DNA of 64,000 nucleotides from Bacilli bacterium. Its GTDB lineage: Bacteria; Bacillota_I; Bacilli_A; RF39; UBA660. The translations under genes were made by a program, and so were the position numbers. The notes beneath the pieces were generated by a model. That model was not told the origin of the DNA, made no database searches, and was given only the letters and a program-made list of their open reading frames with translations. The DNA is taken from assembly GCA_017528315.1 (NCBI GenBank), contig JAFXOW010000003.1, positions 95,222 through 159,221 on the forward strand, given 5' to 3'. Below are positions 1-64,000 of this stretch, piece by piece. Positions within the stretch are counted from its first letter, which is position 1. The number at the start of each line of letters is the position of its first letter.

Positions 1-578
1 ATCCAATTTTCATCAATATTTTTTATATTACGATAAGAAGTAATTATTCTTTCTCCAGAGTCAAATGCATTATTCATTTTGCTAATATAATCTTTTTTTA
101 ATAAATTGTCTGCATCAAAAACAAAAAATCCTTCAAAATTACTTCTACCATAATCTTCTTCAATTCTATCAAACAAATATTCTAAAGCATAGCCTTTTGT
201 TTTATGTTCAGTATCAAATCTTTCATAACAAATACATCCCTTACTTCTAGCTATTTCAGCAGTTTTATCTGTACAATTATCTGCTACAACAAAAATTGTA
301 ATTAATTCACTAGGATAATCTTGTTTTTTTATACTATCTATTAAATTTCCTATAACCATTTCTTCATTTCTGGCTGAAATAACTATTCCATATTTATGAT
401 AATTTTTAGCTTCATTAAATTTTCTTGTAAAAAATAAACCAATAATAAAATATGCAACTTGATAGACTACTAAAGCTGGTAATAATGTTCCTATAAAATT
501 ATTTATATTACGAGCTGCTGGATATAAACTACCTAAAAATCTAATTATAATATCTAATAAATAATTAATAAAACCCAT
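1..578 (-). CDS. Family 2 glycosyltransferase, membrane-anchored (N-terminal part only; the gene runs off the left edge)
   Basis: Absent from the ORF track because it is truncated by the window. Reverse-strand ATG at 578 follows a GTGAGG RBS. The translation MGFINYLLDIIIRFLG...KYGIVISARNEEMVIGNLIDSIKKQDYPSELITIFVVADNCTDKTAEIARSKG...GFFVFDADNLL has a GT2-like layout (ARNEE start, FDAD DxD-like motif). Confidence 0.6.
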   Translation of the reverse strand, partial: MGFINYLLDIIIRFLGSLYPAARNINNFIGTLLPALVVYQVAYFIIGLFFTRKFNEAKNYHKYGIVISARNEEMVIGNLIDSIKKQDYPSELITIFVVADNCTDKTAEIARSKGCICYERFDTEHKTKGYALEYLFDRIEEDYGRSNFEGFFVFDADNLLKKDYISKMNNAFDSGERIITSYRNIKNIDENW

Positions 579-636
579 GAAAAAACCTCACTTCTATCAT
601 AGAAATTATATCATGTTACAAATAAAAAGAAAAGTA

Positions 637-664
637 CCAAAAAAGAAAAGAATTACTTCTTTTC
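637..664 (-). terminator. Intrinsic terminator of ftsH
   Basis: On the minus strand GAAAAGAA-GTAA-TTCTTTTC is followed by TTTTTTGG. The hairpin overlaps the stop codon. Confidence 0.5.
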
Positions 665-2662
665 TTCTGTATTATCGCTTTCTTCTACTGCAACATCATT
701 TGCTTCAAGTAAACGAATTAAATCATCTTTAGACATCTTAGAATATCCTTTTATTTCTTTAGATTTAGCCAAATCTTTTAATTCTTCTAATGTCATATCA
801 GAAAAATTTATGGTTGCCTCTTCTTCTTTTGGTAAACATTTATGTTCTACTAAATAATCAATTTGTTCTTTTGTAAGTGTCTCAGTTTCAAGTAATGCTT
901 CAGCTATAAGTTTAACTAAATCAGTATTTTCTTTTAATATTTCCGTTGCTTTTTTATAGCAGTTATCTACTATCTTACGCATTTCTTCATCTATTTCATG
1001 AGCTACTATATCGGAGAAATTTCGACTCTTATTATAATCACGTCCAATAAAAACACTTTCTGATTGTTGTTCTAATTGAACTGGTCCTAAATCACTCATA
1101 CCATATTCAGTAACCATAGCACGAGCTATCTTAGTTGCTTTTTCAAAGTCATTATGAGCTCCTGTTGTAATCTCTCCAAAGTTTAATTCTTCTGATACAC
1201 GTCCTCCAAGTAATCCCGTAATTTGTTCAAGTAATTCAGTTTTAGTAGCTGTATATTTTTCTTCTTTAGGAACCATCATGTTATATCCACCAGCATAACT
1301 TCTTGGAATAATAGTTACTTTTTGAACAATATTAGCTGAACTTAACTTAAGTCCAATAACAGCATGTCCTGCTTCATGAAATGCCACAAGTCTCTTTTCT
1401 TCTTCCGTATATTTTTTACTTTTCTTAGCAGGTCCCATCATAACTCTATCAGTTGCTTCATCTACTTCACTCATTGTAATATGATCTTTATTTCTTCTTA
1501 CAGCAAGTAAAGCTGCTTCATTAAGTAAGTTTTCAAGGTCAGCTCCTGAAAATCCTGGAGTACGACGAGCTAAATTTTCTAAAGTTACATTCTTATCTAA
1601 AATTTTATTTCTTGCATGAACTTCTAATATTTCTTCACGAGCTTTTACATCTGGTAAATTAACTGTTACTTGTCTATCAAATCTTCCTGGACGAAGTAAA
1701 GCTGGGTCTAGTACATCAGCTCTATTAGTTGCTGCAATAATGATTATTCCTTCATTAGCTCCAAATCCATCCATTTCGGTTAGTAATTGATTTAAGGTTT
1801 GTTCACGTTCATCGTGTCCTCCACCTAATCCAGTTCCTCTTTGACGACCTACAGCATCTATTTCATCAATAAATATTAAACAAGGCGCATTATGTTTAGC
1901 TTGACGGAACATGTCCCTTACACGACTAGCTCCAACACCAACAAATAATTCTACAAAGTCAGATCCACTTATATAATAAAATGGAACATTAGCTTCACCA
2001 GCAACAGCACGAGCCAGTAACGTTTTACCAGTTCCTGGAGGACCTACAAGTAAAACTCCTTTAGGAATTCTTGCTCCAAGCTTGGTAAACTTTTTAGGAT
2101 TTTTCAAGAAATCAATAAGTTCTTTTAATTCTTCTTTCTCTTCTTTAAGTCCAGCTACTTCGTTAAAAGTTACTTTCTTTTGACTATCATCAAGTTTAGC
2201 TCTACTTTTACCAAAATCAAATGATTTATTATTACCACCTATTTGACGAGTTAAAATATAGAACATAAATCCCCCAACAAGAATTATTGGTAAGAAATTA
2301 ACTAATACAACTAACCATAAACTTCCATTAGGATCACTTTTAGTTTTAATCTTAAAATCATATTTCTCATTAGCAACAGTTATTTGTTTAACTATTTCTT
2401 CACTAAGAGGTGCTGTTACTCTAAATGTTTCTCTTTCTTTATAATCTTTTAATTTACCTGTAATTGTATAAACACCACCATCTATACTAGGTAAAATAGT
2501 TACTTCTTCTACTTCATTGTTATTTAAAGCACTAACAAACTTATCATAAGATAATTCATGTTCTGTAACATTTAATATATTAAATAAATAAATTACTCCA
2601 AGCATTATTACTATAAGTGCCAAATATGGTATTAATCCTTTTTTAATTTCTTTTTTATTCAT
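653..2662 (-). CDS. ftsH: ATP-dependent zinc metalloprotease FtsH with an unusual C-terminal Rho_N/SAP-like tail
   Basis: N-terminal TM segments, Walker A GPPGTGKT, Walker B LIFIDEID and the zinc site HEAGHAV. Confidence 0.95.
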
Positions 2663-2674
2663 CTTTTTTCTCCC

Positions 2675-3991
2675 TCACAAACATTTAATTATTATATCAC
2701 ACTTTTCATGATTTTTACTATCATATTTTGATTTTTTTAATTTTGGTATCCAAATTATTTTATCTTCACTATCAACAACTACTGGATAACTTTCTCTTTC
2801 AACTTTACTTATCTTACTATCAATAAAAACATCACTAACCCGTCTTTTTCCATTCGTTCCCTTTAATTCTATAAAGTCTCCTTCTTTTTTATTCCTAACA
2901 TAGAGTGGTAATTTTACCATATGACTTTCTAAATGCAAAGTATCATTTCCATTTTCTTCTTTATCTAATTTAATAAACTTAAATCCATTTGGAATTACTA
3001 AACCATCAATAAGTTCTAATTTATATTCTTTACTTTCTAATTCTTCAATAAATTCTAAATATCCATAATTAATAATAGCTATTATATTATCAGGTAAATT
3101 AATACTATTTCCGTTTTTATTTTTCTTAATTAAATTTAATAATATATCTATATGCTTTTCTTCTATCTTAGATAATTTATTATATAAATCTTTCATAATT
3201 TTTTCTAAAACTAATCTTTTTATAAAATCATCTTCTTTATTAAATAAATCAAGATTTATCTTTCTATTCTCATATACTTTATCTACTACTTTATCTACTA
3301 CTTTATCTAAATAATTAGTAGCATCTTCTAACATTTTACTAAACTTTAAAAATTTTAAATGTACATCTTTATCTTCTTCTTTTAAAAAAGGTAATATATT
3401 CATTCGATATCTATTTCTTGTATATTTAGAAGATTCATTACTTTTATCTATTCGATAAGGAATATTATTTTTATCATTAAATTCTTTTATTTCTTTTTTA
3501 GTCATATATAAAAGAGGTCTTACTATTTTATAATTATCCATATTTCTTATAAGTTCTATTCCTGTATATCCATGAATAGTTGATCCTCTTGTTAATCTCA
3601 TTAAAATAGTTTCTATTAAATCATCTCCATGATGAGCTGTCATCAAATAATTAGCTTTATATTTTTTTATTAAAGTCTCATAAAAATTATATCTAATATT
3701 TCTAGCATATTCATGAAAATTCTCTTTACTATATTCTTCTATTTTCATACTAGAAAATTCTACTTTATTTTTTAAACAATATTCTTTTAAAAAGACTTCT
3801 TCTTCCATACTTTCTATCCTAACATTATGATTTATATGAGAAACTATGAGAGAAAAACCAATTTTATTTCTTAATTCCATTAAAATCCAAAGTAAAAACA
3901 TAGAATCAGGTCCTGCTGATACTCCCACTACTATTTTATCATTTTTATTTAATTTAACTTGATTTATTAAAAAATCATAGACTAAGTCCAT
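2675..3991 (-). CDS. tilS: tRNA(Ile)-lysidine synthase
   Basis: PP-loop motif GVSAGPDS near the N-terminus. The position next to ftsH matches Bacillus. Confidence 0.9.
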   Translation of the reverse strand: MDLVYDFLINQVKLNKNDKIVVGVSAGPDSMFLLWILMELRNKIGFSLIVSHINHNVRIESMEEEVFLKEYCLKNKVEFSSMKIEEYSKENFHEYARNIRYNFYETLIKKYKANYLMTAHHGDDLIETILMRLTRGSTIHGYTGIELIRNMDNYKIVRPLLYMTKKEIKEFNDKNNIPYRIDKSNESSKYTRNRYRMNILPFLKEEDKDVHLKFLKFSKMLEDATNYLDKVVDKVVDKVYENRKINLDLFNKEDDFIKRLVLEKIMKDLYNKLSKIEEKHIDILLNLIKKNKNGNSINLPDNIIAIINYGYLEFIEELESKEYKLELIDGLVIPNGFKFIKLDKEENGNDTLHLESHMVKLPLYVRNKKEGDFIELKGTNGKRRVSDVFIDSKISKVERESYPVVVDSEDKIIWIPKLKKSKYDSKNHEKCDIIIKCL

Positions 3992-4040
3992 AAAAATTCA
4001 CCTTGAAAATATTTTACTAGATTTACCTTAATTAATCAAT

Positions 4041-4069
4041 AGAAAAAGAGTTATTAATTTAATAACTCT
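4041..4069 (-). terminator. Intrinsic terminator after divIC
   Basis: Minus strand AGAGTTATTAA-A-TTAATAACTCT followed by TTTTTC. Confidence 0.5.
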
Positions 4070-4082
4070 ATAACGATACAGA

Positions 4083-4391
4083 TTATTTATCTTCTTCAGG
4101 TATTCTTAAAATTAATTCTCCATCTTTAGAATAAAAATATTTTTCTCTAGCATATCTTGCTAAATAATCTGGATCTTCTAATTTCTTAACATCCGCTTCT
4201 AATTCTTTTTCTTTTTCTTCTAAGGCTACTAATTTCTTTTCTAAATTACTTTTTTCTTGATATTTATCTACTATTTCAAAGAAAGCGCTTCCAAGTGTAA
4301 TAACAACTGCAACAATAGCTATAATCGATATAAGCCCAAAAGTTGCAATTCTTCGAGCTTTTTTCTTCACTCTACGTTTTTTTCTAGCCAT
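4083..4391 (-). CDS. divIC: Septum formation initiator (DivIC/FtsB family)
   Basis: Basic N-terminus, a single TM segment, then a coiled coil (LEKKLVALEEKEKELEADVKKLED). The yabP-yabQ-divIC synteny is kept. Confidence 0.7.
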   Translation of the reverse strand: MARKKRRVKKKARRIATFGLISIIAIVAVVITLGSAFFEIVDKYQEKSNLEKKLVALEEKEKELEADVKKLEDPDYLARYAREKYFYSKDGELILRIPEEDK

Positions 4392-4445
4392 TCTATCACT
4401 TCCAATTCTACTTCTATTATATCAAGTTTGTTAAACCAATTCAAC

Positions 4446-4718
4446 CTAAATTCTTATCTTTTTGAATAAATGATTATAAAGAAAGAAACTAATCAAAAAT
4501 AGAAACAGCATATAATAATGAATTATACCACCACTAATTAAATATATAAAATAAAAATAAATACTACCCATTAGAAAGAAAAATATAAAATTGGTTACTA
4601 TATTAATAATTATACTTTTAGTAAATAAAAATCTATATAATATATTAAATAAAAATGCAAATACTATTCCATATATAAAAGTAAAAACAAGAGTTCTAAT
4701 TTGTTCAATTAAAGTCAT
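4446..4718 (-). CDS. yabQ: Spore cortex biosynthesis protein YabQ-like small membrane protein
   Basis: 90-aa polytopic membrane protein. It overlaps the yabP stop by 4 nt, as the yabP-yabQ pair does in Bacilli. Confidence 0.55.
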   Translation of the reverse strand: MTLIEQIRTLVFTFIYGIVFAFLFNILYRFLFTKSIIINIVTNFIFFFLMGSIYFYFIYLISGGIIHYYMLFLFLISFFLYNHLFKKIRI

Positions 4719-5008
4719 TTAAATAACCTACTAATAACTGAATTTTCTTTTTGTTTTTTAGTTACATTTTCGGAAACGTAATTAAAACTATTTACTAGTC
4801 CCTTAATAGTAGCTATACCCTCTCTAGTATCTAATTTTACAAGTTCTAAATCACTTCCTTTAAGGACAATATATCCCATAACACTTTCAATTAAAAACTC
4901 TTCATTATCAAAACTATCTACCTTTTTAACACCACTAATAGTAACATTTTTTCTTTCTATCATATTAAACGTATGATTAAAGTTATGTATTTGATTATCC
5001 CTTTCCAT
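4715..5008 (-). CDS. yabP: Sporulation protein YabP
   Basis: 97 aa with RKNVTISGVKKVDSFDNEEFLIESVMGYIVLKGSDLELVKLD, typical of the YabP family. Confidence 0.8.
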   Translation of the reverse strand: MERDNQIHNFNHTFNMIERKNVTISGVKKVDSFDNEEFLIESVMGYIVLKGSDLELVKLDTREGIATIKGLVNSFNYVSENVTKKQKENSVISRLFK

Positions 5009-5042
5009 ATAATTCCCCCAAAAAATTATATGTTTTAAAATT

Positions 5043-5064
5043 AAAAAAAGACCAATCGGTCTTT
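5043..5064 (-). terminator. Intrinsic terminator of spoVG
   Basis: Minus strand AAAGACC-GATT-GGTCTTT followed by TTTTAA. Confidence 0.6.
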
Positions 5065-5066
5065 AA

Positions 5067-5360
5067 TTATTCTTCTTCAGTTTCACTAGTATTATGTAAT
5101 GGAGTTATTTCAGTCTTTTCAAATTGTTCTAAAATAGCATCTTCAAACATCTTTCTAGTTTCACGATTAATTGGATGAGCTATATCTTTGTGTCCACCTG
5201 GTACTTTCTTGCTTGGCATAGCAATAAATAGTCCATTGTCACCATCAATTATACGAATATCTCTTACAACAAAACATTCATCTAATTGAACAGTTGCTCT
5301 TCCTTTCATTCTTGAACCTTCTTTTTCAAATCTTGTCACGTCTACTTTTGTGATCTTCAT
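5067..5360 (-). CDS. spoVG: Septation/regulatory protein SpoVG
   Basis: MKITKVDV...GRATVQLDECFVVRDIRIIDGDNGLFIAMPSKK...HKDIAHPINRETR is canonical SpoVG. Confidence 0.95.
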   Translation of the reverse strand: MKITKVDVTRFEKEGSRMKGRATVQLDECFVVRDIRIIDGDNGLFIAMPSKKVPGGHKDIAHPINRETRKMFEDAILEQFEKTEITPLHNTSETEEE

Positions 5361-5458
5361 ATGTATCCTCCTTTTGAACTACATGTTCTACTTAAATAAT
5401 ATAATAAAATACCAAAAAAAGCAATACATTTTTCTAAAATTTGTAAAATACTTGACAT

Positions 5459-5489
5459 AAAGAAAAGACCTTGAATTCATCAAAGTCTT
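5459..5489 (-). terminator. Intrinsic terminator of TasA-like paralogue 1
   Basis: Minus strand AAGACTTTGA-TGAAT-TCAAGGTCTT followed by a T-run. Confidence 0.6.
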
Positions 5490-5505
5490 ATTTGTTAATT
5501 AAATA

Positions 5506-6282
5506 TTATGATGCTTGTACAGCACTTGCATCTACTCTAATTTTTGCTGCATAAACATAATTTGAATATACTTTATTACCAGTTTCACATCCATATTGAC
5601 TTGGATTTGCTCCAGTATTAGCAGCTACATTGTTAGCTTTTTCAACAGCATCATGAGCACAATAATCAGCATTTGGATCTGTATCTGAAATTGTAATTTC
5701 ACTACCATCAATCCATAGATTAACAGTATATGAATGAACTATATCAGTTGATCCACCAGCTGCAAATGTACCAGTTCCAAGAGTTATACCATCACCTTCA
5801 GCAGATGTTGCATCTGTTGTCATGTTAATTGTTTCTCCAGTTCCTGCTTTATCATGAACAGTTGTAGCAGCTATATCAGTAGCATGACCTGTTCCAGTTC
5901 CACTCATAATCAAACCAACTTCAGAATCTGTAAACCATTTTTTGTTTTGAGCACTTATTGTACCAGGAATTAATGAAATTGTGTAATTAATAGGACTTGT
6001 TGTTGAATTTCTTCCTGTTACAGTAAACTTAATTACAGCAACGTTTTCGTTAGCTGCAGCAGTAGTTTGAACAGAAGTAATGGTTTGTGGCATAGCATTT
6101 GTAACTTGAGCTTCAGCTTCTGTCAATAAGTAAGTGTAAATTTCACCAGTTGTGATTGTATTATTTTGATTTCCTACTTTAGCATAAGTAAAGAATGCAA
6201 ATGATACCCCAACAACAGCTACAACCAAAACAGCAATTCCTAATACTGATAATAAAACTTGTTTTGATGAATTTCCATTCAT
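5506..6282 (-). CDS. Secreted protein with TasA/camelysin-like (SipW-type) signal peptide, paralogue 1 (divergent)
   Basis: N-terminus KQVLLSVLGIAVLVVAVVGVSFAFFTYAKVGNQNNTITTGEIY. The mature part is T/A/G/S-rich with two Cys (YCAHD, YGCETG). Own promoter TTGCAA-17-TAATAT and RBS AAGGAGG. Confidence 0.55.
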   Translation of the reverse strand: MNGNSSKQVLLSVLGIAVLVVAVVGVSFAFFTYAKVGNQNNTITTGEIYTYLLTEAEAQVTNAMPQTITSVQTTAAANENVAVIKFTVTGRNSTTSPINYTISLIPGTISAQNKKWFTDSEVGLIMSGTGTGHATDIAATTVHDKAGTGETINMTTDATSAEGDGITLGTGTFAAGGSTDIVHSYTVNLWIDGSEITISDTDPNADYCAHDAVEKANNVAANTGANPSQYGCETGNKVYSNYVYAAKIRVDASAVQAS

Positions 6283-6428
6283 TTCTCTATCCTCCTTACA
6301 ATAAAAATATTAGCATATTAATGGTAGTTTTGCAATACTTTTTTTTCATATCTTTCATTGCTTTTATTTTTTGATGTAATGTTACAATTGATGTAAAACA
6401 TTTTTTACTTTTTATAGATGTAAATTAT

Positions 6429-6453
6429 AAAAAAAATAGACACAAAGTCTATT
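6429..6453 (-). terminator. Intrinsic terminator of paralogue 2
   Basis: Minus strand AATAGAC-TTTGT-GTCTATT followed by TTTTTTT. Confidence 0.65.
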
Positions 6454-6454
6454 T

Positions 6455-7258
6455 TTAAGATGCTGAATTTGCTATTTGTCCAACTACTTTTACTTTTAAT
6501 GAATAATACATTTTATCATATGTAGTTAAGTACGTATGAGCACTTGTTGAATCAGAATCAGCTGCTTCTGTTACTGTACTATTATTTAAATACAACTTAC
6601 AACCACTTGTATATGTATTGTTTGTTACGACACGATCAGATGCACAATAGGTTGTAGCAAGAGAAACATCATTCCAAGTAACTGATGTATCAGTATCAGA
6701 AATTCTTACAGTATCATTTACAAACATTTTTAAAGTATAACTATCTGTTTGTGGATTATTTACTGGAGTTCCGGCTGCAATTGAATGAGTTGCTAAAATC
6801 ATACCTGGATTTGAATCAACTGCATTTGTTACTGGTGTTGGTGTAGTTACTGATGATGTAGCACCAGCAGGTTTAGAACTCAAGAAAATACTTATCTGAC
6901 TATTAGGAAATCTAGTTTTACCACTTGGTGTATCTAACGGATTTGGTGCTACAGCATATACTGTATATGGAATAGCATTAGCTCCAGTTGAATATCCAGT
7001 AACAGTAAATGTCATTGATTGATTAGCACCTGTTAGTCCACTTGTTGCTTCACTATCATTCATTGGAAATTGATTAGTTAAACTTATTGAATTGGTTTCA
7101 GCAAAGTTCATATAGATAGAACCTGTTTCAATAGTATTAGTATTAGTTCCAGTCCTTGAATAACTAAAAAATGCAAATGACACTCCTATTATTGCTACTA
7201 CCAATACAGCAATACCAATAACAGACAACAATACTTGTTTAGAATTATTTCTTTCCAT
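6455..7258 (-). CDS. Secreted protein with TasA/camelysin-like (SipW-type) signal peptide, paralogue 2
   Basis: N-terminus KQVLLSVIGIAVLVVAIIGVSFAFFSYSRTGTNTNTIETGSIY. It shares long blocks with paralogue 3. Own promoter TTGAAG-17-TATATT. Confidence 0.55.
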   Translation of the reverse strand: MERNNSKQVLLSVIGIAVLVVAIIGVSFAFFSYSRTGTNTNTIETGSIYMNFAETNSISLTNQFPMNDSEATSGLTGANQSMTFTVTGYSTGANAIPYTVYAVAPNPLDTPSGKTRFPNSQISIFLSSKPAGATSSVTTPTPVTNAVDSNPGMILATHSIAAGTPVNNPQTDSYTLKMFVNDTVRISDTDTSVTWNDVSLATTYCASDRVVTNNTYTSGCKLYLNNSTVTEAADSDSTSAHTYLTTYDKMYYSLKVKVVGQIANSAS

Positions 7259-7310
7259 TTTCTATCCTCCTTATAATAAAAATATATCATAAATTATTAT
7301 AAACTTCAAT

Positions 7311-7349
7311 AAAAAAATACTAAAAAATATTTTTAATTTTTTAGTATTT
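7311..7349 (-). terminator. Intrinsic terminator of paralogue 3
   Basis: Perfect 14-bp AT-rich stem AAATACTAAAAAAT/ATTTTTTAGTATTT followed by a T-run on the minus strand. Confidence 0.5.
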
Positions 7350-7351
7350 AT

Positions 7352-8158
7352 TTATGCATTACCAACAACTCTTATTTTTAAAGAATAATACATTTTATCA
7401 TATGCTATCAAATACGTATGTGCTGCTCTCGAATCTGTATCAAGAGCAACAGATGGTGTACTTCCATATAATTTACATCCACTTACATAATTTCCTGTTC
7501 CCTCTGGTTCTGTCGACATTACTCTATCAGATGCACAATAATTAGTTGGGCGAGATACATCGTTCCAAGTAACAGATGCATTAGTATCAGAAATTCTTAC
7601 AGTGTCATTTACAAACATTTTTAAAGTATAGGTATCAACTTGTTCAGTATTTATTCCAGCTTTAATAGTTCCACTTGCTATAGCCCATCCAGTTGATGTA
7701 TCAACAGCTGAATTTACAACTGTAGGACTGGAAATATTATTAGTTATAGGTTGATCATTACTTGAAGATGTTGAACTAATAAATACACTTATTTGACTAT
7801 TAGGAAATCTTGTCTTACCACTCGGTGTATCTATTGGATTAGGTGCTATTGCATATATTGTATATGAAATTGCAGAAGTTCCACTAGAATAACCCGTAAT
7901 AGTAAAAGTCATTGATTGATTAGCCCCAGTTAATCCATTTATTGCTTCACTATTTGTTATTGGAAATGAATTAGTTAAACTTATAGTACTACTTTCGTTA
8001 AAAAACATATATATTTGACCTGTCTGTATAATATTATTAGCTGTTCCCGTTTTAGAATAACTAAAAAATGCAAACGATATTCCAACTACAGCTATTAATA
8101 ATATAATTATTGATATAATTGCAATTACTATTTCTACTGATTGATGTTTATTTTTCAC
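7352..8158 (-). CDS. Secreted protein with TasA/camelysin-like (SipW-type) signal peptide, paralogue 3
   Basis: GTG start 9 nt after GGAGGA. N-terminus IIILLIAVVGISFAFFSYSKTGTANNIIQTGQIY. Own promoter TTGTCA-17-TATATT. Confidence 0.55.
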   Translation of the reverse strand: MKNKHQSVEIVIAIISIIILLIAVVGISFAFFSYSKTGTANNIIQTGQIYMFFNESSTISLTNSFPITNSEAINGLTGANQSMTFTITGYSSGTSAISYTIYAIAPNPIDTPSGKTRFPNSQISVFISSTSSSNDQPITNNISSPTVVNSAVDTSTGWAIASGTIKAGINTEQVDTYTLKMFVNDTVRISDTNASVTWNDVSRPTNYCASDRVMSTEPEGTGNYVSGCKLYGSTPSVALDTDSRAAHTYLIAYDKMYYSLKIRVVGNA

Positions 8159-8263
8159 TTAGCCATCCTCCTATATTGTGAATATATCACATATTCTATA
8201 AATTGACAATACTATTTTAATTTATTTTAACTATGAAATGTAAATCAAAGATTATATTTTTTA

Positions 8264-8824
8264 TTAATAACCCCATCTCATAATTTTAAACTCTAAATTA
8301 CTATATTCTCCTAAATAAGAAGAAATACTTTCACTTTCAAATAATAATTTCATATTAAAATCAGTAACATCTATTCTTCTATCTAATACTATTGCTATAA
8401 AATTTATTTTATGATCTGATACTTTAATTATTGAACCACACGGAATAATATCAGATGCTGCAAGGATTCTTACATTACCATATGTTCTATCTTTATAATA
8501 AATTTTATTAATTATTTTAGAATTAGTTTCACATTTAAAATCTTGATAATCTAGTCCATAACCCATAATATTTCCTTTAAATTTTATTAAATTACCTTGA
8601 TTATTATTAAAATCTTCTATAGAAAATACTTCTATATAATTAGGTTCTTCTTTATCTATTTTTACTATTCGAGATGATTTAATTGATTTTACTGTATTTA
8701 TATTACTAGCAACTATAACATTTTTATTATTGCTAGTTGCAACTATAAATAATAAAGCAATTACTAAAAATAAACAAAAGAAATATTCTTTTAAAGAAGT
8801 ATTATTCTTATGTTTATATCTCAA
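8264..8824 (-). CDS. Membrane-anchored protein with a 3D/RlpA-like (double-psi beta-barrel) C-terminal region, YabE-position
   Basis: TTG start after GAGGTGG, N-terminal TM segment. The C-terminus NVRILAASDIIPCGSIIKVSD...AIVLDRRIDVTDFNM resembles 3D-domain proteins. It sits directly after tatD, as yabE does in Bacillus. Promoter TTGACG-17-TATATT. Confidence 0.4.
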   Translation of the reverse strand: MRYKHKNNTSLKEYFFCLFLVIALLFIVATSNNKNVIVASNINTVKSIKSSRIVKIDKEEPNYIEVFSIEDFNNNQGNLIKFKGNIMGYGLDYQDFKCETNSKIINKIYYKDRTYGNVRILAASDIIPCGSIIKVSDHKINFIAIVLDRRIDVTDFNMKLLFESESISSYLGEYSNLEFKIMRWGY

Positions 8825-8914
8825 ACTACACCACCTCTACTCTATAATAAAAATATAACACTAAATTTATTTTTCGTCAAATTTTGCAACTAAAAAAATT
8901 AGATTAATTTTTAA

Positions 8915-9679
8915 TTAACCTAATCTTTTATATTGGTTTACTACATTATTAGTTGTAATTTTAATTACTTCTTCTAGACTTATTCCTTTTATATTAGCTA
9001 AATTCTCACATATAATACTTATATTTTTAGGTTCATTCTTTACACCACGAAATGGTTCTGGAGAAAGATAAGGACTATCTGTTTCTAAAACGATATTTTC
9101 AAGGGGAATATATTTTAAAGTTTCTTTCAAATTAGTATTTTTAAATGTTGATACTCCTCCTATTCCTAGTAAATATCCTTCTTTAATATACATTTTAGCT
9201 ATTTCTAAACTTCCAGTAAAGCAATGAATTGTTGTTTTTAATTTATATTCTTTTAAAATATTAATTGTATCATTTGTTGCCTCTCTTGAATGAATAATAA
9301 CAGGCATATCTAATTTTTTAGCTAAATCTAATTGCTCTTTAAATAATTTAATTTGTTCTTTTTTATTATCTTTATTATGATAATAATCTAAGCCTATTTC
9401 TCCTATACCAATTATTTTTTGATTACTTTTAATTAATTTTTCAAAGTAAGTAATAGTTGTATCATTAAAAGAATCTATTTCATCTGGATGAAGTCCTATT
9501 GTTAAATAAATATTAGGGTATCTATTTATAATTTCTAATAATTCTTCAATATTTTTTAAATCACAACAAGAAAGAATTAAATTTTCGACATTATTATCCC
9601 TAGCTCTTTTTATAATTTCTTCTATATCATCTTCCGAATTTAAATGAAAATGAGTATCTGTTAAACTATTTAGTTTCAT
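8915..9679 (-). CDS. tatD: TatD-family metal-dependent DNase/hydrolase
   Basis: DTHFHL start, GEIGLDY, IHSR and a C-terminal ETDSPYL motif. Confidence 0.9.
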   Translation of the reverse strand: MKLNSLTDTHFHLNSEDDIEEIIKRARDNNVENLILSCCDLKNIEELLEIINRYPNIYLTIGLHPDEIDSFNDTTITYFEKLIKSNQKIIGIGEIGLDYYHNKDNKKEQIKLFKEQLDLAKKLDMPVIIHSREATNDTINILKEYKLKTTIHCFTGSLEIAKMYIKEGYLLGIGGVSTFKNTNLKETLKYIPLENIVLETDSPYLSPEPFRGVKNEPKNISIICENLANIKGISLEEVIKITTNNVVNQYKRLG

Positions 9680-11207
9680 CTTTAATTTCTATTCTCATAA
9701 ATATTGGTTTAAAGTCATTTATATGAATGTTAGTTTCTAATATTCCAAATTTATTGGTACTTTCATAATTAATTTCTTTAGTATTTAATTGTCTTATTAT
9801 TTCTTTGGATGTTCTTGGTAAATATGGACTTAGTAAAATAGCACCTATTCTAATAGATTCTAATAAATTATAAAGAACATTTTTTAATTTATCAGTATCA
9901 TTATTTTTAGCAAGTATCCATGGTGTTGTTTCGTCAATATATTTATTGCATCTTCTAAATATTTCAAATATAGAATCAATTGCTTCTGGTATTTCTAATT
10001 TATCCATATAATTTTCCATTTTTTCTTTAGTACTTGTTACTATATTTATTAAATCTTCATCAAATTCCGTTTTAACATCACTTTTTTCTATTACACCGTC
10101 AAAATATTTGGTAAGCATTGATAAAGTTCTATTAACAAGATTTCCCAAAGTATTAGCAAGATCAGCATTATACCTTGAAAGTAGTAATTCTTCTGAAAAT
10201 TGTCCATCACTTCCAAATGGTACTTCTCTTAGTAAATAATAACGTATAGCATCGACTCCATATTCCAAAATATATTCTCTTGGATCACGATAATTACCTA
10301 AACTTTTAGATATTTTTCCACCATTAATAACTAACCAACCATGTCCAAAGACTTGATGAGGTAAAGGTAAATCTAAAGCCATTAACATAATTGGCCAAAT
10401 AATAGTATGAAATCTTACTATTTCTTTTCCAACAATATGCAAATCAGCTGGCCAATATTTTTTAAAATTAGAATCATCTTCACTTAAATAACCTAAAGCA
10501 CTTATATAGTTTGATAAAGCATCTATCCAAACATATACAATATGTTTTTCATCAAATGTTACTGGTATTCCCCAAGTAAAACTGGTTCGAGATACACATA
10601 AATCTTCAAGACCAGGTTTAATAAAGTTATTTAACATTTCATTTTTACGAGATACAGGCTGTATAAATTCTGGATGTTCTTCAATGTACTCTTCTAATCT
10701 CTTTTGATATTTACTTAATTTAAAGAAATAAGCTTCTTCGGCTACTTCATTGACTTCCCGCGCGCAATCAGGACATTTTCCATCAACAAGTTGCGTTTCC
10801 GTCCAAAAAGATTCACAAGGTGTACAATATAATCCTTTATATTCTCCTTTATAAATATCTCCCTGATCATATAACTTTTTAAAGATTTTTTGAACTGTAT
10901 CTATATGTTCACTATCCGTTGTTCTAATAAACTTATCATATTCTACATCAAGAGCTTTCCATAAATCTTTAGCATTTTCAATTATTTTATCGACATATTC
11001 TTTAGGAGTGACTCCAGCGTCATTTGCCTTTTTTTCTATTTTTAAACCATGTTCATCACTTCCTGTTAAAAAGTATGTATCATAACCTTCTAATTTTTTA
11101 AATCTATTTATAGCATCAGCAATTACAGTTGTATAACAATGTCCTATATGAAAATTTGCTGATGGATAATAAATTGGTGTTGTTAAATAATATTTTTTCT
11201 TTTCCAT
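9666..11207 (-). CDS. metG: Methionine--tRNA ligase (short form without the C-terminal tRNA-binding domain)
   Basis: Class I motifs NFHIGH (HIGH) and KISKS (KMSKS), plus the zinc knuckle CTPCESF...CPDC. Confidence 0.95.
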   Translation of the reverse strand: MEKKKYYLTTPIYYPSANFHIGHCYTTVIADAINRFKKLEGYDTYFLTGSDEHGLKIEKKANDAGVTPKEYVDKIIENAKDLWKALDVEYDKFIRTTDSEHIDTVQKIFKKLYDQGDIYKGEYKGLYCTPCESFWTETQLVDGKCPDCAREVNEVAEEAYFFKLSKYQKRLEEYIEEHPEFIQPVSRKNEMLNNFIKPGLEDLCVSRTSFTWGIPVTFDEKHIVYVWIDALSNYISALGYLSEDDSNFKKYWPADLHIVGKEIVRFHTIIWPIMLMALDLPLPHQVFGHGWLVINGGKISKSLGNYRDPREYILEYGVDAIRYYLLREVPFGSDGQFSEELLLSRYNADLANTLGNLVNRTLSMLTKYFDGVIEKSDVKTEFDEDLINIVTSTKEKMENYMDKLEIPEAIDSIFEIFRRCNKYIDETTPWILAKNNDTDKLKNVLYNLLESIRIGAILLSPYLPRTSKEIIRQLNTKEINYESTNKFGILETNIHINDFKPIFMRIEIKDETK

Positions 11208-11224
11208 TTTAATTTTTCTCCTTT

Positions 11225-12040
11225 TTATTTAGTTTTAAATATTCCTAAGATATCATTACCTGCATAGGTTTCAGGTAATTTCCCATCCCATTTTTCTATA
11301 AATTCTTTTTCAATTAATTCATCAGTTAAAGATTGTTTTAATAAATCATTAGCATGTTTTTCAGCTTCAGCTTCAACAATTTTAGCCTCACTTTCAAGTT
11401 TAGCAGTTGCTAGTTTTTGTTCAGCAACTTGTTTTTCTTCAATAGCTTTTGAATATTCATCACTAAAAGATAAATTAATTATATTAAAATTATCAATTAC
11501 TATGCCATATTTTTCTACTTTTTCTTGTAATACTTTTAAAGATTCACTTGATACTTCACTTCTTTTAGTAATGGTTTCTTCTGCTGTATACTTCGATATA
11601 ACTGATTTAACACTTTCTTCGATAACAGGTTCCAATATAGTCATTTCATAATTATTACCAACTGTTTTATATAAACTACTTGCTTTATCAGATTCAATTC
11701 GATAGTTGACAGCCATTTTTGTATTAATATCTTGTAAATCACGACTGGCAGCACTAGTTTCAAGTTCAACTTTTTGCACTTTAATATTTACTTTAACAAT
11801 ATCTTCTATATAAGGTATTTTTAAGTTAAATCCTTCTTTTAAATTACTATCAATAATCTTTCCAAATCGAACTCTAAGTCCTACTTCTCCACTTTTAATA
11901 GTTTGAAAACTACAAAGTAATGTAACTAATAAAAATAGTACTATTACTCCTATAATTATTAATTTTTTATTTTCTTTTAAATTCCAATTTTTCATATAAT
12001 ACTCTTTTACTCCTTTTTCTTTAAATACTCTAATTCTCAT
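11225..12040 (-). CDS. SPFH/band-7 (prohibitin-like) membrane protein; start ambiguous (12040 or 11995)
   Basis: TM segment followed by GEVGLRVRFGKI...NLKIPYIEDIVKVNIKVQ and a C-terminal coiled coil. It is the first gene downstream of the Met T-box. Confidence 0.8.
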   Translation of the reverse strand: MRIRVFKEKGVKEYYMKNWNLKENKKLIIIGVIVLFLLVTLLCSFQTIKSGEVGLRVRFGKIIDSNLKEGFNLKIPYIEDIVKVNIKVQKVELETSAASRDLQDINTKMAVNYRIESDKASSLYKTVGNNYEMTILEPVIEESVKSVISKYTAEETITKRSEVSSESLKVLQEKVEKYGIVIDNFNIINLSFSDEYSKAIEEKQVAEQKLATAKLESEAKIVEAEAEKHANDLLKQSLTDELIEKEFIEKWDGKLPETYAGNDILGIFKTK

Positions 12041-12077
12041 AATTCTACATCCGTACTCTCCCCATAATCTTCCTCCT

Positions 12078-12288
12078 AAAAAAAAGAGACTTTCACCTCA
12101 AGGACGAAAATCTCGTGTTACCACCTTATTTTACATATATTTCTATATGCCTCATTACTTATAACAGAGCAACCTGTATATTTCTATAAACTCCAAAACC
12201 ATCTTCCATTTTTCTAAATTAGTTTCTTTCACCAATTGAAACCTCTCTTTAAATTCTTTCAAATGTACTCATTTCTTCCTCGTTTTAT
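12078..12288 (-). promoter_or_regulatory. T-box riboswitch leader, probable Met specifier (AUG)
   Basis: Read on the minus strand. Promoter TTGAAT-17-TATAAT with TG extension. Stem I elements AGAGAGG...TGGTGAAAG. Candidate specifier GAAAAAUGGAAG. T-box sequence AAUAAGGUGGUAACACGAG. Terminator GAGAUUUUC...GAAAGUCUC followed by U8. Confidence 0.8.
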
Positions 12289-12315
12289 GCTCGTATTATA
12301 TCACAAATTTTAAAT

Positions 12316-12834
12316 TTATTCAAGATATTTCTCTAAATAATGATTCATTAAATCAACTAACTTAGTATCGATATTTTGATAATTATCACTTAAGAAAATA
12401 ATTAAACCAACTGTATCACCATTTATAATTATAGTTTTAATAAGATAAGTACTATCTATAACATTTTCACTGCTAAGTAATAAATTTATCTTTGTTTGTT
12501 TTATTACTTCTCTTCTTTCATCTAAAATATTCGAAAGATAAGGACTCAACTCTTTACATACTAAATACTGATAATTTTTACTTACTATTTTAAAATTATT
12601 TAAATTAGTAAGTAAAATATCTACTTTATAAACATCACTTATAATATCCAAAAGATTTTTTAAAGCATTATCACTCTCATCTAATTCTGAATAACGATTT
12701 AAAATTATTTCTTCTCCTTGAACATTTATTTCAACTTGTTCATTTTCTTTAATTTTTAAAACTTTTCTTATTTCTTTAGGAATAACTATTCTTCCTAAAC
12801 TATCTACTCTTCTAACCATTCCTGTTGTTTTCAT
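12316..12834 (-). CDS. spoVT: Stage V sporulation regulator SpoVT (AbrB-type N-domain plus C-terminal sensor domain)
   Basis: N-terminus MKTTGMVRRVDSLGRIVIPKEIRKVLKIKENEQVEI (swapped-hairpin AbrB fold). The 172-aa length and the position near mfd match Bacillus. Confidence 0.8.
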   Translation of the reverse strand: MKTTGMVRRVDSLGRIVIPKEIRKVLKIKENEQVEINVQGEEIILNRYSELDESDNALKNLLDIISDVYKVDILLTNLNNFKIVSKNYQYLVCKELSPYLSNILDERREVIKQTKINLLLSSENVIDSTYLIKTIIINGDTVGLIIFLSDNYQNIDTKLVDLMNHYLEKYLE

Positions 12835-12878
12835 CTAATCACCAAGAATAGTATTGGTTAATTTTAAAAATTTATACT

Positions 12879-13484
12879 TTAATTTTCTATTTCTTCTTTA
12901 TTTCCTATAGTATTTTTATTTAATTCTTGATATTTTAAATAACTTTCTTTAAAAGTATTTAAAAGAATTATATCACGGTTATTAATAACATCTCCTATTT
13001 TGTTATTTAAATTATCTTTTAAAACATTTCTTAAATATTCTTCTATTCTTAAATTACAAAATGAATCATTGTATAATTTAGTAATTTCTTTTATTAATTT
13101 TTCAATATTATTTTGATAATAATTATTTAATTCATTAGTTATATTAATTTTTATTTCTTTTAGATTTTTATCATAGATACTTATATCCTCTGTTTTAATA
13201 AATAATTGTTCTAAATTAATTTTTTTATCTTCTAATAATTTCATTAAATTAGTACGATAATTTTCTAAAAAGCTATTTATATTTTCTTTTATAATTGATT
13301 GATTTCCAAATGATTCAGTTATTTTTAAAATACGATTAATTGAATATTCACTTATATTATTTAATAAATTTTCAATGGATAGTACTAGAACTTCTAAGTT
13401 ATTAGCTAGATCAAGATTAAGTTTGTTTAAGTATATTTCTTTATTTTTTTCTTGTAACTGCTTTTTTATATCTTCTTCGTTCAT
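12879..13484 (-). CDS. Hypothetical helical/coiled-coil protein
   Basis: 201-aa ORF with promoter TTGACA-17-TATTCT and RBS AAAGGAA. I recognise no motif. Confidence 0.5.
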   Translation of the reverse strand: MNEEDIKKQLQEKNKEIYLNKLNLDLANNLEVLVLSIENLLNNISEYSINRILKITESFGNQSIIKENINSFLENYRTNLMKLLEDKKINLEQLFIKTEDISIYDKNLKEIKINITNELNNYYQNNIEKLIKEITKLYNDSFCNLRIEEYLRNVLKDNLNNKIGDVINNRDIILLNTFKESYLKYQELNKNTIGNKEEIEN

Positions 13485-13743
13485 ATGTATTCCTTTCTAT
13501 CTTTTTATATCAATAGAATACCAATTTTACACAAATTTGTCAAATTTAATTTTACGTAACTAAAATTGCTTTTATTTTTCATTTTTTTATATTTGACATT
13601 TCATAAAAGTATATGTAAAAAAATATTTTATAGAACACATAAAGATTCTTATTAAGACTAAATCACTATCAAGCATCATATACTCACCATTACTTTTTTC
13701 TCTCTTTATCAACTACTAATTTTTCATTAAAGTACTAAAATTT

Positions 13744-13784
13744 AAAAAAAGATTAAACAAACTAATTTTAGTATAATTTAATCT
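13744..13784 (-). terminator. Intrinsic terminator of mfd
   Basis: Minus strand AGATTAAA...ACTAA-AAT-TTAGT...TTTAATCT followed by T7. It overlaps the stop codon. Confidence 0.55.
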
Positions 13785-16700
13785 TTTAATAAATCTATTA
13801 AATAATAAATTGGATGTTTATCTAGTCCTTTTAAAGATAAAATTACATGGACTCTTAAATTATGATAGCTAAAAGTAAAATTACGAGATATATGATAAGC
13901 TTTCATAAACATAGATTCACCATCGATTTGTTTACTAGAATCAATATTATAAATTAGTTCTATCGAATCTTTGTTTTGTTTTACTTCTTCAATACCTTTA
14001 TTTCTAGCTAATTTATCAAACCATTCTTCATGCATATAAACAAGTATTTCTTCTGTTGGCGTACCAAATCTATCTTCAAATTCTTCTTTAACATTTAATA
14101 ACTTTTCATATGAATCAATTGTATTAATTAATTTATGAATCTCAATTTTTAAATGAGAATCCTTAGTGTATTTATCATCGATATGAGTAGATACAGATAT
14201 AAGAGGTTTTTCTTCTTTTATCTCTTCTTCTACTAATACTTCACCTTTTAATTTTTTAGTTTCATCATTTAATATTTTAAGATATAAATCTATTCCGACT
14301 GAATCTATAAATCCTGCTTGTTCACTTCCTAAAATATCTCCTGCTCCTCTTATTGATAAATCCCTACTTGCAATTGCATACCCCGAACCCAGTTCTGTAA
14401 ATTCCTTTAAAACATTTAATCTCTTTATACTAGCTTCACTTAAATTCTTATGTTCTGGATACATTAAATAAGCATAGGCAACTTTATCACTCCGACCAAC
14501 TCTTCCTCTTATTTGATAAAGTTGAGATAATCCAAATAACTCAGCATCAAGAACAATTAAGGTATTTGCATTTGGTATATCTATACCTGTTTCAATTATG
14601 GTTGTACAAAGTAAAATATCATATTCATGATTAATAAATTTAATCATTCTATCTTCAAGTTCTGTTTTAGATAATTGCCCATGAGCTAAAACAATTCTTG
14701 CATTAGGAACTAACTTTTGAATCTCTATCATCTTTGATTCAATAGTCTCTACTCGATTATATAAAATAAATACTTGCCCATCTCTTAGCATTTCTTTAAC
14801 AATCGCGTCTTTAATTAACTCATGTTGTTCATAAACAACATAAGTTTGAACAGGATATCTATTAACTGGTGGAGTTTTAATAACTGATAATGAACGAATA
14901 CCAACAATAGACATTTGAAGAGTTCTTGGAATGGGAGTTGCTGTAAGAGTTAAAACATCAACATTAGCTTTATATTGTTTTAATTTTTCTTTATGAGCTA
15001 CTCCAAATCTTTGTTCTTCATCAATTATTAAAAGTCCTAAATCTTTAGGTTTTATATCACTACTAAGTAATCTATGAGTACCAATTACAATATCAACTGT
15101 CCCATTTTGTAATCCTTCTATTGTTTCTCGGGTTTTCTTGACTGTTGTAAAACGATTTAAAAGTTCAATTTTAACTGGATAATTCTGAAATCTTAAAAGA
15201 GCACTTTGATATTGTTGATTAGATAGAATTGTCGTTGGACATAGATATAAAACTTGTTTTCCATCATACACAGCCTTAAACATAGCTCTAAAAGCTACTT
15301 CCGTTTTACCAAATCCAACATCTCCACACAAAAGTCTATCCATTGGATGTTCCTCTTCCATTTCTTGTTTTATCTCATCATAGGCTTTTATTTGATCAGG
15401 AGTTGGTAGATATTCAAATTCTTTGTAAAATTCTTCATGATATTTAGTATCTTTTGAAAAAGCAAAACCTTTCTGCATACTACGAATAGCATATAATTTA
15501 ATAAGTTTATCAGCTATATCCCGAACTTTATTAATAATTCTTTGTTTATTCTTCTTCCATTCTAAACTTCCTAAGCCATTTATTCGCGGAGAAACTCCTT
15601 CACGTCCTGAATATTTACTAATTAGTTCTATCTTTTCAACTGGAATATATAACTTATCATCATCTTTATATAATATTTCTAAATAATCTTTTTTTAAATC
15701 ACCGACATTTAAAGTTTTAATTCCATTATAAATGCCTATACCATTTATACTATGTACTACATAATCTCCAACATTTAAACTATTTAAATCTTTTATTTTA
15801 ACAGCATATTTAAATTTAGTTTTATACTTTTTAGGAAGCTTTCTTATATTAAATAAATCGAATGAGGTTAAAATAATAGTATTTTGATAAATAAAACCTT
15901 CCGATAAATCAAAATTTACTATATTAATTAAATCGTCACTTAAATTATTTATATCCGTTAATAAATAATTTAAATTTAGATATTTAGTAAAACTTTTTAC
16001 TTGATAATCTTTTAAACATAGTATGATTTGTTTTTTCATACTAAATGATTCTTTTAAATAAGTATTGATAATATCTATATTTTCATGAAATTTAGGAGCC
16101 TTTTTCACATGAAAATCAATTAATTTATCTAAATTATGATTGGGTATTAAGTTATCAACACTTAAATAATGAATAACTTTTTTTCTATCTAATATATCTA
16201 AATTATACATGTAGTTTCCTGTATAATTTTTATCATTTTCTTTATAAGAAATGACTTCATCTAACATTTTTTGATAATTATTTTCTAAAAATGTCAAATC
16301 TTTTACAATAGTAATAGGATTATTTAAATATTCTGATATATTACCAATATTCTTTAAATATTTTGGTAAATATTTTTGCATTCTTTCTTCTTCAATTAAA
16401 TTAGCATAATTATCTAATAAAAATTCTGTATAAGGATAAATTGTTACTTCATTTATTTCTTGAATTTTCTTTTGATTTTCTTCATTAAATTCTCGAATAG
16501 ATTCAATTTCATCTCCAAAGAATTCTATTCTTATAGGATGATCATTTGATACTGGAAAGATATCAATTATATAACCTCGAACTCCAAGTTCTCCTGTTTT
16601 AGTAACAATTGTTTCTCTTTTATAACCTAAGTTATATAATTTTTCTATTAAGGTATTAGGTTCTATTTCCATTCCAGTCTTTAATTTTAAAATATTTTTT

Positions 16701-17065
16701 TTATAAATTTCAGGAGTTGGTAAATATCTTAAATAACCATTTAAATGAGTTATAACTATTTTTGTAGATTTATTTACAAGTTCATTTAAAGTTTCAAGTC
16801 TAGTTACCATTAAATCGGGACTTACGCTTATAGCTTCACTTGTTAAAAAATCATCCATTGGAAAAAACAAAACATTTTCACTTAAACAAGATAATATATT
16901 TAATAAATTATTAGCATCAGTTAGAGTTGGTGTTACAATTAGAAGACTCTTATTATATTTTTCAAACCAACTTAAAGCTAAAACACTAAAAGACTCATCA
17001 GACAATCCTGATAAGCCTAAATTTTCCCTATACTCAATATTAAATAAATCATATAGTTTTTTCAT
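13778..17065 (-). CDS. mfd: Transcription-repair coupling factor
   Basis: 1095 aa, helicase motifs GDVGFGKTEVA and DEEQRFGV, TRG region. It is adjacent to pth. Confidence 0.95.
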   Translation of the reverse strand: MKKLYDLFNIEYRENLGLSGLSDESFSVLALSWFEKYNKSLLIVTPTLTDANNLLNILSCLSENVLFFPMDDFLTSEAISVSPDLMVTRLETLNELVNKSTKIVITHLNGYLRYLPTPEIYKKNILKLKTGMEIEPNTLIEKLYNLGYKRETIVTKTGELGVRGYIIDIFPVSNDHPIRIEFFGDEIESIREFNEENQKKIQEINEVTIYPYTEFLLDNYANLIEEERMQKYLPKYLKNIGNISEYLNNPITIVKDLTFLENNYQKMLDEVISYKENDKNYTGNYMYNLDILDRKKVIHYLSVDNLIPNHNLDKLIDFHVKKAPKFHENIDIINTYLKESFSMKKQIILCLKDYQVKSFTKYLNLNYLLTDINNLSDDLINIVNFDLSEGFIYQNTIILTSFDLFNIRKLPKKYKTKFKYAVKIKDLNSLNVGDYVVHSINGIGIYNGIKTLNVGDLKKDYLEILYKDDDKLYIPVEKIELISKYSGREGVSPRINGLGSLEWKKNKQRIINKVRDIADKLIKLYAIRSMQKGFAFSKDTKYHEEFYKEFEYLPTPDQIKAYDEIKQEMEEEHPMDRLLCGDVGFGKTEVAFRAMFKAVYDGKQVLYLCPTTILSNQQYQSALLRFQNYPVKIELLNRFTTVKKTRETIEGLQNGTVDIVIGTHRLLSSDIKPKDLGLLIIDEEQRFGVAHKEKLKQYKANVDVLTLTATPIPRTLQMSIVGIRSLSVIKTPPVNRYPVQTYVVYEQHELIKDAIVKEMLRDGQVFILYNRVETIESKMIEIQKLVPNARIVLAHGQLSKTELEDRMIKFINHEYDILLCTTIIETGIDIPNANTLIVLDAELFGLSQLYQIRGRVGRSDKVAYAYLMYPEHKNLSEASIKRLNVLKEFTELGSGYAIASRDLSIRGAGDILGSEQAGFIDSVGIDLYLKILNDETKKLKGEVLVEEEIKEEKPLISVSTHIDDKYTKDSHLKIEIHKLINTIDSYEKLLNVKEEFEDRFGTPTEEILVYMHEEWFDKLARNKGIEEVKQNKDSIELIYNIDSSKQIDGESMFMKAYHISRNFTFSYHNLRVHVILSLKGLDKHPIYYLIDLLKD

Positions 17066-17625
17066 TAATCTCTCCTGTTATACTTAGACATTAAATCATT
17101 AAAAGGTAAGTTAAAATAGTCATCTATTATATTTAATATTTTAGTTTCATTTTGTTTTAAAATTTTTAAATCTTCTTCACTAAATTTTCCTAATACATAA
17201 TCTTTAGTATCAATCATTTTATTATTACTAATGCCCAGTTTTAATCTTTTAAATTCAGAAGTATTTAAATTTAAAATAATATTTTTTATTCCATTATGAC
17301 CACCTGATGATCCATTTTCTTTTAATTTAATTCTTCCCATCTCCATATCTAAGTCATCATGGATAACTAAAATATCTTCACTTTTTATTTTGTAATAATT
17401 CATAAATTTTATAACTGCTTCTCCTGATAAATTCATATAGGTTAATGGTTTTAATAAAATAACATCCATATTTTCTATCTTTGTCTTAGCATACATTGCT
17501 TTATATTTTTCTTTAAATGTAAGATTTAATTTATTAGCAAGTATATCTAAATAATAAAAACCTATGTTATGTCTTGTATTTTCATATTCACACCCTGGAT
17601 TACCTAGTCCGACTATTAGTTTCAT
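17065..17625 (-). CDS. pth: Peptidyl-tRNA hydrolase
   Basis: MKLIVGLGNPG..YENTRHNIGF and GHNGIKNI. Confidence 0.95.
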   Translation of the reverse strand: MKLIVGLGNPGCEYENTRHNIGFYYLDILANKLNLTFKEKYKAMYAKTKIENMDVILLKPLTYMNLSGEAVIKFMNYYKIKSEDILVIHDDLDMEMGRIKLKENGSSGGHNGIKNIILNLNTSEFKRLKLGISNNKMIDTKDYVLGKFSEEDLKILKQNETKILNIIDDYFNLPFNDLMSKYNRRD

Positions 17626-17650
17626 AATATCACCTTTTCTTTTTTATTAT

Positions 17651-18367
17651 TTACTGAAAACATTTAAGTATTTCATTTCTATATGTTCCATCACTATTAT
17701 GAATAAATAATGGTTCTTTTACTTTTATTCCTTCTTTACCATTTTTGGTTGCTTTTATCATAAATAATTTTGATTCTTTATCTTTTTTAGGATAAATAAA
17801 TTTTATTTCTTTAGGAGTTAAATTATATTTTTTTAAACATTCTAATATTTCCATTAATCTTTCCGTTCTATGAACCATATAAAATGAACCATTCGTTTTA
17901 AGTAAGTAAAATGCTATTTCTAATAATTTATCTAAAGTTAAACTATTTTCATGACGAGCGGTTGCTTTTATATTGTTTTGATTAATTAAAGACTTTTCTA
18001 AGACTTTAAAATATGGAGGATTAACAGTTACAATATCAAAAGTATCAGCATCAAAAACCTTTTTTAAATTAGAAACATCTTCTCTTAATAAAGTTATTTG
18101 CTTTTCCTTATTATTTATGGCTATGCTTTTTTGACCCAGTTCATATACTTCTTTTTGTAGTTCTACAGCATATATCATAGCCTTAGTTTTTAAAGACAAT
18201 ATTAAAGGAATTGGACAATTACCAGAACATAAATCAATTATTTTTTTATCTCTTAAATTAATATTAACAAATTCTGACAATAAAATACTTTCTAAAGAAA
18301 ATTTAAAATATTTATCATCTTGATAAATTTTTAAATTCTTACCTACTAAATCATTTAAAACTTCCAT
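17651..18367 (-). CDS. SAM-dependent N6-adenine methyltransferase, tRNA1(Val) m6A37 TrmN6/YabB-like
   Basis: DLCSGNCPIP SAM-binding motif and the NPPY catalytic tetrad (VTVNPPYF). Confidence 0.65.
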   Translation of the reverse strand: MEVLNDLVGKNLKIYQDDKYFKFSLESILLSEFVNINLRDKKIIDLCSGNCPIPLILSLKTKAMIYAVELQKEVYELGQKSIAINNKEKQITLLREDVSNLKKVFDADTFDIVTVNPPYFKVLEKSLINQNNIKATARHENSLTLDKLLEIAFYLLKTNGSFYMVHRTERLMEILECLKKYNLTPKEIKFIYPKKDKESKLFMIKATKNGKEGIKVKEPLFIHNSDGTYRNEILKCFQ

Positions 18368-19146
18368 TATAAGAACACTACTTCTTTACTAGTTTCACTG
18401 GCTAAAGTTACTTTTCTTTTTAAGATATCAACATCTACTACTTTATAAGTTTGATTGTTATAATCATAATCATCACCAATATTAGGAAGACCTTTTCTAA
18501 ATTCCGTATAAATTTCATCTTCATATGAAAGGCAACAAAGAAGACGTCCACATACTCCATTTATCTTCGTTGGGTTTAAAGCTAAAGCTTGATTCTTAGC
18601 CATATTTATCGTAACACTATTTAAGTCGGTTAAAAAAGAATTACAACACAAGAATCTTCCACATGGACCGATTCCTCCTATTTCTTTAGCTTTATCACGA
18701 ATACCTATTTGTCTTAACTCAATTCTTGTTTTGTAGATAGCTGCTAAATGCTTTAATAATTCTCGAAAATCAATTCTTTCATCAGCTAAAAAATTAAATA
18801 ATAATTGTTTTCTATCAAAGGTATAACTAGCATCTAAAAGTTTCATTTTTAATCCTAATTCAGAAACAATGTATCTTGCTCTTTCTAAAGCATTCTCACT
18901 ATCTTTAAGATTTTTAGAATGTTGTTTTAAATCATGCTTACTAGCAATCCTTATAACATCTTTTAAAGGACTTATTAAACTATGTTCAGAAATCTCTTTT
19001 TCTGGAACAATAACTTCTCCTAATTGCCAACCTCTTTCTGTTTCAACAATTACATTGGTATTCATACTAATTGATTCATTATCACATTTAAAATAATAGG
19101 TACGCCCCTTTTCAGAAAATCTAACTCCACATACTTTTATCATCAT
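18367..19146 (-). CDS. ricT: PSP1-domain protein YaaT/RicT (stage 0 sporulation)
   Basis: PSP1 signature with a Cys cluster (CGRFLCC...CGRLLCCL). It lies downstream of holB, as in Bacillus. Confidence 0.85.
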   Translation of the reverse strand: MMIKVCGVRFSEKGRTYYFKCDNESISMNTNVIVETERGWQLGEVIVPEKEISEHSLISPLKDVIRIASKHDLKQHSKNLKDSENALERARYIVSELGLKMKLLDASYTFDRKQLLFNFLADERIDFRELLKHLAAIYKTRIELRQIGIRDKAKEIGGIGPCGRFLCCNSFLTDLNSVTINMAKNQALALNPTKINGVCGRLLCCLSYEDEIYTEFRKGLPNIGDDYDYNNQTYKVVDVDILKRKVTLASETSKEVVFL

Positions 19147-20015
19147 AAAACCTCACTTACATCTATTACAAACCTATCCATAAGTAAATTTACATTTATA
19201 TTTAAAACCGTAAGTAATTTATTTTTATAAATCACTACTTTCTCTAAACAATTTATAATGTTATTTAGAGAAATCTCTCCTAAATTCGTTTCTATTATAT
19301 CACAACTATTGGAATTTAATACTAGTTCTTGATGATATTTTTTTTGAATTAAACAATCAAGGATTGCTTCCATTATATTGAATGCTTTTATAATATCCTC
19401 TCTTAATTCATAGTAATGAAAAAAATCTTGTTTTATATAAGCAAGGCTTCTTTCTTTTTCTTTAAATAATTTTTTTAAAAATAAACTTAAATTTTCAATA
19501 TCATCTAAACTAAATTGTTCTTCTTTTTTAGTCTTTAAAGATATTAATATACAACGAGAAATAATAGTAGAAAGCAAGGCTTTTCTATTGGTTGTAATTA
19601 ATATTCCATATATTCCATCCTGAGGTTCTTCTATAAATTTTAAAATAGAATTAGCTGTACTAATATTCATTTTATCTGCTTCTTTAATAATATAAACTTG
19701 ATTGGTATTATTAAATGATTTTAAACTTAAATCCTTTTGTAGTTCTATTACTTGTTCTTTTCTAATACTTGCTCCCATTGGTTCAATTATTTTTAAATCT
19801 TGATAGGTATTATTATCAATTAAATGACAAATATTACAATCACCACATTTGCTTTCTTCGGTATAATGATTTTTACATATTATCATTTTAGCAAATGAAA
19901 GTATCATAGGAAAACTGGTTTCTATATCATCTACTTCAAATATATAAGCATGATAATATTTTTTTAAATTACAAGCATATTTATAAAAAGAATTATCTTT
20001 AAAATCATCTAACAT
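19143..20015 (-). CDS. holB: DNA polymerase III subunit delta-prime
   Basis: Degenerate AAA+ clamp-loader fold with zinc-module Cys (CGDCNICH) and the SRC-like ISRC motif. Synteny supports the call. Confidence 0.75.
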   Translation of the reverse strand: MLDDFKDNSFYKYACNLKKYYHAYIFEVDDIETSFPMILSFAKMIICKNHYTEESKCGDCNICHLIDNNTYQDLKIIEPMGASIRKEQVIELQKDLSLKSFNNTNQVYIIKEADKMNISTANSILKFIEEPQDGIYGILITTNRKALLSTIISRCILISLKTKKEEQFSLDDIENLSLFLKKLFKEKERSLAYIKQDFFHYYELREDIIKAFNIMEAILDCLIQKKYHQELVLNSNSCDIIETNLGEISLNNIINCLEKVVIYKNKLLTVLNINVNLLMDRFVIDVSEVL

Positions 20016-20021
20016 TTTTTT

Positions 20022-20207
20022 CTACCACCCAACTGTTTTTAGAATAATTAAAGCAGCAAGACCTGGTATATCTAAAAATCCTACTGTTATAATAGTAAAA
20101 AAATTTATAGGTATGGTTATATTAAAATTAGATGCAATTAAATTGTAAGTATATAACATAAAACCACCTAAAATAAATTTTTTAAAATACTTAAATATTA
20201 CTTTCAT
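20022..20207 (-). CDS. bofA: BofA-like small membrane protein (pro-sigma-K processing inhibitor family)
   Basis: 61-aa two-TM protein ending in GFLDIPGLAALIILK. It sits next to recR, as bofA does in Bacillus. Confidence 0.5.
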   Translation of the reverse strand: MKVIFKYFKKFILGGFMLYTYNLIASNFNITIPINFFTIITVGFLDIPGLAALIILKTVGW

Positions 20208-20244
20208 ATTATCACCTATAATAAATTATGAAAGTTACTTTTGT

Positions 20245-20841
20245 TTATGATAGTTTTTTACGATTATCAAAGGCTTTTTCCAAAGTAATTGGATCAATAT
20301 ATTCCATATCTGCTCCCATTGGTATTCCTGATGCAAGACGAGATACTTCTATATTCATTCCATTTAAAACATTATTAATATATAATGCTGTCATTTCCCC
20401 TTCAAGGCAGGGCTTAACGGCAATTATAATTTCTTTAAATTTATTATCTTCTATTCTCTTAATTAATTTATCAAGTCTAATATCTTCGGGATTGATACCA
20501 TCTAGAGTTTGAATAAGGCCATTCAAAACATGATAATAGCCATTATAAATACCTAATTTTTCAATTGAAATAACCGTTTTAGGATCTTCTACAACACAAA
20601 GAATTTCTTTATTTCTTAACTTATCTTCGCATATATAACAAATATCTTCTTCAGTTATATGATTGCATATCTTACATCTTTTAATTTTAGTTTTAGCATT
20701 TTTAATAGCATCAGCTAAAAAGTCGGTTTGAATGTTTTCCATTCCCAAAATATGAAATGCCATACGTTCTGCTGTTTTTTCTCCTACTCCTGGAAAATAT
20801 TTAAAAGCTTCGATTAAATTATTTATACTCTTCGGATACAT
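20245..20841 (-). CDS. recR: Recombination protein RecR
   Basis: HhH start (LPGVGEKTAERMAF-like), C4 zinc finger CKICNH...CYIC and a Toprim domain. Confidence 0.95.
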   Translation of the reverse strand: MYPKSINNLIEAFKYFPGVGEKTAERMAFHILGMENIQTDFLADAIKNAKTKIKRCKICNHITEEDICYICEDKLRNKEILCVVEDPKTVISIEKLGIYNGYYHVLNGLIQTLDGINPEDIRLDKLIKRIEDNKFKEIIIAVKPCLEGEMTALYINNVLNGMNIEVSRLASGIPMGADMEYIDPITLEKAFDNRKKLS

Positions 20842-20843
20842 AA

Positions 20844-21143
20844 TTAAAATAATCCTGGCATCATACTTGAATATTTTCCCATTTTCTTTTCAGTTTCTTT
20901 ATCTACTTGTTTTAGACAGTCATTAACAGCTACTTGTATCATTTCTTCTAGTATTTCCATGTCGCTTACATCAAAGTCTTCTAAAGCGTTTATCTTAACA
21001 CTTAATACTTCTTTTTTACCATTTACTTTTACTGTTACAAATGAACTAGTACTAGTAAATTCCATCTTATCTATTTCTTCTTTGGTTTTTAACATATCTT
21101 TCTGTAAATTTTGTGCTTGTCTAAGCATAGCTTGCATATTCAT
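20844..21143 (-). CDS. ybaB: Nucleoid-associated protein YbaB/EbfC
   Basis: 99 aa, MLRQAQNLQKDM start. It lies between dnaX and recR. Confidence 0.9.
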   Translation of the reverse strand: MNMQAMLRQAQNLQKDMLKTKEEIDKMEFTSTSSFVTVKVNGKKEVLSVKINALEDFDVSDMEILEEMIQVAVNDCLKQVDKETEKKMGKYSSMMPGLF

Positions 21144-21155
21144 AAATTTTCTCTC

Positions 21156-22856
21156 CTATTCTATTTCTACAATTTCTGTTCCAAAAGCATCAAGTGCTTT
21201 ATCAACTAAATTAGTATAACTTAAATCTTCTTTTTTTTCAATTATTTCTTTATAATTTATAAATGGTTTAATTTCCTCTTTATATTCATAATAACCATCA
21301 TCTTTCATATGTTCTTTATAATTATTAACTTCTATTTTAAATTCATCTGTCGTTAAAAGAACTATTTTAATACTATTTTCCATAATTTTACTTATTAGTT
21401 CTATAACTTTATCAAAATTACTATATATATCATCTATCAAAGTATCATACTTTGCTGTTAAAATTATATTATTTTTACTTACTACTCCAATAGTTGTATC
21501 TTTTAACAAACCCGCAACATAAGAATATTCTGTAGATACTAAATAATCATCTAATTTTTTCCACTTATCAAGAGCAATATTTTTTAACATCTTACTGGCA
21601 AGAGCAAAAGTATTATTTATTCTAATTTTTTTTGTGTCTAAATCAACACTATATTTCAGAATTTTATTTTGGCTGTTTTTTTCTTCTTTTTTTATGTTTT
21701 TAATTTCAACTGTTGGTCTACTTTCTTTATTTACAACCAAGTCATGAGATATTTCTCGGGAAATATTGCTTGGAGACTCCTCCACCACTTCTGTAGCAAA
21801 AAAGCTTTTTTTAGTCTCGTTAAAAGCATTCATAAATTTTAATAATTTTACTTCAACAATTATCTTTCTATTAATTGCTTCTTTTAAAAGATTATATATT
21901 TCATTAAAACACATTATTAAATTATATAATTCATGTGGATCAAGAGATTTATCTGATTTATCTTGATAACAGAAGACCATTAAATCTCGACATTCTTGCA
22001 TAAGTTTTTCCAAAAGTTTAGAAAAATCATATCCTAATTCATCAAACTTATTTAATGTTTTTATTACCTTTTCATTTTCTTTATTTATAATTTGTTTAAT
22101 AAACTCATCCATATCCTGCTTTGAAATAAGTCCATTTATTTTTAAAAAATCATTAGTAGTAATTTTATTAAGCGAATAGGATGCTAATTTATCAAGCATT
22201 CCTAAAGCATCTCTTAACCCTCCTTCAGAGTACTCGGCTATTTCATGAATTGCTTCATCTTCTATGTTAATATGTTCTAAATCTGCTATTTCACGAAGTC
22301 TATGCTCAATACTACTAGTTTTAATTCTTGTAAAATTCAAGCATTGGCATCTTGATATAATTGTCGTGGGAACTTTATAAAATTCCGTAGTTGCCAATAT
22401 AAAAATAACATGACTGGGAGGTTCCTCAATAGTTTTTAAAAGAGCATTAAAAGCACTTATAGATAACATATGTACTTCATCGATTATATAGACTTTATAT
22501 TTTAATTTATTTGGTACTAAATTTATTTTACTTTTTAGGTCTCTTATTTCATCTACTCCATTATTACTAGCAGCATCTATTTCTATTATATCAGGACTAT
22601 TATTTAAAATATCTAAGCAATTCTCACATTTACCACACACCGAAAAATCATCATTTAAATCTAAACAATTAATCGTTTTAGCTACTAATTTAGCAATGGT
22701 TGTTTTTCCTGTTCCTCTAGGTCCCGAAAACAAATAAGCATGTGATATATGCCCTTCTTTTAAGGAATTAGTTAAAATTTTCAAAGTATTTTCTTGATCA
22801 ACTACATCACTAAATTTTGTTGGTCTATATTTACGATATAAGGCTAGATATTCCAT
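21156..22856 (-). CDS. dnaX: DNA polymerase III subunit tau
   Basis: GPRGTGKTT Walker A, zinc module CGKCENC, DEVHMLS and SRC. Confidence 0.95.
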   Translation of the reverse strand: MEYLALYRKYRPTKFSDVVDQENTLKILTNSLKEGHISHAYLFSGPRGTGKTTIAKLVAKTINCLDLNDDFSVCGKCENCLDILNNSPDIIEIDAASNNGVDEIRDLKSKINLVPNKLKYKVYIIDEVHMLSISAFNALLKTIEEPPSHVIFILATTEFYKVPTTIISRCQCLNFTRIKTSSIEHRLREIADLEHINIEDEAIHEIAEYSEGGLRDALGMLDKLASYSLNKITTNDFLKINGLISKQDMDEFIKQIINKENEKVIKTLNKFDELGYDFSKLLEKLMQECRDLMVFCYQDKSDKSLDPHELYNLIMCFNEIYNLLKEAINRKIIVEVKLLKFMNAFNETKKSFFATEVVEESPSNISREISHDLVVNKESRPTVEIKNIKKEEKNSQNKILKYSVDLDTKKIRINNTFALASKMLKNIALDKWKKLDDYLVSTEYSYVAGLLKDTTIGVVSKNNIILTAKYDTLIDDIYSNFDKVIELISKIMENSIKIVLLTTDEFKIEVNNYKEHMKDDGYYEYKEEIKPFINYKEIIEKKEDLSYTNLVDKALDAFGTEIVEIE

Positions 22857-22962
22857 AATTATCCCATTTCCTTTCTATTCAATATTTTATCATAAAATAT
22901 TTATTTAATGATATAACTTTACTTAAATTTATTAAAAAAGATAGTCGTTTATAAATTATATC

Positions 22963-23433
22963 TTAACTATCTTTCTTAATTTTATTTCTCTGTTCTTTAA
23001 AAAACTTACTTAATATTTTTATACATTTATCTTTTAAGATGCCCTCAACTACCTCTACTTTCGGACTTGTATTATTTCCTTCAAATATTTTATGAACTAC
23101 TTCCTTATTATTATGATCAAGAGATGGTGCACCTATTACTAACTTTTCAATTCTTGATTGAAGAATGGCACTAGCACACATTGAACAAGGAAATAAAGTA
23201 ACATACATCACCATACCTTCAAGTCTCCAATCACGAATTTTACGACTTGCCTTTTTTATAGCTATTAATTCAGCATGACGAGTTATATCATATTTTTTTT
23301 CTTTTAAATTATATCCACGACATATTATTTTATTTTTATAAACGATAACTGTTCCAACCGGAACCTCACCTTTTTTATAAGCCTTTTCGGCTTCTTTTAA
23401 AGCAAATTCCATAAAGTATTCATCTTTATTCAT
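22963..23433 (-). CDS. tadA: tRNA-specific adenosine deaminase
   Basis: CDA zinc motifs HAELIAI and PCSMCASA. Confidence 0.9.
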   Translation of the reverse strand: MNKDEYFMEFALKEAEKAYKKGEVPVGTVIVYKNKIICRGYNLKEKKYDITRHAELIAIKKASRKIRDWRLEGMVMYVTLFPCSMCASAILQSRIEKLVIGAPSLDHNNKEVVHKIFEGNNTSPKVEVVEGILKDKCIKILSKFFKEQRNKIKKDS

Positions 23434-23449
23434 TCAATCACACCCAAAT

Positions 23450-23525
23450 AAAAAGTGCACACAAGAGATGAATGTTAAGGCTGCTACTTTCCAGTCCTGA
23501 CCTGGTTCCACCTCTCTTGTTGCAC
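23450..23525 (-). ncRNA. ffs: Small SRP RNA (4.5S-like, domain IV hairpin only)
   Basis: The minus strand GUGCAACAAGAGAGGUGGAACCAGGUCAGGACUGGAAAGUAGCAGCCUUAACAUUCAUCUCUUGUGUGCAC folds as one long hairpin. Its apical part matches the conserved SRP motif ACCAGGUCAGGUCCGGAAGGAAGCAGCC of E. coli 4.5S. Promoter TTGCTT-17-TAATAT places +1 near 23525, and a U-run follows the helix. Confidence 0.8.
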
Positions 23526-23750
23526 GTATATATATTACTACATTTTATTTATTAAAGCAAGGATTTTCTAAATTTAATTAAAAATAAAATATTAATTTTT
23601 GTGTACAATTTATGTCAAATTTACGTATAACCTCTTGACAAGAATTGGTTTGTTTTTGCTATAATGTATATAGTTCTTTATAGCCCCTAAAAGTACTTAA
23701 GGGCCCAATAGTATATAAATGGTTTCGCGAAAAACGGATTTTTTATCCAC

Positions 23751-23800
23751 AAAATTAAAAAAGATACTGAATTTAATCTTGTTCAGTATCTTTTATTTTA
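23751..23800. terminator. Bidirectional hairpin terminator at the gyrA 3' end
   Basis: AGATACTGAA-N10-TTCAGTATCT with T-runs on both strands. It overlaps the last gyrA codons. Confidence 0.6.
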
Positions 23801-26391
23801 TCAGTATTAGAAGACTCTTCTTCTATTTCTTCGTCATTAGAAACAACAGTAACAGTTGCAACTTTTTGCTCTCCTTTGGTATTAATTAATTTAACTCCTT
23901 GAGTATTACGACTTAGACTATTTACTTGAGAAAGAGAAATTCTAATTATAATACCAGATTCAGTAATCATGATGACATCTTCATCACCACTAACCGTTGT
24001 GAATGCAACTAAATTACCATTTTTTTCTGTCACTTTTAAAGCCTTAACACCTTTTGATCCACGACGAGTCAATCGATATTCTTCAATTGCTGATTTCTTT
24101 CCATAGCCTTTTTCAGTTACGACAAGCACTTGTTGACCAAGATTTATTACATCTCCTCCGACAACAGTTTGGTTATCATCTAAGAAAATACCTTTTACTC
24201 CTGATGCTGTACGTCCCATTATTCTAATGCCATCTTCTTTAAATCTTACCATTCTTCCATCACTGGATGCGAGAATTATTTCATTTTCACCACTTGTTTT
24301 ACGAACAGCTATTAAATCATCATTATCTCTTAAAGTAATAGCATATTTACCATTACTACGAATATTATCAAATTCTTCGATTTTTGTTCGTTTAACAAGA
24401 CCCAGTTTTGTTGCAAACAACAAATATTTTGCTTCTTCATCACGAGCTTTAACTGAGATTATTGAAGTAATTTGCTCTTCTTTTTCTATTGGAAGCAAAT
24501 TAATAATTGGAAGTCCTTTACCCGTTCTTGCGTATTCTGGTACTTCATAACCTTTCATGCGATATACTCGACCACGATTAGAGAAGAACAATATATAATC
24601 ATGGGTTTCCATATTAATCATTTTAGTAGCAAAATCTTCTTCAGCTGTTTGCATACCCTTTATACCAACACCGCCACGATTTTGAGTTCTATATTCACTT
24701 ACTGGTACACGTTTAATATATCCTTTATTAGTTAAAGTAACTAAAATACTTTCAACAGGTATTAATGCTTCATCTTCTATCGAAGAAATAGCCGTCATAT
24801 CTATATGGGTTCTTCTATCATCTCCATATTTCTTTTTAATTTCGAGCATCTCTTCTTTAATAATAGCATCAACCCTTTCTGGTTTGGCAAGAATATCTTT
24901 AAAATCAGCAATCTTTATTACTAATTCTTCTAGTTCTGCTTCAACTTTACTACGTTCAAGACCTGTTAAACGACGCAACCTCATTTCTAAAATATTATTA
25001 GATTGAATTTCGTCAAGATTAAAACGACTCATTAAATTTTGACGTGCTTCTTCATCACTTTCGGCATTTCTAATAATATGAACAACTTCATCAATGTTAT
25101 CAAGAGCAATTTTTAATCCTTCTAAAATATGAACTCTTTCTTCGGCTTTTCCTAAATCATATTTTGTTCGTCTTACAATTACACTTCTTTGATGATCTAT
25201 ATATTTAGAAATAATATCTTTTAATCCTAAAGTTCTTGGTGTTAAACCATCTAACATCAAGAATATAATTCCATAATTAACTTGAAAATTTGTATGCTTA
25301 TATAAATTATTTAGTACTACTTGAGGATTAGCGTCGCGTTTTAAAGTAATTGTTATTTTTACTCCATCTTTCAAATCAGTATGATAATCACTTATGCCTT
25401 CTATTACTTTGTTATGAACAAGTTCAGCAACTTTATTCTTAAGTTCCATAGTATTTACACCATAAGGTACTTCGGTAAAAATTATTTCACTATGATTACC
25501 ATGTTCTACAATTTCCGCTTTACTTCTTATGGTTATACTTCCACGACCAGTTTCATAAGCTTGTCTTATACCAGAATTACCTAAAATTATCCCACCTGTT
25601 GGAAAATCAGGTCCCTTAATATATTGCATTAAGCCAAAGGTATCTATTTCTGGATTATCAATATAAGCAACACAACCATCAATTACTTCTCCTAAATTAT
25701 GAGGTGGAATATTGGTTGCCATACCAACAGCAATTCCCATTGAACCATTAACTAATATATTGGGAAATCTTGAAGGTAAAACTTTAGGTTCTTTTTGAGT
25801 CTCATCAAAATTTAAATCCATATCTACGGTATCTTTTCCAATATCACGAAGCAGTTCTAAAGAAATCTTAGCAAGTCGTGCTTCTGTATAACGATAAGCA
25901 GCTGCACCATCTCCTTCTATATTACCAAAATTACCGTGTCCATCAACTAGCATATAACGTTGATTAAAGTCTTGAGCTAAACGAACCATGGCATCATATA
26001 TTGATGAATCTCCATGAGGATGATAATGTCCCATAACATATCCAACCGTTGTTGCTGACTTTCTATGTGGCTTATCTGGTGTATTTCCCTCTTCGTACAT
26101 TGACCATAAAATTCTTCTATGAACGGGTTTTAGTCCATCTCTTAAATCAGGAATAGCACGTGATGTTATGACACTCATGGAATAATCTAGAAACGAATCT
26201 CTTACTTCTTTAACAATATCATTTTTATCATGACTATCATATTCATGAAAAGTTCCACCATAATCTTTATTATTTTTTATTGTATCTTCATTAGAAGTAA
26301 TAGGAGTATCAACTAGTGAAGAATTATCTCTATCTTGAGCATCTAGATTTGCTCTTTCTATTAAGTTTTCTATATCTTTATTGTCTTCCAT
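23773..26391 (-). CDS. gyrA: DNA gyrase subunit A
   Basis: Active-site region AAAYRYTEARL, QRDR-like HPHGDSSIYDA and C-terminal beta-pinwheel repeats. Confidence 0.97.
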   Translation of the reverse strand: MEDNKDIENLIERANLDAQDRDNSSLVDTPITSNEDTIKNNKDYGGTFHEYDSHDKNDIVKEVRDSFLDYSMSVITSRAIPDLRDGLKPVHRRILWSMYEEGNTPDKPHRKSATTVGYVMGHYHPHGDSSIYDAMVRLAQDFNQRYMLVDGHGNFGNIEGDGAAAYRYTEARLAKISLELLRDIGKDTVDMDLNFDETQKEPKVLPSRFPNILVNGSMGIAVGMATNIPPHNLGEVIDGCVAYIDNPEIDTFGLMQYIKGPDFPTGGIILGNSGIRQAYETGRGSITIRSKAEIVEHGNHSEIIFTEVPYGVNTMELKNKVAELVHNKVIEGISDYHTDLKDGVKITITLKRDANPQVVLNNLYKHTNFQVNYGIIFLMLDGLTPRTLGLKDIISKYIDHQRSVIVRRTKYDLGKAEERVHILEGLKIALDNIDEVVHIIRNAESDEEARQNLMSRFNLDEIQSNNILEMRLRRLTGLERSKVEAELEELVIKIADFKDILAKPERVDAIIKEEMLEIKKKYGDDRRTHIDMTAISSIEDEALIPVESILVTLTNKGYIKRVPVSEYRTQNRGGVGIKGMQTAEEDFATKMINMETHDYILFFSNRGRVYRMKGYEVPEYARTGKGLPIINLLPIEKEEQITSIISVKARDEEAKYLLFATKLGLVKRTKIEEFDNIRSNGKYAITLRDNDDLIAVRKTSGENEIILASSDGRMVRFKEDGIRIMGRTASGVKGIFLDDNQTVVGGDVINLGQQVLVVTEKGYGKKSAIEEYRLTRRGSKGVKALKVTEKNGNLVAFTTVSGDEDVIMITESGIIIRISLSQVNSLSRNTQGVKLINTKGEQKVATVTVVSNDEEIEEESSNTDKIKDTEQD

Positions 26392-26401
26392 ATTCTACCT
26401 C

Positions 26402-28336
26402 CTATATATCCAAGTTTTTAACAAACTCAGCATTTTCTTCAATAAATGTACGACGAGGTTCAACTTCATCTCCCATTAATTTCTCAAATATTGAATCTGC
26501 TGCTATGCAATCGTCTACTGTTATCTTTCTAAGAACTCGTTTATTTATATCCATTGTTGTTTCATTTAATTCTTCAGCATCCATTTCTCCTAATCCTTTC
26601 ATACGAGCAATTTCAGCACGATTTCTAATGTTTTCTGGCAAAGAATTCATATAGGCTTCCTTTTCTTCATCAGTTAAAACATATTTTCTGGTTTTCCCAT
26701 GCATAATTCTAAATAGTGGAGGTTGGGCAGCGTAAACATGTCCTGCTTCAACTATCGGTCTAAAGAAACGGTAGAAAAGTGTTAATAGTAAAACTCGAAT
26801 ATGTGAACCATCAACATCGGCATCGGTCATGATGATAATCTTATCATATCTTAATTTTGATAAATCAAAATAATCTCCTATCCCTGTTCCAAAAGCCGAT
26901 ATTATTGTTTTTATTTCTTCATTTCCCAAAGCTCTATCAAGACGTGCTTTTTCGACATTTAATATTTTTCCACGAAGTGGTAATATTGCTTGAGTCATTG
27001 AGTCACGTCCTTTTTTAGCACTTCCACCAGCTGAATCTCCCTCGACTATAAATATTTCTGATATGGTTGGATCTTTACTTTTACAATCTGATAACTTTCC
27101 AAAAAAGTTAGTTGTTGCTAAATCGCTTTTTCTCGTTGCTTCTCGGGCTTTCTTTGCAGCCATACGAGCATTTCTTGCAAGTATTGCCTTACCAATAATC
27201 ACTTTAGCTTCTTCAGGATTTTCTAATAAGAAGTTTTCAAAGCCATCAGAGAAAACACTATCAGCAAGATTTTTTACTTCACTATTACCAAGACGTCCTT
27301 TGGTTTGTCCTTCAAATTGAGGATTTGGATGTTTACAAGAAATAATCATGGTAAGACCTTCCTTAACATCATCCTCTTTTAAATTTTCATCTTTTTCTTT
27401 TAAAATATTATTTTTTCTAGCATAACTATTGATTACTCTTGTTAAAGCACGTTTTACTCCATCTTCATGGGTTCCACCATCATGAGTATTAATGTTATTA
27501 ACAAATGAATAAATATTAGCATTATATGAAGTATTATATTGCATTGCAACTTCAAAGAATACTCCATCTTTTTCCCCTGTTAAATGAATAATATCTTCAT
27601 GAATCGGTGTTTTTTCTTTATTTATAAAACGCACATATTCACTTATTCCACCTTCATACATGAATGTTTCGCCGGTTGTATCTTCTAAATCCCTATCATC
27701 TCTAATATTAAGTGATAATCCTCTATTTAAAAAAGCAAGTTCACGAACTCGTGTTTTTAATGTTTCATAATCATATATTTCTGAATCAAAAATATCAGGA
27801 TCAGGTTTAAAAGTTACAGTTGTCCCTGTTCTGTTTTCATCACATTCTCCAATTACATGAAGAGGTTCGGTTGTATGTCCTCCATTTTCAAATCTGATTT
27901 TATGAATTTTACCATTTTTATAAACAAATACTTCTACCCATTTAGATAAAGCGTTTACAACACTTGCTCCAACTCCATGAAGTCCACCTGATACTTTGTA
28001 TCCTCCTCCACCAAATTTTCCTCCGGCATGAAGTACTGTATAAACCGTTTCCACCGTTGAAATATGTGTCTTTGGATGAATATCTACTGGTATTCCACGA
28101 CCATCATCTTTTACTGTTATAGAATTGTCTTTATTTATTACTATTTCTATATTATTACAATATCCTGCTAATGCTTCATCTATTGAGTTATCTACTATTT
28201 CCCAAACCAAATGATGAAGTCCCTTAACATCTGTTGTACCAATGTACATTCCTGGTCTTTTTCTAACCGCTTCAAGCCCTTCTAATACTTGTATTGCTGA
28301 TGAATCATAATTTTCCATTACTTTTTCTTCTTGCAT
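26402..28336 (-). CDS. gyrB: DNA gyrase subunit B (start 28336 with a GGTGG RBS; alternative ATG at 28318 overlapping the recF stop)
   Basis: GHKL ATPase motifs ([14 protein letters not shown]), Toprim EGDSAGG and PLRGKILNV. Confidence 0.97.
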
Positions 28337-29454
28337 TTTGCACCACCTTTTATTTTTATTTCTCCATTTTTAATTTTAAATATTTTAGCACCATTAACTA
28401 AATCCTGTTCAATCTCTTCTAAATCAGTTGTTGTAATGATAACTTGAATATCCTTTTTTAAAAATTTAACAATATTATTTCTTCTTTTAATATCTATTTC
28501 TGAAAAAACATCATCAAGAAGTAAAACTGGATATTCATGCTTAATATTCTTGAATACTAATAATTCTGCTATTTTATAAGCTATTACAATTAGTCTTTGT
28601 TGACCTTGAGAAGCATAAATCTTAGCATCTAAATTATTAATTAAAAATATTAAATCATCTCGATGTAATCCATTTAAAGTCATACCTTGCATCATTTCTT
28701 TATACAAATTCTTTTTGTATTTTTCTTGCATCATTTCCCTAATTGATTTTACATCATATTTATCTATACCTAAATTATTTTGATAATAGACCTTAATATC
28801 ACTTATTCCTGTTAATTTTTTATAGATATTGGGCAAGATTTTATTTATTTCAGAAATATAAAAAAACCTAAAATAATAAATTTTTAAACTTACATCAATC
28901 ATTTTATTATTAATTATATCCAAGTATTTAGTATCTGCTTGACCATTTAGATTTATTCTCTTTAAATATTCATTTCGAATCTTTAATAAACTATTATATT
29001 CATTTACATGTTTTAAATAATTATTATATAAAAGTCCTATTTGAATATTCAAAATATTTCTTCTAACACTAGGAGATCCTTTTATTATTTCAATGTCATT
29101 TGGAAGAAAAGATGTCACACAAAATTCTGATATATAGTCAGATATTTTTTTTATTTGATTTCCATTAATATAAACTCTCTTAGTAAATTTATCGATTGTT
29201 ACTTTATATTTTTTTTCATAGTCATCAAATTTAACATTTCCCGCTACTTGAAGATTAGATTCCTCATGTCTAATCAAATCTAAATCTGTTCCATATCTAC
29301 TTGACTTAGTTAATGAAAGTACGTATATTGCTTCTAAAATATTGGTTTTACCACTGCCATTTTCGCCAATAAAGATATTTATCCCTGGATTAAACTCTAA
29401 GATTACTTCTTTATAATTACGAAAATTTACTAGTTTTAACTCTCTTAATTTCAT
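28318..29454 (-). CDS. recF: DNA replication and repair protein RecF
   Basis: Walker [10 protein letters not shown], signature SQGQQR and Walker B LLLDDV. Confidence 0.95.
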
Positions 29455-29581
29455 AAATACGTTCCTTTTGCCTTTAAAACAATTTTTTAGTTAAGTAATA
29501 TACCTATACCTGCTTATATATTATATCACAAATTTAGCCTAAAACAACCCCAAATAACATTTTTAGACATTTTTAAGTACT

Positions 29582-29617
29582 ATAAAACCCTAATTAAGAA
29601 AATAATCTTAATTAAGG
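29582..29617 (-). terminator. Intrinsic terminator of the comK-like gene
   Basis: Minus strand CCTTAATTAAG-ATTATTT-CTTAATTAGGG followed by TTTTAT. Confidence 0.65.
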
Positions 29618-29628
29618 CAAATATTATT

Positions 29629-30090
29629 TTACATTGTTTTTTTCTCTATTCTTTTACTAAATAATTGTTGTAGTCGTGTAGCTCTTAGAAGTTGCATCTC
29701 AAATGACGAACAAGACATACGTAAAACAACACTTTTTCCACCTTCAAAGGTTACTTTAGTATATCCTCCTTGAGGTTCATATTTAGAGACATTATTAAGT
29801 GATATCCAAGAACATTTATTATTTGCTAAACCATTTGTTGGAAAGAAGATAATACTATTGGTTTCTTCAACAATAATTGGTAATTTATAATTACTACCTA
29901 ATATCATCTTAGTACCTTTAAGTCTTCCATCATAGCTACTTCCATAAAAAGAACAACTATCTTCCATTACCTCAAAACTAGTTTTAGGCAAAAAATATTC
30001 CTGATTATTTTCTATCACCTTAGATACTTCATCGTTAACATTTAAAACAGCACAAGTGTTCTTATTAATTTCATAACTATCAATATCCAT
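29629..30090 (-). CDS. comK: ComK-family transcription factor
   Basis: Aligns block by block with my recollection of B. subtilis ComK. SCSFYGSSYDGRLKGT matches SCRFFGSSYAGRKAGT. YKLPIIV matches HKPPIMV. IIFFPT...CSWIS matches IFLFPT...CGWIS. VTFEGGKSVVL...SSFEMQLLRA matches VTFSNGKTMEL...NSFENQVYRTA. RBS AGGGGGTGA. Confidence 0.8.
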   Translation of the reverse strand: MDIDSYEINKNTCAVLNVNDEVSKVIENNQEYFLPKTSFEVMEDSCSFYGSSYDGRLKGTKMILGSNYKLPIIVEETNSIIFFPTNGLANNKCSWISLNNVSKYEPQGGYTKVTFEGGKSVVLRMSCSSFEMQLLRATRLQQLFSKRIEKKTM

Positions 30091-30166
30091 TACTTCACCC
30101 CCTATACATTTAAATTAAATCTAAATTTTTTCACTTGAAAATGAATAAAACTTAAATTTGGTTGAT

Positions 30167-30210
30167 ACTATAACAGATATATTTGTCGAATATTTGCACG
30201 TTTTGTCGAA
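30167..30210 (-). promoter_or_regulatory. comK-like promoter: two perfect Spo0A 0A boxes plus -10 TATAGT
   Basis: TGTCGAA at 30184-30190 and 30204-30210 (read TTCGACAAA in the gene direction, 20 bp start to start). The -10 TATAGT is at 30172-30167, 11 nt from the proximal box. There is no recognisable -35. Confidence 0.6.
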
Positions 30211-30249
30211 AAGAAAAAAAATAAGAAAATTTTTGATTTTTTTCTTATT
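30211..30249 (-). terminator. Intrinsic terminator of dnaN
   Basis: Minus strand AATAAGAAAA-N10-TTTTCTTATT followed by a T-run. Confidence 0.55.
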
Positions 30250-30272
30250 CATTTAGTTAAATTTTTCATTTT

Positions 30273-31394
30273 TTAATATGTTCTAATTGGAAGTATTAAT
30301 TGAATTAAATTATCCTTATCTTTTTCTTTAAATATAATCGGATTAACTTCACCAACAAATGATATTTCGCATTCTTCTTCAGAAAAAACTTTTAAAGCTT
30401 CCATTACATAACGAGCACTAAAGGAAATTGTAATATCTTCTTCTCTATCTTTTTGAATAGTCATTTTTTCTTCTACTCTTCCTATTTCTGCACTTGATGA
30501 TTTCATTGTTAAAATATTTCCATTTGTTTCTAATGTTACAACATTCTTTTCTTTATCACTTGTTAAAATACTAACACGATCTATTACATTATATAAATCA
30601 TTTACATTAACAGTAATTTTTAAAATACTATCTGTTGGAAGCAAATTAGTGGTATTAGGAAAATTTCCATTTATTAGTCGACTTTGAAATAAAACATTAT
30701 CATATTTAAATAGTATCTTATTATTAAAGATATGAAGTTCTATTTCCTGTTCATCATCCGTTAAAAGTTTAGCAATCTCGACAATATTTTTACTAGGTAT
30801 AACAATATTATAATCTGTATCACTCATAGTTTCTAATTTTAATACCTTACGAGCAAGTCTATAAGAATCTGTTGAATTACATTCTAAAATATCTCCTACT
30901 ATCTTAAAATTTAATCCAGTAAGTTCTGGTCTTGTTTCGTCTGTTGCTGCTGCAAAGGCTGTTTGATTAATTAAATCTTTAAATACTTTAGCATTTAACT
31001 TAATTGCAGTTTTACTTTCTTCTAATTTAATATTTGGATATTCTGATTTATTAATACCATTTAAATTATATTCACTGTTTTCTGTTGATATAATTACTTT
31101 AAGTTCATCAAATACTTCTAAATTAATCATTTTATCAGGAAGTTTACGAACTATATCTAATATATATCTTCCGGTTATAATTATACTCCCCTCTTCTTCA
31201 ATTGTCATATCATCTGTTGTTTTTATAAAAGTTCTGATGGTTATATCATTATCACTAGCTGTTAAAGTTAAACCTTCACTAGTTAAATCAAATTTTATTC
31301 CTGCTAAAGCTGGTACTAAATTTTTAGTAGAAATTGCTTTAGCTACTTTGTTTAAATTTTCTAATAATAAATCTTTTTTAATTTTTATTTTCAT
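30273..31394 (-). CDS. dnaN: DNA polymerase III beta sliding clamp
   Basis: 373 aa in a three-domain clamp pattern, ending in LILPIRTY. It sits directly downstream of dnaA. Confidence 0.95.
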   Translation of the reverse strand: MKIKIKKDLLLENLNKVAKAISTKNLVPALAGIKFDLTSEGLTLTASDNDITIRTFIKTTDDMTIEEEGSIIITGRYILDIVRKLPDKMINLEVFDELKVIISTENSEYNLNGINKSEYPNIKLEESKTAIKLNAKVFKDLINQTAFAAATDETRPELTGLNFKIVGDILECNSTDSYRLARKVLKLETMSDTDYNIVIPSKNIVEIAKLLTDDEQEIELHIFNNKILFKYDNVLFQSRLINGNFPNTTNLLPTDSILKITVNVNDLYNVIDRVSILTSDKEKNVVTLETNGNILTMKSSSAEIGRVEEKMTIQKDREEDITISFSARYVMEALKVFSEEECEISFVGEVNPIIFKEKDKDNLIQLILPIRTY

Positions 31395-31457
31395 AATTTT
31401 TTTCTCCTTTTAAAAATTTATTTTTTTCTTTCTATATTAATATAGTAATAATAATGG

Positions 31458-31657
31458 TGTGGAAAACGGTGGATAACTTATTGAAACTCTTTAATATCAA
31501 CTGTTTACAAAGACTTTTAATTGTGGATAACTATGTGGATAACTCATAGTTTTCCACAATAAGATGTTTATAACTATTTATATTTTTTAAATTTATTAAC
31601 AAAAATATGTTTAAAACTATAAATAATTTATTAGTTATCCACAATTATTGTGGATAA
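31458..31657. other. oriC part 2 (dnaA-dnaN spacer): 7 DnaA boxes flanking an AT-rich candidate unwinding element
   Basis: Boxes at 31458 (TGTGGAAAA), 31468 (GGTGGATAA), 31522 and 31534 (TGTGGATAA), 31550 (TTTTCCACA), 31635 (TTATCCACA) and 31649 (TGTGGATAA). The stretch 31560-31630 is almost pure A/T. Confidence 0.85.
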
Positions 31658-31681
31658 TTATATAATTTTTTTGTTAATGGT

Positions 31682-33052
31682 TTAAGAAAGATTATTTTTT
31701 ATTTTTTCAACAGTTTCCCTAATACTCTTGGTTGATTTAATATCACTTTCTATTTTTTCACATGAATGCATTACTGTTGAATGATCCCTTCCTCCAAATT
31801 CTAGTCCGATTCTTTGATAAGATTCATTTAATACATCCCGGGATAAGAACATAGCAATTTGTCTTGGAAAAGCTACACTTGAACTTCTCTTTTTTCCTTT
31901 TAAATCATCAACGGATATCTGGAAAAAGTCTGCAACAACTTTTTGAACTTTTGATATATTGGTTTTTTCACTAGTTCCTTTATTAATAAATTCCCTTAAA
32001 GCATCAACAGCTAAAGATAAATTTATTTCTGCTCCTCCCATAATGGTTGAATATGCAAGAAGTCGATTAATTGCCCCTTCTAATTGTCTAACGTCACTTG
32101 TCATATTGGAAGCAATATATTCTAAAACATCATCAGGAATATCTTTAACTATCTTATTTCCCTCAATTTTTTTCTTTAATATATTAATTCTAAGTTCCAA
32201 ATCAGGTGGATAAATATCAACAGTTAATCCCCAACAAAACCTCGTTCTAAGTCTATCTTCTAATAACTTTAAATCATTTGGTGATCTATCAGATGAAATT
32301 ATTATTTGTTTTTTATCTTGGTGAAGCGAATTAAAAGTATGGAAAAATTCTTGTTGAGTTTGGGTAGCTCCTGCTAAAAATTGTATATCATCAATGATTA
32401 AAACATCTATATTTCTATATTTATCTTTAAAATATTCAACATAATTATATTCTGAATTTTCTTTAATAGAGTCTTTTCTCGCAATACCGGAAAAATCCGA
32501 AATAAATTGCTCACTAGTAACGTATAAAACACGTTTATTGCTATTTTGTTGAATGTAATTTCCAATTGATTGCATTAAGTGAGTTTTACCAAGTCCACTA
32601 TTACCATATATAAATAAGGGATTATAAGTTAGACCTGGTGATTCAGCAACTGCTAAAGCCGCCGCATGTGCAAGTTTATTACTATTTCCCACAATAAAAG
32701 TATCAAAAGTATATTTAGGATTTAAATTAGATTCATGTTTAAATTTATGCTCTGAAACATTAATTGAATTATCTATAACATTAACTGTTTCTTGATTATT
32801 TTTTATTTCTTGTTCTAGAATAAACTCTAATTCATAAATATTACCTGTTATTTTGGTTAAAATACTGGTTATTAAATCGTGATAAATGGTACTTAATCTA
32901 TTTTTATGAATATCTAAAGGTACCACAATAGTTGCCTTATTATTATTAATAGATAAAAGGTAAGTTTTACTAAACCATGTTGAATAAACCATTGAATTTA
33001 CACTACTTTTAACGTTCTCTAAGAACTTGTTCCAAAGTAGTTCATTGCTCAT
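31682..33052 (-). CDS. dnaA: Chromosomal replication initiator DnaA
   Basis: Walker A GNSGLGKTHL, Walker B IIDDIQF and domain IV RDHSTVMH. RBS GGAGGTGG. Confidence 0.97.
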   Translation of the reverse strand: MSNELLWNKFLENVKSSVNSMVYSTWFSKTYLLSINNNKATIVVPLDIHKNRLSTIYHDLITSILTKITGNIYELEFILEQEIKNNQETVNVIDNSINVSEHKFKHESNLNPKYTFDTFIVGNSNKLAHAAALAVAESPGLTYNPLFIYGNSGLGKTHLMQSIGNYIQQNSNKRVLYVTSEQFISDFSGIARKDSIKENSEYNYVEYFKDKYRNIDVLIIDDIQFLAGATQTQQEFFHTFNSLHQDKKQIIISSDRSPNDLKLLEDRLRTRFCWGLTVDIYPPDLELRINILKKKIEGNKIVKDIPDDVLEYIASNMTSDVRQLEGAINRLLAYSTIMGGAEINLSLAVDALREFINKGTSEKTNISKVQKVVADFFQISVDDLKGKKRSSSVAFPRQIAMFLSRDVLNESYQRIGLEFGGRDHSTVMHSCEKIESDIKSTKSIRETVEKIKNNLS

Positions 33053-33127
33053 CTTCCACCTCCTATCCGTTTTGTACTTCTATTCTACCTTTTCAAAAAA
33101 AAAAATTCAATAAGTTTACATTCAAAT

Positions 33128-33416
33128 GTTTTCCACAATAATATGTGGATAAGTAATAGATTATGGTGGATAACTATGTGGATAAGTTTTTTATAAAAAT
33201 AGTTTTCCACAAGTTATCCACATAGTTTTCCACATATAAAACTCTTTATTATCAACAAGACTTTGAGTTTTCCACAATTATCCACAATTTACTTTTCCAC
33301 ATGTGGATATAGTTTTCCACACTTATGTGGATAACTATCAAAAATTTATCTAAAGTGATACTAATTTTTATTAAATTAATGTAAATTATAAATATTTAAT
33401 ATTAATATTGTGGAAA
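33128..33416. other. oriC part 1 (upstream of dnaA): cluster of 14 DnaA boxes
   Basis: 9-mers TTATCCACA or TTTTCCACA, or their complements, start at 33128, 33143, 33164, 33176, 33202, 33213, 33225, 33267, 33277, 33292, 33301, 33312, 33325 and 33408. Two deviate: 33164 is GGTGGATAA and 33301 is TGTGGATAT. Confidence 0.9.
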
Positions 33417-33486
33417 ACTCAAAGTAATTTTACAAAAACAATAAAATATGGTAGAATTTGTTTGAAAAAGGAGAATTAGAAGTATT

Positions 33487-34530
33487 ATGAAAAATTTAAA
33501 TGCTGAGGCTTTTTCAAACACTAACAAAAGAAATAAAATATTATTAATATGTGGATTAATTTTATTAGTATTAACTATTTTACTTATATATTTAGGAATA
33601 GAGAATGAGAAAAAACCAATGCCGGAACTTACAAGTTTAAATAATTTTATAAGTGAGGGAAATAATAAAGAAAATGTATATACTTATGCTGATATTAATG
33701 TTAAACCTTATTTATTTGCTGTTTATGAAACAGATGGAGTTGAAGAAGAAGCTAAATATTATTTAGGAATGGATAAAGAAAATCATTTATATATTTTATA
33801 TATGAAAGAAGATAAATATAATGAATTGAATGTCGATACAATTGAAGATACTCCAATTAGAGTAACTGGACTTACTAAGTTAATATCTGAAGATATAAAA
33901 GAAATAGCTATTGAATCATACAATGAACTAATGGAAGATGAATATTTAACTAAAGATAATTTTATAGATTATGTTGGATCAGTTTATTTAGATATGAACT
34001 CACCTATTAATGATTCATCACTTTATTACCTAGGAGCATTTTTATTAGGATTCTTTGGTTTATTAATTATAACAATTTATATAGTTATAATAATAAAAAA
34101 TAAAAGAACCTTTAAAAACATTAAGGAAATAGAACTAGCTAATATTGATGCTGAATTATCAGGTATGGAATCAAGTGAATATGCCAATATGAAATTTTAC
34201 TTATTAAAAGACTATGTTGTTGATATGGGAAATAATGTTATTATATTAAGATATAATGATATATTATGGGCTTATCCATATGAACAAAGATATAATGGAC
34301 TACTTATAAATAAATGTATAAAATTAACTGATATAAACAATAAGAAGTATGATGTTGCAAGTACAAAATTACTTAATAAAAAGAAAGATGAAGTTTTACA
34401 AGAAATACTTCAAAAATTAAAAGAAAAAAATAAAGATATAATTATAGGATTTAATAAAGAAAATAAAAAGCAAGTTAAAGAAAAAATAAAGGAAAATAAA
34501 AGAGAAAAAAATAAAATAGAGAAAAAATAA
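33487..34530 (+). CDS. Hypothetical two-TM membrane protein with a Lys-rich C-terminal tail
   Basis: Promoter TTTACA-17-TAGAAT and RBS AAAGGAG. TM segments at about residues 17-37 and 180-203. No recognised motif. Confidence 0.6.
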   Translation: MKNLNAEAFSNTNKRNKILLICGLILLVLTILLIYLGIENEKKPMPELTSLNNFISEGNNKENVYTYADINVKPYLFAVYETDGVEEEAKYYLGMDKENHLYILYMKEDKYNELNVDTIEDTPIRVTGLTKLISEDIKEIAIESYNELMEDEYLTKDNFIDYVGSVYLDMNSPINDSSLYYLGAFLLGFFGLLIITIYIVIIIKNKRTFKNIKEIELANIDAELSGMESSEYANMKFYLLKDYVVDMGNNVIILRYNDILWAYPYEQRYNGLLINKCIKLTDINNKKYDVASTKLLNKKKDEVLQEILQKLKEKNKDIIIGFNKENKKQVKEKIKENKREKNKIEKK

Positions 34531-34608
34531 TAAACTTTTTCAAATTTTATTTGACAATTAAGGTTAGTTACTATTATAATAGTGTAGATTTCAATTTGGA
34601 GGTGTGAA

Positions 34609-34734
34609 ATGAAAAGAACTTATCAACCAAATAAAAGAAGAAGAGCAAAAAAACACGGATTCTTTGCAAGAATGAAAACTAAAGTTGTAAATTCAAGAAG
34701 AAGAAAAGGTCGTAAGGAAATTATAAAAAAATAA
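34609..34734 (+). CDS. rpmH: 50S ribosomal protein L34 (41 aa; below the ORF-track length cut-off)
   Basis: The translation [41 protein letters not shown] carries the L34 signature MKRT[FY]QP...HGF..RM...RRR.KGRK. RBS GGAGGTG, promoter TTGACA...TATAAT. Confidence 0.9.
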
Positions 34735-34735
34735 G

Positions 34736-34760
34736 CCACATTTTTGTTGTGGTTTTTTTT
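34736..34760 (+). terminator. Weak hairpin/attenuator between rpmH and rnpA
   Basis: CCACA-TTTTTGT-TGTGG followed by T8. Confidence 0.5.
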
Positions 34761-34778
34761 GGAGAATAGTATAAGGAG

Positions 34779-35117
34779 ATGGTTCTCTTGAAAAAAATAA
34801 ATATTGTAAAAAACAATGAAGAATTTAATTTGATAATGAATAAAGGAAAAATTCTTAAAAATAAATATTTTGTTTTATACTTTATGAATAATAATCTAGA
34901 TAAATACCGATTTGGAATATCAGTAGGAAAAAAAGTTTGCAATGCAGTTAATAGAAATAAACTTAAAAGGCAAGTAAGAAATATTTTAGATTATCATAAA
35001 AATCTCTATTCAAAATCAAAAGATTATATTATAATAGTAAGGAAAAGTTCATTAAATGAGAAATACTCTATTTTAGAAGAGAACTTAGTAAATTTATTAG
35101 AGAAAGCGGAGGAATAA
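34779..35117 (+). CDS. rnpA: Ribonuclease P protein component (true start more likely TTG at 34788, 9 nt after AAGGAG)
   Basis: KNNEEFNLIMNKGK...RFGISVGKKVCNAVNRNKLKRQVRNIL matches the RnpA RNR motif region. rpmH-rnpA-yidC synteny is kept. Confidence 0.9.
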   Translation: MVLLKKINIVKNNEEFNLIMNKGKILKNKYFVLYFMNNNLDKYRFGISVGKKVCNAVNRNKLKRQVRNILDYHKNLYSKSKDYIIIVRKSSLNEKYSILEENLVNLLEKAEE

Positions 35118-36137
35118 ATGAAAGACAAGAAGAAGTTAATTTTAATATTTTTAGTTGTAATATTTCTTACAGGTTGTACTAGAACACTTAAAGATAAAGA
35201 TGACAAAGTAGTTATTAATGAAGTAACTGGTCAGAATTTGACTGAAAATATTTTATGTAGACCAACCGATGAAGAGACAATTAAATTATATAAAGAAAAT
35301 GATGTAGATATCAATTCTTTACCTTACTGTGTTTGTAAAACAGATAAAGTAGAAAAAGAAGAAATAGTTAAGAATGAAGAAACAGGCGAAGAAGAAAAGA
35401 AGATAGTTGAAGTAGAATGTGAAAGTTTTAGTATTACTAAAGGAGTTTATGATGGACTTTGGACTAGTATATTCGTAAAACCACTTGCCTATGTAATCTT
35501 ATATTTTGGTCGTATTACTAATAATTATGGTATTGGATTAATTATAACAAGTTTAATTATTAGACTTATTGCTTATCCTGTTACTCGTAAAACAGCTATG
35601 CAATCTGAGTATATGAAAAAAGCTCAACCAGAAATGGAAAAAATTGAAAAAAAATATGCCAATAAAGATCAAAATGATAAAGAAGTCATGATGCAGAAAT
35701 CTCAAGAAATGATGATGGTTTATAAGAAATATAATGTTAGTCCAGTTGGGGGATGTTTATTAAGTTTCTTACAATTGCCTCTCTTTATAGCATTTCTAGA
35801 AGCAATCAATCGTGTACCAGCAATATTTGAAGAGAAATTTTTAACTCTTCACTTAGGAACAACTCCAAGTATTGGAGTTACCAATGGTAATTATTTATAC
35901 ATTTTAATTGTTTTATTAGTAGCAGCAACCACATTCTTCTCATTTAGAGCTACGATGAAGGATCAAGCAACACCATCAAGTGATATGCAGAAACAATCAA
36001 AGATGATGATGAATATGTTTACAATAATGATAATTGTTATGTCGATATTCATGACAACAGCATTAGATATTTATTGGATAACAACTAACTTATTTACAAT
36101 AGTACAAAATATAATTGTTAGAAGAAAGGTAAATTAA
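35118..36137 (+). CDS. yidC: Membrane protein insertase YidC/SpoIIIJ (lipoprotein type)
   Basis: Lipobox FLTGC, five-TM Oxa1 core and a basic C-terminus. It carries an unusual Cys/Glu-rich segment of about 70 aa after the lipobox. Confidence 0.9.
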   Translation: MKDKKKLILIFLVVIFLTGCTRTLKDKDDKVVINEVTGQNLTENILCRPTDEETIKLYKENDVDINSLPYCVCKTDKVEKEEIVKNEETGEEEKKIVEVECESFSITKGVYDGLWTSIFVKPLAYVILYFGRITNNYGIGLIITSLIIRLIAYPVTRKTAMQSEYMKKAQPEMEKIEKKYANKDQNDKEVMMQKSQEMMMVYKKYNVSPVGGCLLSFLQLPLFIAFLEAINRVPAIFEEKFLTLHLGTTPSIGVTNGNYLYILIVLLVAATTFFSFRATMKDQATPSSDMQKQSKMMMNMFTIMIIVMSIFMTTALDIYWITTNLFTIVQNIIVRRKVN

Positions 36138-36139
36138 TT

Positions 36140-36769
36140 ATGAAGAAGTATACATATCAGGCAAAAACATTTGAAGAAGCAAAAAATCAAGCATTAGTAG
36201 ATTTAATGGAACAAGAAGCAAATTTATATATTAATGAAATAGAAAGTTCTACTAAATTATTTAATAAAAAATCAGTAATAGAAGTAATTAAGAAAGATGA
36301 TGTTGTAGAACATATCAAAGAATTAATTAAAGATATTACAAATGCAATGGGAATATCTATTAATATGGAAGTAAAAAAAAGAGAAGACTCTTTAAATATT
36401 ACAATCTTTGCTGATAATAATGCAGTTCTTATTGGAAAAGATGCAAGAACATTAAATGCTTTAACAAATATAATTAAACAAAGCGTTTATAAAGAAATAG
36501 GAGAAAATTATAAATTTGTTTTAGATGTTTCTGATTATAAGCAAAAAAGAGCATGGAATCTTGAAAAAATGGCTAAACAAATAGCAAGAGAGGTAGCTAA
36601 AACTGGAGTTGAAGCAAAACTTGAACCAATGAATTCTTATGAAAGAAGAATAATTCATGAAACTCTTAGTCATAATAAAAAAGTTTATACAGAATCAGAG
36701 GGTGTTGAACCAAATAGATTTGTTGTAATAAAATTAAAAGAACAACAAGAAGAGAACAAAAGTGAATAA
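36140..36769 (+). CDS. jag: RNA-binding protein Jag/KhpB (Jag_N, KH, R3H)
   Basis: R3H motif SYERRIIHETL and a KH-like central region. It lies downstream of yidC. Confidence 0.9.
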   Translation: MKKYTYQAKTFEEAKNQALVDLMEQEANLYINEIESSTKLFNKKSVIEVIKKDDVVEHIKELIKDITNAMGISINMEVKKREDSLNITIFADNNAVLIGKDARTLNALTNIIKQSVYKEIGENYKFVLDVSDYKQKRAWNLEKMAKQIAREVAKTGVEAKLEPMNSYERRIIHETLSHNKKVYTESEGVEPNRFVVIKLKEQQEENKSE

Positions 36770-36798
36770 CTATATCAGTTAGATATAGTTTTTTTTTT
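36770..36798 (+). terminator. Intrinsic terminator of the rnpA-yidC-jag unit
   Basis: CTATATC-AGTTA-GATATAG followed by T10. Confidence 0.7.
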
Positions 36799-36863
36799 AA
36801 TAAGATAAATACTTGTTGAAAATATTATTATGGTGTATAATAAAGATGAAAGGTAGAAAAAAG

Positions 36864-37613
36864 ATGGAAGAAAAAAAGAATAATAAGGTTTTAATAGTAG
36901 GATTAATACTTATATTAGTTTTATGTTTAGTATATACACTTTTCTTTATGTATAAGATGGTATCCAGTTCAGATAATAATTCTAATGAAACCAGTAATAC
37001 AAAAATTAATAATAACGAAGAAACGGAACAAACAGGACAATTTACTGAATTAACAAAATATGAACTTGAAGAAGGAGAAGAAGAAGAAATAACAATAGAA
37101 GGTAAAAAAGTGATATTTAAATATCAGGATAAAAAAATGTACATAAATGGTAAAGAAGTAGGAAATCAATCAACGTTTATTATTACAAATAAATTAATAA
37201 TTTTTTCTGTAACAAATCAATTTTCAACAGATTATGACTTTTATGACTTGAATGCAAACAAAATAGAAGAGGAAAATTTTTCTGATTATAGATTAGATTT
37301 TGAAGGTTTATATTTAAAAGAAGGAAAATTATTAACGAAAGCACGTAATAATCCAACTGAATGGGAAGAAGGTCAAGTAATTGCTAACTTAATTACAGAA
37401 CCATGTGATATCGCACAGGAAAATTCTAAAAAATTAAGCGAATATGAAAATGTTGTTAAAGAACATGAGAACGATATTATTCAAGGAATATATGAAATAA
37501 AATATGAAAATAATAAAATGATATTAGAACTTTATGAAAGAATACAAACAGTAAAAGAATATTTAGAAGGATTGGATTTAAATAGTATTTGTGCAATAGA
37601 AAAAAATAGTTAA
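36864..37613 (+). CDS. Hypothetical N-terminally anchored extracytoplasmic protein (the ORF track starts at 36813, but a TATAAT -10 at 36836-36841 argues for the ATG at 36864)
   Basis: MEEKKNNKVLIVGLILILVLCLVYTLFF signal anchor. I recognise no domain. Confidence 0.55.
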   Translation: MEEKKNNKVLIVGLILILVLCLVYTLFFMYKMVSSSDNNSNETSNTKINNNEETEQTGQFTELTKYELEEGEEEEITIEGKKVIFKYQDKKMYINGKEVGNQSTFIITNKLIIFSVTNQFSTDYDFYDLNANKIEEENFSDYRLDFEGLYLKEGKLLTKARNNPTEWEEGQVIANLITEPCDIAQENSKKLSEYENVVKEHENDIIQGIYEIKYENNKMILELYERIQTVKEYLEGLDLNSICAIEKNS

Positions 37614-37673
37614 TTTAACAAAATAATTAGTCTTAGCTGATTAATTATTTTTCTTTTTAATTTATTGTCAAAA

Positions 37674-37707
37674 TTCGACAAAGTTCGACAAATAAGTTCT
37701 ATATAAT
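37674..37707 (+). promoter_or_regulatory. Promoter of the nucleotidyltransferase cassette: two perfect Spo0A 0A boxes plus -10 TATAAT
   Basis: TTCGACA at 37674-37680 and 37684-37690 (complement of TGTCGAA, 10 bp start to start). TATAAT is at 37702-37707, 11 nt after the proximal box. There is no -35 at 17-bp spacing. Confidence 0.6.
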
Positions 37708-37725
37708 GCAACATGGAGGCACAAA

Positions 37726-38637
37726 ATGACAAATGAATTAAAAAAATTAACTAAAAAAATTGATAAAGAATTTATTGAATATTTTCTATCAGATGTGGAG
37801 GTAGAAACAATCTTTGTAGCAGGGTCTATGGCTTATGATGACTATCAAGATAGAGAGGATAATGATTATGATATTCGGGTAATAGCAAAAGAAGTTAATC
37901 GAGATAAAATTATTAATTTTGAAAAATTTCTAGAAGAGTTATCTCGTAAACTATCTACCCCAAGTATAGAAGTAGGCTATTCCTGTTTAGTAGGACCGGT
38001 AAATCATAAAGTATCAAGTGATAAAAAGAATATTTTAATACATGCAATGATACATAGAAGTGATCAAATGGATGGTTTTTTACCGGTTACTCATAAATAT
38101 CAATATGGAAGTAGATATAGAATAGTATATGGAAAAGATTCTTTAGAAAGATTTCAAAATATAAGGTATAATATAGATGAACTAGTAAATGCTCATGAAG
38201 GGCTTTATTATTGTATTGATATGTTAAAGCATAAAGAATACCGTTATTTAACATGGGATACAGATAATAATAAATGTGAATTTAATTATCATTTTGTGGA
38301 GATGACAGAGGATATAGTGTTGGAAATTTGTTTTTATTCTGTTAATAAATTTGTAGATAACTTAATAAATTATTGTAAATGGGAAAACTATGAAATAACA
38401 GAAAACAAAGTAATATTTTGTATAAGATTACTTGGACAAGAAAATGTTAATGAAAGCATTTTATTTTTACTTCAAGGATTATTAACCAAAAGTGAATCAT
38501 TACTAAAAGCTATATTTCATGATCCTCTACAAGAAACTATCAACTTACTTGAAAAATTTGTCCAAAAAGTTTATTTAATAGATAATATTTTTCCTAAAAA
38601 AGAACTAGAAAAAGTTAAAAAATTAGCAAGGAGTTAA
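37726..38637 (+). CDS. Putative Pol-beta-superfamily nucleotidyltransferase with a helical C-terminal domain
   Basis: N-terminal IFVAGSMAYDDYQDREDNDYDIRVI fits the G-S...[DE]x[DE] NTase pattern. RBS GGAGG. Confidence 0.45.
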   Translation: MTNELKKLTKKIDKEFIEYFLSDVEVETIFVAGSMAYDDYQDREDNDYDIRVIAKEVNRDKIINFEKFLEELSRKLSTPSIEVGYSCLVGPVNHKVSSDKKNILIHAMIHRSDQMDGFLPVTHKYQYGSRYRIVYGKDSLERFQNIRYNIDELVNAHEGLYYCIDMLKHKEYRYLTWDTDNNKCEFNYHFVEMTEDIVLEICFYSVNKFVDNLINYCKWENYEITENKVIFCIRLLGQENVNESILFLLQGLLTKSESLLKAIFHDPLQETINLLEKFVQKVYLIDNIFPKKELEKVKKLARS

Positions 38638-38642
38638 AAAAT

Positions 38643-39755
38643 ATGGAAGTAAATTATGAAGAAAATAATCTTGTAAACTTATCTAATTCAATTTTAAAGT
38701 ATTTTGGAATAAAACCATTTCATAATACTTTAGATGTTCTTGATAAAGAATTAGAAGAGAATAAATATAAGAATGTTGTATTATATGTCTGTGATGGTTT
38801 AGGTTATTATAATTTAAAAAAAGTATTAAAGTCTAATAGTTTTTTAAAACAAAAGAATCAAAATAGGAAAATATCAAGTGTCTTTCCTCCAACTACAACT
38901 GCAGCTACTACTACCCTACTCTCAGGACTTACTCCCTCAGAACATCATTGGTTTGGTTGGGATATGTATTTTAAAGATACAGATGAAACTACTTCTTTGT
39001 TTTTAAATTTAATTAAAGATTCTAGTACTAAATCCAAATTAAATGTATTAGATAGAGAATATATGAACTATAAAAATATAGTTGATTTAATTAATGAGAA
39101 TACCAATAATTTAGCTTATTTTGCCTACCCTTTTAGTAAAGATAATAAATGTTTAAATATTGATGATGTAAATAATCGAATTAAAGAACTAACTAAGAAA
39201 GAAGGTAAAAAGTTTATTTATGCTTATATTGAAAATCCTGATAAATTAATGCATAAATACGGAATATTTTCTCAAGAAGTAAAGAAAGAAATATATAATA
39301 TAAATGAAAAAATTGAAAAATTAAGTCAAGAGCTACATGATACTCTTATTATAGTAACAGCAGATCATGGATTAATACCAACAAAATCCATTATATTAAG
39401 TCGTGATTTAAAAGAAATGTATGATATGTTAGAAAGAACAACTTCTATAGAACCAAGATGTGTTGGAATAAAACTAAAAAAAGAAATTCAGAAAGAAGAG
39501 TTTATTAATTTATATAAAAAAGAACTTCTAAATGACTTTAAATTATTAACAGTAGAAAAAGCAATAGAAAGTCATTTATTTGGTCTAAAAGATAGCATTT
39601 ATCTTCGTGATACAATTGGAGACTATCTATTAATTGCAACTAATAATATAGCCCTATTCTATGATGAAAAGGCTCCTAAATTTAAGGCTAATCATGCTGG
39701 ACTCTCTAAAGAGGAATTAGAAGTACCACTTATAATGATTGATTGCAAATTATAA
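38643..39755 (+). CDS. Alkaline-phosphatase-superfamily protein (type I phosphodiesterase/nucleotide pyrophosphatase-like)
   Basis: VVLYVCDGLGYYN, SVFPPTTTAATTTLLSGLTPSEHHWFGW and IIVTADHGL resemble the metal-ligand and nucleophile motifs of the AlkP/NPP fold. It starts 5 nt after the upstream gene. Confidence 0.55.
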   Translation: MEVNYEENNLVNLSNSILKYFGIKPFHNTLDVLDKELEENKYKNVVLYVCDGLGYYNLKKVLKSNSFLKQKNQNRKISSVFPPTTTAATTTLLSGLTPSEHHWFGWDMYFKDTDETTSLFLNLIKDSSTKSKLNVLDREYMNYKNIVDLINENTNNLAYFAYPFSKDNKCLNIDDVNNRIKELTKKEGKKFIYAYIENPDKLMHKYGIFSQEVKKEIYNINEKIEKLSQELHDTLIIVTADHGLIPTKSIILSRDLKEMYDMLERTTSIEPRCVGIKLKKEIQKEEFINLYKKELLNDFKLLTVEKAIESHLFGLKDSIYLRDTIGDYLLIATNNIALFYDEKAPKFKANHAGLSKEELEVPLIMIDCKL

Positions 39756-39793
39756 AACTATGTTATAAAAATGTGACATAGTTTTATTTTTGT
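39756..39793 (+). terminator. Intrinsic terminator of the NTase-AlkP cassette
   Basis: AACTATGT-N12-ACATAGTT followed by TTATTTTT. Confidence 0.6.
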
Positions 39794-39825
39794 GATATAA
39801 TTACGTCTAGTTTGGGGTGAAGTAT

Positions 39826-41181
39826 ATGAATGATACTATAGCAAGTATTGCAACATCACTAGGAGTTGGAGCAATTTCTATTATCAGAGTGAGTGGAACT
39901 GAAGCAATTAAGATAGTAAATAAAATATTTAAAGGAAAAGATTTAAAAAAAGTTGCAAGTCACACTATTCATTATGGTCATATTATAAATAATGAAGAAA
40001 TAATAGATGAAGTTTTAGTAAGTGTAATGAAAAAGCCTAAAACTTATACCATGGAAGACGTTGTAGAAATTAATTGTCACGGAGGAATAGCTTCAACCAA
40101 TAAAGTTTTAGAATTACTACTATTAAATGGATGTAGATTAGCAAGTCCTGGGGAATTTACCAAAAGAGCCTTTTTAAATGGTCGTATTGACTTAATAGAA
40201 GCAGAAGCAGTATCGGATTTAATTAATAGTGAAACCGATTTAGAAAGAAAGGTTGCTATAAATGGACTAGAGGGTAATTTAAGTAAATTAATTAAAGATA
40301 TTAGAAATAATTTATTAAATATTATTAGTAATATAGAAGTAAATATTGATTATCCAGAATATCAAGATATCTATGAAGTAACCTTAGAAGATTTAAAAAA
40401 GCAAGTTCCTAATATAAAAATTAAACTCGAAAAATTAGTTATGGATTATGAAAATACCAAATTATTACATAAAGGAATAAATGTTGCAATTATTGGACGA
40501 CCAAATGTTGGAAAAAGTAGTTTATTAAATAAATTATTAGACGAAAATAAAGCTATTGTTACTAATATTCCTGGTACAACAAGAGATATAGTAGAAGGAA
40601 CCATTTATCTAGATGGTATAAAATTAAATATTATTGATACAGCTGGAATAAGAGAAACAAATGATGTTGTAGAGAGTATTGGTGTTTCTAAGAGTTTAAA
40701 AGCTTTAAAAAATGCTAATCTTATTCTTCTTCTTTTAAATAATAATGAAGAGATAACTAATGAAGATAAAGATTTAATTTCTAAAACTAATGATAAAACA
40801 ACAATCATTGTTATCAATAAAAATGATTTAAATACCAAACTTGATTTAACAACTTTAAATTTAGAAAATGTTGTTTCTATTAATACTATTGATAATCAAG
40901 GAATAGATAGTTTAAAAAATAAAATAAAAGAATTATTTAATTTTGATATGATAAACAATAGTGACTTTACTTATATAACTAATTTAAGACAAATAACTAA
41001 AATAAAAGAAGCTTTAAATATCTTAAATGAATTGGAAATAGGTATTAATCAAGAGCAAGATTTGGATATTTTAGAAATGGATTTAAAAGATATTTGGAAT
41101 ACATTAGGATTAATTATAGGTGAATCGTATGATGAAGAGTTACTTGATGATTTATTTAAAAATTTTTGTGTTGGGAAGTGA
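39826..41181 (+). CDS. mnmE: tRNA modification GTPase MnmE (ATG at 39826 follows the GGGGTGA RBS; the ORF track starts at GTG 39817)
   Basis: G1 GRPNVGKSSLLN, G3 DTAGIR, NKxD (INKND) and the C-terminal CVGK. Confidence 0.95.
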   Translation: MNDTIASIATSLGVGAISIIRVSGTEAIKIVNKIFKGKDLKKVASHTIHYGHIINNEEIIDEVLVSVMKKPKTYTMEDVVEINCHGGIASTNKVLELLLLNGCRLASPGEFTKRAFLNGRIDLIEAEAVSDLINSETDLERKVAINGLEGNLSKLIKDIRNNLLNIISNIEVNIDYPEYQDIYEVTLEDLKKQVPNIKIKLEKLVMDYENTKLLHKGINVAIIGRPNVGKSSLLNKLLDENKAIVTNIPGTTRDIVEGTIYLDGIKLNIIDTAGIRETNDVVESIGVSKSLKALKNANLILLLLNNNEEITNEDKDLISKTNDKTTIIVINKNDLNTKLDLTTLNLENVVSINTIDNQGIDSLKNKIKELFNFDMINNSDFTYITNLRQITKIKEALNILNELEIGINQEQDLDILEMDLKDIWNTLGLIIGESYDEELLDDLFKNFCVGK

Positions 41182-41185
41182 TTAA

Positions 41186-41629
41186 ATGAAAGAATATATA
41201 GTTAAAGAAATAAAACCAGGAAAATATGAATATGGATATAGAATCCAAAAATTAGATATAGAATTAATGATAGAATTTGGTATAAATTTACCAAATACCT
41301 TAAAAGAAATATATGGTAATGGCTTTGAAGAACAAGAATTAGCAGAGTATATCTATATAAATGATCCAGTAACAGTAGAGTTTATTAAAAGACAATATTA
41401 TATAAGAGAATATGCAGAATTTTCTAATATGAATATTTATGAATTAGAATTATTGACTAGTTATTATAATAAAAAATTAAGTGAATTAAGATATAAATTA
41501 AGTATAGAAAAAAATAAAGATGAACTAAATAATATAAAAACAGATATAAATATTTTAATAAATGAAATGTTAAGTATTACATATTTAAAAGAATTTCTAA
41601 TAAAGGAAAATAAAGAAAATAAAAGATAG
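41186..41629 (+). CDS. Hypothetical 147-aa protein inserted between mnmE and mnmG
   Basis: Tightly packed ORF, 4 nt after the mnmE stop and 11 nt before mnmG, with RBS GGGAAGTGA. No motif recognised. Confidence 0.5.
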   Translation: MKEYIVKEIKPGKYEYGYRIQKLDIELMIEFGINLPNTLKEIYGNGFEEQELAEYIYINDPVTVEFIKRQYYIREYAEFSNMNIYELELLTSYYNKKLSELRYKLSIEKNKDELNNIKTDINILINEMLSITYLKEFLIKENKENKR

Positions 41630-41640
41630 GAGGTTAGCCT

Positions 41641-43500
41641 ATGAACTATGATATTATAGTCGTTGGTGGAGGTCATGCAGGATGTGAAGCCAGTTTAGCA
41701 GCATCTCGTCTTGGACATAGAACCTTACTTGTAACGGGAAATATTAAAAATATTGCTGATATGCCATGTAATCCTTCAATTGGGGGCCCAGCTAAAGGAA
41801 TATTGGTTCGAGAGATAGATGCTTTAGGTGGAGAAATGGGAATTAATACTGATAAAAGTCATATTCAACTTAAGATGTTAAATACCAAAAAAGGACCAGC
41901 TGTGCGTGCACTTCGAGCTCAAGCTGACAAAGTTACTTATGCAAACAATATGTTAGAAACTTTAAAAAGGCAAGAAAACTTAGAAATAAAAGAAGCAATA
42001 GTAGATGATTTAGTAGTCGAAAATGGTAAAGTTTTAGGAATCAAATCAGAAAATGGAGAAACAATCAATAGTAAAATAGTTATTCTAACAACAGGAACCT
42101 ATTTAAAAGCCGATGTTTTAGTTGGTGATAAAAGAACCTCAAGTGGTCCTCATGGAGAAAAGCCAGCCAAAAATTTAAGTGATAATTTAAGAAAGTTAGG
42201 TCTTACTATTCAAAGATTAAAAACTGGAACTCCTCCTCGAATAGAAAGAAGTTCTATAGATTTTAGTGAATTAGAAAGAGAAGATGGTGATGATATTTTA
42301 AGAACTTTTTCTTATGATATTAATCCTTTATATAAAATAGAAGAACAGGTACCATGTTATTTAACTTATACTAATTTAAAGACACATGAGATAATTAATG
42401 AAAATTTAAATAAATCCAGTATGTATGGAGGTTATGTAACCGGAATTGGTCCTAGATATTGTCCGTCTATTGAAGATAAAGTTGTTAAATTTCATGATAA
42501 AGAACGTCATCAATTATTCTTAGAACCAGAAAGTTTATCATATGACGATATATATCTTCAAGGTTTTTCAACCAGTATGCCGAATGACGTACAAGAAAAG
42601 ATGGTTCATAGTTTAAAGGGACTAGAGAATGCTAAAATACTAAAGTATGCTTATGCTATTGAATATGATGCTATTGATCCTTTAGAAATGAAACCAAGTT
42701 TAGAAAACAAAATTATTGAAAATTTATTTACAGCGGGTCAAATAAATGGTACAAGTGGTTACGAAGAAGCAGCTGCTCAAGGACTTATGGCCGGAATAAA
42801 TGCAAGTCTAAAGTTACAAGAGAAAGAACCCTTGATTTTGAAAAGAAACGAAGCCTATATAGGTGTTTTAATTGATGACTTGGTAACGAAAGGAACTAAT
42901 GAACCATATAGAATGTTAACCAGTCGAGCTGAATATAGATTACTTCTACGTCACGATAATGCTGATATTAGACTTCGTGAGTATGGTTATCAAGTTGGCT
43001 TAATTGATGATAAAAGATATCAGAATTTTCAAAATAAACTGCATGATATAGAAGAATTAACTAATTATTTAAAAAATAATAAATTAACGACTAAGGATAA
43101 TAAAGTTATAGAAAATTTAGATACCTCCCCTATTTTGGATGGTATTACTTATTATGATTTATTAAAAAGACCAGGAATAACTTTAGAAAAATTATTAACT
43201 ACCTTAAATCTTAATTTATATTACAATAAAGAAGTCTTAGAACAAGTAGAAATTAGTATAAAATATGAAGGATATATAAGAAAATCTTTGATAGATGCTA
43301 ACAGGTTAAAACAACTTGAAAGTATAGAAATACCTGAAGATTTTGATTATTCACTTGTTCAAAATATTGCAACTGAAGCTCGTCAAAAGTTTTTAAAAAT
43401 AAGACCAAGAACACTCGGTCAAGCTTCCCGTATCAGTGGTGTTAATCCAAGTGATATAGCTGTTTTAAGTGTTTTCTTAAAGAGGTATAAACATGACTAG
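41641..43500 (+). CDS. mnmG: tRNA uridine 5-carboxymethylaminomethyl modification enzyme MnmG
   Basis: FAD motif DIIVVGGGHAGCEA. Length and synteny fit. Confidence 0.97.
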   Translation: MNYDIIVVGGGHAGCEASLAASRLGHRTLLVTGNIKNIADMPCNPSIGGPAKGILVREIDALGGEMGINTDKSHIQLKMLNTKKGPAVRALRAQADKVTYANNMLETLKRQENLEIKEAIVDDLVVENGKVLGIKSENGETINSKIVILTTGTYLKADVLVGDKRTSSGPHGEKPAKNLSDNLRKLGLTIQRLKTGTPPRIERSSIDFSELEREDGDDILRTFSYDINPLYKIEEQVPCYLTYTNLKTHEIINENLNKSSMYGGYVTGIGPRYCPSIEDKVVKFHDKERHQLFLEPESLSYDDIYLQGFSTSMPNDVQEKMVHSLKGLENAKILKYAYAIEYDAIDPLEMKPSLENKIIENLFTAGQINGTSGYEEAAAQGLMAGINASLKLQEKEPLILKRNEAYIGVLIDDLVTKGTNEPYRMLTSRAEYRLLLRHDNADIRLREYGYQVGLIDDKRYQNFQNKLHDIEELTNYLKNNKLTTKDNKVIENLDTSPILDGITYYDLLKRPGITLEKLLTTLNLNLYYNKEVLEQVEISIKYEGYIRKSLIDANRLKQLESIEIPEDFDYSLVQNIATEARQKFLKIRPRTLGQASRISGVNPSDIAVLSVFLKRYKHD

Positions 43501-44200
43501 AGAGGAATTTATATTAGAACTTCAAAAAATTAATATTAATTTAACAGAAGAACAATTAGATAAATTAGATAAATTTTATCAATTATTAATTAACTGGAAT
43601 GAAAAAATAAATTTAACTACTATAACGAAAGAAGACGATGTTTATTTAAAACACTTTTATGACAGTTTAACTTTAATAAAAGTAATAGATTTAAGAGAAA
43701 ATTTAAAAATTTTAGATGTGGGAAGTGGAGCTGGATTTCCTGGAATAGTATTAAAAATAGTTTTTCCTAATTTAAAAATTACCCTACTCGATTCTTTAAA
43801 TAAAAGAATAAACTATTTAAATGAAATTATTAAAGAATTAGAATTAAAAGATATAGAAACAGTAGGTGCAAGATGTGAAGAATATACTAAAATTCATCAT
43901 GAAGAGTATGATTTGATAGTATCACGAGCTGTTGCCCATTTAAAAATTTTATTAGAAATAACATTTCAAAGTATTAAAGTTAAGGGATTTTTAATTGCTA
44001 TGAAAAGCAATGCATTTGATGAAATTAAAGAATCAGAAGATATAATAAATAAATTAAATGGAAAAATTATTCAAGTAGAAGAATTTAATTTACCGAAAGA
44101 GGATAGTCTAAGAACTTTAATAAAAATAGAAAAATTAGGAACAACCAATAATAAATATCCTCGAAAATATTCCGAGATAAAGAAAAGTTTAAAAAAGTAA
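43493..44200 (+). CDS. rsmG: 16S rRNA (guanine527-N7)-methyltransferase RsmG
   Basis: SAM motif DVGSGAGFPGI. It overlaps the mnmG stop. Confidence 0.95.
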   Translation: MTREEFILELQKININLTEEQLDKLDKFYQLLINWNEKINLTTITKEDDVYLKHFYDSLTLIKVIDLRENLKILDVGSGAGFPGIVLKIVFPNLKITLLDSLNKRINYLNEIIKELELKDIETVGARCEEYTKIHHEEYDLIVSRAVAHLKILLEITFQSIKVKGFLIAMKSNAFDEIKESEDIINKLNGKIIQVEEFNLPKEDSLRTLIKIEKLGTTNNKYPRKYSEIKKSLKK

Positions 44201-44343
44201 AAATGTTAATTATTTATAGAATAATTTGACATTTTTTTCTTTGGGAAATTACTTTTTATAAGGAATTTAAAAAAAAATAATTGTATTTTTAAAAAATGTG
44301 ATATAATAATTATGTGTTGAGGGGAAATAATTGTTGGAGTGTG

Positions 44344-46548
44344 ATGTTGATGAATGAAGAAAGCGAAAATCAAGTTGTTAATTTAAGAATAGATGATATA
44401 ATTCCTAATAGATTTCAACCTCGGGAAATATTTGATGAATCAGGACTAGAAGAATTATCAGAATCCATTAAAGAACATGGTGTCATTCAACCTATAATTG
44501 TCCGACAAGTTGGAGATAAGTATGAACTGATTGCTGGAGAACGAAGAACCAAGGCATCATCTTTAGCTGGATTAACTACTATACCTGCAATAATACGCAA
44601 TATGGACGATAAAGAGTCTGCTAAAGTATCCTTGCTTGAAAATTTACAAAGAAAGAATTTAAGTGCCATTGAAGAAGCTAGAACGTATAAAAGAATTTTA
44701 GAAATTGATAATATGACTCAAGAAGATTTAGCTAGAAATTTGGGAAGAAGTCAACCGATGATTGCCAATAAACTTAGGCTTTTATCACTTCCTGATGAAA
44801 TACAAGATGCTTTAATGAAAAATCAAATATCTGAACGGCATGCAAGAAGTTTATTAACAGTTAAAAATAAAAAAGATCAATTGATGTTTTTAGATAGAAT
44901 AATAAATGAACGATTAACAGTTCGAGAACTGGATAAAGAATTAAAAAAATATAAAGAAAATCCTCAAAGTAATGATGATCCAATGCCAGAAGAAATATTA
45001 TCGATAGATGATGAAGATTCGAAAAAAGAAAATAATAAAGGAATAGAAGAGAGTAATGAAAGGAGTTTTATGAATAATAATATAGGAAATTTTGGAGGAA
45101 TGGGATTAAACGATTATAATAACGGAGCAAATAATAATATGTTTTATAACGTTCCTAATAATTTTAATAATATGCCAAATATGAATAATAGTATGAATAA
45201 TTCAAATATTAATTATAATAATTTTGATGAAGAACCAGAAGATAATGAAAATGTTCAAAATGATTATTTTGCTAATATGAATAATAATCAAAATAATAGT
45301 TTTAATCAAAATCAAGAAAGCTCACTAGGATCAATGTTTGATAATTATAATGGAGAAAATAATAATTTACAAAATGATAATAATTCTAATTTATTTGTAA
45401 GTCATATAAGAGAAGATAATTTACCAAAGGTAGAAAATCAATTTTTACCTAACTTTGATAATTTTAATAATAATGAATCAAATAATGATGATGATACCAG
45501 AGAGGCTTTAAATAATTTTAATCAAAATAATGATTTTAATGAACAAAACAATTATAGTTTAGATACTAACAATACTATGATGAATAATGATTTTAACATG
45601 AATAATAATTATCATAATAATCACATGAATGATATGAATTTTAATCAATTATCTGGTATGAATAATTTAAATAATTATAATCAGAATAATTATTCAACCC
45701 CTAATAATATGATGAATAATAATTTTGGAATGAATAATGGTTTTGATTATAATAATAATCAATTTAATATGCCAAATATGAATAATACGAACAATTTAAA
45801 TTCTAATCTTCCAAATAATAACTATTTTATGAATGATTTGAATAATAATTATATGAATAATCAAAATGGAATGAGTAACAATATGAATAATAATATGGGT
45901 TCGAATTTCTACAATAATATGTGGAATAATAATTTAAATCCAATGACTCAACCAATGAATAATAATCCAATGAATAGTTCTAATTTTAATAATTATAATA
46001 ATTCTCCTATAGATTTTTCTCAAAATATAAATCCTGAAGTAAATATGTATCAACCAAATCAAGGTGGACTATTTAGGCAACCATTAAATATTGTTGATGT
46101 TCCAAATAACAATTATGTACCTTTAGAAAACAATACTTATGAAGAACAACCAAGTAATATAGAAAATGATAATTATATGTTAAATAATCAACCACTACCA
46201 AGTGAAGAATTTGAAGAAAATGAATTAAATGAACAATTAAATAATGTAGAACCAAAAGAAGAAACCAATATACCTGAAATAGAAGTAATTGGAGAAACAA
46301 CTAAAGAAGATGAAGTTAAAGAAGAAAATACTGTACAAGATGATGAAACTAAAGAAGAAACTAAACAAAATGATTATATTAATTTAGATCCAGTTTATAC
46401 AATAAATTCAACAATGGATGCCGTTTTAGAACTAAAAAAGACAACTGATAGAATTAAACAAAACCATATTGATATTGAAACGGAAGAAATAGATTTCGAT
46501 GACGTATATCAAATAACTATTAAAATTAAAAAGACTGATACACTCTAA
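44344..46548 (+). CDS. noc: Nucleoid occlusion protein Noc (ParB family) interrupted by an Asn-rich low-complexity insertion of about 470 aa (the ORF track starts at GTG 44314; ATG 44344 or 44350 is more likely)
   Basis: ParB N-domain IPNRFQPREIF...HGVIQPIIVR...LIAGERR, HTH LTQEDLARNLGRSQPMIANKLRLL and ISERHARSL. It sits after rsmG and before soj-spo0J. The C-terminal 59 aa are again ParB/Noc-like. Confidence 0.85.
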   Translation: MLMNEESENQVVNLRIDDIIPNRFQPREIFDESGLEELSESIKEHGVIQPIIVRQVGDKYELIAGERRTKASSLAGLTTIPAIIRNMDDKESAKVSLLENLQRKNLSAIEEARTYKRILEIDNMTQEDLARNLGRSQPMIANKLRLLSLPDEIQDALMKNQISERHARSLLTVKNKKDQLMFLDRIINERLTVRELDKELKKYKENPQSNDDPMPEEILSIDDEDSKKENNKGIEESNERSFMNNNIGNFGGMGLNDYNNGANNNMFYNVPNNFNNMPNMNNSMNNSNINYNNFDEEPEDNENVQNDYFANMNNNQNNSFNQNQESSLGSMFDNYNGENNNLQNDNNSNLFVSHIREDNLPKVENQFLPNFDNFNNNESNNDDDTREALNNFNQNNDFNEQNNYSLDTNNTMMNNDFNMNNNYHNNHMNDMNFNQLSGMNNLNNYNQNNYSTPNNMMNNNFGMNNGFDYNNNQFNMPNMNNTNNLNSNLPNNNYFMNDLNNNYMNNQNGMSNNMNNNMGSNFYNNMWNNNLNPMTQPMNNNPMNSSNFNNYNNSPIDFSQNINPEVNMYQPNQGGLFRQPLNIVDVPNNNYVPLENNTYEEQPSNIENDNYMLNNQPLPSEEFEENELNEQLNNVEPKEETNIPEIEVIGETTKEDEVKEENTVQDDETKEETKQNDYINLDPVYTINSTMDAVLELKKTTDRIKQNHIDIETEEIDFDDVYQITIKIKKTDTL

Positions 46549-46560
46549 TCAGTTTTTTTC

Positions 46561-46589
46561 TTGCAATTAAGCTTTCTTTCTGATAGAAT
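46561..46589 (+). promoter_or_regulatory. SigmaA-type promoter that would give a leaderless mRNA for the HExxH protein
   Basis: TTGCAA (46561-46566), a 17-nt spacer, then TGATAGAAT (extended -10, hexamer 46584-46589). The ATG at 46597 lies 7 nt after the hexamer and no SD lies between them. Confidence 0.5.
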
Positions 46590-46596
46590 ACAAGCC

Positions 46597-47496
46597 ATGA
46601 AAAGAGATAATATAGATAGAGTAAAGACTTTAATAATAGAATTTATAAAAATAATGGAAGATAGTTTATCAAAAGAAGATTTAATAATGATAATTAATAA
46701 TTTTAATACTTTGAATATCAAATTTAAAAATTATAAAATAACAAATTTTCTTTTTTTAGATAATACTGTTGGTGGTTATAATCCTTTAAACAATACTTTG
46801 ATGTTAGATATAAATAATTTTGAATCAACAATATATCATGAATTATTTCATGTAGCATCATCAAAAAATTATTTAAATAAAATATTAATATCAGGATTTC
46901 ATTTAAATAAAATATCTTTAAATAATTCTAAACATACAAGATCTATTGGAATTGGAATAAATGAAGGATACACTCAGTATTTAGCAGAAAAATATTTTAG
47001 TAATAAAAAATATATAATGTCTGCCTATAGATATCAAGTAAATGTTGCAAAATTAATTGAAGAGATAATTGGAGAATATAAAATGCAATCTTTGTATTTT
47101 CATGCCAATTTAATGGGCTTAATTAATGAATTAAGTTTCTATAATGATTACGATAAAGTTATGGAATTCTTAACTCAATTGGATTTTTTACATAGAAAGT
47201 TATCTTACACTAATATTAATTTAAAAGAAAAAAATACAATTATAAATATTTTTTGTAAAGTTCATGTTTTTTTAATAGAAACCTACTTGTATAAATTATT
47301 AGAAGAAATAAAAATTTATAATCTTACGGAAGAACAATTTAATATAAAAGTATTAAATTTTATAGAACAAATTCCTATAGCAGTTGAAAGTAAAAAAGTA
47401 TTATATGATGAAATCTTAACACATGAATTAATAGAAAAAACTATAGAAAGAATATGTATAACAAATGATAGAAAAGATGTGGTTAAAATAATTTAG
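46597..47496 (+). CDS. Hypothetical protein with an HExxH zinc-metallopeptidase-like motif
   Basis: YHELFHV motif. The TTG start at 46561 in the ORF track coincides with the -35 hexamer, so the ATG at 46597 is preferred. Confidence 0.5.
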   Translation: MKRDNIDRVKTLIIEFIKIMEDSLSKEDLIMIINNFNTLNIKFKNYKITNFLFLDNTVGGYNPLNNTLMLDINNFESTIYHELFHVASSKNYLNKILISGFHLNKISLNNSKHTRSIGIGINEGYTQYLAEKYFSNKKYIMSAYRYQVNVAKLIEEIIGEYKMQSLYFHANLMGLINELSFYNDYDKVMEFLTQLDFLHRKLSYTNINLKEKNTIINIFCKVHVFLIETYLYKLLEEIKIYNLTEEQFNIKVLNFIEQIPIAVESKKVLYDEILTHELIEKTIERICITNDRKDVVKII

Positions 47497-47631
47497 ATTT
47501 AGAATGTTTGGTTATAAAAAAGTAAAATAGAAAAGTTTATTAAAATTTGTTGTAGTTTTTTTTAAATCTTCTTCCACTTTTACTACTTTTTTGATAAAAT
47601 AGAATTGAAACATTTAAGAAGGTGAAAATAC

Positions 47632-48417
47632 ATGGGAAAAATAATATCATTAGTTAATCAAAAAGGAGGGGTTGGAAAAACAACGACTAGTATAAATTTA
47701 TCTGCATCTCTTGCCTTACTAGGGGAAAAAATATTATTAATAGATTTGGATCCCCAAGGAAATGCTACAACAGGTGTTGGAATAAATAAAGGAGATATCG
47801 AAAATAGTATTTATGATTTATTAACCAACAATTGTTCGGTAGAACAAGTGATTTTAAAAACCAATTTTCATAATTTAGATATAATTCCTTCAACTATTCA
47901 GTTAGCAGGAATTGATATAGAGTTTATTGAAAAAAGTAAAAATGATCCAACATTTAAAAGAGCATATCAATTAAAAGAGAAAATAGAAGTAATTAAAGAT
48001 AAATATGATTACATAATAATTGATTGTCCACCAAGTCTTGGGAATATAACAACCAATGCTTTAACTTGTAGTAACTCCGTTATAATACCGGTTCAATGTG
48101 AGTTTTTTGCTCTTGAAGGGATTACACAGTTATTAAATACTATAATGTTAACTCAAAAAAATTTAAATCCCAATTTAGATTTAGAAGGAGTTTTACTTAC
48201 AATGTTATCTAAGTCAAATTTAGGACTTGATGTTATAGAAGAAATCAGAAGTTATTTTAAAGATAGAGTATATGATACAATTATACCAAGGTTAATAAGA
48301 CTAGCAGAAGCTCCAAGTCATGGGAAACCAATTGTAGCTTATGATCCCAAAAGTAAAGGGTCAGAAGCTTATATTAATTTAGCAAAGGAAGTGATTATGA
48401 GAAATGGAAACAACTAG
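47632..48417 (+). CDS. soj: Chromosome partitioning ATPase ParA/Soj
   Basis: Deviant Walker A NQKGGVGKTTT and IIDCPPS. Confidence 0.95.
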   Translation: MGKIISLVNQKGGVGKTTTSINLSASLALLGEKILLIDLDPQGNATTGVGINKGDIENSIYDLLTNNCSVEQVILKTNFHNLDIIPSTIQLAGIDIEFIEKSKNDPTFKRAYQLKEKIEVIKDKYDYIIIDCPPSLGNITTNALTCSNSVIIPVQCEFFALEGITQLLNTIMLTQKNLNPNLDLEGVLLTMLSKSNLGLDVIEEIRSYFKDRVYDTIIPRLIRLAEAPSHGKPIVAYDPKSKGSEAYINLAKEVIMRNGNN

Positions 48418-49288
48418 AAGAAGAGCCTTAGGACGAGGCTTAGAAGAATTATTTAGTGGAGAGGTATTGGATTTTGATAGTTTAGAAGAAAAGATAATTG
48501 AAGAAACGCCTAAAGAAGAAATAATGCAAGTAAAACTTTCAGAATTAAGAAGTAATCCATATCAACCAAGAAAAGTGTTTGATGAAAATGCTTTAAATGA
48601 ACTTGCTAATTCTATAAAGGAACATGGTGTATTTCAACCGATTATAATAAAAAGAAGTATTAAAGGCTATGAAATTGTTGCTGGAGAAAGACGTGCAAAA
48701 GCCAGTAAATTAGCAGGACGTGAGACAATACCAGCAATTGTTCGAGACTTTAATGATCAAGAAATGATGGAGATTGCCCTTCTTGAAAACTTACAAAGAG
48801 AGGATTTAAATCCAATAGAAGAAGCAATGGCTTATCAAAATTTGATGAACTCTCGAGGACTAAATCATGAGCAATTAGCTGAAAGAATAGGTAAAAGTCG
48901 TAGTTATGTAACCAATATGGTTGGACTTATGAATTTGCCTGATTCTGTTAAAGAGTTAGTAATTGCTAAGAAAATATCAGCAACTCATGCTAGAACTTTA
49001 AGTAAAATTAAAGATCCTTTAAAAGTAGAAGAAATGGCTGATAGAATTATAAATGAAGGGCTTACAACAGCAGCAATTGATGAATTAGCTAAAGATAAAA
49101 CAGTTGAAAAACGTAATAAGATGGAAAGAAGAGAAACTGAAGAGAATAGAACTTATAAATATATTCAAGATTTACTATGTGATCGTCTTTCTACTAAAGT
49201 TAGAATTAGAGGAACGAAGATAGAAATTAATTTTCAAGATTTAGAAGATTTTAATCGCATAATAGAAGCTTTAAAATTAGATGAATGA
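48404..49288 (+). CDS. spo0J: Chromosome partitioning protein ParB/Spo0J
   Basis: NPYQPRKVF, GVFQPIII, VAGERR and the HTH LNHEQLAERIGKSRSYVTNMVGL. Confidence 0.95.
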   Translation: METTRRRALGRGLEELFSGEVLDFDSLEEKIIEETPKEEIMQVKLSELRSNPYQPRKVFDENALNELANSIKEHGVFQPIIIKRSIKGYEIVAGERRAKASKLAGRETIPAIVRDFNDQEMMEIALLENLQREDLNPIEEAMAYQNLMNSRGLNHEQLAERIGKSRSYVTNMVGLMNLPDSVKELVIAKKISATHARTLSKIKDPLKVEEMADRIINEGLTTAAIDELAKDKTVEKRNKMERRETEENRTYKYIQDLLCDRLSTKVRIRGTKIEINFQDLEDFNRIIEALKLDE

Positions 49289-49297
49289 GTGTGACTT

Positions 49298-49504
49298 ATG
49301 GAAGAAAAAAAATATGACGTTGGAACTCAAGTTACTATGAAAAAACAACATCCTTGTGGAGGAAATTTATGGGAAATAGTAAGACTTGGGGCTGATATAA
49401 AAATAAAATGTTTAAATTGTGGACATATGGTTATGATTCCTCGAATAGATTTCAATAAGAAATTAAAGAAAATAGTTTCTGTTAAGGAGGAATATCATGA
49501 ATAA
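49298..49504 (+). CDS. DUF951-type small zinc-ribbon protein
   Basis: 68 aa with a C..GG...C..C pattern (HPCGGNLW...KCLNCGH). It follows spo0J directly, as in many Firmicutes. Confidence 0.7.
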   Translation: MEEKKYDVGTQVTMKKQHPCGGNLWEIVRLGADIKIKCLNCGHMVMIPRIDFNKKLKKIVSVKEEYHE

Positions 49505-51086
49505 AAAGAAAAAAATAAGATTGAAAAAACTTAAACTTCATCCTATTACTACCTATTTAATATTAATTGCTTTAACAATTATTGCAAGTGGAATATTATC
49601 AATTCTGAATTTTCAAACAACTTATAGTACAGTTAGTAGTGTTGATTTATCAATATTACAAAATACTGTTAAAGTTGAAAATTTATTTAGTTTTGCAGGA
49701 TTTAAATATATAATTAGTAATGCGACTAAAAACTTTATAAGCTTTGCCCCTTTATCAATGTTTTTGCTTATGGCAATTGCTATGGCACTTATGGATGCAA
49801 GTGGCTCTATGGATTATATAAATAAGAAAATATTTTCTAAAATTGATAATAAAATAATGACATTTATAATTATATTTATTGCAACTATATCAACAATAAT
49901 TAATGATATTGGATATGTTGTATTAATACCACTTGCAGCAACTATTTATGAAAAAAAAGGAAGAAATCCTTTATCAGGTATTATGGCAGCTTTTTGTGGA
50001 GTTGCGTTTGGAGCTGGAACTAGTATTTTTGTTGGTTCATCAGAAGTATCATTAATTCCCTATACTACCAGTGCTGCCCGTATAATTGATGAAACATTCC
50101 ATGTAAGTTTATTATCTAATTTATTTATAATGATAGTCTCAACAATAGTTTTAAGTATTGTTGGAACAGTAATTATTGAAAAAATAGTTGTACCTTATTT
50201 TGGTAAAACAAAGTTATTAAAAGAAGATACAGATGATAATGATATAGAAGTTATAGATGTTGATCTTGAAGAAGAAAGATTAAATCAAGAATATCTAGAG
50301 CGTCGAGGATTTAAATATTCTTTAATTGCTACCATTATTGTAGTAGTAATCTTTATTTATTCAGTTATTCCTAATCTTCCTTTATCAGGTTTACTTTTAG
50401 ATATGACTGAAAAGACTTATTTAAAACAAATATTTGGTGATAATTCATACTTTCAAGATGGATTTACTTTCATGATGTCACTTGTCTTTATTATAAGTGG
50501 ATTATTTTATGGAATAGGTTCTAAGAAATTTAAAAATGATAAAGATGTATTTAATTTAAGTCATGATAGTTTAAAAGATTTTGGTGGAGTAATAATTTTA
50601 ATTTTTTTAGCATCTCAATTTATTGCTATATTTAAAAAGACCAATATTGGTGTTGTTTTAACAGGAATAGTTGCTAATGTTATCGATAGTTTAACTTTTT
50701 CTGGTGTACCTTTATTAATTATTTCTATAATTTTAATTGCTTTTGCTACTCTATTCTTAACAACAGCTGGAGGAAAATGGGAAATACTAGCTCCAGTTAT
50801 TGTACCACCTTTAATGCAATCTAATATTTCTCCTCAGTTTTTACAATTTGTTTTAAGAGCAGCTGATTCAATGACTAAAGGAATAACTCCTTTATCAGCA
50901 TTCTTTGTTATATTTCTTGCGTATATGAATATGTATAATAAAGAAGAAGAACCTATTGGAATATTTAAAGCAATTAAACTAGTAATGCCTTATTTTATAA
51001 TAATTTCAATTACATGGTTGCTACTTTTGATTGGTTGGTATATAATAGGTTTACCAATTGGTCCAGGGGTATATCCAACTGTGTAG
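49497..51086 (+). CDS. AbgT-family (aminobenzoyl-glutamate-type) transporter
   Basis: 529-aa polytopic membrane protein. The N-terminal KLKLHPITTYLILIAL and the overall architecture resemble AbgT/MtrF. Confidence 0.55.
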   Translation: MNKKKKIRLKKLKLHPITTYLILIALTIIASGILSILNFQTTYSTVSSVDLSILQNTVKVENLFSFAGFKYIISNATKNFISFAPLSMFLLMAIAMALMDASGSMDYINKKIFSKIDNKIMTFIIIFIATISTIINDIGYVVLIPLAATIYEKKGRNPLSGIMAAFCGVAFGAGTSIFVGSSEVSLIPYTTSAARIIDETFHVSLLSNLFIMIVSTIVLSIVGTVIIEKIVVPYFGKTKLLKEDTDDNDIEVIDVDLEEERLNQEYLERRGFKYSLIATIIVVVIFIYSVIPNLPLSGLLLDMTEKTYLKQIFGDNSYFQDGFTFMMSLVFIISGLFYGIGSKKFKNDKDVFNLSHDSLKDFGGVIILIFLASQFIAIFKKTNIGVVLTGIVANVIDSLTFSGVPLLIISIILIAFATLFLTTAGGKWEILAPVIVPPLMQSNISPQFLQFVLRAADSMTKGITPLSAFFVIFLAYMNMYNKEEEPIGIFKAIKLVMPYFIIISITWLLLLIGWYIIGLPIGPGVYPTV

Positions 51087-51110
51087 CCAATTGTAAGAAG
51101 GAGTGATAAA

Positions 51111-52208
51111 ATGCTAAAGGCAGGAATAGTTGGACTACCTAATGTTGGGAAGTCAACTTTGTTTAATGCTATAACGAAACAAGATATATTAGCTGCCAAT
51201 TATCCATTTGCAACGATTGATCCCAATGTCGGTGTTGTAAATGTTCCAGATATGCGTATGAATGTTTTAAACGATATGTATATGCCTGAAAGATTAATAC
51301 TTGCTAGCTTTGAATTTACTGATATAGCTGGGCTTGTTAAAGGAGCTTCAACTGGGGAAGGATTAGGCAATAAATTTTTATCCCATATAAGAGAAGTAGA
51401 TGCGATTGTTGAAGTAGTAAGATGCTTTGATGATTCTAATATAATTCATGTAGAAGGACTTCCTGATCCGATAAGAGATGTTGAAATAATTAATTTAGAA
51501 CTTACAATAAGTGATTTAGAAATAGTTAATAATCGACTTGGAAAAATTGAAAAGAAAGCTATGACAACTAAAGATGCTGATTCATTAATTGAAGTAGATG
51601 CTTTAAGAAAAGCTAAAAATGCTTTAGAACAAGCGATTCCTTTAAGAGATATTCATTTTACTGAAGAAGAATTAGAAAAAATAAAATCATTTCAATTTTT
51701 AACAATAAAACCAATTTTATATCTTGCAAATGTAAGTGAGTCAGATTTAGCAATTGATGATAATAAATATGTGTTAGCTTTAAAAGATTATTTAAAAGAT
51801 AATAATACAAGAATTATTAAAACCTGTTGTAAAGTTGAATCAGAACTTGCAGAACTTTCAATTGAAGATAAAAATGAAATGCTAGAAATGCTTGGAATTA
51901 AGTCATCAGGTTTAGATGATTTAATCAATGCTACTTATAGTCTTTTAGGTTTAAAAACTTATTTTACGGTTGGAAGTGATGAAGTAAGAGCTTGGACTTT
52001 TAAAGATGGAATGAATGCACGGGATTGTGCTGGTATTATTCATACTGATTTTAAAGAAGGATTTATTAAAGCAGAAGTAATGAGCTATGATGATTTAATA
52101 AAATTTGGTGATGAATTAAAAGTCAAAGAAGCTGGACGTCTTAGAATTGAAGGACGTGATTATTTAATGAAAGACGGAGACATTTGCCATTTCCGTTTTA
52201 ATAGATAA
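51111..52208 (+). CDS. ychF: Ribosome-binding ATPase YchF
   Basis: GIVGLPNVGKSTLFNA, DIAGLVKGAS and the C-terminal TGS-like FIKAEV. Confidence 0.95.
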   Translation: MLKAGIVGLPNVGKSTLFNAITKQDILAANYPFATIDPNVGVVNVPDMRMNVLNDMYMPERLILASFEFTDIAGLVKGASTGEGLGNKFLSHIREVDAIVEVVRCFDDSNIIHVEGLPDPIRDVEIINLELTISDLEIVNNRLGKIEKKAMTTKDADSLIEVDALRKAKNALEQAIPLRDIHFTEEELEKIKSFQFLTIKPILYLANVSESDLAIDDNKYVLALKDYLKDNNTRIIKTCCKVESELAELSIEDKNEMLEMLGIKSSGLDDLINATYSLLGLKTYFTVGSDEVRAWTFKDGMNARDCAGIIHTDFKEGFIKAEVMSYDDLIKFGDELKVKEAGRLRIEGRDYLMKDGDICHFRFNR

Positions 52209-52220
52209 GGAGTGAAATTT

Positions 52221-52934
52221 ATGGTGAATTTTAATTTAGAGGGTTTGGACAGATTAGGAGATTTTGGTGAAGGGACAGTAGGAAGTTTCTTGGCAACTGC
52301 TGGAGTTTTAGCTGTATTTTTTGCAATTCTAGTAGGAGTTGCTATAATACTTTTATGGGTATTTGGAAGTATTGGTCTAATGAATTTAGCCAAGAAAAAA
52401 AATCTTCCTCATCCATGGCTTGCTTTTGTTCCGATTGGAAGAAGCTACTTAATTGGAAAGCTAGGTTTTGAAATTTATGATGCATCAAATAAAAATGCAA
52501 CAACATTTATGTGGATTACACTTGCTTTAGGAGCAGCTTCATTTCTTTTAAATAACTCAAGTGGAGATTTAGGAACTTTAGTTAAATATGGATTACTTTT
52601 CTTTGAAACTTGGGCATTCTATAATATGTTTAAAAATTTAAAACCAAAGAATGCTGTTGTTTATACTGTATTTACAGCTTTAAGTGGTTCTTTATTAGGA
52701 GGATTATTCCTATATTTAATGAAAGATGAAGAAGTAGAGGAAAGAGTAGCAGAAGCTGAGGTAGTTGAAGAGAAAAAAGAAATTACCGAAGAAAAGAAAG
52801 AAGAAGTAAAAACCGAAACTAAGAAAACTGAATCTAAAAAAGAAAATAACAAAGTAAGCTTTTGTCCTGAATGTGGAGCTAAACTATCTAAAGATGCTAA
52901 ATTCTGCCCAGAATGTGGTAAAAAAATAAATTAA
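52221..52934 (+). CDS. Membrane protein with an acidic linker and a C-terminal double zinc-ribbon (ATG 52221 follows AAGGAG)
   Basis: Four predicted TM segments, then FCPECGAKLSKDAKFCPECGKKI. Confidence 0.6.
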   Translation: MVNFNLEGLDRLGDFGEGTVGSFLATAGVLAVFFAILVGVAIILLWVFGSIGLMNLAKKKNLPHPWLAFVPIGRSYLIGKLGFEIYDASNKNATTFMWITLALGAASFLLNNSSGDLGTLVKYGLLFFETWAFYNMFKNLKPKNAVVYTVFTALSGSLLGGLFLYLMKDEEVEERVAEAEVVEEKKEITEEKKEEVKTETKKTESKKENNKVSFCPECGAKLSKDAKFCPECGKKIN

Positions 52935-52956
52935 TTAAAAATATAATTTATTATAT

Positions 52957-52996
52957 AAAAAAGATAATCAGACATTAATTAATTTGATTATCTTTT
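52957..52996. terminator. Bidirectional terminator between convergent genes
   Basis: AAAAGATAATCA-N14-TGATTATCTTTT, with T-runs on both strands. Confidence 0.6.
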
Positions 52997-53913
52997 TCTA
53001 ATGCTTTTCCTTGGTAAGTATCGCGTTTTTTAAGTTCTTTATCAATATCATTTAAAACAACAAATTTCTTTATTAACCATTTGGGTTCTATTAAATCTTC
53101 AACTTTAGGATCACCAGTAATTCTATGAATAATAATGGATGGTCTTAATAATTCAAGTTGTGATACAACAATATCAATATATTCATTCTTAGTAAGTACA
53201 TGAAAAGGTTCTTCTTCATACATTTTGGCTAGTTTAGTATTTTTTATAATATGTAACATATGAATCTTTATACCTTGTATATCTAGATTATTCAAATACT
53301 TCATAGTTTCAAGCATCATTTCTTTTGTTTCATAAGGAAGACCATTTATAATATGAACAACTACGTTTATATTTCTTTTTCTAAGTTTTAAAACCATTTC
53401 TTCAAATTCTTTTAAAGAATGAGATCTATTAATTAATTTACTGGTTTTATCATGAATAGTTTGTAATCCAAGTTCAATTGTTAAATAGGTTCTTTTATTT
53501 AAATCACTTAGGTAATCTAAACATTCATCACTTATTGAATCAGGCCTTGTTGCTATATTTAAGCCTAAAACATTTGAAAGACTTATAATTGGTTCAAATA
53601 ATGATTTTAATTTATCAACACTCGCATAGGTATTAGTTCCAGCTTGAAAGTATCCAATAAACTTGGCATTAGGCCATTTATTAAGCATTACTTTTTTTAT
53701 AGAATTGAATTGTTCTATAATATCTTGATTAATATTACCAGCATAGTCTCCACTTTTTAGACTAGAACAATAAATGCATCCCCCTACTCCTTTGGTTCCA
53801 TCACGATTTGGACAAGTAAAATTAGCATTTAAACTTACTTTAGCTATCTTACATCCAAATTTTTCTTTATAAAAACTATCTAAAGTATAATATCTTTTAT
53901 TATTTAAATACAT
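52975..53913 (-). CDS. TIGR01212-type radical SAM protein
   Basis: N-terminal FTCPNRDGTKGVGGCIYCS cluster and a TIM-barrel-length body. It is the only minus-strand gene to the right of oriC. Confidence 0.8.
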   Translation of the reverse strand: MYLNNKRYYTLDSFYKEKFGCKIAKVSLNANFTCPNRDGTKGVGGCIYCSSLKSGDYAGNINQDIIEQFNSIKKVMLNKWPNAKFIGYFQAGTNTYASVDKLKSLFEPIISLSNVLGLNIATRPDSISDECLDYLSDLNKRTYLTIELGLQTIHDKTSKLINRSHSLKEFEEMVLKLRKRNINVVVHIINGLPYETKEMMLETMKYLNNLDIQGIKIHMLHIIKNTKLAKMYEEEPFHVLTKNEYIDIVVSQLELLRPSIIIHRITGDPKVEDLIEPKWLIKKFVVLNDIDKELKKRDTYQGKALEKDNQIN

Positions 53914-54069
53914 ATAAGTTCCTCCTAAGACAAAATATATTATATATTATAATAAATTAGAAAACAATTAATTTTATATATCTAAAAAAGATATAATACA
54001 ATCATTTTAAATCTTTGATTTACAAACCGTATAATACGTGATATACTTTTAATAGTATAGAGGATAGAT

Positions 54070-55188
54070 ATGAGAAATAAAAAAGCAAAATTAAAAAAAA
54101 GAAGTATACTAATACTTGTAATAATCTTAATAGTAATAACAATAGTAATAGTAAATCCAATTAAACTTTATAATAAATATCAACTTAAAAACTTAGGTTT
54201 TTCTGATATAAGTGTTGAAACAATTTTAAACAATGGATTAAAAAAGCAAGTATTAGAATTAAATTATAATAAAACGTTAGATAAAGTTTTAGAAAGTCCT
54301 GATTTTAATATTAAAAATTTTGATATTTATAAAGAATTAGAATATATAGAATTTGATAATTATACTAAAAATATTAATAGTTTAATTGATAAAGGTTATA
54401 CAAAAGAAGAAATAAATTATATACTTAAAAGTGCTAATAATGATAGTTTAAAAGAGTTTTTAGAAAAAGATTATGTTAAAAATATCTCTAAATTCTTACA
54501 ATATGACTTTGCTATTCTTTCTAATTTAGATAGATATACAGCTTATCAAAATGAAAATAATATAGATTCTGAGTTAGTAGTAATATATGTAAATATTGGT
54601 TTAGATAAGAAGTTTTATGAAGATGTTACTACAACTAATGTATTTAGTTATGATATGTTAGTTAATAAATATCATGGTGTATCAGAAGAATTTGAACCTA
54701 AAGATATAGTTGATGTACCTGAAGAATATGGAAAAAATCAAAAATTAAATGAAGAAACTTTAAAAAATTTCATTAAAATGTCTGATGATTGTAAGGTAGC
54801 AACTAATTATAAATTAATGGTTCGTTCTGGTTATAGAGATTTAAAAGAACAGGAAAAAACTTATAATACTTATTTAAAAACATATGGTAAAGTTTATGCA
54901 GAAAATTACGTTACTCATCCGAGATTTTCAGAACATCATACAGGACTAGCCATTGATGTGAAAGCTGAATCAACAGATGTATTTGCTAATTCGAAAGAAA
55001 GTAAATGGACTTATGAAAATGCCTATAAATATGGATTTATCTTAAGATATAAAAAAGAAGATGAAAATATTACAGGAATAAAATATGAATCATGGCATTT
55101 TAGATATGTGGGAGTTGATATTGCAACCTATCTTCATGATCATGAAATGACTTATGAAGAATATTATGTAAGATTTTTAAATAAATAA
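54070..55188 (+). CDS. M15B D-alanyl-D-alanine carboxypeptidase (VanY-like), membrane anchored
   Basis: SGYRDLKEQ, SEHHTGLAIDV and ESWHFRYVG zinc-ligand motifs. Confidence 0.85.
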   Translation: MRNKKAKLKKRSILILVIILIVITIVIVNPIKLYNKYQLKNLGFSDISVETILNNGLKKQVLELNYNKTLDKVLESPDFNIKNFDIYKELEYIEFDNYTKNINSLIDKGYTKEEINYILKSANNDSLKEFLEKDYVKNISKFLQYDFAILSNLDRYTAYQNENNIDSELVVIYVNIGLDKKFYEDVTTTNVFSYDMLVNKYHGVSEEFEPKDIVDVPEEYGKNQKLNEETLKNFIKMSDDCKVATNYKLMVRSGYRDLKEQEKTYNTYLKTYGKVYAENYVTHPRFSEHHTGLAIDVKAESTDVFANSKESKWTYENAYKYGFILRYKKEDENITGIKYESWHFRYVGVDIATYLHDHEMTYEEYYVRFLNK

Positions 55189-55200
55189 AAAGGAGGTTAT

Positions 55201-57588
55201 ATGTACGATTTAGGATCAAGTTTTAAAATAAATCAAAATGATTTGAAAGTTGATAAAAAAAACGTTATAATGGGCGAAAAATACCGAATTCAAGTTTTAA
55301 CAGAGAGGTTAATACGTTTTGAATATTCAGAAAACGGGCGATTTGTAGATGCTGCAAGTGCTAGAGTTATTAGAAGAAAGTTCCCTTTACCTCAATTTTT
55401 ATTTAAAGAAGATGCAGCCTTTGTATATCTAGAAACTAAATATGTTAATATAAAATATCAAAAAAACAGTAAATTTTCTGAACGTACTTTATCAGGAGTA
55501 ATTAATTATAGTAAAAAAGATTGGTTTTATAATCAAAAAGAAGTTAAGAATTATGGTGGAACTACCGTATCACTTGATAATACTTTAAAAATGCCTAACT
55601 TAAATAAAGGATTATTTAATCCAGATTTCTACTTTGTATTTGATGATTCCGATTCTTTAGTTATGGATGAATGTTCTAATGTTTATAAACGAGAAGACGG
55701 ATCTAAAGATTTTTATTTATTTGCTTATAGTAATGATTTTAACGAAGTATTACAAGATTACTTTAACTTAACAGGCTATCCAGATTTTGTTCCAAGATAC
55801 TCACTAGGAAACTGGTGGAGTCGTGATATTCCTTATAGTGATGAACATATAGTACCTCTTATTAATAAGTTTAGAATGAATAATATTCCAATTTCTATAT
55901 TTTTATTCGATAAAGATTGGAGTTATAAAGATGAAAAAATTTCTAAAACATCAGGCTTTACTTTTAATCCTAATTTAATTAAAAATCCAGAAAATACAAT
56001 TGATTTACTTCATCAAATAAATGTTCGAGTTGGAGTTAAAATTAATCCTAAAGATGGAATATTTCCCTATGAAAAGAACTTTGAAATAGCTAGTAGATAT
56101 ATTAATTTAAATGATAAAGGATTTATAACTTTTAATCCATATGATGCGAGGTTTATTGATTTATATTTAAAAATGTTTATTCATCCCTTAGAAAAACTTG
56201 GTATAGATTTATTTTGGAATGATTATGATAATTTAAATGACTTAAATAGTTTGTTTTTACTTAATGATTATATGAAAAAGAATTTAGAACGCAATGGATT
56301 AAGGAGTTTAACACTTGCTCGTAATGCTAACTTTGCTCCTCATAGATATGGTGTTTTGTATTCTGGTCATAATATAGTATCATTTGATGTTTTAAAGATG
56401 CTTCCTTTGTTTAACATAAAAGCATCTAATATAGGAGTTGCTTATTGGAGTCATGATATTGGAGGTTCAATTGATGGTATAGAAGATGGTGAACTATATA
56501 TAAGAAGTGTAGAATTTGGAGTATTTTCCCCATTTTTAAGATTTAATACAGAATCAGGTAATTACTTTAAAAGGGAACCATGGAGATGGGATATTGTTAC
56601 TAATAATATTGTAAGTTATTATTTAAGACTAAGAAATCAAATAATACCTTATCTTTATACTGAAGTTTATCATTATCATCACAATGGAATATCAACTATT
56701 CGTCCTCTTTACTTAGATGTTCCGTTTGTCTATGATGATCCAATGTATATAAATGAGTATTATTTTGGCTCTTCTATGTTAATATCTCCAATTATTAAAA
56801 GATCAGATCCATTAATTAATAGAACTATTCAAAGATTTTATATACCAGAAGGTACATGGTATGATTTTAAAAGTGGTAAAAAATTTATTGGTAATAAAAA
56901 ATATGTTTCTTTCTATAGAATAGAAGATTATCCTGTTTTTGTTAAAGCTGGAGGGATAATTCCAACCTCAGGTATTAACGATGTAATGACTACTAATGCA
57001 CCAAAAGAATTAGAAATTCATGTTTTTCCTGGTAAAAGTAATTCTTATAATTTATATGAAGATGATGGTATTACTAAAAATTATTTAAATGGAAAATATG
57101 CTGTAACCAATATAGATTATAATTATTTAAGTAATAATTATACTTTAATTATTAGATGTGTTGAAGGCCAACCGGATTTATTATTTAAAAAACGTAATTA
57201 TAAAATTAGATTTAGAAACACAAAACTTGCAAGTAATGTAAAAGTTTATTCCAATGATTTAGAAATTCCTTATACTAGTTATTTAATGGATAATGATTTT
57301 GTTATTGAAGTAAAAGATGTTGATACATCTAGTCAACTTACTATAAATTGTAGTGGTAGTGATATAGAAATAGATGCTTTAATGTTAATAAATGATGATA
57401 TTGATAGTATTTTATCAGATTTAAAAGTACCAACTAAATTAAAAGATATTATAGCAAATATTCTCTTTAATGATAAATTATCACCATCTAAAAAACGTAT
57501 TGAAATAAGAAAATTAAAGAAAAAGGGATTGGATAGTCGTAGTATAAAAATATTCTTAAAATTAATTGAGTACATGAGTGAGGTTTAG
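55201..57588 (+). CDS. Glycoside hydrolase family 31-like protein
   Basis: DLFWNDYDN (nucleophile region) and YWSHDIGG (acid/base region), with length and beta-sandwich ends typical of GH31. Confidence 0.6.
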   Translation: MYDLGSSFKINQNDLKVDKKNVIMGEKYRIQVLTERLIRFEYSENGRFVDAASARVIRRKFPLPQFLFKEDAAFVYLETKYVNIKYQKNSKFSERTLSGVINYSKKDWFYNQKEVKNYGGTTVSLDNTLKMPNLNKGLFNPDFYFVFDDSDSLVMDECSNVYKREDGSKDFYLFAYSNDFNEVLQDYFNLTGYPDFVPRYSLGNWWSRDIPYSDEHIVPLINKFRMNNIPISIFLFDKDWSYKDEKISKTSGFTFNPNLIKNPENTIDLLHQINVRVGVKINPKDGIFPYEKNFEIASRYINLNDKGFITFNPYDARFIDLYLKMFIHPLEKLGIDLFWNDYDNLNDLNSLFLLNDYMKKNLERNGLRSLTLARNANFAPHRYGVLYSGHNIVSFDVLKMLPLFNIKASNIGVAYWSHDIGGSIDGIEDGELYIRSVEFGVFSPFLRFNTESGNYFKREPWRWDIVTNNIVSYYLRLRNQIIPYLYTEVYHYHHNGISTIRPLYLDVPFVYDDPMYINEYYFGSSMLISPIIKRSDPLINRTIQRFYIPEGTWYDFKSGKKFIGNKKYVSFYRIEDYPVFVKAGGIIPTSGINDVMTTNAPKELEIHVFPGKSNSYNLYEDDGITKNYLNGKYAVTNIDYNYLSNNYTLIIRCVEGQPDLLFKKRNYKIRFRNTKLASNVKVYSNDLEIPYTSYLMDNDFVIEVKDVDTSSQLTINCSGSDIEIDALMLINDDIDSILSDLKVPTKLKDIIANILFNDKLSPSKKRIEIRKLKKKGLDSRSIKIFLKLIEYMSEV

Positions 57589-58653
57589 ATGAAAGATAAA
57601 AATATAAAAACAATGATTTATTTAATATTTGGTTTGGCATTTTTAAGCATTTGTAGTTATTTTATCTATGAATTAACCTATGTTGAACCTATAAAATACG
57701 ATACAACTATTTTAATTTATAAAAATGATAATGAATATAAAGCTTATCTTGAAAATGATCAAAATAAAAAATTAGTAGGTTATAATTTATATAAAACTAT
57801 AGGTCTAAATTTATATGGTGAGGAAATATCAGAACTTGCCTTGAATACAGCTGATAATAAATTAAATGGTATTATTATTCATTACAAGTCTGATTATTAT
57901 TCATATTATAATTTAGAAAATGATAAGAATTTATTTAAAGAATTAAGATTAAGATTTGCTAATTGGAATAGTAAATATATAGCAACAACCAATGGATTTA
58001 AAGGACAATTCGGTATTAATTATGATAGTATTTATGATACTACAAATGAAAAAAAGATTTTAGAGAATTTAAATAAATTAGGTCAAAGTACTTTATATTT
58101 CTTAAAGAGTAATGATAAAAATTATTTCTATATTGATTCCCATACCTGTGAACAACCAAATACATTATGTAATAAAATAAATATTTACAATGATGAAGGT
58201 AATTTAATCTACTCTACTACTAATCAAAATGGTTATATAGTTGATTTTAAAGTAATTCCTGAAAACTTTAATACTACATATGAAGTAAATGGTTATTATG
58301 AAGTTTTAGATAATATTATTAAAAAATATGATTTTAATCATCAAGAAATTAAATCAGATTTATATGATAAAATATTATTTGTTGGATTGTTTAACTACGT
58401 AGATTATAATTTAGTTTATAAAAATTTAGATAATTCTATTTATGTTATATCAGATGATGAAAAAGTAATGAAAAAAATAGATTTAAAAGAAAGTGATGAT
58501 TATTGTATTGTCAAAAGTAATGAAAGCCTACATATATATGAAACAAGTTGTAATATGGTAAATGATGCTTCAAGATACTTTAATATGAATACTAAGAATA
58601 AAGAAGTTACAGAAGTAATTTTAAGAAGTGAATTGGAAGAAATTTCACAATAA
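57589..58653 (+). CDS. Hypothetical N-terminally anchored protein, translationally abutting the GH31 gene
   Basis: The ATG follows the GH31 TAG stop directly. A single TM segment is followed by a Tyr/Asn-rich domain with 4 Cys. Confidence 0.5.
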   Translation: MKDKNIKTMIYLIFGLAFLSICSYFIYELTYVEPIKYDTTILIYKNDNEYKAYLENDQNKKLVGYNLYKTIGLNLYGEEISELALNTADNKLNGIIIHYKSDYYSYYNLENDKNLFKELRLRFANWNSKYIATTNGFKGQFGINYDSIYDTTNEKKILENLNKLGQSTLYFLKSNDKNYFYIDSHTCEQPNTLCNKINIYNDEGNLIYSTTNQNGYIVDFKVIPENFNTTYEVNGYYEVLDNIIKKYDFNHQEIKSDLYDKILFVGLFNYVDYNLVYKNLDNSIYVISDDEKVMKKIDLKESDDYCIVKSNESLHIYETSCNMVNDASRYFNMNTKNKEVTEVILRSELEEISQ

Positions 58654-58728
58654 AAGTAAAAATATTAATTTGACAAATATTTAAAAATCAACTAAAATAC
58701 TACCTCAGAGAGATATGGGGTAGTTTTT

Positions 58729-59493
58729 ATGTTAAATAAAGATTTAGATAATATAAGAGATGATTTATCTAAAATAAAACATCCAAGAATTAGTAAAATT
58801 TTACAGTCAGATAAGATAGATTTAGTAATAACAAAAGTTCAAAATTTATATCATAAAATAGCTAATAAATTAGTAATTAAATATAACTTAGAAGATGAAA
58901 TAAAACAAGGGAAAATATTTACCATATTAATTGCCTTACTAGTTTTTATTTTATTAATTGTTTTAACTGTTTTCTTTACACTTACCTTGAATTCAATTAT
59001 TGGTATTGGTTTAATATTTTCAGTTTTTAGACAAATAGTCTTTTGTCTAAAATGGGGATATACTATTATAAATAATAAAGGAAAAACAATTAAGAAATAT
59101 TTATCTAATTTATTTCCTAATAGTAAAATATTAAAAGAAGAGAAAGTTAGAAAAAAGATACCTATATACGAAGAAAGTATTCTTTATCAAATAGAAGATT
59201 TAATTGATTTATTAAATAAAGAAAATATTGATTTAGAAGTTCAAAAGGAAATTGCTGTTAAATTAAAAAGTGTTGTAAATATGTTAAATTTAAATGAATT
59301 AGATTTTAAAGATGAAATTTATAAATTAGAACATAAAAAAGAAATGGCTTCTATATTAGCTGATGCTTATAAATTATATCAAGATAATTATTTAAAAAAT
59401 CAAAGACAAGAAGAATTTTTAATATTAAAAAATGATGTATTAGAACAAATAGATGAAGTAGAAAATAAAATTTACGTCAAAAAAAAGATATAA
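58729..59493 (+). CDS. Hypothetical two-TM protein with coiled-coil ends
   Basis: Promoter TTGACA-17-TAAAAT. The central hydrophobic hairpin spans residues 64-105. Confidence 0.5.
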   Translation: MLNKDLDNIRDDLSKIKHPRISKILQSDKIDLVITKVQNLYHKIANKLVIKYNLEDEIKQGKIFTILIALLVFILLIVLTVFFTLTLNSIIGIGLIFSVFRQIVFCLKWGYTIINNKGKTIKKYLSNLFPNSKILKEEKVRKKIPIYEESILYQIEDLIDLLNKENIDLEVQKEIAVKLKSVVNMLNLNELDFKDEIYKLEHKKEMASILADAYKLYQDNYLKNQRQEEFLILKNDVLEQIDEVENKIYVKKKI

Positions 59494-59509
59494 TTGGAGG
59501 TAATAACTA

Positions 59510-59689
59510 ATGGAAGAAAATAGAGATATAATTACCGAAGAAAATTTAATATTTTTAGAAAATAGTGTTAAGAAATTAATTGATAATGGTAATGTAGAAC
59601 TAGCTAGGATAATGGCAAATAATATATCAAAGATCTTTGATGATAAAATAGAATCTTTTAAAATCAAATGTTTAAAAAAAGAGATTTAA
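59510..59689 (+). CDS. Hypothetical 59-aa protein (below the ORF-track cut-off)
   Basis: GGAGG RBS 9 nt upstream of the ATG. Translation MEENRDIITEENLIFLENSVKKLIDNGNVELARIMANNISKIFDDKIESFKIKCLKKEI. Confidence 0.4.
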   Translation: MEENRDIITEENLIFLENSVKKLIDNGNVELARIMANNISKIFDDKIESFKIKCLKKEI

Positions 59690-59744
59690 ATAAAGTTAAT
59701 TAAAACTACTTGAATTATTTTATAAATTATGATTAAATATAAAC

Positions 59745-59927
59745 ATAATTATTTAAGAAGTAGTAATTTATATTACTTTTGAAGAGAGTTAGTGGTTGGT
59801 GTAAACTAATAAAGATATATAAATGAACTTGTCTTTGTTACAATAATACGTTAATCCGCGTTAAGGAAATTTGAGTTAAAATAAGAATGGTACCGTCGTA
59901 AGACTTCTTTGGGCCATTCTTTTATTA
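59745..59927 (+). promoter_or_regulatory. T-box riboswitch leader, probable Leu specifier (CUU)
   Basis: GAAGUAGUA K-turn region, AGAGAG...UGGUUGGUGUAAAC distal elements and candidate specifier GAACUUG. T-box sequence AAUAAGAAUGGUACCGUCG. Terminator AAGAAUGG...CCAUUCUU followed by a U-run. Confidence 0.75.
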
Positions 59928-59944
59928 TAAATAAAGGAGGGTAT

Positions 59945-60322
59945 ATGAAAATATATGATTTATATTGGTTTATAGGAACTTTTTTAGTGGTTTACTTATT
60001 CTATTTATTTCATTATGTAGTTGGTAAAAAGAAAAAATATGATCCTAATAAAGTACCTTTAGAATTAGTGTTTTTAATAAAGAAATATCGACTGGATATG
60101 AAAACTATTAATTATAAAAAAATAATGAATACTATAGGAATTATTTGTGCCTTTGATATAGCTTTTACTAGTACCTTTATGTTTTGTTTTGTAAAAAGTA
60201 TTTATTTAGCAATATTAATAGGTGCACTTATGATAGTACCTTTAATAATAATTACATTTGATATTTTAGGAAAATATTATAAAAAGAAAGGAAAAAGAGA
60301 TAATGGAAACAAAAAAGATTGA
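59945..60322 (+). CDS. Small three-TM membrane protein, first gene of the leuS T-box operon (ATG 59945 follows AAAGGAGG)
   Basis: 125 aa with a basic C-terminus. It overlaps the leuS start by 20 nt. Confidence 0.55.
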   Translation: MKIYDLYWFIGTFLVVYLFYLFHYVVGKKKKYDPNKVPLELVFLIKKYRLDMKTINYKKIMNTIGIICAFDIAFTSTFMFCFVKSIYLAILIGALMIVPLIIITFDILGKYYKKKGKRDNGNKKD

Positions 60323-62702
60323 AAAGAAATGGCAAAATTATTGGAAAAAGAATCATACATTTGAAGCAAGCAATGAAAGTGATAAGAAAAAATATTATAT
60401 ATTAGTAGAATTTCCCTATCCAAGTGGAGCTGGACTTCATGTTGGTCATGTAAGAAGTTATGCATCTCTTGATGCTGTTGCAAGAAAAAAACGTATGGAA
60501 GGATACAATGTATTATTTCCTATGGGATGGGATGCATTTGGTGCTCCAGCTGAGCAATATGCTATAAAGAATCATATTCATCCAAGTATTGCAGTTAAGG
60601 AAAATATTAAAACTTTTAAAGGACAACTTCAAAGTTTGGGATTATCATTTGATTGGAGTAGAGAATTTGCAACAACTGATCCTAAATATTATAAGTGGAC
60701 TCAATGGCAATTTTTAAAATTTTATGAGGCAGGGCTTGCTTATAAAGATACTATTCCTGTTAATTGGTGTCCTAATTGTAAAAGTGTTTTATCTAATGAA
60801 GATGCATCAGGTGGGGTATGCGAAAGATGTGGAACAGGTGTTGTTCAAAAAGAAAAATCTCAATGGATGCTTGGAATGAAAAAGTATGCTGAAAGGTTGC
60901 TAGAAGGTCTTTCTGATACTGAATTTCAAGAAAAGACAAAACTTGCTCAAATAAACTGGATTGGTAAATCAATGGGTGCTGAAGTTGATTTTGCTATTGA
61001 TAATAGTGATGAAAAATTAAAAGTATATACCACTCGCCCGGATACTATTTTTGGAGTAACATTCATGGTAATTGCACCTGAACATCCAATTATAAATAAA
61101 TTAAGCGATAGGATTTTAAATTTTGATGAATTAAAGGAATATAAAGAATTTGCAAGTCATAAAAACGAAATGGAAAGAACTCAGTTAAATAAAGAAAAAA
61201 CAGGTGTTAAAATATTAGGTTTTTATGCAATTAATCCGATAACTCATGATAAAATACCAGTTTATGTATCAGATTATGTTATGATGAATTATGGAACTGG
61301 TGCTATAATGGCTGTTCCAGCTCATGATGAACGTGATTATGAGTTTGCTAAGAAATTTAATATTGATATTATTCCAGTTATTGAAGGCGGAGATATATCA
61401 CGTGAAGCCTATGTGGGAGACGGAGTAATGATTAATTCAGGATTTTTGAATGGTATTGATAATAAAAGAGATGCTATATTTGAAATGACTGAATACATGG
61501 AAAAAAATGGTATAGGTCATCGAAGTGTTAAATATCGTTTACAAGATTGGGTATTCTCTCGTCAAAGATTTTGGGGTGAACCAATTCCAATGATTTATTG
61601 TGATACTTGTGGTTGGGTTCCAGTTCCTTATAAAGATTTACCAGTTAAACTTCCAAATGTTGCGTCATACGAACCAACTGAAACTGGAGAAAGTCCGCTT
61701 GCTTCAATTGAAGAATTTGTTAATTGTAAGTGTCCAAAATGCTCTCGTCCTGCTAAACGTGAAACAGATACTATGCCTAATTGGGCAGGATCTAGTTGGT
61801 ATTGGCTTCGTTATATGGATCCAAATAATGATCAAGAATTTGTCTCACAGGAGGCACTTAATTACTGGGGAAAAGTTGATTGGTATAATGGTGGAATGGA
61901 ACATGCAACACGTCACCTTTTATATGCAAGATTTTGGAATAATTTCTTATATGACGAGGGCTTAGTTCCTAATGCTGAACCATTTCTGCTTCGTACATCT
62001 CATGGCATGATACTTGGTTCAAATGGAGAAAAAATGTCTAAATCAAAAGGCAATGTAATTAATCCCAATGATTGTGTTGATGAGTTTGGAGCAGATGCTT
62101 TACGTGTTTATGAAATGTTTATAGGTGACTATGAAAAAGAAGTTAATTGGAATACGGATAGTTTAAAAGGATGTAAAAAATTCTTAGATAGAGTTGAAAG
62201 ACTTGGTTCTAAATTAAAAGAAAGTAATAGATTATCAAAAGAAGTTGAAATTTTAACAAATAAAACTATTAAGAAAGTAAGTGAAGATTTAGATAATTTA
62301 AAATATAATACAGCTGTATCTAGTTTAATGATTTTATTAAATGAACTTGAAAAATTAGAAAGTATTACTACTAAAGATTATCGTACCCTTCTATTATTAC
62401 TTAATCCAATGGCTCCTCATATAACCGAGGAATTAAATGAGATTTATAAATTAGGTGAACCTCTTTGTGAATCAAGTTGGCCTAAGTATAATAAAGATAA
62501 GCTAGTTGACTCTAATGTTACAATTGCTATTCAAGTAAATGGAAAACTTCGTGGAACTATTGAGATACCACTTGATACCTCTGAAGAGGATATTAAAGAA
62601 ATTGCTCTTTCTAATGATAATGTTAAAAAACATATAGTTGGAAAAGAAGTTATTAAGATAATTGTAATTAAAAATAAAATAGTAAATATTGTTGTGAAAT
62701 AG
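60303..62702 (+). CDS. leuS: Leucine--tRNA ligase
   Basis: HVGH (HIGH), KMSKSKGN and the CP1 editing domain. Confidence 0.97.
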   Translation: METKKIEKKWQNYWKKNHTFEASNESDKKKYYILVEFPYPSGAGLHVGHVRSYASLDAVARKKRMEGYNVLFPMGWDAFGAPAEQYAIKNHIHPSIAVKENIKTFKGQLQSLGLSFDWSREFATTDPKYYKWTQWQFLKFYEAGLAYKDTIPVNWCPNCKSVLSNEDASGGVCERCGTGVVQKEKSQWMLGMKKYAERLLEGLSDTEFQEKTKLAQINWIGKSMGAEVDFAIDNSDEKLKVYTTRPDTIFGVTFMVIAPEHPIINKLSDRILNFDELKEYKEFASHKNEMERTQLNKEKTGVKILGFYAINPITHDKIPVYVSDYVMMNYGTGAIMAVPAHDERDYEFAKKFNIDIIPVIEGGDISREAYVGDGVMINSGFLNGIDNKRDAIFEMTEYMEKNGIGHRSVKYRLQDWVFSRQRFWGEPIPMIYCDTCGWVPVPYKDLPVKLPNVASYEPTETGESPLASIEEFVNCKCPKCSRPAKRETDTMPNWAGSSWYWLRYMDPNNDQEFVSQEALNYWGKVDWYNGGMEHATRHLLYARFWNNFLYDEGLVPNAEPFLLRTSHGMILGSNGEKMSKSKGNVINPNDCVDEFGADALRVYEMFIGDYEKEVNWNTDSLKGCKKFLDRVERLGSKLKESNRLSKEVEILTNKTIKKVSEDLDNLKYNTAVSSLMILLNELEKLESITTKDYRTLLLLLNPMAPHITEELNEIYKLGEPLCESSWPKYNKDKLVDSNVTIAIQVNGKLRGTIEIPLDTSEEDIKEIALSNDNVKKHIVGKEVIKIIVIKNKIVNIVVK

Positions 62703-62727
62703 ATTCTTTATGAATCTTTTTCTTTAC
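62701..62727 (+). terminator. Intrinsic terminator of leuS
   Basis: AGATTC-TTTATG-GAATCT followed by TTTTTCTTT. Confidence 0.6.
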
Positions 62728-62777
62728 ATTAAATTAAAGTTGATATATAATATAAAGCATTAAAAAAGGAGAAGATT

Positions 62778-63443
62778 ATGGAAAAAGATTTAACATTTGA
62801 AATATTAGTAGAAGAATTTAATAAAATAAATAGAAGTAGATTAACTTTAAAAAATTTAAAAAGAGAAAAAATTAGAAAAGAATTTGCATGTTGGTTACAA
62901 GAAAGAATGAAATATGGTTATAGATATCTTGATTTTTTATGTGAAATGAATGAGCATATTTTAGAAAGAACAACTGCTGAAGTAGGAAAAACTGAATACG
63001 ATTCTTTAGTTTTACCTTTTGATACAACAATTATTAGTCCTTATGAATTTAAAGAATTAGATGATAGAGAAAGACTTATTAATTCTAAATTTATGGTTTA
63101 TGAGGAAAAACCAGTTTTATATTTTGATAGACAAGAACAACCTACTCCTGTAGTTATACAAGAGCAAGGAATAAATACTTTTATGACACAAAACCCCTAT
63201 AGCCCCTACTCTACTTTATATTGGCATGATTTACATAATAGTGGTCACTTTGATATTGCAGTAGGTATTTATGGAAGTATTTATGATAGAAATATTAGGG
63301 AAAAATTAATCATCATGAAGAATTTAAAAGAAAAAATTATAGGTGATGATTATAAATACGACTTTAATTGTGATGGTGATATTTATTTTGCAGCCTTAGT
63401 TAGTGATCGAAAGATAAAAAAAATGAAATTTAAGACAAGATAA
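62778..63443 (+). CDS. Hypothetical 221-aa protein
   Basis: Promoter TTTACA-17-TATAAT and RBS AAAGGAG. No recognised motif. Confidence 0.5.
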   Translation: MEKDLTFEILVEEFNKINRSRLTLKNLKREKIRKEFACWLQERMKYGYRYLDFLCEMNEHILERTTAEVGKTEYDSLVLPFDTTIISPYEFKELDDRERLINSKFMVYEEKPVLYFDRQEQPTPVVIQEQGINTFMTQNPYSPYSTLYWHDLHNSGHFDIAVGIYGSIYDRNIREKLIIMKNLKEKIIGDDYKYDFNCDGDIYFAALVSDRKIKKMKFKTR

Positions 63444-63444
63444 A

Positions 63445-63475
63445 GTGTTTCTAGAAGAAATGCTTTTTTTAATAA
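63445..63475 (+). terminator. Intrinsic terminator
   Basis: GTGTTTCT-AGA-AGAAATGC (two G-U pairs) followed by T7. Confidence 0.5.
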
Positions 63476-63542
63476 ATTTTTGTTTAAAAAATAAAAAAAT
63501 GTGATATGATTATAATAGAAAGATATAGATTAGAGGTGACAT

Positions 63543-64000
63543 ATGATTTCTTTTTATGATAAATTAATAGATAATTTAGGTAATTATGAAGAAATAACTA
63601 ACTTGTTAGTTAGTTTTGATCATATGTTAGAACTTCTACATAATAATGGTCTATGTATATATGATTTTAATCCTAAAAAAATAATAATGTATGATAATAA
63701 ATTTACTTATAATTCATTTAATGATTTAATAAATGATATAGGAGTTTCAGAGAATATGAAAGCTCTTAATATATACCAATTAGCAAAAATTGGTTTAATG
63801 GCTTATAATAATCAAGTTATAGATGGTAAAATGAATCAAGAATATTTTGATTTTATTAAAGATAATTTGCATAACTTTAATGCAAATGGTCAAATACCTG
63901 AAGAGATAATGGAATATTATGGGGAAATATTTGAAAGATTAAATATAGAATATATGAATAACTATTTAATGGAAAAAAGGCAAGAGAAGAATGGTAATCA
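63543..64000 (+). CDS. Hypothetical protein, 5' part only (runs off the right edge)
   Basis: GAGGTGA RBS then ATG. The frame stays open to the window end (MISFYDKLIDNLGNYEEITNLL...). Confidence 0.45.
   Translation, partial: MISFYDKLIDNLGNYEEITNLLVSFDHMLELLHNNGLCIYDFNPKKIIMYDNKFTYNSFNDLINDIGVSENMKALNIYQLAKIGLMAYNNQVIDGKMNQEYFDFIKDNLHNFNANGQIPEEIMEYYGEIFERLNIEYMNNYLMEKRQEKNGN

Follow-up and report, generated by a model that had tools for sequence, protein, structure and literature searches.

Tandem consensus 0A-type boxes stand in place of a -35 element at the comK promoter of uncultured low-GC Bacilli

What controls comK in bacteria whose sporulation and competence are known from gene inventories only? 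The question applies to RF39, a widespread gut order with small genomes and no cultured members, and it is raised here by the comK promoter within a stretch of 64,000 nucleotides (the window, meaning all of the DNA analyzed) from a genome of about 25% GC. The window spans the replication origin: its GC skew changes sign near 33 kb, and the minus strand carries gyrA-gyrB-recF-comK-dnaN-dnaA, after which the plus strand continues with rnpA-yidC-jag and other genes. An earlier note on this DNA had taken the gene at 29629-30090 (minus strand, 153 aa) for a ComK homologue, and it is indeed a full-length one, matching PF06338 over profile positions 2-152 of 152 (E 6.8e-38; 130 bits against a cut-off of 22.3). 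The protein is identical to NCBI MBR3660394.1, “MAG: competence protein ComK [Bacilli bacterium],” and has more than 1,200 relatives; its contigs come from ruminant gut assemblies, and the nearest species representative, RGIG4316 (ComK 77% identical), was classed by its authors as Bacilli; RF39; UBA660, a relative by which the window, too, would belong to RF39. With a terminator-like hairpin 3' of comK (29587-29618, minus strand) and a weak AU-rich hairpin plus U-run 3' of dnaN (30215-30254, minus strand; fold of -6.7 kcal/mol, z-score -1.3), comK looks like its own transcription unit. No further competence genes were identified among the scanned window ORFs of at least 90 aa (about 13 such ORFs were left unscanned).

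The region upstream of comK has an unusual architecture. Two copies of TGTCGAA were found on the plus strand, at 30184-30190 and 30204-30210, exactly where the earlier note had placed them, and in the direction of the gene each is part of the 9-mer TTCGACAAA (30190 to 30182 and 30210 to 30202), the two lying 20 bp apart. Read toward comK, the sequence is TTCGACAAA - ACGTGCAAATA - TTCGACAAA - TATATC - TGT - TATAGT. The distal box (30202-30210, minus strand), an exact 9-mer, would occupy about -50 to -42 relative to the probable transcription start, and its orthologous position is kept in relatives. The proximal box (30182-30190, minus strand), predicted to lie at about -30 to -22, is conserved more strongly than the other positions of the array. 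Between them (30192-30200, minus strand) is a degenerate copy, CGTGCAAAT, at a position where many relatives have a box that is good or even perfect and where information content is intermediate in an alignment of 27 promoters. A gap of 11 nt, the distance noted before, separates the end of the proximal heptamer from TATAGT (30172 to 30167, minus strand), and the TGT just ahead of it (30175 to 30173) makes this an extended -10 (30167-30175, minus strand) without a -35 partner, of which both the TG and the pattern TAnnnT are kept in relatives. The reported lack of a -35 at 17-bp spacing also withstood scrutiny: the hexamer there is AATATT, a 1/6 match, and a generic promoter scan of 29500-30400 returned no sigma-70-type -35/-10 pair, against 6.2 expected in shuffles. 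The canonical sigma-70/sigma-A arrangement, with a -35 located 16 to 18 bp upstream of the -10, was found neither here nor at the second promoter described below, and an Rfam scan returned no RNA element at either promoter.

The extended repeat is far from random. TTCGACAAA occurs 4 times in the window where 0.48 copies are expected, and none of 100 shuffles contained four or more. The heptamer TGTCGAA alone is not significant (6 copies against 2.6 expected, with 6 of 100 shuffles reaching 6). The assertion that the window holds only four perfect copies was thus right for the 9-mer and wrong for the 7-mer, of which two more lie on the minus strand within the coding regions of a tatD-like gene (9584-9590) and gyrB (26951-26957).

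Conservation extends well beyond this genome. A scan that kept one genome per species yielded 40 comK loci, each of them in a low-GC MAG of an uncultured bacterium from the gut of herbivores or humans, with ComK proteins 37 to 77% identical to that of the window. Upstream of comK, nearly all had TTCGACA-type boxes, two or three per locus, in a single orientation and with a 10-bp period; the middle box was the most variable of the array, and several lineages had three perfect copies. When 27 promoters were aligned on the proximal box, information peaked at the distal and proximal boxes, the TG, and the -10, with background levels between them; it was highest on CGAC, and the A/T flanks were conserved as well. 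Among 41 promoters, the distance from the start of the proximal box to the start of the -10 was 18 nt in 28 and 19 nt in 6, the other spacings mostly reflecting a script that chose the wrong box. The -10 in related comK promoters was often TG-extended, and there was no -35. In two loci (L034 and L035), the boxes stay at comK although the upstream gene is not dnaN. The box array at the comK promoter is real, non-random, and deeply conserved. Within-species variation was too low to be informative; in one widespread human-gut species, the comK middle box is polymorphic (L175 and L179 versus L170; TTCAACA versus the consensus TTCGACA).

Specificity was assessed in the window plus the 40 loci (702 kb), with an array defined as at least two phased boxes, none of them with more than 1 mismatch. 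Each of the 37 arrays recovered from these 702 kb preceded either comK or the gene at the second position (37/37). TTCGACA itself occurred 106 times against about 40 expected, with 74 copies in arrays and 32 solitary; the latter number is at or below the 40 expected by chance, and the solitary copies fall mostly in coding sequence. Because the arrays are confined to two promoter types and the solitary copies stay at chance level, the motif is not common genome-wide, and the objection anticipated at the outset, that the 9-mer might abound without promoter association, does not apply to this sample.

The second promoter type is represented in the window itself. A recurrence of the comK-like architecture had been proposed for 37674-37707, and it is present on the plus strand: boxes at 37674-37682 and 37684-37692 are followed by TATAAT at 37702-37707, the whole reading TTCGACAAA - G - TTCGACAAA - TAAGTTCTA - TATAAT, and the proximal heptamer again ends 11 nt before the -10. 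The two adjacent boxes (37674-37692) leave a 3-bp spacer between heptamers, and the -10 starts 18 nt after the start of the proximal box. No -35/-10 promoter was found on the plus strand at 37674-37707, and with both the -35 and the TG extension missing, this promoter is expected to have little activity unaided. Downstream is a two-gene operon (37726-39755, plus strand) encoding a 303-aa nucleotidyltransferase-like protein (Pfam Polbeta, 23.6 bits, which is below the cut-off) and a 370-aa phosphodiesterase/PglZ-like protein of the alkaline-phosphatase superfamily (Phosphodiest, E 9e-21; PglZ, E 3e-7); no NCBIfam family reached its cut-off for either protein. The gene pair has orthologues in eight loci, next to jag, with the boxes upstream kept in four of the loci (L002, L003, L020, and L023) and partly kept in three (L008, L016, and L017). 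In three more loci, another gene takes this position and likewise has boxes upstream. In this promoter family, the distance from box start to -10 was 18 nt in most loci, by a hand count on the relatives' sequences. On the minus strand, 37644-37671 holds a near-perfect TTGACA-16-AATAAT promoter-like site that is directed away from the operon and may be due to chance; its TTGACA comes from the opposite strand of a degenerate, inverted 0A-like box (ATTGTCAAA) that immediately precedes the two perfect boxes.

Which protein, then, recognizes these arrays? The reading that we favor, with a probability of roughly 78%, is that they are bound by the sporulation regulator Spo0A and control the comK and second-operon promoters, whichever the direction of control. 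The Spo0A site described for B. subtilis consists of the core TGTCGAA with A/T flanks, and Spo0A of C. difficile recognizes the same core. The identification of TGTCGAA as a Spo0A recognition element (0A box) accordingly agrees with what is described for both species, in core and flanks alike, and TTCGACAAA is the reverse complement of TGTCGAA plus A/T flanks, a match of 9 in 9 positions. Spo0A contacts G2, C4, and G5 of TGTCGAA (equivalent to C6, G4, and C3 of TTCGACA), and in the 27-promoter alignment these are the best conserved positions of the arrays; the variant boxes ACGACA, ATCGACA, and ATCGCCT (the last in L033) retain all three. The usual Spo0A dimer site comprises two boxes 3 bp apart, and same-orientation boxes with this spacing occur at 37674/37684 and in most of the comK relatives; the comK array of the window has the 20-bp gap with its degenerate middle box. 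A literature search for the extended 9-mer returned primer sequences only.

The layout also invites comparison with a different family of response regulators. In the classic pho-box promoter, direct repeats bound by a response regulator take the place of the -35, and their array stops about 10 bp short of the -10. Some other regulator, either of the OmpR/PhoB type (e.g., PhoP) or a lineage-specific factor, could therefore bind the repeats, with their match to the 0A box being coincidental. This reading would be in keeping with an alkaline-phosphatase-superfamily phosphodiesterase in the co-regulated operon, with the phosphate that DNA uptake could supply, and with the fact that no spo0A gene has been tied to this genome. 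It may also draw on a distant relative (L033:9930-10000), where three phased repeats, ATCGCCTT/ATAGCCTT/ATCGCCTT, replace TTCGACAA and the distance to a TG-extended -10 is 18 nt; such a concerted change of three repeats is what might be expected from a less constrained regulator, and we regard it as mild evidence against Spo0A. However, a coincidental regulator would have to account for the complete 9-of-9 agreement with the flanked 0A box and for the same boxes upstream of spo0A in low-GC Bacilli contigs (see below), and no candidate regulator is encoded beside comK or the second promoter among the window ORFs scanned. Pho boxes are direct repeats of CTGTCAT or TT(A/T/C)ACA with an 11-bp period, and the arrays do not conform to this pattern, having a period of 10 bp and a conserved CG core that the TT(A/T/C)ACA boxes of PhoP lack. 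We consider another regulator improbable.

Autoregulation by ComK was weighed as well. ComK activates its own promoter in B. subtilis, and the boxes always travel with comK, yet ComK boxes are AAAA-N5-TTTT pairs, a pattern that the repeats do not fit, and the direct repeat resembling ComK AT-boxes that does exist lies elsewhere, in the comK leader. We judge it very improbable that the repeats are ComK sites. Further candidates were rejected: a sigma-H -10 would be on the wrong strand, a DnaA box has the wrong sequence, and three phased copies argue for a transcription factor rather than for the -35 of an alternative sigma factor.

A reading that invokes Spo0A presupposes a spo0A gene, and its absence from this organism seems unlikely given the sporulation proteins in the window, the RF39/UBA660 affiliation of the nearest relative, and the reported presence of spo0A in UBA660 MAGs. 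Among the proteins of the window, YabP scores 92 bits (cut-off, 75) and YabQ 41 bits (cut-off, 32), both above the NCBI equivalog cut-offs; a SpoVT-like protein and SpoVG are encoded there as well. A published survey limited to spo0A-containing MAGs included six from UBA660, and a study of 2650 Bacilli genomes predicted RF39 to be spore-forming and named only two RFN20 families as lacking spo0A. A tblastn search of the window and the 40 comK loci with a B. subtilis Spo0A sequence gave no match, as expected for DNA that is origin-proximal. The sporulation-type genes themselves lie not far from the origin, on the minus strand at 4083-5360 and 12316-12834, with spoVG, yabP, yabQ, and divIC in a B. 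subtilis-like order and the SpoVT-like AbrB-domain regulator beside mfd. No spoIIE was seen between divIC and tilS, in agreement with reports of RF39 without spoIIE.

Spo0A itself was sought by a metagenome scan with an AT-rich back-translation of its recognition helix, which returned 120 Spo0A loci (L050-L169), including a 19-member cluster on contigs of 24 to 29% GC; conservation of the recognition helix among these loci is partly circular, as the scan pattern forces the helix. Proteins of the low-GC cluster match the DNA-bound Spo0A domain 1LQ1 (E 2e-43) and belong to a family of more than 8,000 sequences in a profile search, for some of which the NCBI name is “Spo0A [Bacilli bacterium].” Upstream of the genes of this cluster lie TTCGACAAA boxes, single or in tandem, in the same orientation. 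No connection to the comK-bearing genomes emerged from these loci: the 120 Spo0A loci shared no genes with the RF39 DNA of the window and comK loci, ten NCBI-sourced Spo0A relatives had no accession near MBR3660394, and matching the samples of ComK and Spo0A contigs gave no overlap, so that no Spo0A was tied to a comK-bearing MAG. The low-GC spo0A usually lies directly downstream of tpiA, not of spoIVB (e.g., L065:7680-7700, L083:3840-3860, and L112:8356-8376), and in several of these loci the TTCGACAAA boxes are followed by a conserved CTAGA...TCTAG-type motif.

How might Spo0A act at these promoters? Both the identity of the binding protein as Spo0A and the direction of its control are inferred. 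In the mechanism that we propose, up to three helically phased boxes with a 10-bp period, all pointing toward the gene, would be bound by Spo0A~P as head-to-tail dimers. The array would span roughly -51 to -22 (a numbering that presumes a transcription start 6 to 9 nt after the -10) of a sigma-A-type promoter that has a -10, TG-extended at comK, and no -35. Spo0A~P would thereby set the activity of two origin-adjacent promoters, one driving comK and the other driving the nucleotidyltransferase-like/phosphodiesterase-like operon, which makes the latter a likely Spo0A target.

As to direction, our analysis leans toward activation as somewhat more likely than repression, with a little over half of the weight on the former, about a third on the latter, and the small remainder on a dose-dependent mixture. 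Activation is favored because the geometry resembles that of a pho-box promoter, in which a response-regulator array ends about 10 bp before the -10 and replaces the -35; because the second promoter lacks the -35 and the TG extension alike; and because two unrelated promoters keep orientation and spacing constant across deep divergence. The opposite reading treats the array as an operator: Spo0A~P bound at -51 to -22 would shut a constitutive extended -10 promoter at the initiation of sporulation, in both operons. Several features suit such an operator. The best conserved box is centered near -27, inside the core promoter and in the zone of usual repressor binding; the TG-extended -10 at comK could function without an activator; the B. 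subtilis PcomK box that overlaps the -35 (R1) is repressive; and at the phage promoter A2c, two core-overlapping boxes exclude RNA polymerase. Moreover, consensus 0A boxes would be filled at low Spo0A~P, as at abrB. Steric occlusion, however, needs neither a strict spacing of 18 to 19 nt nor a fixed orientation, both of which are seen here in two unrelated promoters and in distant lineages, and the second promoter, with no -35 and no TG, offers little activity to repress. ComK in B. subtilis is growth-arresting and auto-activating, behavior with which constitutive ComK in growing cells is hard to reconcile. On balance, we hold repression at both operons to be rather unlikely.

The closest precedent is the comK promoter of B. 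subtilis, for which the direct binding of Spo0A~P, cited in the earlier note, is documented (PMC3297582). That promoter has five imperfect 0A boxes, each with 1 or 2 mismatches, which are intermingled with the sites for Rok and ComK (Mirouze et al. 2012, PMC3297582); three upstream boxes activate and two core-promoter boxes repress, the promoter has a normal -35, and Spo0A~P first raises and then shuts the basal rate (PMC3297582). The comK promoters described here would share with it the regulator-target pair and a logic in which competence is gated by the output of the sporulation phosphorelay, and they too have several 0A boxes, one of which overlaps the -35 region. What sets them apart is that their consensus boxes, two or three in number, form a single phased array whose distance to the -10 is fixed; a -35 is lacking, and nothing points to Rok-type control. 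The principle of a Spo0A-comK connection is therefore already known, and what we describe would be a simpler and stronger form of it, conserved through an uncultured order, with an architecture that is unusual and not unprecedented.

Other known systems resemble the arrays in part. Like spoIIG and spoIIE of B. subtilis, these would be sigma-A promoters with a usable -10, no properly spaced -35, and 0A boxes in the -35 region. In spoIIG and spoIIE, the boxes that occupy this region are weak, there is a -35-like hexamer 21 to 22 bp from the -10, and activation by Spo0A goes via sigma region 4; a role of sigma in activation at promoters of this type is described in the literature. The proximal position differs: a consensus box lies at -30 to -22 here, and we know of no case among spoIIG/spoIIE-type promoters in which one is as close. 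In E. coli PhoB and B. subtilis PhoP pho-box promoters, tandem repeats likewise replace the -35, end about 10 bp before the -10, and are fixed in orientation and spacing; the protein family, the period (11 bp in theirs), and the repeat sequence differ, such that the likeness concerns a possible way of working and not membership. Finally, same-orientation heptamers 3 bp apart and bound by Spo0A dimers are found at abrB and in promoters and origins of phages phi29 and Nf (four consecutive 0A boxes in the phi29 origins), but those arrays repress transcription or block replication and have no fixed distance to a -10. Three phased 0A boxes, an 11-nt gap, and a -10 make a compact natural promoter design that bears on how Spo0A acts from a site as close as -27.

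The comK leader offers a second possible input. An element of about 45 nt, AAATTTRAGTTTT-CCAC-N5-7-GTGGAT-AAAATTTRAATTTT, is conserved in most close relatives (L001-L020 and L023) between the -10 and the comK ribosome-binding site, and an alignment of the relatives' leaders placed a degenerate copy at 30117-30159 (minus strand) in the window. The element comprises two DnaA boxes in inverted arrangement, TTTTCCACN and TTATCCACA, both of them variants that the oriC of this genome also uses, and a direct repeat 30 bp apart; in the window leader, the DnaA boxes have decayed. An RNA hairpin was considered for the leader and rejected: RNAalifold gave -1.7 kcal/mol with almost no covariation, and this weak fold leads us to read the leader as protein-binding DNA. 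The oriC itself is bipartite like that of B. subtilis, with DnaA-box clusters flanking dnaA downstream (31458-31657) and upstream (33129-33417); DnaA boxes with at most 1 mismatch number 37 against 22 expected, and no shuffle reached 37.

Taken together, a broader and decidedly more speculative reading can be framed, one we hold to be doubtful as a whole. In RF39 and related reduced-genome gut Bacilli, comK inside the dnaA-dnaN-recF-gyrB cluster could be a core gene directly activated by Spo0A, and with the DnaA-box pair in the leader of most members could form a minimal circuit at the origin in which starvation (Spo0A~P) and replication status (DnaA) decide the state of ComK. Wiring from Spo0A to ComK would then be ancestral in Bacilli, not a refinement of Bacillus, and the nucleotidyltransferase/phosphodiesterase operon would represent a previously unrecognized function of the Spo0A regulon. 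The conserved consensus array at comK provides a concrete and testable regulatory link in RF39, and it suggests that direct control of ComK by Spo0A may be older and more central than its fine-tuning role in B. subtilis.

Several other features of the window deserve mention. Four consecutive ORFs on the minus strand at 5506-8824 (258, 267, 268, and 186 aa), between spoVG and the tatD-like gene, had no Pfam match. A T-box leader lies at 12097-12289 (minus strand) upstream of an SPFH/Band 7 gene and metG, and the small SRP RNA at 23440-23536 (minus strand) lies between gyrA and a deaminase gene. On the plus strand, 44314-46548 encodes a 744-aa protein whose first ~215 residues hold a ParB N-terminal domain and a ParB HTH domain and whose long C-terminal part has no assignment; this gene is upstream of two ORFs at 47632-49288.

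Follow-up and report, generated by a model that had tools for sequence, protein, structure and literature searches.

The window, by which we mean the whole stretch of 64,000 nucleotides that was analysed, holds the replication origin of a genome of 1.36 Mb with 25% G+C and 93% completeness, and this host genome comes from a lineage of uncultured herbivore-gut Bacilli with genomes of 1.2 to 1.5 Mb. The related contigs are from uncultured assemblies named "Bacilli bacterium" or "Clostridia bacterium", obtained from the gut of roe-deer, rabbit and chicken and from rumen. The gene order in the window is gyrB-recF-comK-dnaN-dnaA, oriC, orf347-rnpA-yidC-jag-orf266-NTase-PDE-mnmE, in which a nucleotidyltransferase (NTase) and a phosphodiesterase (PDE) form a two-gene cassette, and the promoters of the comK-like gene and the cassette lie 7.5 kb apart. 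The features of the cassette locus are the following:

37620..37659, plus strand: AT-rich terminator hairpin with a U tract, after the upstream 266-aa ORF (fold -11.5 kcal/mol, z -3.8)
37664..37670, plus strand: distal degenerate 0A-type box ATTGTCA with 3 mismatches, 31 nt from the -10 element
37674..37680, plus strand: middle 0A box TTCGACA, 21 nt from the -10 element, at the position and in the orientation of the single spoIIGA box
37684..37690, plus strand: proximal 0A box TTCGACA, 11 nt from the -10 element and 10 bp, start to start, from the middle box
37702..37707, plus strand: -10 element TATAAT, with the leading TA invariant and the last T nearly invariant in 15 species
37715..37719, plus strand: Shine-Dalgarno sequence GGAGG, 7 nt after the -10 element
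37726..38637, plus strand: NTase of the Pol-beta superfamily, 303 aa, with a predicted ANT-like two-domain fold, a weak PF18765 match and the motif GS...DNDYDIR
38643..39755, plus strand: PDE/nucleotide pyrophosphatase of the alkaline-phosphatase superfamily, 370 aa, PF01663 at 9e-21
39745..39793, plus strand: terminator hairpin with a 16-bp inner stem and a U tract, ending the bicistron (fold -19.1 kcal/mol, z -5.0)

Judged by the predicted folds, the NTase/PDE cassette is a bicistron insulated by terminator hairpins on both flanks. The upstream hairpin, which insulates the cassette promoter, was matched in fold by none of 200 shuffled sequences, and mnmE was found by the consensus promoter scan to have a promoter of its own (GTGACA-17-TATAAT plus TG, 39773-39801). 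The ATG of the 303-aa ORF is located at 37726, and since the Shine-Dalgarno sequence follows the -10 element by only 7 nt, the leader is very short, with a predicted transcription start at about 37713-37715; the spoIIGA and kinase promoters described below have the same layout from the -10 element to the Shine-Dalgarno sequence.

Read on the other strand, the repeat TTCGACA is exactly the 0A box TGTCGAA, and TTCGACAAA corresponds in the same way to the extended 0A box. The first-pass annotation had described tandem 0A boxes 10 bp apart with TATAAT following after 11 nt, and this description was confirmed, with the two boxes starting at 37674 and 37684 and the -10 element at 37702-37707; the pair TTCGACAAAG-TTCGACAAAT spans 37674-37693, with 11 nt from the box to TATAAT. 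A third box, one turn further upstream, was found in most species, where the distal position reads TTTGACA or ATCGACA (1 mismatch), as in G019, G016, G010 and G018. No -35 hexamer was found at a spacer of 16-18 bp in the cassette promoter, and the consensus scan returned no plus-strand promoter there. The -10 element is extended, with TGn before it, in the cassette promoters of many relatives, and no TG precedes it in the host genome and its closest relatives. The weaker -10 elements of relatives (TATATT, TAATAT, TATAGT) are usually the ones preceded by TGn, as is expected of a real extended -10.

Two other promoter assignments in this region were considered and rejected. A core promoter built from TTGTCA at 37665 has no usable -10 element at 17 bp. 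The minus-strand match TTGACA-16-AATAAT (37644-37671) is near-perfect and is directed to the left, into the terminator that follows the upstream ORF; it faces no gene, and in relatives it is the plus strand that carries TTGACA. This match is probably incidental to the variant sequence of the distal box, which reads TTGTCA on the plus strand of the host genome.

With the AlphaFold2 model of the NTase (pLDDT 91.6), the best Foldseek matches were ANT(9), AadA, ANT(6), ANT(4') and LinB, all with probability 1.0, a TM score of only 0.45-0.52 and an identity of 9-13%. The NTase family is rare and confined to few lineages, with 95 clusters among 1.8 billion representatives, and a search of PDB sequences, by profile for the NTase and by sequence for the PDE, gave no match for either. 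Inspection of the PDE sequence by eye showed no evident signal peptide, and the TTT, DHG and NHAG motifs, which were also picked out by eye, appear to resemble active-site motifs of the alkaline-phosphatase superfamily. A defence-system reading of the cassette was rejected, as PADLOC gave only sub-threshold matches to PglZ and PDC.

The pair is also found in a second lineage (42-52% identity; loci L112-L120, e.g. L114 280-2385), in the swapped order of PDE and then NTase, where no 0A boxes precede it and an ordinary TTGACA-18-TATTAT promoter is found instead. That the pair is kept there without the boxes suggests that the enzymes are a functional pair and that Spo0A control is specific to the host genus, and the obligate pairing with a PDE argues against an antibiotic-nucleotidylating role for the NTase. 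In some members of the genus, the slot between jag and mnmE holds only a 123-aa remnant of the NTase C-terminus and no PDE (L021, G011, 1492-1990); the remnant is still behind tandem TTCGACA boxes, yet these lie 20 and 30 nt from TATAAT.

The promoter that had been compared with that of the cassette belongs to the comK-like gene:

29629..30090, minus strand: comK-like gene, 153 aa, PF06338 at 6.8e-38
30167..30210, minus strand: comK promoter, with the distal box at 30204-30210, a decayed middle box at 30194-30200, the proximal box at 30184-30190, and TGT plus TATAGT at 30175-30167

The comK-like gene was found in 21 of the 22 other genomes of the genus (the one miss, G018, is 82% complete) and in family- and order-level relatives as well. 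Its distal and proximal boxes are exact copies of TTCGACA, and the proximal one is followed, after 11 nt, by TATAGT (30172-30167), so that the claimed equality of the box-to--10 distance holds at 11 nt in both promoters, as does the claim that the 11-mer TTCGACAAATA is common to the two. The two comK boxes of the host genome do not have the 10-bp spacing of the cassette boxes: decay of the middle box has left them at a distance of 20 bp, and the gap is filled by a middle box in relatives. An alignment of 24 genomes, two of which belong to other genera of the family, gives a consensus of three tandem TTCGACAAAA units followed by TGnTAttaT, or, written as an array, TTCGACAAAATTCGACAAAATTCGACAAA-N8-TGnTAttaT. 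The CAAC that had been pointed out just after the -10 element is present in both promoters of the host genome and is conserved in neither alignment, and it was therefore regarded as a coincidence and rejected as a common element.

In the comK leader (about 30105-30160, minus strand), an element GAAATTTGAGTTTTCCAC-N6-GTGGATAAAATTTAAATTT between the -10 element and the ribosome-binding site is conserved in relatives. It holds an inverted DnaA box pair, TTTTCCAC / TGTGGATAA, which are the two variants that build oriC here; the pair is degenerate in the host genome. This suggests that DnaA may also act on comK. A reading of the element as a pair of A4-N5-T4 ComK boxes was rejected, as the inverted DnaA box pair fits better.

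The occurrence of the boxes was compared with chance expectation, first of all for the single repeat. TTCGACA alone is not enriched in the window (6 in comparison to 2.9 expected, with 11 of 100 shuffles reaching 6), and this lack of significance would favour a reading of the repeats as chance, or as a mutational tandem duplication, without a regulatory role. The results for paired boxes are different in kind: the whole genome has one exact pair at the 10-bp period, in the cassette promoter, and none of six Markov-1 simulated genomes has any, and pairs with up to one mismatch at this period occur 4 times in the genome in comparison to about 0.2 expected. All four exact TTCGACAAA sites of the window sit in the cassette and comK promoters. 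When the genome was scanned for three boxes, the cassette promoter and the promoter of an orphan histidine kinase ranked first, and the comK promoter, with 5 mismatches, was tied with C10 and C61, all of these being in the top five of the genome. Across 201 genomes of the class, the pattern TTCGACA-N3-TTCGACA-N11-TANNNT matched 17 times, with the matches spread over 8 of the 21 genomes sampled from the same family and a single one of the remaining 180, in comparison to 0 matches for the pattern read backwards. The significance of the boxes rests on their pairing, position and conservation, and not on the count of single boxes.

Conservation was followed across the genus. NTase orthologues, 52-77% identical, were found in 15 of its 22 other genomes and in 0 of the 18 genomes outside it, and in the alignment of the cassette upstream regions (A2, 15 species) only the boxes, the TA...T of the -10 element, the ribosome-binding site and the start codon align. 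The flanks are unalignable in the alignments of the cassette, comK (A3, 24 genomes) and kinase (A6, 20 species) promoters alike, and the boxes, the TA...T of the -10 element and the ribosome-binding site stand in them as islands. The proximal cassette box holds its position with at most one mismatch in 12 of the 15 species. As the alignments present them, the cassette and comK arrays are ancestrally of three boxes, located 11, 21 and 31 nt from the -10 element. The register is kept in 15 species at the cassette and in 24 genomes at comK despite proteins that are only 52-77% identical, and together with the uniqueness of the exact pair in the genome and the 17 matches against 0 for the control pattern in the 201 genomes, these comparative data effectively refute a chance origin. 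The proposal of a specific promoter design common to both loci was thus upheld, and the design was extended by a third member, the promoter of the orphan kinase:

C52:46671-47909: orphan polytopic histidine kinase, 412 aa, with the H-box HEIKNPI; promoter array at C52:46610-46670

The kinase promoter has a three-box consensus in 20 species (loci L077-L096), in which 11 nt separate the proximal box from TGcAATAAT, and no response regulator gene adjoins that of the kinase. The array is likely to constitute a Spo0A feedback loop on a sporulation kinase. On the evidence of the three alignments, the promoter design is real, had three boxes in its ancestral form and comprises at least three members.

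The factor that recognizes such boxes elsewhere is present in the host genome, which encodes a full-length Spo0A of 255 aa (PF08769 at 1.1e-41) that comprises a receiver domain as well as the conserved recognition helix SRVERAIRHAIEVSW. The genome contains 62 exact 0A boxes, and those that are promoter-proximal and face a gene precede spoIIGA (PF03419), a sirA-like gene (PF10747), the orphan histidine kinase, a SPOR-like protein and dnaG. The spoIIGA gene served as a control: in 22 species a single invariant TTCGACA is located 21 nt upstream of a conserved TATACT, which itself lies 6-7 nt before the ribosome-binding site, and this indicates that a classic Spo0A-activated operon makes use of the box, that the orientation of the cassette boxes matches it and that a very short leader is normal in the genus. 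The sirA-like gene is similar:

C52:2234-2712: SirA-like protein, 142 aa, PF10747 (sporulation inhibitor of replication), with a 0A box 21 nt from TATAAT

Its box at 21 nt is perfect and oriented as the cassette boxes are, and a weak box, TTAAACA, is found at 11 nt. The upstream region of spo0A itself carries a 0A box with 1 mismatch, and no 0A box with at most one mismatch was found upstream of spoIIE (C54:16095-16315, 220 nt) or in the upstream region of the sigF-like gene; from the case of spoIIE it follows that the exact box does not mark every canonical Spo0A target. A gene for a 215-aa sigma factor is preceded, at 56 nt from its start, by an exact 0A box in inverted orientation, TGTCGAA (C80:64166-64222), and this sigma factor may be Spo0A-controlled and of the sigH type. 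No abrB was detected in the genome, the only AbrB-like match being a 172-aa SpoVT homologue (12316-12834, minus strand), so the control offered by an abrB-type repressed promoter is absent from the host genome, and the classic Spo0A-AbrB branch may be missing in the lineage. The two loci had been proposed to form a common regulon under Spo0A or a factor of like specificity, and the encoded Spo0A, the boxed spoIIGA and sirA-like genes, the conserved arrays and the kinase promoter all support this proposal.

From these observations we infer that Spo0A very probably binds the cassette array. The 0A box is conserved from Bacillus to Clostridioides difficile (PMC3485338), and in Bacillus phages footprinting has shown Spo0A on a pair of boxes with 3 bp between them (PMC2731898). 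In the mechanism we propose, the tandem TTCGACA repeats would be Spo0A~P sites that stand in for the -35 element of a sigma-A-type promoter which has only a -10 element, of the extended TGn kind in many relatives. The boxes would lie at about -50/-44, -40/-34 and -30/-24, on one helical face, and their 10-bp period and their distances of 31, 21 and 11 nt upstream suggest that Spo0A~P units are arranged head to tail on one face of the DNA from about -50 to -24. Spo0A~P would then activate transcription by replacing the missing -35 contact, as it does at spoIIG. Three near-consensus boxes should bind cooperatively, and activation would thus be expected at a lower level of Spo0A~P than at the single-box spoIIGA; the common design of the cassette, comK and kinase promoters further suggests that the three units are one Spo0A-controlled class.

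The best explanation of the promoter design, to which we assign a probability of roughly 0.6, is thus that the Spo0A~P-bound repeats activate the cassette promoter; repression would be clearly less probable, with control that switches direction according to the Spo0A~P level not counted apart. Two findings were counted for activation, namely (i) that none of the cassette, comK and kinase promoters has a -35 hexamer at a spacer of 16-18 bp, and (ii) that all arrays are oriented like the spoIIGA and sirA boxes, the counterpart of spoIIGA in B. subtilis being activated by Spo0A. Arrays of response-regulator sites at PhoB- and PhoP-activated promoters also end about 10 bp from the -10 element. An extended -10 element can work without a -35 element or an activator, however, so the missing -35 is no proof of dependence on an activator, and the enzyme pair of the second lineage, which does without boxes behind an ordinary promoter, speaks against reading the cassette as Spo0A-controlled.

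The same anatomy could also be read in the opposite direction, although we consider this unlikely in comparison to activation. The -10-only promoter would be constitutive during growth, and coverage of -50 to -24 by Spo0A~P would silence the cassette, comK and the kinase at sporulation entry, which at the kinase would amount to negative feedback. The proximal box (about -30 to -24) lies between the usual position of a -35 element and the -10 element, inside the footprint of RNA polymerase, and extended TGn -10 elements, independent of a -35, are common in all three alignments. There are also precedents: the phage promoter A2c is repressed by Spo0A at a pair of boxes with a 3-bp gap, which overlap its core promoter (PMC2731898), and comK of B. 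subtilis is repressed when Spo0A~P reaches high levels (PMC3297582). What counts against repression is that the middle box is located exactly at the position and in the orientation of the invariant spoIIGA box, that the arrays all have the orientation of the spoIIGA and sirA boxes, for which simple occlusion has no need, and that the cassette -10 element has no TG in the host genome and its closest relatives, so that this promoter alone would be weak.

A further possibility, which we regard as very improbable, is that the arrays are bound by another regulator of overlapping specificity, either a PhoP-like response regulator on the phased repeats or the product of the comK-like gene. Promoters of the Pho regulon have a classic layout in which phased direct repeats occupy -50 to -24 and replace a -35 element, and comK is itself a member of the class. 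Against this, the heptamer is an exact 0A box with an A-rich flank, and neither TT(A/T/C)ACA nor the A4-N5-T4 ComK box; the identical heptamer is invariant at spoIIGA; and no cognate regulator adjoins the orphan kinase. Activation by Spo0A~P therefore remains the reading we prefer.

If activation by Spo0A~P is correct, the conserved module would mark, from the DNA letters alone, the three units that are likely the first to respond to Spo0A~P, and it would provide the first functional hint for a rare and unannotated enzyme pair, whose expression would be expected at stationary-phase or sporulation entry. Three-box promoters, set against single-box ones such as that of spoIIGA, offer a testable sequence basis for low- versus high-threshold Spo0A genes. 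It is tempting to go one step further and regard the three-box promoters as a distinct early, low-threshold Spo0A~P regulon of genome-reduced gut Bacilli, with a core that comprises the orphan kinase as a trigger of sporulation (positive feedback), a ComK-type regulator and an enzyme pair that would attach a nucleotidyl mark to a small molecule or protein, and remove it again, in the sporulation decision, and in this full form the idea is speculative and rather doubtful. To our knowledge, only a handful of cultured species of Bacillus and Clostridium have a mapped Spo0A regulon, and the full pattern gives a simple search for Spo0A targets in related metagenome-assembled genomes.

Several known systems can be compared with the cassette and its promoter. 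With regard to the cargo, the cassette NTase appears to have, like the ANT-type NTases, an N-terminal Pol-beta NTase domain with GS...DxD and a C-terminal helical domain; the key differences are that its identity to them is 9-13% at a TM score of about 0.5 and that it is always paired with a PDE of the AlkP family, and nothing supports a resistance function. With regard to the promoter, the nearest counterparts include those of the spoIIG type (B. subtilis spoIIG and spoIIE), which likewise have a -10 element, no -35 element at a 17-bp spacer and a box in the TTCGACA orientation about 21-22 bp upstream; in B. subtilis spoIIG, a -35-like element overlapped by 0A boxes is located 22 bp from the -10 element. 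The cassette promoter shows this geometry, its middle box being 21 nt from TATAAT as in the spoIIGA control of the genus, and it differs from the spoIIG type in its extra boxes at 11 and 31 nt from the -10 element and in having consensus boxes, unlike the weak ones of B. subtilis spoIIG. In Pho-box promoters (PhoB of E. coli, PhoP of B. subtilis), head-to-tail response-regulator repeats likewise take the place of the -35 element and stop about 10 bp short of the -10 element, which is an activating geometry; the regulator family and the repeat sequence differ from those considered here, and the likeness is an analogy only and not a membership.

The abrB promoter and the 0A-1 site of the phi29/Nf promoter A2c (PMC2731898) likewise have two 7-bp boxes with 3 bp between them, which are the unit of a Spo0A dimer, but these operators repress, while the array described here is longer and is fixed relative to the -10 element. 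Spo0A sites are likewise found at the comK promoter of B. subtilis, where they tie competence to the level of Spo0A~P (Mirouze et al. 2012, PMC3297582). There, five imperfect sites (A1-3, R1-2) are distributed around a promoter with normal -35 and -10 elements, and Spo0A~P mainly counters Rok (PMC3297582); here, in comparison, up to three consensus boxes are arranged in strict 10-bp phase without a -35 element, and the module is reused on an enzyme cassette and a kinase. In general, Spo0A boxes at a promoter are a well-known mechanism, and what is added in this lineage is further members of the regulon, which differ from the known cases in the stereotyped three-box array that abuts the -10 element and in the cargo.

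Follow-up and report, generated by a model that had tools for sequence, protein, structure and literature searches.

A Noc/ParB-type protein with a long, acidic, asparagine-rich linker in an uncultured lineage of gut Bacilli

The noc-like locus and the integrity of its reading frame

The window analysed here, a stretch of 64,000 nucleotides of genomic DNA, comes from an uncultured lineage of gut Bacilli of about 26% GC that was formerly binned as 'Tenericutes'. It carries the gene order rsmG-noc-soj-spo0J, with one species-specific ORF between noc and soj, and a separate ParB is encoded in the same genome as the Noc-like protein. The two ParB-family genes are as follows.

44350..46548, plus strand: Noc-like ParB-family gene, a single intact ORF encoding 732 aa and ending in a TAA stop
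48404..49288, plus strand: paralogous canonical Spo0J/ParB of 294 aa, in which the linker is short and the N-terminus carries an LGRGL peptide

A 311-aa neighbour was also considered as a conserved partner of the Noc-like protein and was rejected, as none of the 80 related loci contains it and it matched no family.

The ORF as listed starts at a GTG at 44314 (44314..46548, plus strand, 744 aa). Based on the sequence context, the true start is probably the ATG at 44350, with the GTG unused, because GGAG lies 10 nt upstream of the ATG, the N-termini of homologues match this start, and the 732-aa product is the one called on other contigs. Residue numbers herein follow the 732-aa product, and those of the initial annotation are higher by 12.

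Several observations show that the gene is neither a product of misassembly nor a composite. The same DNA was recovered in contigs from other samples, and the exact protein (MBR3660409.1, NCBI) is present on at least eight contigs of up to 274 kb from at least five independent sequencing runs, ruling out an assembly artefact or frameshift. Additionally, the linker coding frame contains no stops over 471 codons, versus a mean of 50 and a minimum of 33 in 1000 shuffles, while the five remaining frames of the linker DNA hold 25-133 stops. A fusion of two unrelated genes was likewise ruled out, since both halves are Noc-type and co-occur in every relative; the locus is one gene, as the initial annotation had read it.

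We found no length differences among strains, the sole variant being G436D, which leaves the length unchanged. Cluster members of 259, 296, and 469 aa that were weighed as length variants lie on contigs of 1.1-2.8 kb and look like fragments. In the linker DNA, the arrays identified by TRF were all short, holding 2-4 copies each, and their periods (9, 12, 21, and 33) are without exception multiples of 3. Thus, the cryptic AAT repeats proposed earlier exist as short, in-frame arrays but are weak, and the unstable length that they might have conferred was not seen at the strain level. Between species, length does vary strongly, from 335 to 824 aa for the whole protein.

Noc-type domains and the absence of the membrane-targeting helix

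The gene occupies the same position as noc of Bacillus subtilis and Geobacillus thermoleovorans (structures 7OL9, 7NFU, 6Y93), that is, after rsmG and before soj-spo0J. Its folded parts lie at the two ends of the protein.

44371..44649, plus strand: ParB N-terminal CTP-binding domain; QPR, GERR (44536-44547), and ENLQR are invariant in relatives
44653..44955, plus strand: ParB-type helix-turn-helix (HTH) DNA-binding domain, recognised by Pfam, structure match, and specificity residues
44752, 44770, 44785, and 44836, plus strand: specificity residues Q135, K141, S146, and R163, respectively, where the Noc pattern is Q-K-K-R
46369..46545, plus strand: predicted Noc-type C-terminal (dimerisation) domain, one helix and two strands (AF2)

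The N-terminal ParB/Noc module is complete, as had been proposed, with matches to ParB_N (PF02195, E 4e-33), HTH_ParB (PF17762, E 2e-31), and TIGR00180 (184 bits, where the cut-off is 58). The CTP motifs QPR, GERRxRA, and ENLQR are all present and show no variation in two alignments, one of 83 relatives and one of 64, and the module also contains ISERHARSL. The best NCBIfam family was TIGR04285 (Noc), which the native protein matched with 278 bits and a construct from which the linker had been removed with 296 bits over positions 1-255 of 255, both versions falling below the curated cut-off of 315 bits. The last 59 aa, previously likened to the C-terminal segment of Noc, are indeed Noc-type: the final 61 aa match TIGR04285 positions 219-255 (E 9e-4). 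For this domain, which is nearly invariant across the clade, the first AF2 run returned a pLDDT of 91-94 and the second one of 61-75.

Comparisons with known structures separated the Noc-like protein from its paralog. Against PDB entries it scored 205 and 184 bits to Noc and 175 to Spo0J, whereas the neighbouring Spo0J scored 201 bits to Spo0J and 156 to Noc. The best Foldseek matches were Noc and ParB, and the DNA-binding domain superposed on that of the Noc-NBS (Noc-binding site) complex 6Y93 with a TM of 0.91-0.93; KorB was a much weaker match than Noc. In common with Spo0J/ParB (6SDK, and the window copy at 48404-49288), the protein combines ParB_N with HTH_ParB, carries the CTP motifs, and ends in a C-terminal (dimerisation) domain; unlike these, it has Noc-type specificity residues and a giant linker, and it lacks the N-terminal LGRGL ParA-interacting peptide.

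The residues that specify NBS in Noc are Q173, K179, K184, and R201. The Q, K, and R at three of these four positions are conserved in the window protein and invariant in its relatives, while position 184 (Noc numbering) varies, being Ser in the window protein and nearly universally Lys among characterised Noc proteins. In a published scan, NBS binders required Lys or Arg at 179, at 184, or at both. By synteny and best matches, and in part by the specificity residues Q/K/S/R, the protein is Noc-like.

We then considered potential binding sites, for which the window contains one candidate.

21750..21765, no strand assigned: candidate Noc-binding site TATTTCTCGGGAAATA, inside dnaX, differing from the 16-bp NBS at one position

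This is the single one-mismatch NBS in the 64-kb window, a level reached by none of 100 shuffles. The perfect 16-bp NBS TATTTCCCGGGAAATA, which is the canonical Noc site, was found upstream of mnmG in 11 of the 80 related loci. None was present in the 8.6-kb loci of the eight closest relatives, nor upstream of mnmG in the window. Searches for parS (TGTTTCACGTGAAACA, up to two mismatches) returned nothing in the window or the related loci, and no repeated GC-containing palindrome was found as an alternative site. NBS binding by the giant-linker subgroup, including the window protein, would therefore be an extrapolation from more distant relatives.

A departure from Noc lies at the very start of the N-terminal module. 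Only 18 residues precede PNRFQPR in the window protein, too few to accommodate helix alpha2 of Noc and its amphipathic, N-terminal helix for membrane targeting, and the alignment of the window protein to 7OL9 and 7NFU begins at chain residues 22-26. Both elements are also absent from 80 of 80 related species, in which 24 residues at most can precede PNRFQPR, as compared to about 40 in B. subtilis Noc. The membrane-targeting helix is a defining feature of Noc function, and occlusion is impaired in helix-less B. subtilis Noc (PMC8429893). The tethering of DNA to the membrane that the initial annotation had carried over from Noc hence cannot be assumed here.

A linker with predicted disorder and conserved motifs

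The two ends of the protein are joined by a linker, initially placed at 44953-46368 and refined here to 44956-46368, in which we distinguished four motifs (M1-M4) and two regions of biased composition.

44956..46368, plus strand: predicted disordered linker of 471 aa (aa 203-673), by AF2
45091..45117, plus strand: motif M1, FGGMGLNDY, with M, G, L, D, and Y unchanged throughout 64 relatives
45322..45342, plus strand: motif M2, SLGSMFD; at least 90% conserved, F 60-90%
45388..45459, plus strand: motif M3, NLFVSHIREDNLPKVENQFLPNFD; halves S.IRE and FLPNF, typically 14 residues apart
45592..46008, plus strand: spacer (aa 415-553) with the highest Asn content, the lowest charge, and the strongest prion-like composition, inside the hypervariable M3-M4 spacer
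46057..46095, plus strand: motif M4, NQGGLFRQPLNIV, with no variation at G, F, and L
46210..46368, plus strand: Glu-rich acidic linker tail (aa 621-673), with a degenerate form of the clade motif DDxYENILFAKPV and an EVIG motif

As first described, the insert is dominated by Asn (156 residues, 33%) and ends in an acidic, Glu-rich stretch. Met makes up 7%, Lys and Arg together 2.8%, and Asp and Glu together 15%, for a net charge of -57. Asn accounts for 7.6% of the window background, and none of the 51 other ORFs exceeds 19 Q/N per 80 residues, ruling out Asn-rich inserts as a proteome-wide habit as far as the window is concerned. AT bias alone was ruled out as the source of this composition, because Lys (2%) and Ile (3%) are depleted rather than enriched relative to the background (9.7% and 10.1%, respectively); nor does AT bias explain the enrichment in Met (background 2.2%). 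The Asn codons comprise 144 AAT and 12 AAC, and across 80 species the Asn fraction correlated with flanking GC (rho -0.53) and with linker length (rho 0.58). In 59 relatives, the linkers contain 2-5.8% Lys plus Arg and have net charges of -27 to -88. Strong acidity, a paucity of Lys, Arg, and Ile, and an Asn content that tracks low GC all suggest a charged, disordered tether in which the abundance of Asn would be largely mutational.

Disorder was predicted in both AF2 runs, with pLDDT below 50 throughout the linker and at most one helical turn of three residues (second run). A cryptic folded domain in the motif-rich part was not supported, as pLDDT stayed below 50 when the 64-sequence clade alignment was supplied, and docking of the motifs on the folded domains was not seen in the AF2 monomer.

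Far from being a featureless low-complexity stretch, the linker holds short, invariant motifs in a fixed order. The conservation of M1-M4 equals that of the catalytic core among 64 proteins whose identity is only 50-63%. The distance between the halves of M3 (M3a-M3b) has both its minimum and its median at 14 aa, while the other inter-motif spacers range over 36-140, 61-251 (M3-M4), and 72-250 aa. The motifs were found in no other protein family; a query of the linker plus C-terminal domain returned 97 proteins, of which the full-length ones are all ParB-family (541-824 aa) and the others fragments. We also compared M4 (Q-G-x-L-F) with sliding-clamp-binding motifs and M3 with FtsZ-tail-like motifs, and claim neither: the Gln of M4 is less conserved than its Gly and Phe, and the resemblance is very short.

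A long linker is usual throughout a large clade and does not represent a sporadic splitting of Noc. Linkers in related gut Bacilli span 80-560 aa (80-496 aa in the 80 species measured), and giant, Asn-rich linkers bearing these invariant motifs occur in about 90 protein clusters. Database entries for clade proteins often end at about 215 aa, because assemblies break at the low-complexity DNA. We found no description of a long-linker Noc in the literature, and the protein is an undescribed variant of the Noc/ParB type, not an artefact.

Interpretation of the linker

We favour, at a probability of roughly 0.6, the reading that this is a Noc-type ParB paralog which likely acts as a CTP clamp loading at NBS-type sites, without a membrane helix and with a long, acidic, disordered tether. 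Judging from the intact CTP motifs and the sites in relatives, CTP-dependent clamp function would most likely be retained, with loading at NBS-type sites. The connector between the DNA-binding and C-terminal dimerisation domains is about 20 residues long and basic in B. subtilis Noc, whereas that of the window protein is acidic and 471 aa long, and we propose that a short connector grew into such a tether. The tether would have two layers. The first comprises clade-invariant linear motifs, M1-M4 and others, ordered and in part at fixed spacing, which could provide docking for a partner or turn back onto domains of the protein itself and may substitute for the lost function of the membrane anchor. 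The second comprises length-variable spacers, in which Asn richness would arise mainly from AT-biased mutation together with in-frame slippage, and which selection against Lys, Arg, and Ile may filter, such that the chain would stay soluble, negative, and non-sticky to DNA. The FtsZ C-terminal linker, a disordered, variable tether between a folded core and a conserved interaction module in which length and flexibility outweigh sequence, offers a parallel in an unrelated protein; the Noc-like tether, highly variable in length and sequence as well, differs in having conserved motifs inside as well as at its end.

An alternative raised by the initial annotation is a prion-like or condensate-forming domain, in which Asn-rich segments would self-associate, as amyloid or liquid, and alter higher-order clamp assembly on DNA, perhaps acting as a switch that is heritable or responds to the environment. 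The prion-like composition held up by the Q/N measure. Specifically, Q/N content peaks at 43 per 80 residues, with 308 windows across aa 224-616 passing the Michelitsch-Weissman threshold of at least 30, and a re-implemented, provisional PAPA-type score reached 0.158 against a threshold of 0.05, with 175 positions above it. These positions fall in two segments, aa 253-295 and aa 415-553, and all eight of the closest relatives also scored above the threshold. Just two charged residues occur in the core (aa 429-554), uncharged stretches extend up to 58 aa, and the enrichment in Met, Phe, and Tyr would favour aggregation. The bacterial precedent that had been invoked is also real, in that an Asn-rich insertion in Clostridium botulinum Rho forms amyloid and a disordered region in Bacteroides thetaiotaomicron Rho phase-separates. 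Like the Noc-like linker, these are lineage-specific, biased, disordered regions in a conserved nucleic-acid-handling protein, predicted to be prion-like and found in low-GC gut or anaerobic bacteria; they differ in host protein and insert position, and the Noc-like linker is much longer, is strongly acidic, and has invariant motifs. However, the net charge of the linker and of its clade opposes aggregation, the most prion-like spacer (M3-M4) is the least conserved in both sequence and length, and relatives with higher GC and shorter linkers have negative PAPA-type scores, indicating that prion-likeness is not a family trait but tracks AT content. Considering how strongly negative the linker is, that its motifs are conserved, and that its Asn content follows low GC, a disordered tether with docking motifs is a better fit than a prion switch, which we consider unlikely.

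Just as unlikely, in our estimation, is neutral expansion, whereby the whole linker would be tolerated junk from AT-biased slippage in a region that only connects two domains. The correlations of the Asn fraction with low GC and linker length are what such a process would produce, as are the preference for AAT over AAC, the in-frame micro-repeats, the enormous range of lengths between species, and the predicted disorder. It does not account for motifs conserved to the degree of the catalytic core, for their fixed order and the typical 14-aa distance within M3, for a depletion of Lys, Arg, and Ile that runs contrary to AT bias alone, or for a frame that stays open over 471 codons.

A role other than nucleoid occlusion, with the protein acting as a KorB-like, NBS-binding regulator of the mnmG-rsmG-noc operon or of origin-proximal DNA and the acidic tail being regulatory or recruiting a partner, is similarly improbable. 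It would fit the lack of the membrane-targeting helix in 80 of 80 species and the impaired occlusion by helix-less B. subtilis Noc (PMC8429893), and the perfect NBS of 11 relatives lies directly upstream of the promoter region of mnmG, which heads the gene string containing noc. In the window, though, the sole NBS-like site is within dnaX rather than upstream of mnmG; one site per 8.6-kb locus is uninformative on genome-wide spread; and the match to KorB is much weaker than that to Noc. Least probable, though conceivable, is that the clade has rebuilt nucleoid occlusion, a 300-560-aa acidic, Asn-rich motif region replacing the CTP-gated anchor and, through condensates, a steric brush, or partner recruitment, excluding division over the chromosome without direct membrane binding, with the most AT-rich members perhaps adding prion-like, switchable assembly.

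Returning to the Noc-type clamp with an acidic tether, the clade offers a natural experiment on Noc-type clamps without membrane binding and on the effects of connector length in ParB-family clamps. It also illustrates how an unexceptional disordered linker can take on a prion-like appearance under AT mutational pressure. Moreover, M1-M4 supply defined peptides with which to search for partners in this uncultured gut lineage with reduced genomes.

The Noc-like gene and its neighbourhood

The window (25.8% GC) spans the replication-origin region, and its genes run in the order dnaA, yidC, jag/khpB, mnmE, mnmG, rsmG, the Noc-like gene, a 311-aa ORF, soj, and spo0J.

Features of the window
21750-21765, NBS-like site inside dnaX
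31682-33052, minus strand, dnaA
33487-34530, ORF of 347 aa, rnpA-yidC-jag-mnmE region
36813-37613, ORF of 266 aa, rnpA-yidC-jag-mnmE region
37726-38637, ORF of 303 aa, rnpA-yidC-jag-mnmE region
41186-41629, ORF of 147 aa, upstream of mnmG
44350-46548, plus strand, Noc-like gene
46561-47496, ORF of 311 aa between noc and soj
48404-49288, spo0J

The ORF listing gave the Noc-like gene as 44314..46548 (+), 744 aa with a GTG start. Translation more likely begins at the ATG at 44350, because GGAG lies 10 nt upstream, the equivalent residue is the first of homologues, and gene callers on other contigs predicted 732 aa. Residue numbers here follow the 732-aa form (those of the initial annotation are 12 higher). 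The protein is identical to NCBI MBR3660409.1, annotated as 'ParB/RepB/Spo0J family partition protein, Bacilli bacterium'.

The 311-aa ORF carries an HELFH (HExxH-type) motif, had no match in Pfam, NCBIfam or PHROGs, and was found in none of 80 related loci, being present only in same-species contigs; it looks like a species-specific insertion at the otherwise conserved noc-soj junction. The three ORFs in the conserved rnpA-yidC-jag-mnmE region likewise matched nothing in Pfam at E below 1e-5.

The initial annotation had described a Noc protein split by an Asn-rich insert followed by an acidic, Glu-rich stretch, and this architecture held throughout. Pfam placed ParB_N and HTH_ParB within residues 1-202, the last 61 residues matched positions 219-255 of TIGR04285, the NCBIfam Noc model (E 9e-4), and the linker between them (aa 203-673, window 44956-46368) agreed with the coordinates first proposed. 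Asn accounts for 156 of the 471 linker residues (33%), Met for 7%, and Lys+Arg for 2.8%, with a net charge of -57, uncharged runs of up to 58 aa, and the Glu-rich tail at aa 621-673. Q/N content peaks at 43 per 80 residues (at most 19 in all 51 other window ORFs). The coding frame contains 0 stop codons across the linker, where 1000 shuffles averaged 50 and never fell below 33, and the remaining five frames have 25-133; the linker is beyond chance expectation. An assembly artefact or frameshift was rejected, the gene's DNA being identical in contigs from other samples. The exact protein occurred on at least eight contigs from at least five sequencing runs, and the sole near-identical variant (G436D) was unchanged in length.

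Family assignment and candidate binding sites

The best NCBIfam family was TIGR04285, at 278 bits, and with the linker removed the protein aligned to this model end to end at 296 bits, both below the curated cut-off of 315. Among solved structures, Noc ranked on top (205 and 184 bits), followed by Spo0J (175), an order reversed for the neighbouring Spo0J (201 for Spo0J vs 156 for Noc). The modelled DNA-binding domain superposed on the Noc-NBS complex 6Y93 with a TM of 0.91-0.93. At the Noc specificity residues Q173, K179, K184 and R201 (PMC7383237), the protein carries Q, K, S and R, of which Q, K and R were invariant in alignments of 83 and 64 relatives. Spo0J of the window has R, M, N and T; Thr or Ser at position 201 was tied to dual specificity in a mutational scan (PMC7383237).

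The protein lacks helix alpha2 and the amphipathic membrane-targeting helix at the N-terminus: alignment to Noc structures starts only at structure residues 22-26, and at most 24 residues can precede the PNRFQPR motif in 80/80 related species. Weighing the Noc-type matches against the missing helix and sub-cut-off scores, we classed the protein as a ParB paralogue of Noc type in which one defining feature of Noc is missing.

A perfect 16-bp Noc-binding site (NBS), TATTTCCCGGGAAATA, was located between mnmE and mnmG in 11/80 related genomes (~25-37% GC), at ~1070-1390 of loci L008, L009, L011, L012, L013, L020, L030, L033, L036, L041, and L080. There it belongs to a 24-bp palindrome, AAATTATTTCCCGGGAAATAATTT, just upstream of mnmG promoter-like elements. 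An NBS heading the gene string that includes noc raises the possibility of autoregulation or of a conserved origin-proximal loading site; that the protein is an operon-proximal regulator we consider improbable. The window itself has no NBS upstream of mnmG, where the 147-aa ORF, which lacks a family match, fills the space. The site inside dnaX, TATTTCTCGGGAAATA, differs from the canonical NBS at a single position, a level of match reached by 0/100 shuffles, and no other NBS-like site turned up in the window's 64 kb. Despite the presence of Soj and Spo0J, the parS consensus TGTTTCACGTGAAACA was not found within 2 mismatches in the origin-proximal 64 kb or the related loci.

Conservation and composition of the linker

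Across 80 species-level genomes (uncultured gut 'Bacilli', 'Tenericutes', CAG:417, CAG:710, and Candidatus Onthousia), orthologues were 335-755 aa long, with linkers of 80-496 aa (median ~212 aa). The eight closest species (N-terminal domain identity to the window protein 79-84%, GC 24-28%) had linkers of 305-495 aa with 22-28% Asn. Searching with the linker plus C-terminal domain returned 97 proteins, of which the full-length ones were all ParB-family (541-824 aa) and the others fragments; none placed the linker in another protein family. The nearest database homologues of the N-terminal module (P0001-P0006), mostly on 1-10 kb contigs, are only 212-236 aa long and end where the low-complexity linker starts. 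Short-read assemblies or gene calls thus seem to break frequently at the linker, leaving such proteins systematically truncated in protein databases.

In an alignment of 64 of the 97 proteins (overall identity 50-63%), the linker contained islands that were invariant or at least 90% conserved, their order maintained and their spacing constrained in places and free elsewhere.

Conserved linker motifs and intervals among relatives
M1, residues 248-256, F..MGLNDY
M2, residues 325-331, SLGSMFD
M3, residues 351-370, S.IRE (M3a), then eNqFLPNFd (M3b)
M4, residues 570-582, NqG.lF.QPLNIV
Pre-CTD, residues 676-685, Yi.l....Ti, running into the C-terminal domain
DNA-binding domain to M1, 36-140 aa
M2 to M3a, ~29 aa
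M3a to M3b, median and minimum 14 aa
M3b to M4, 61-251 aa (212 in the window protein)
M4 to C-terminal domain, 72-250 aa

That a linker with such islands is neutral junk seems unlikely. AlphaFold2 runs with two different alignments gave confident folded domains and pLDDT < 50 over aa 210-676, where the only secondary structure was a single helical turn (aa 326-328) in the second run. The islands thus act as short linear motifs embedded in a chain predicted to be disordered. A D/N-L/I-D/N-x-L-L motif (e.g., ADLDALLNL) was also present in the linkers of 31/79 relatives (within L008-L080), mostly those of 80-240 aa, and may be the counterpart of DDxYENILFAKPV in the giant-linker clade, a motif that the window protein has in degenerate form (FEENELNEQLNNVEP).

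Over the 80 species, linker Asn fraction correlated negatively with flanking GC (Spearman -0.53) and positively with linker length (Spearman 0.58). Asn codons were AAT (144) and AAC (12), and tandem repeats were weak, with every period a multiple of three. AT bias alone is insufficient, because Lys and Ile would also be enriched, yet both are depleted (2% vs a 9.7% background, and 3% vs 10.1%, respectively). The linkers of 59 relatives had 2-5.8% Lys+Arg and net charges of -27 to -88. We infer that Asn was supplied by mutation and filtered by selection against basic and aliphatic residues, yielding an acidic, soluble tether.

Possible roles of the linker

The prion-like composition originally proposed stood: the linker clears the threshold of 30 Q/N per 80 residues, its PAPA-type score (up to 0.158 against a threshold of 0.05) being indicative only, and the cited precedent in a bacterial Rho is real (PMC11347177). 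A prion switch is the weaker reading, given that the linker as a whole is strongly acidic, that the spacer with the strongest prion-likeness is its least conserved part, and that higher-GC relatives score negative. A prion or condensate domain is doubtful, although the linker could conceivably contribute to weak multivalent self-association.

Searches of the accessible literature turned up no account of a Noc that has a long linker and lacks the anchor; this Noc-like protein is real, reproducible, clade-wide and testable, but not categorically new. Together, the NBS-type DNA-binding domain, intact CTP motifs and conserved dimerisation domain imply, at the level of sequence, that it would load as a CTP-dependent clamp at NBS-like sites. 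With two long acidic tethers, the dimer would form a larger, looser clamp held off the DNA, in which the invariant motifs could provide docking sites for a partner or for the protein's own domains, perhaps taking the place of the missing membrane helix.
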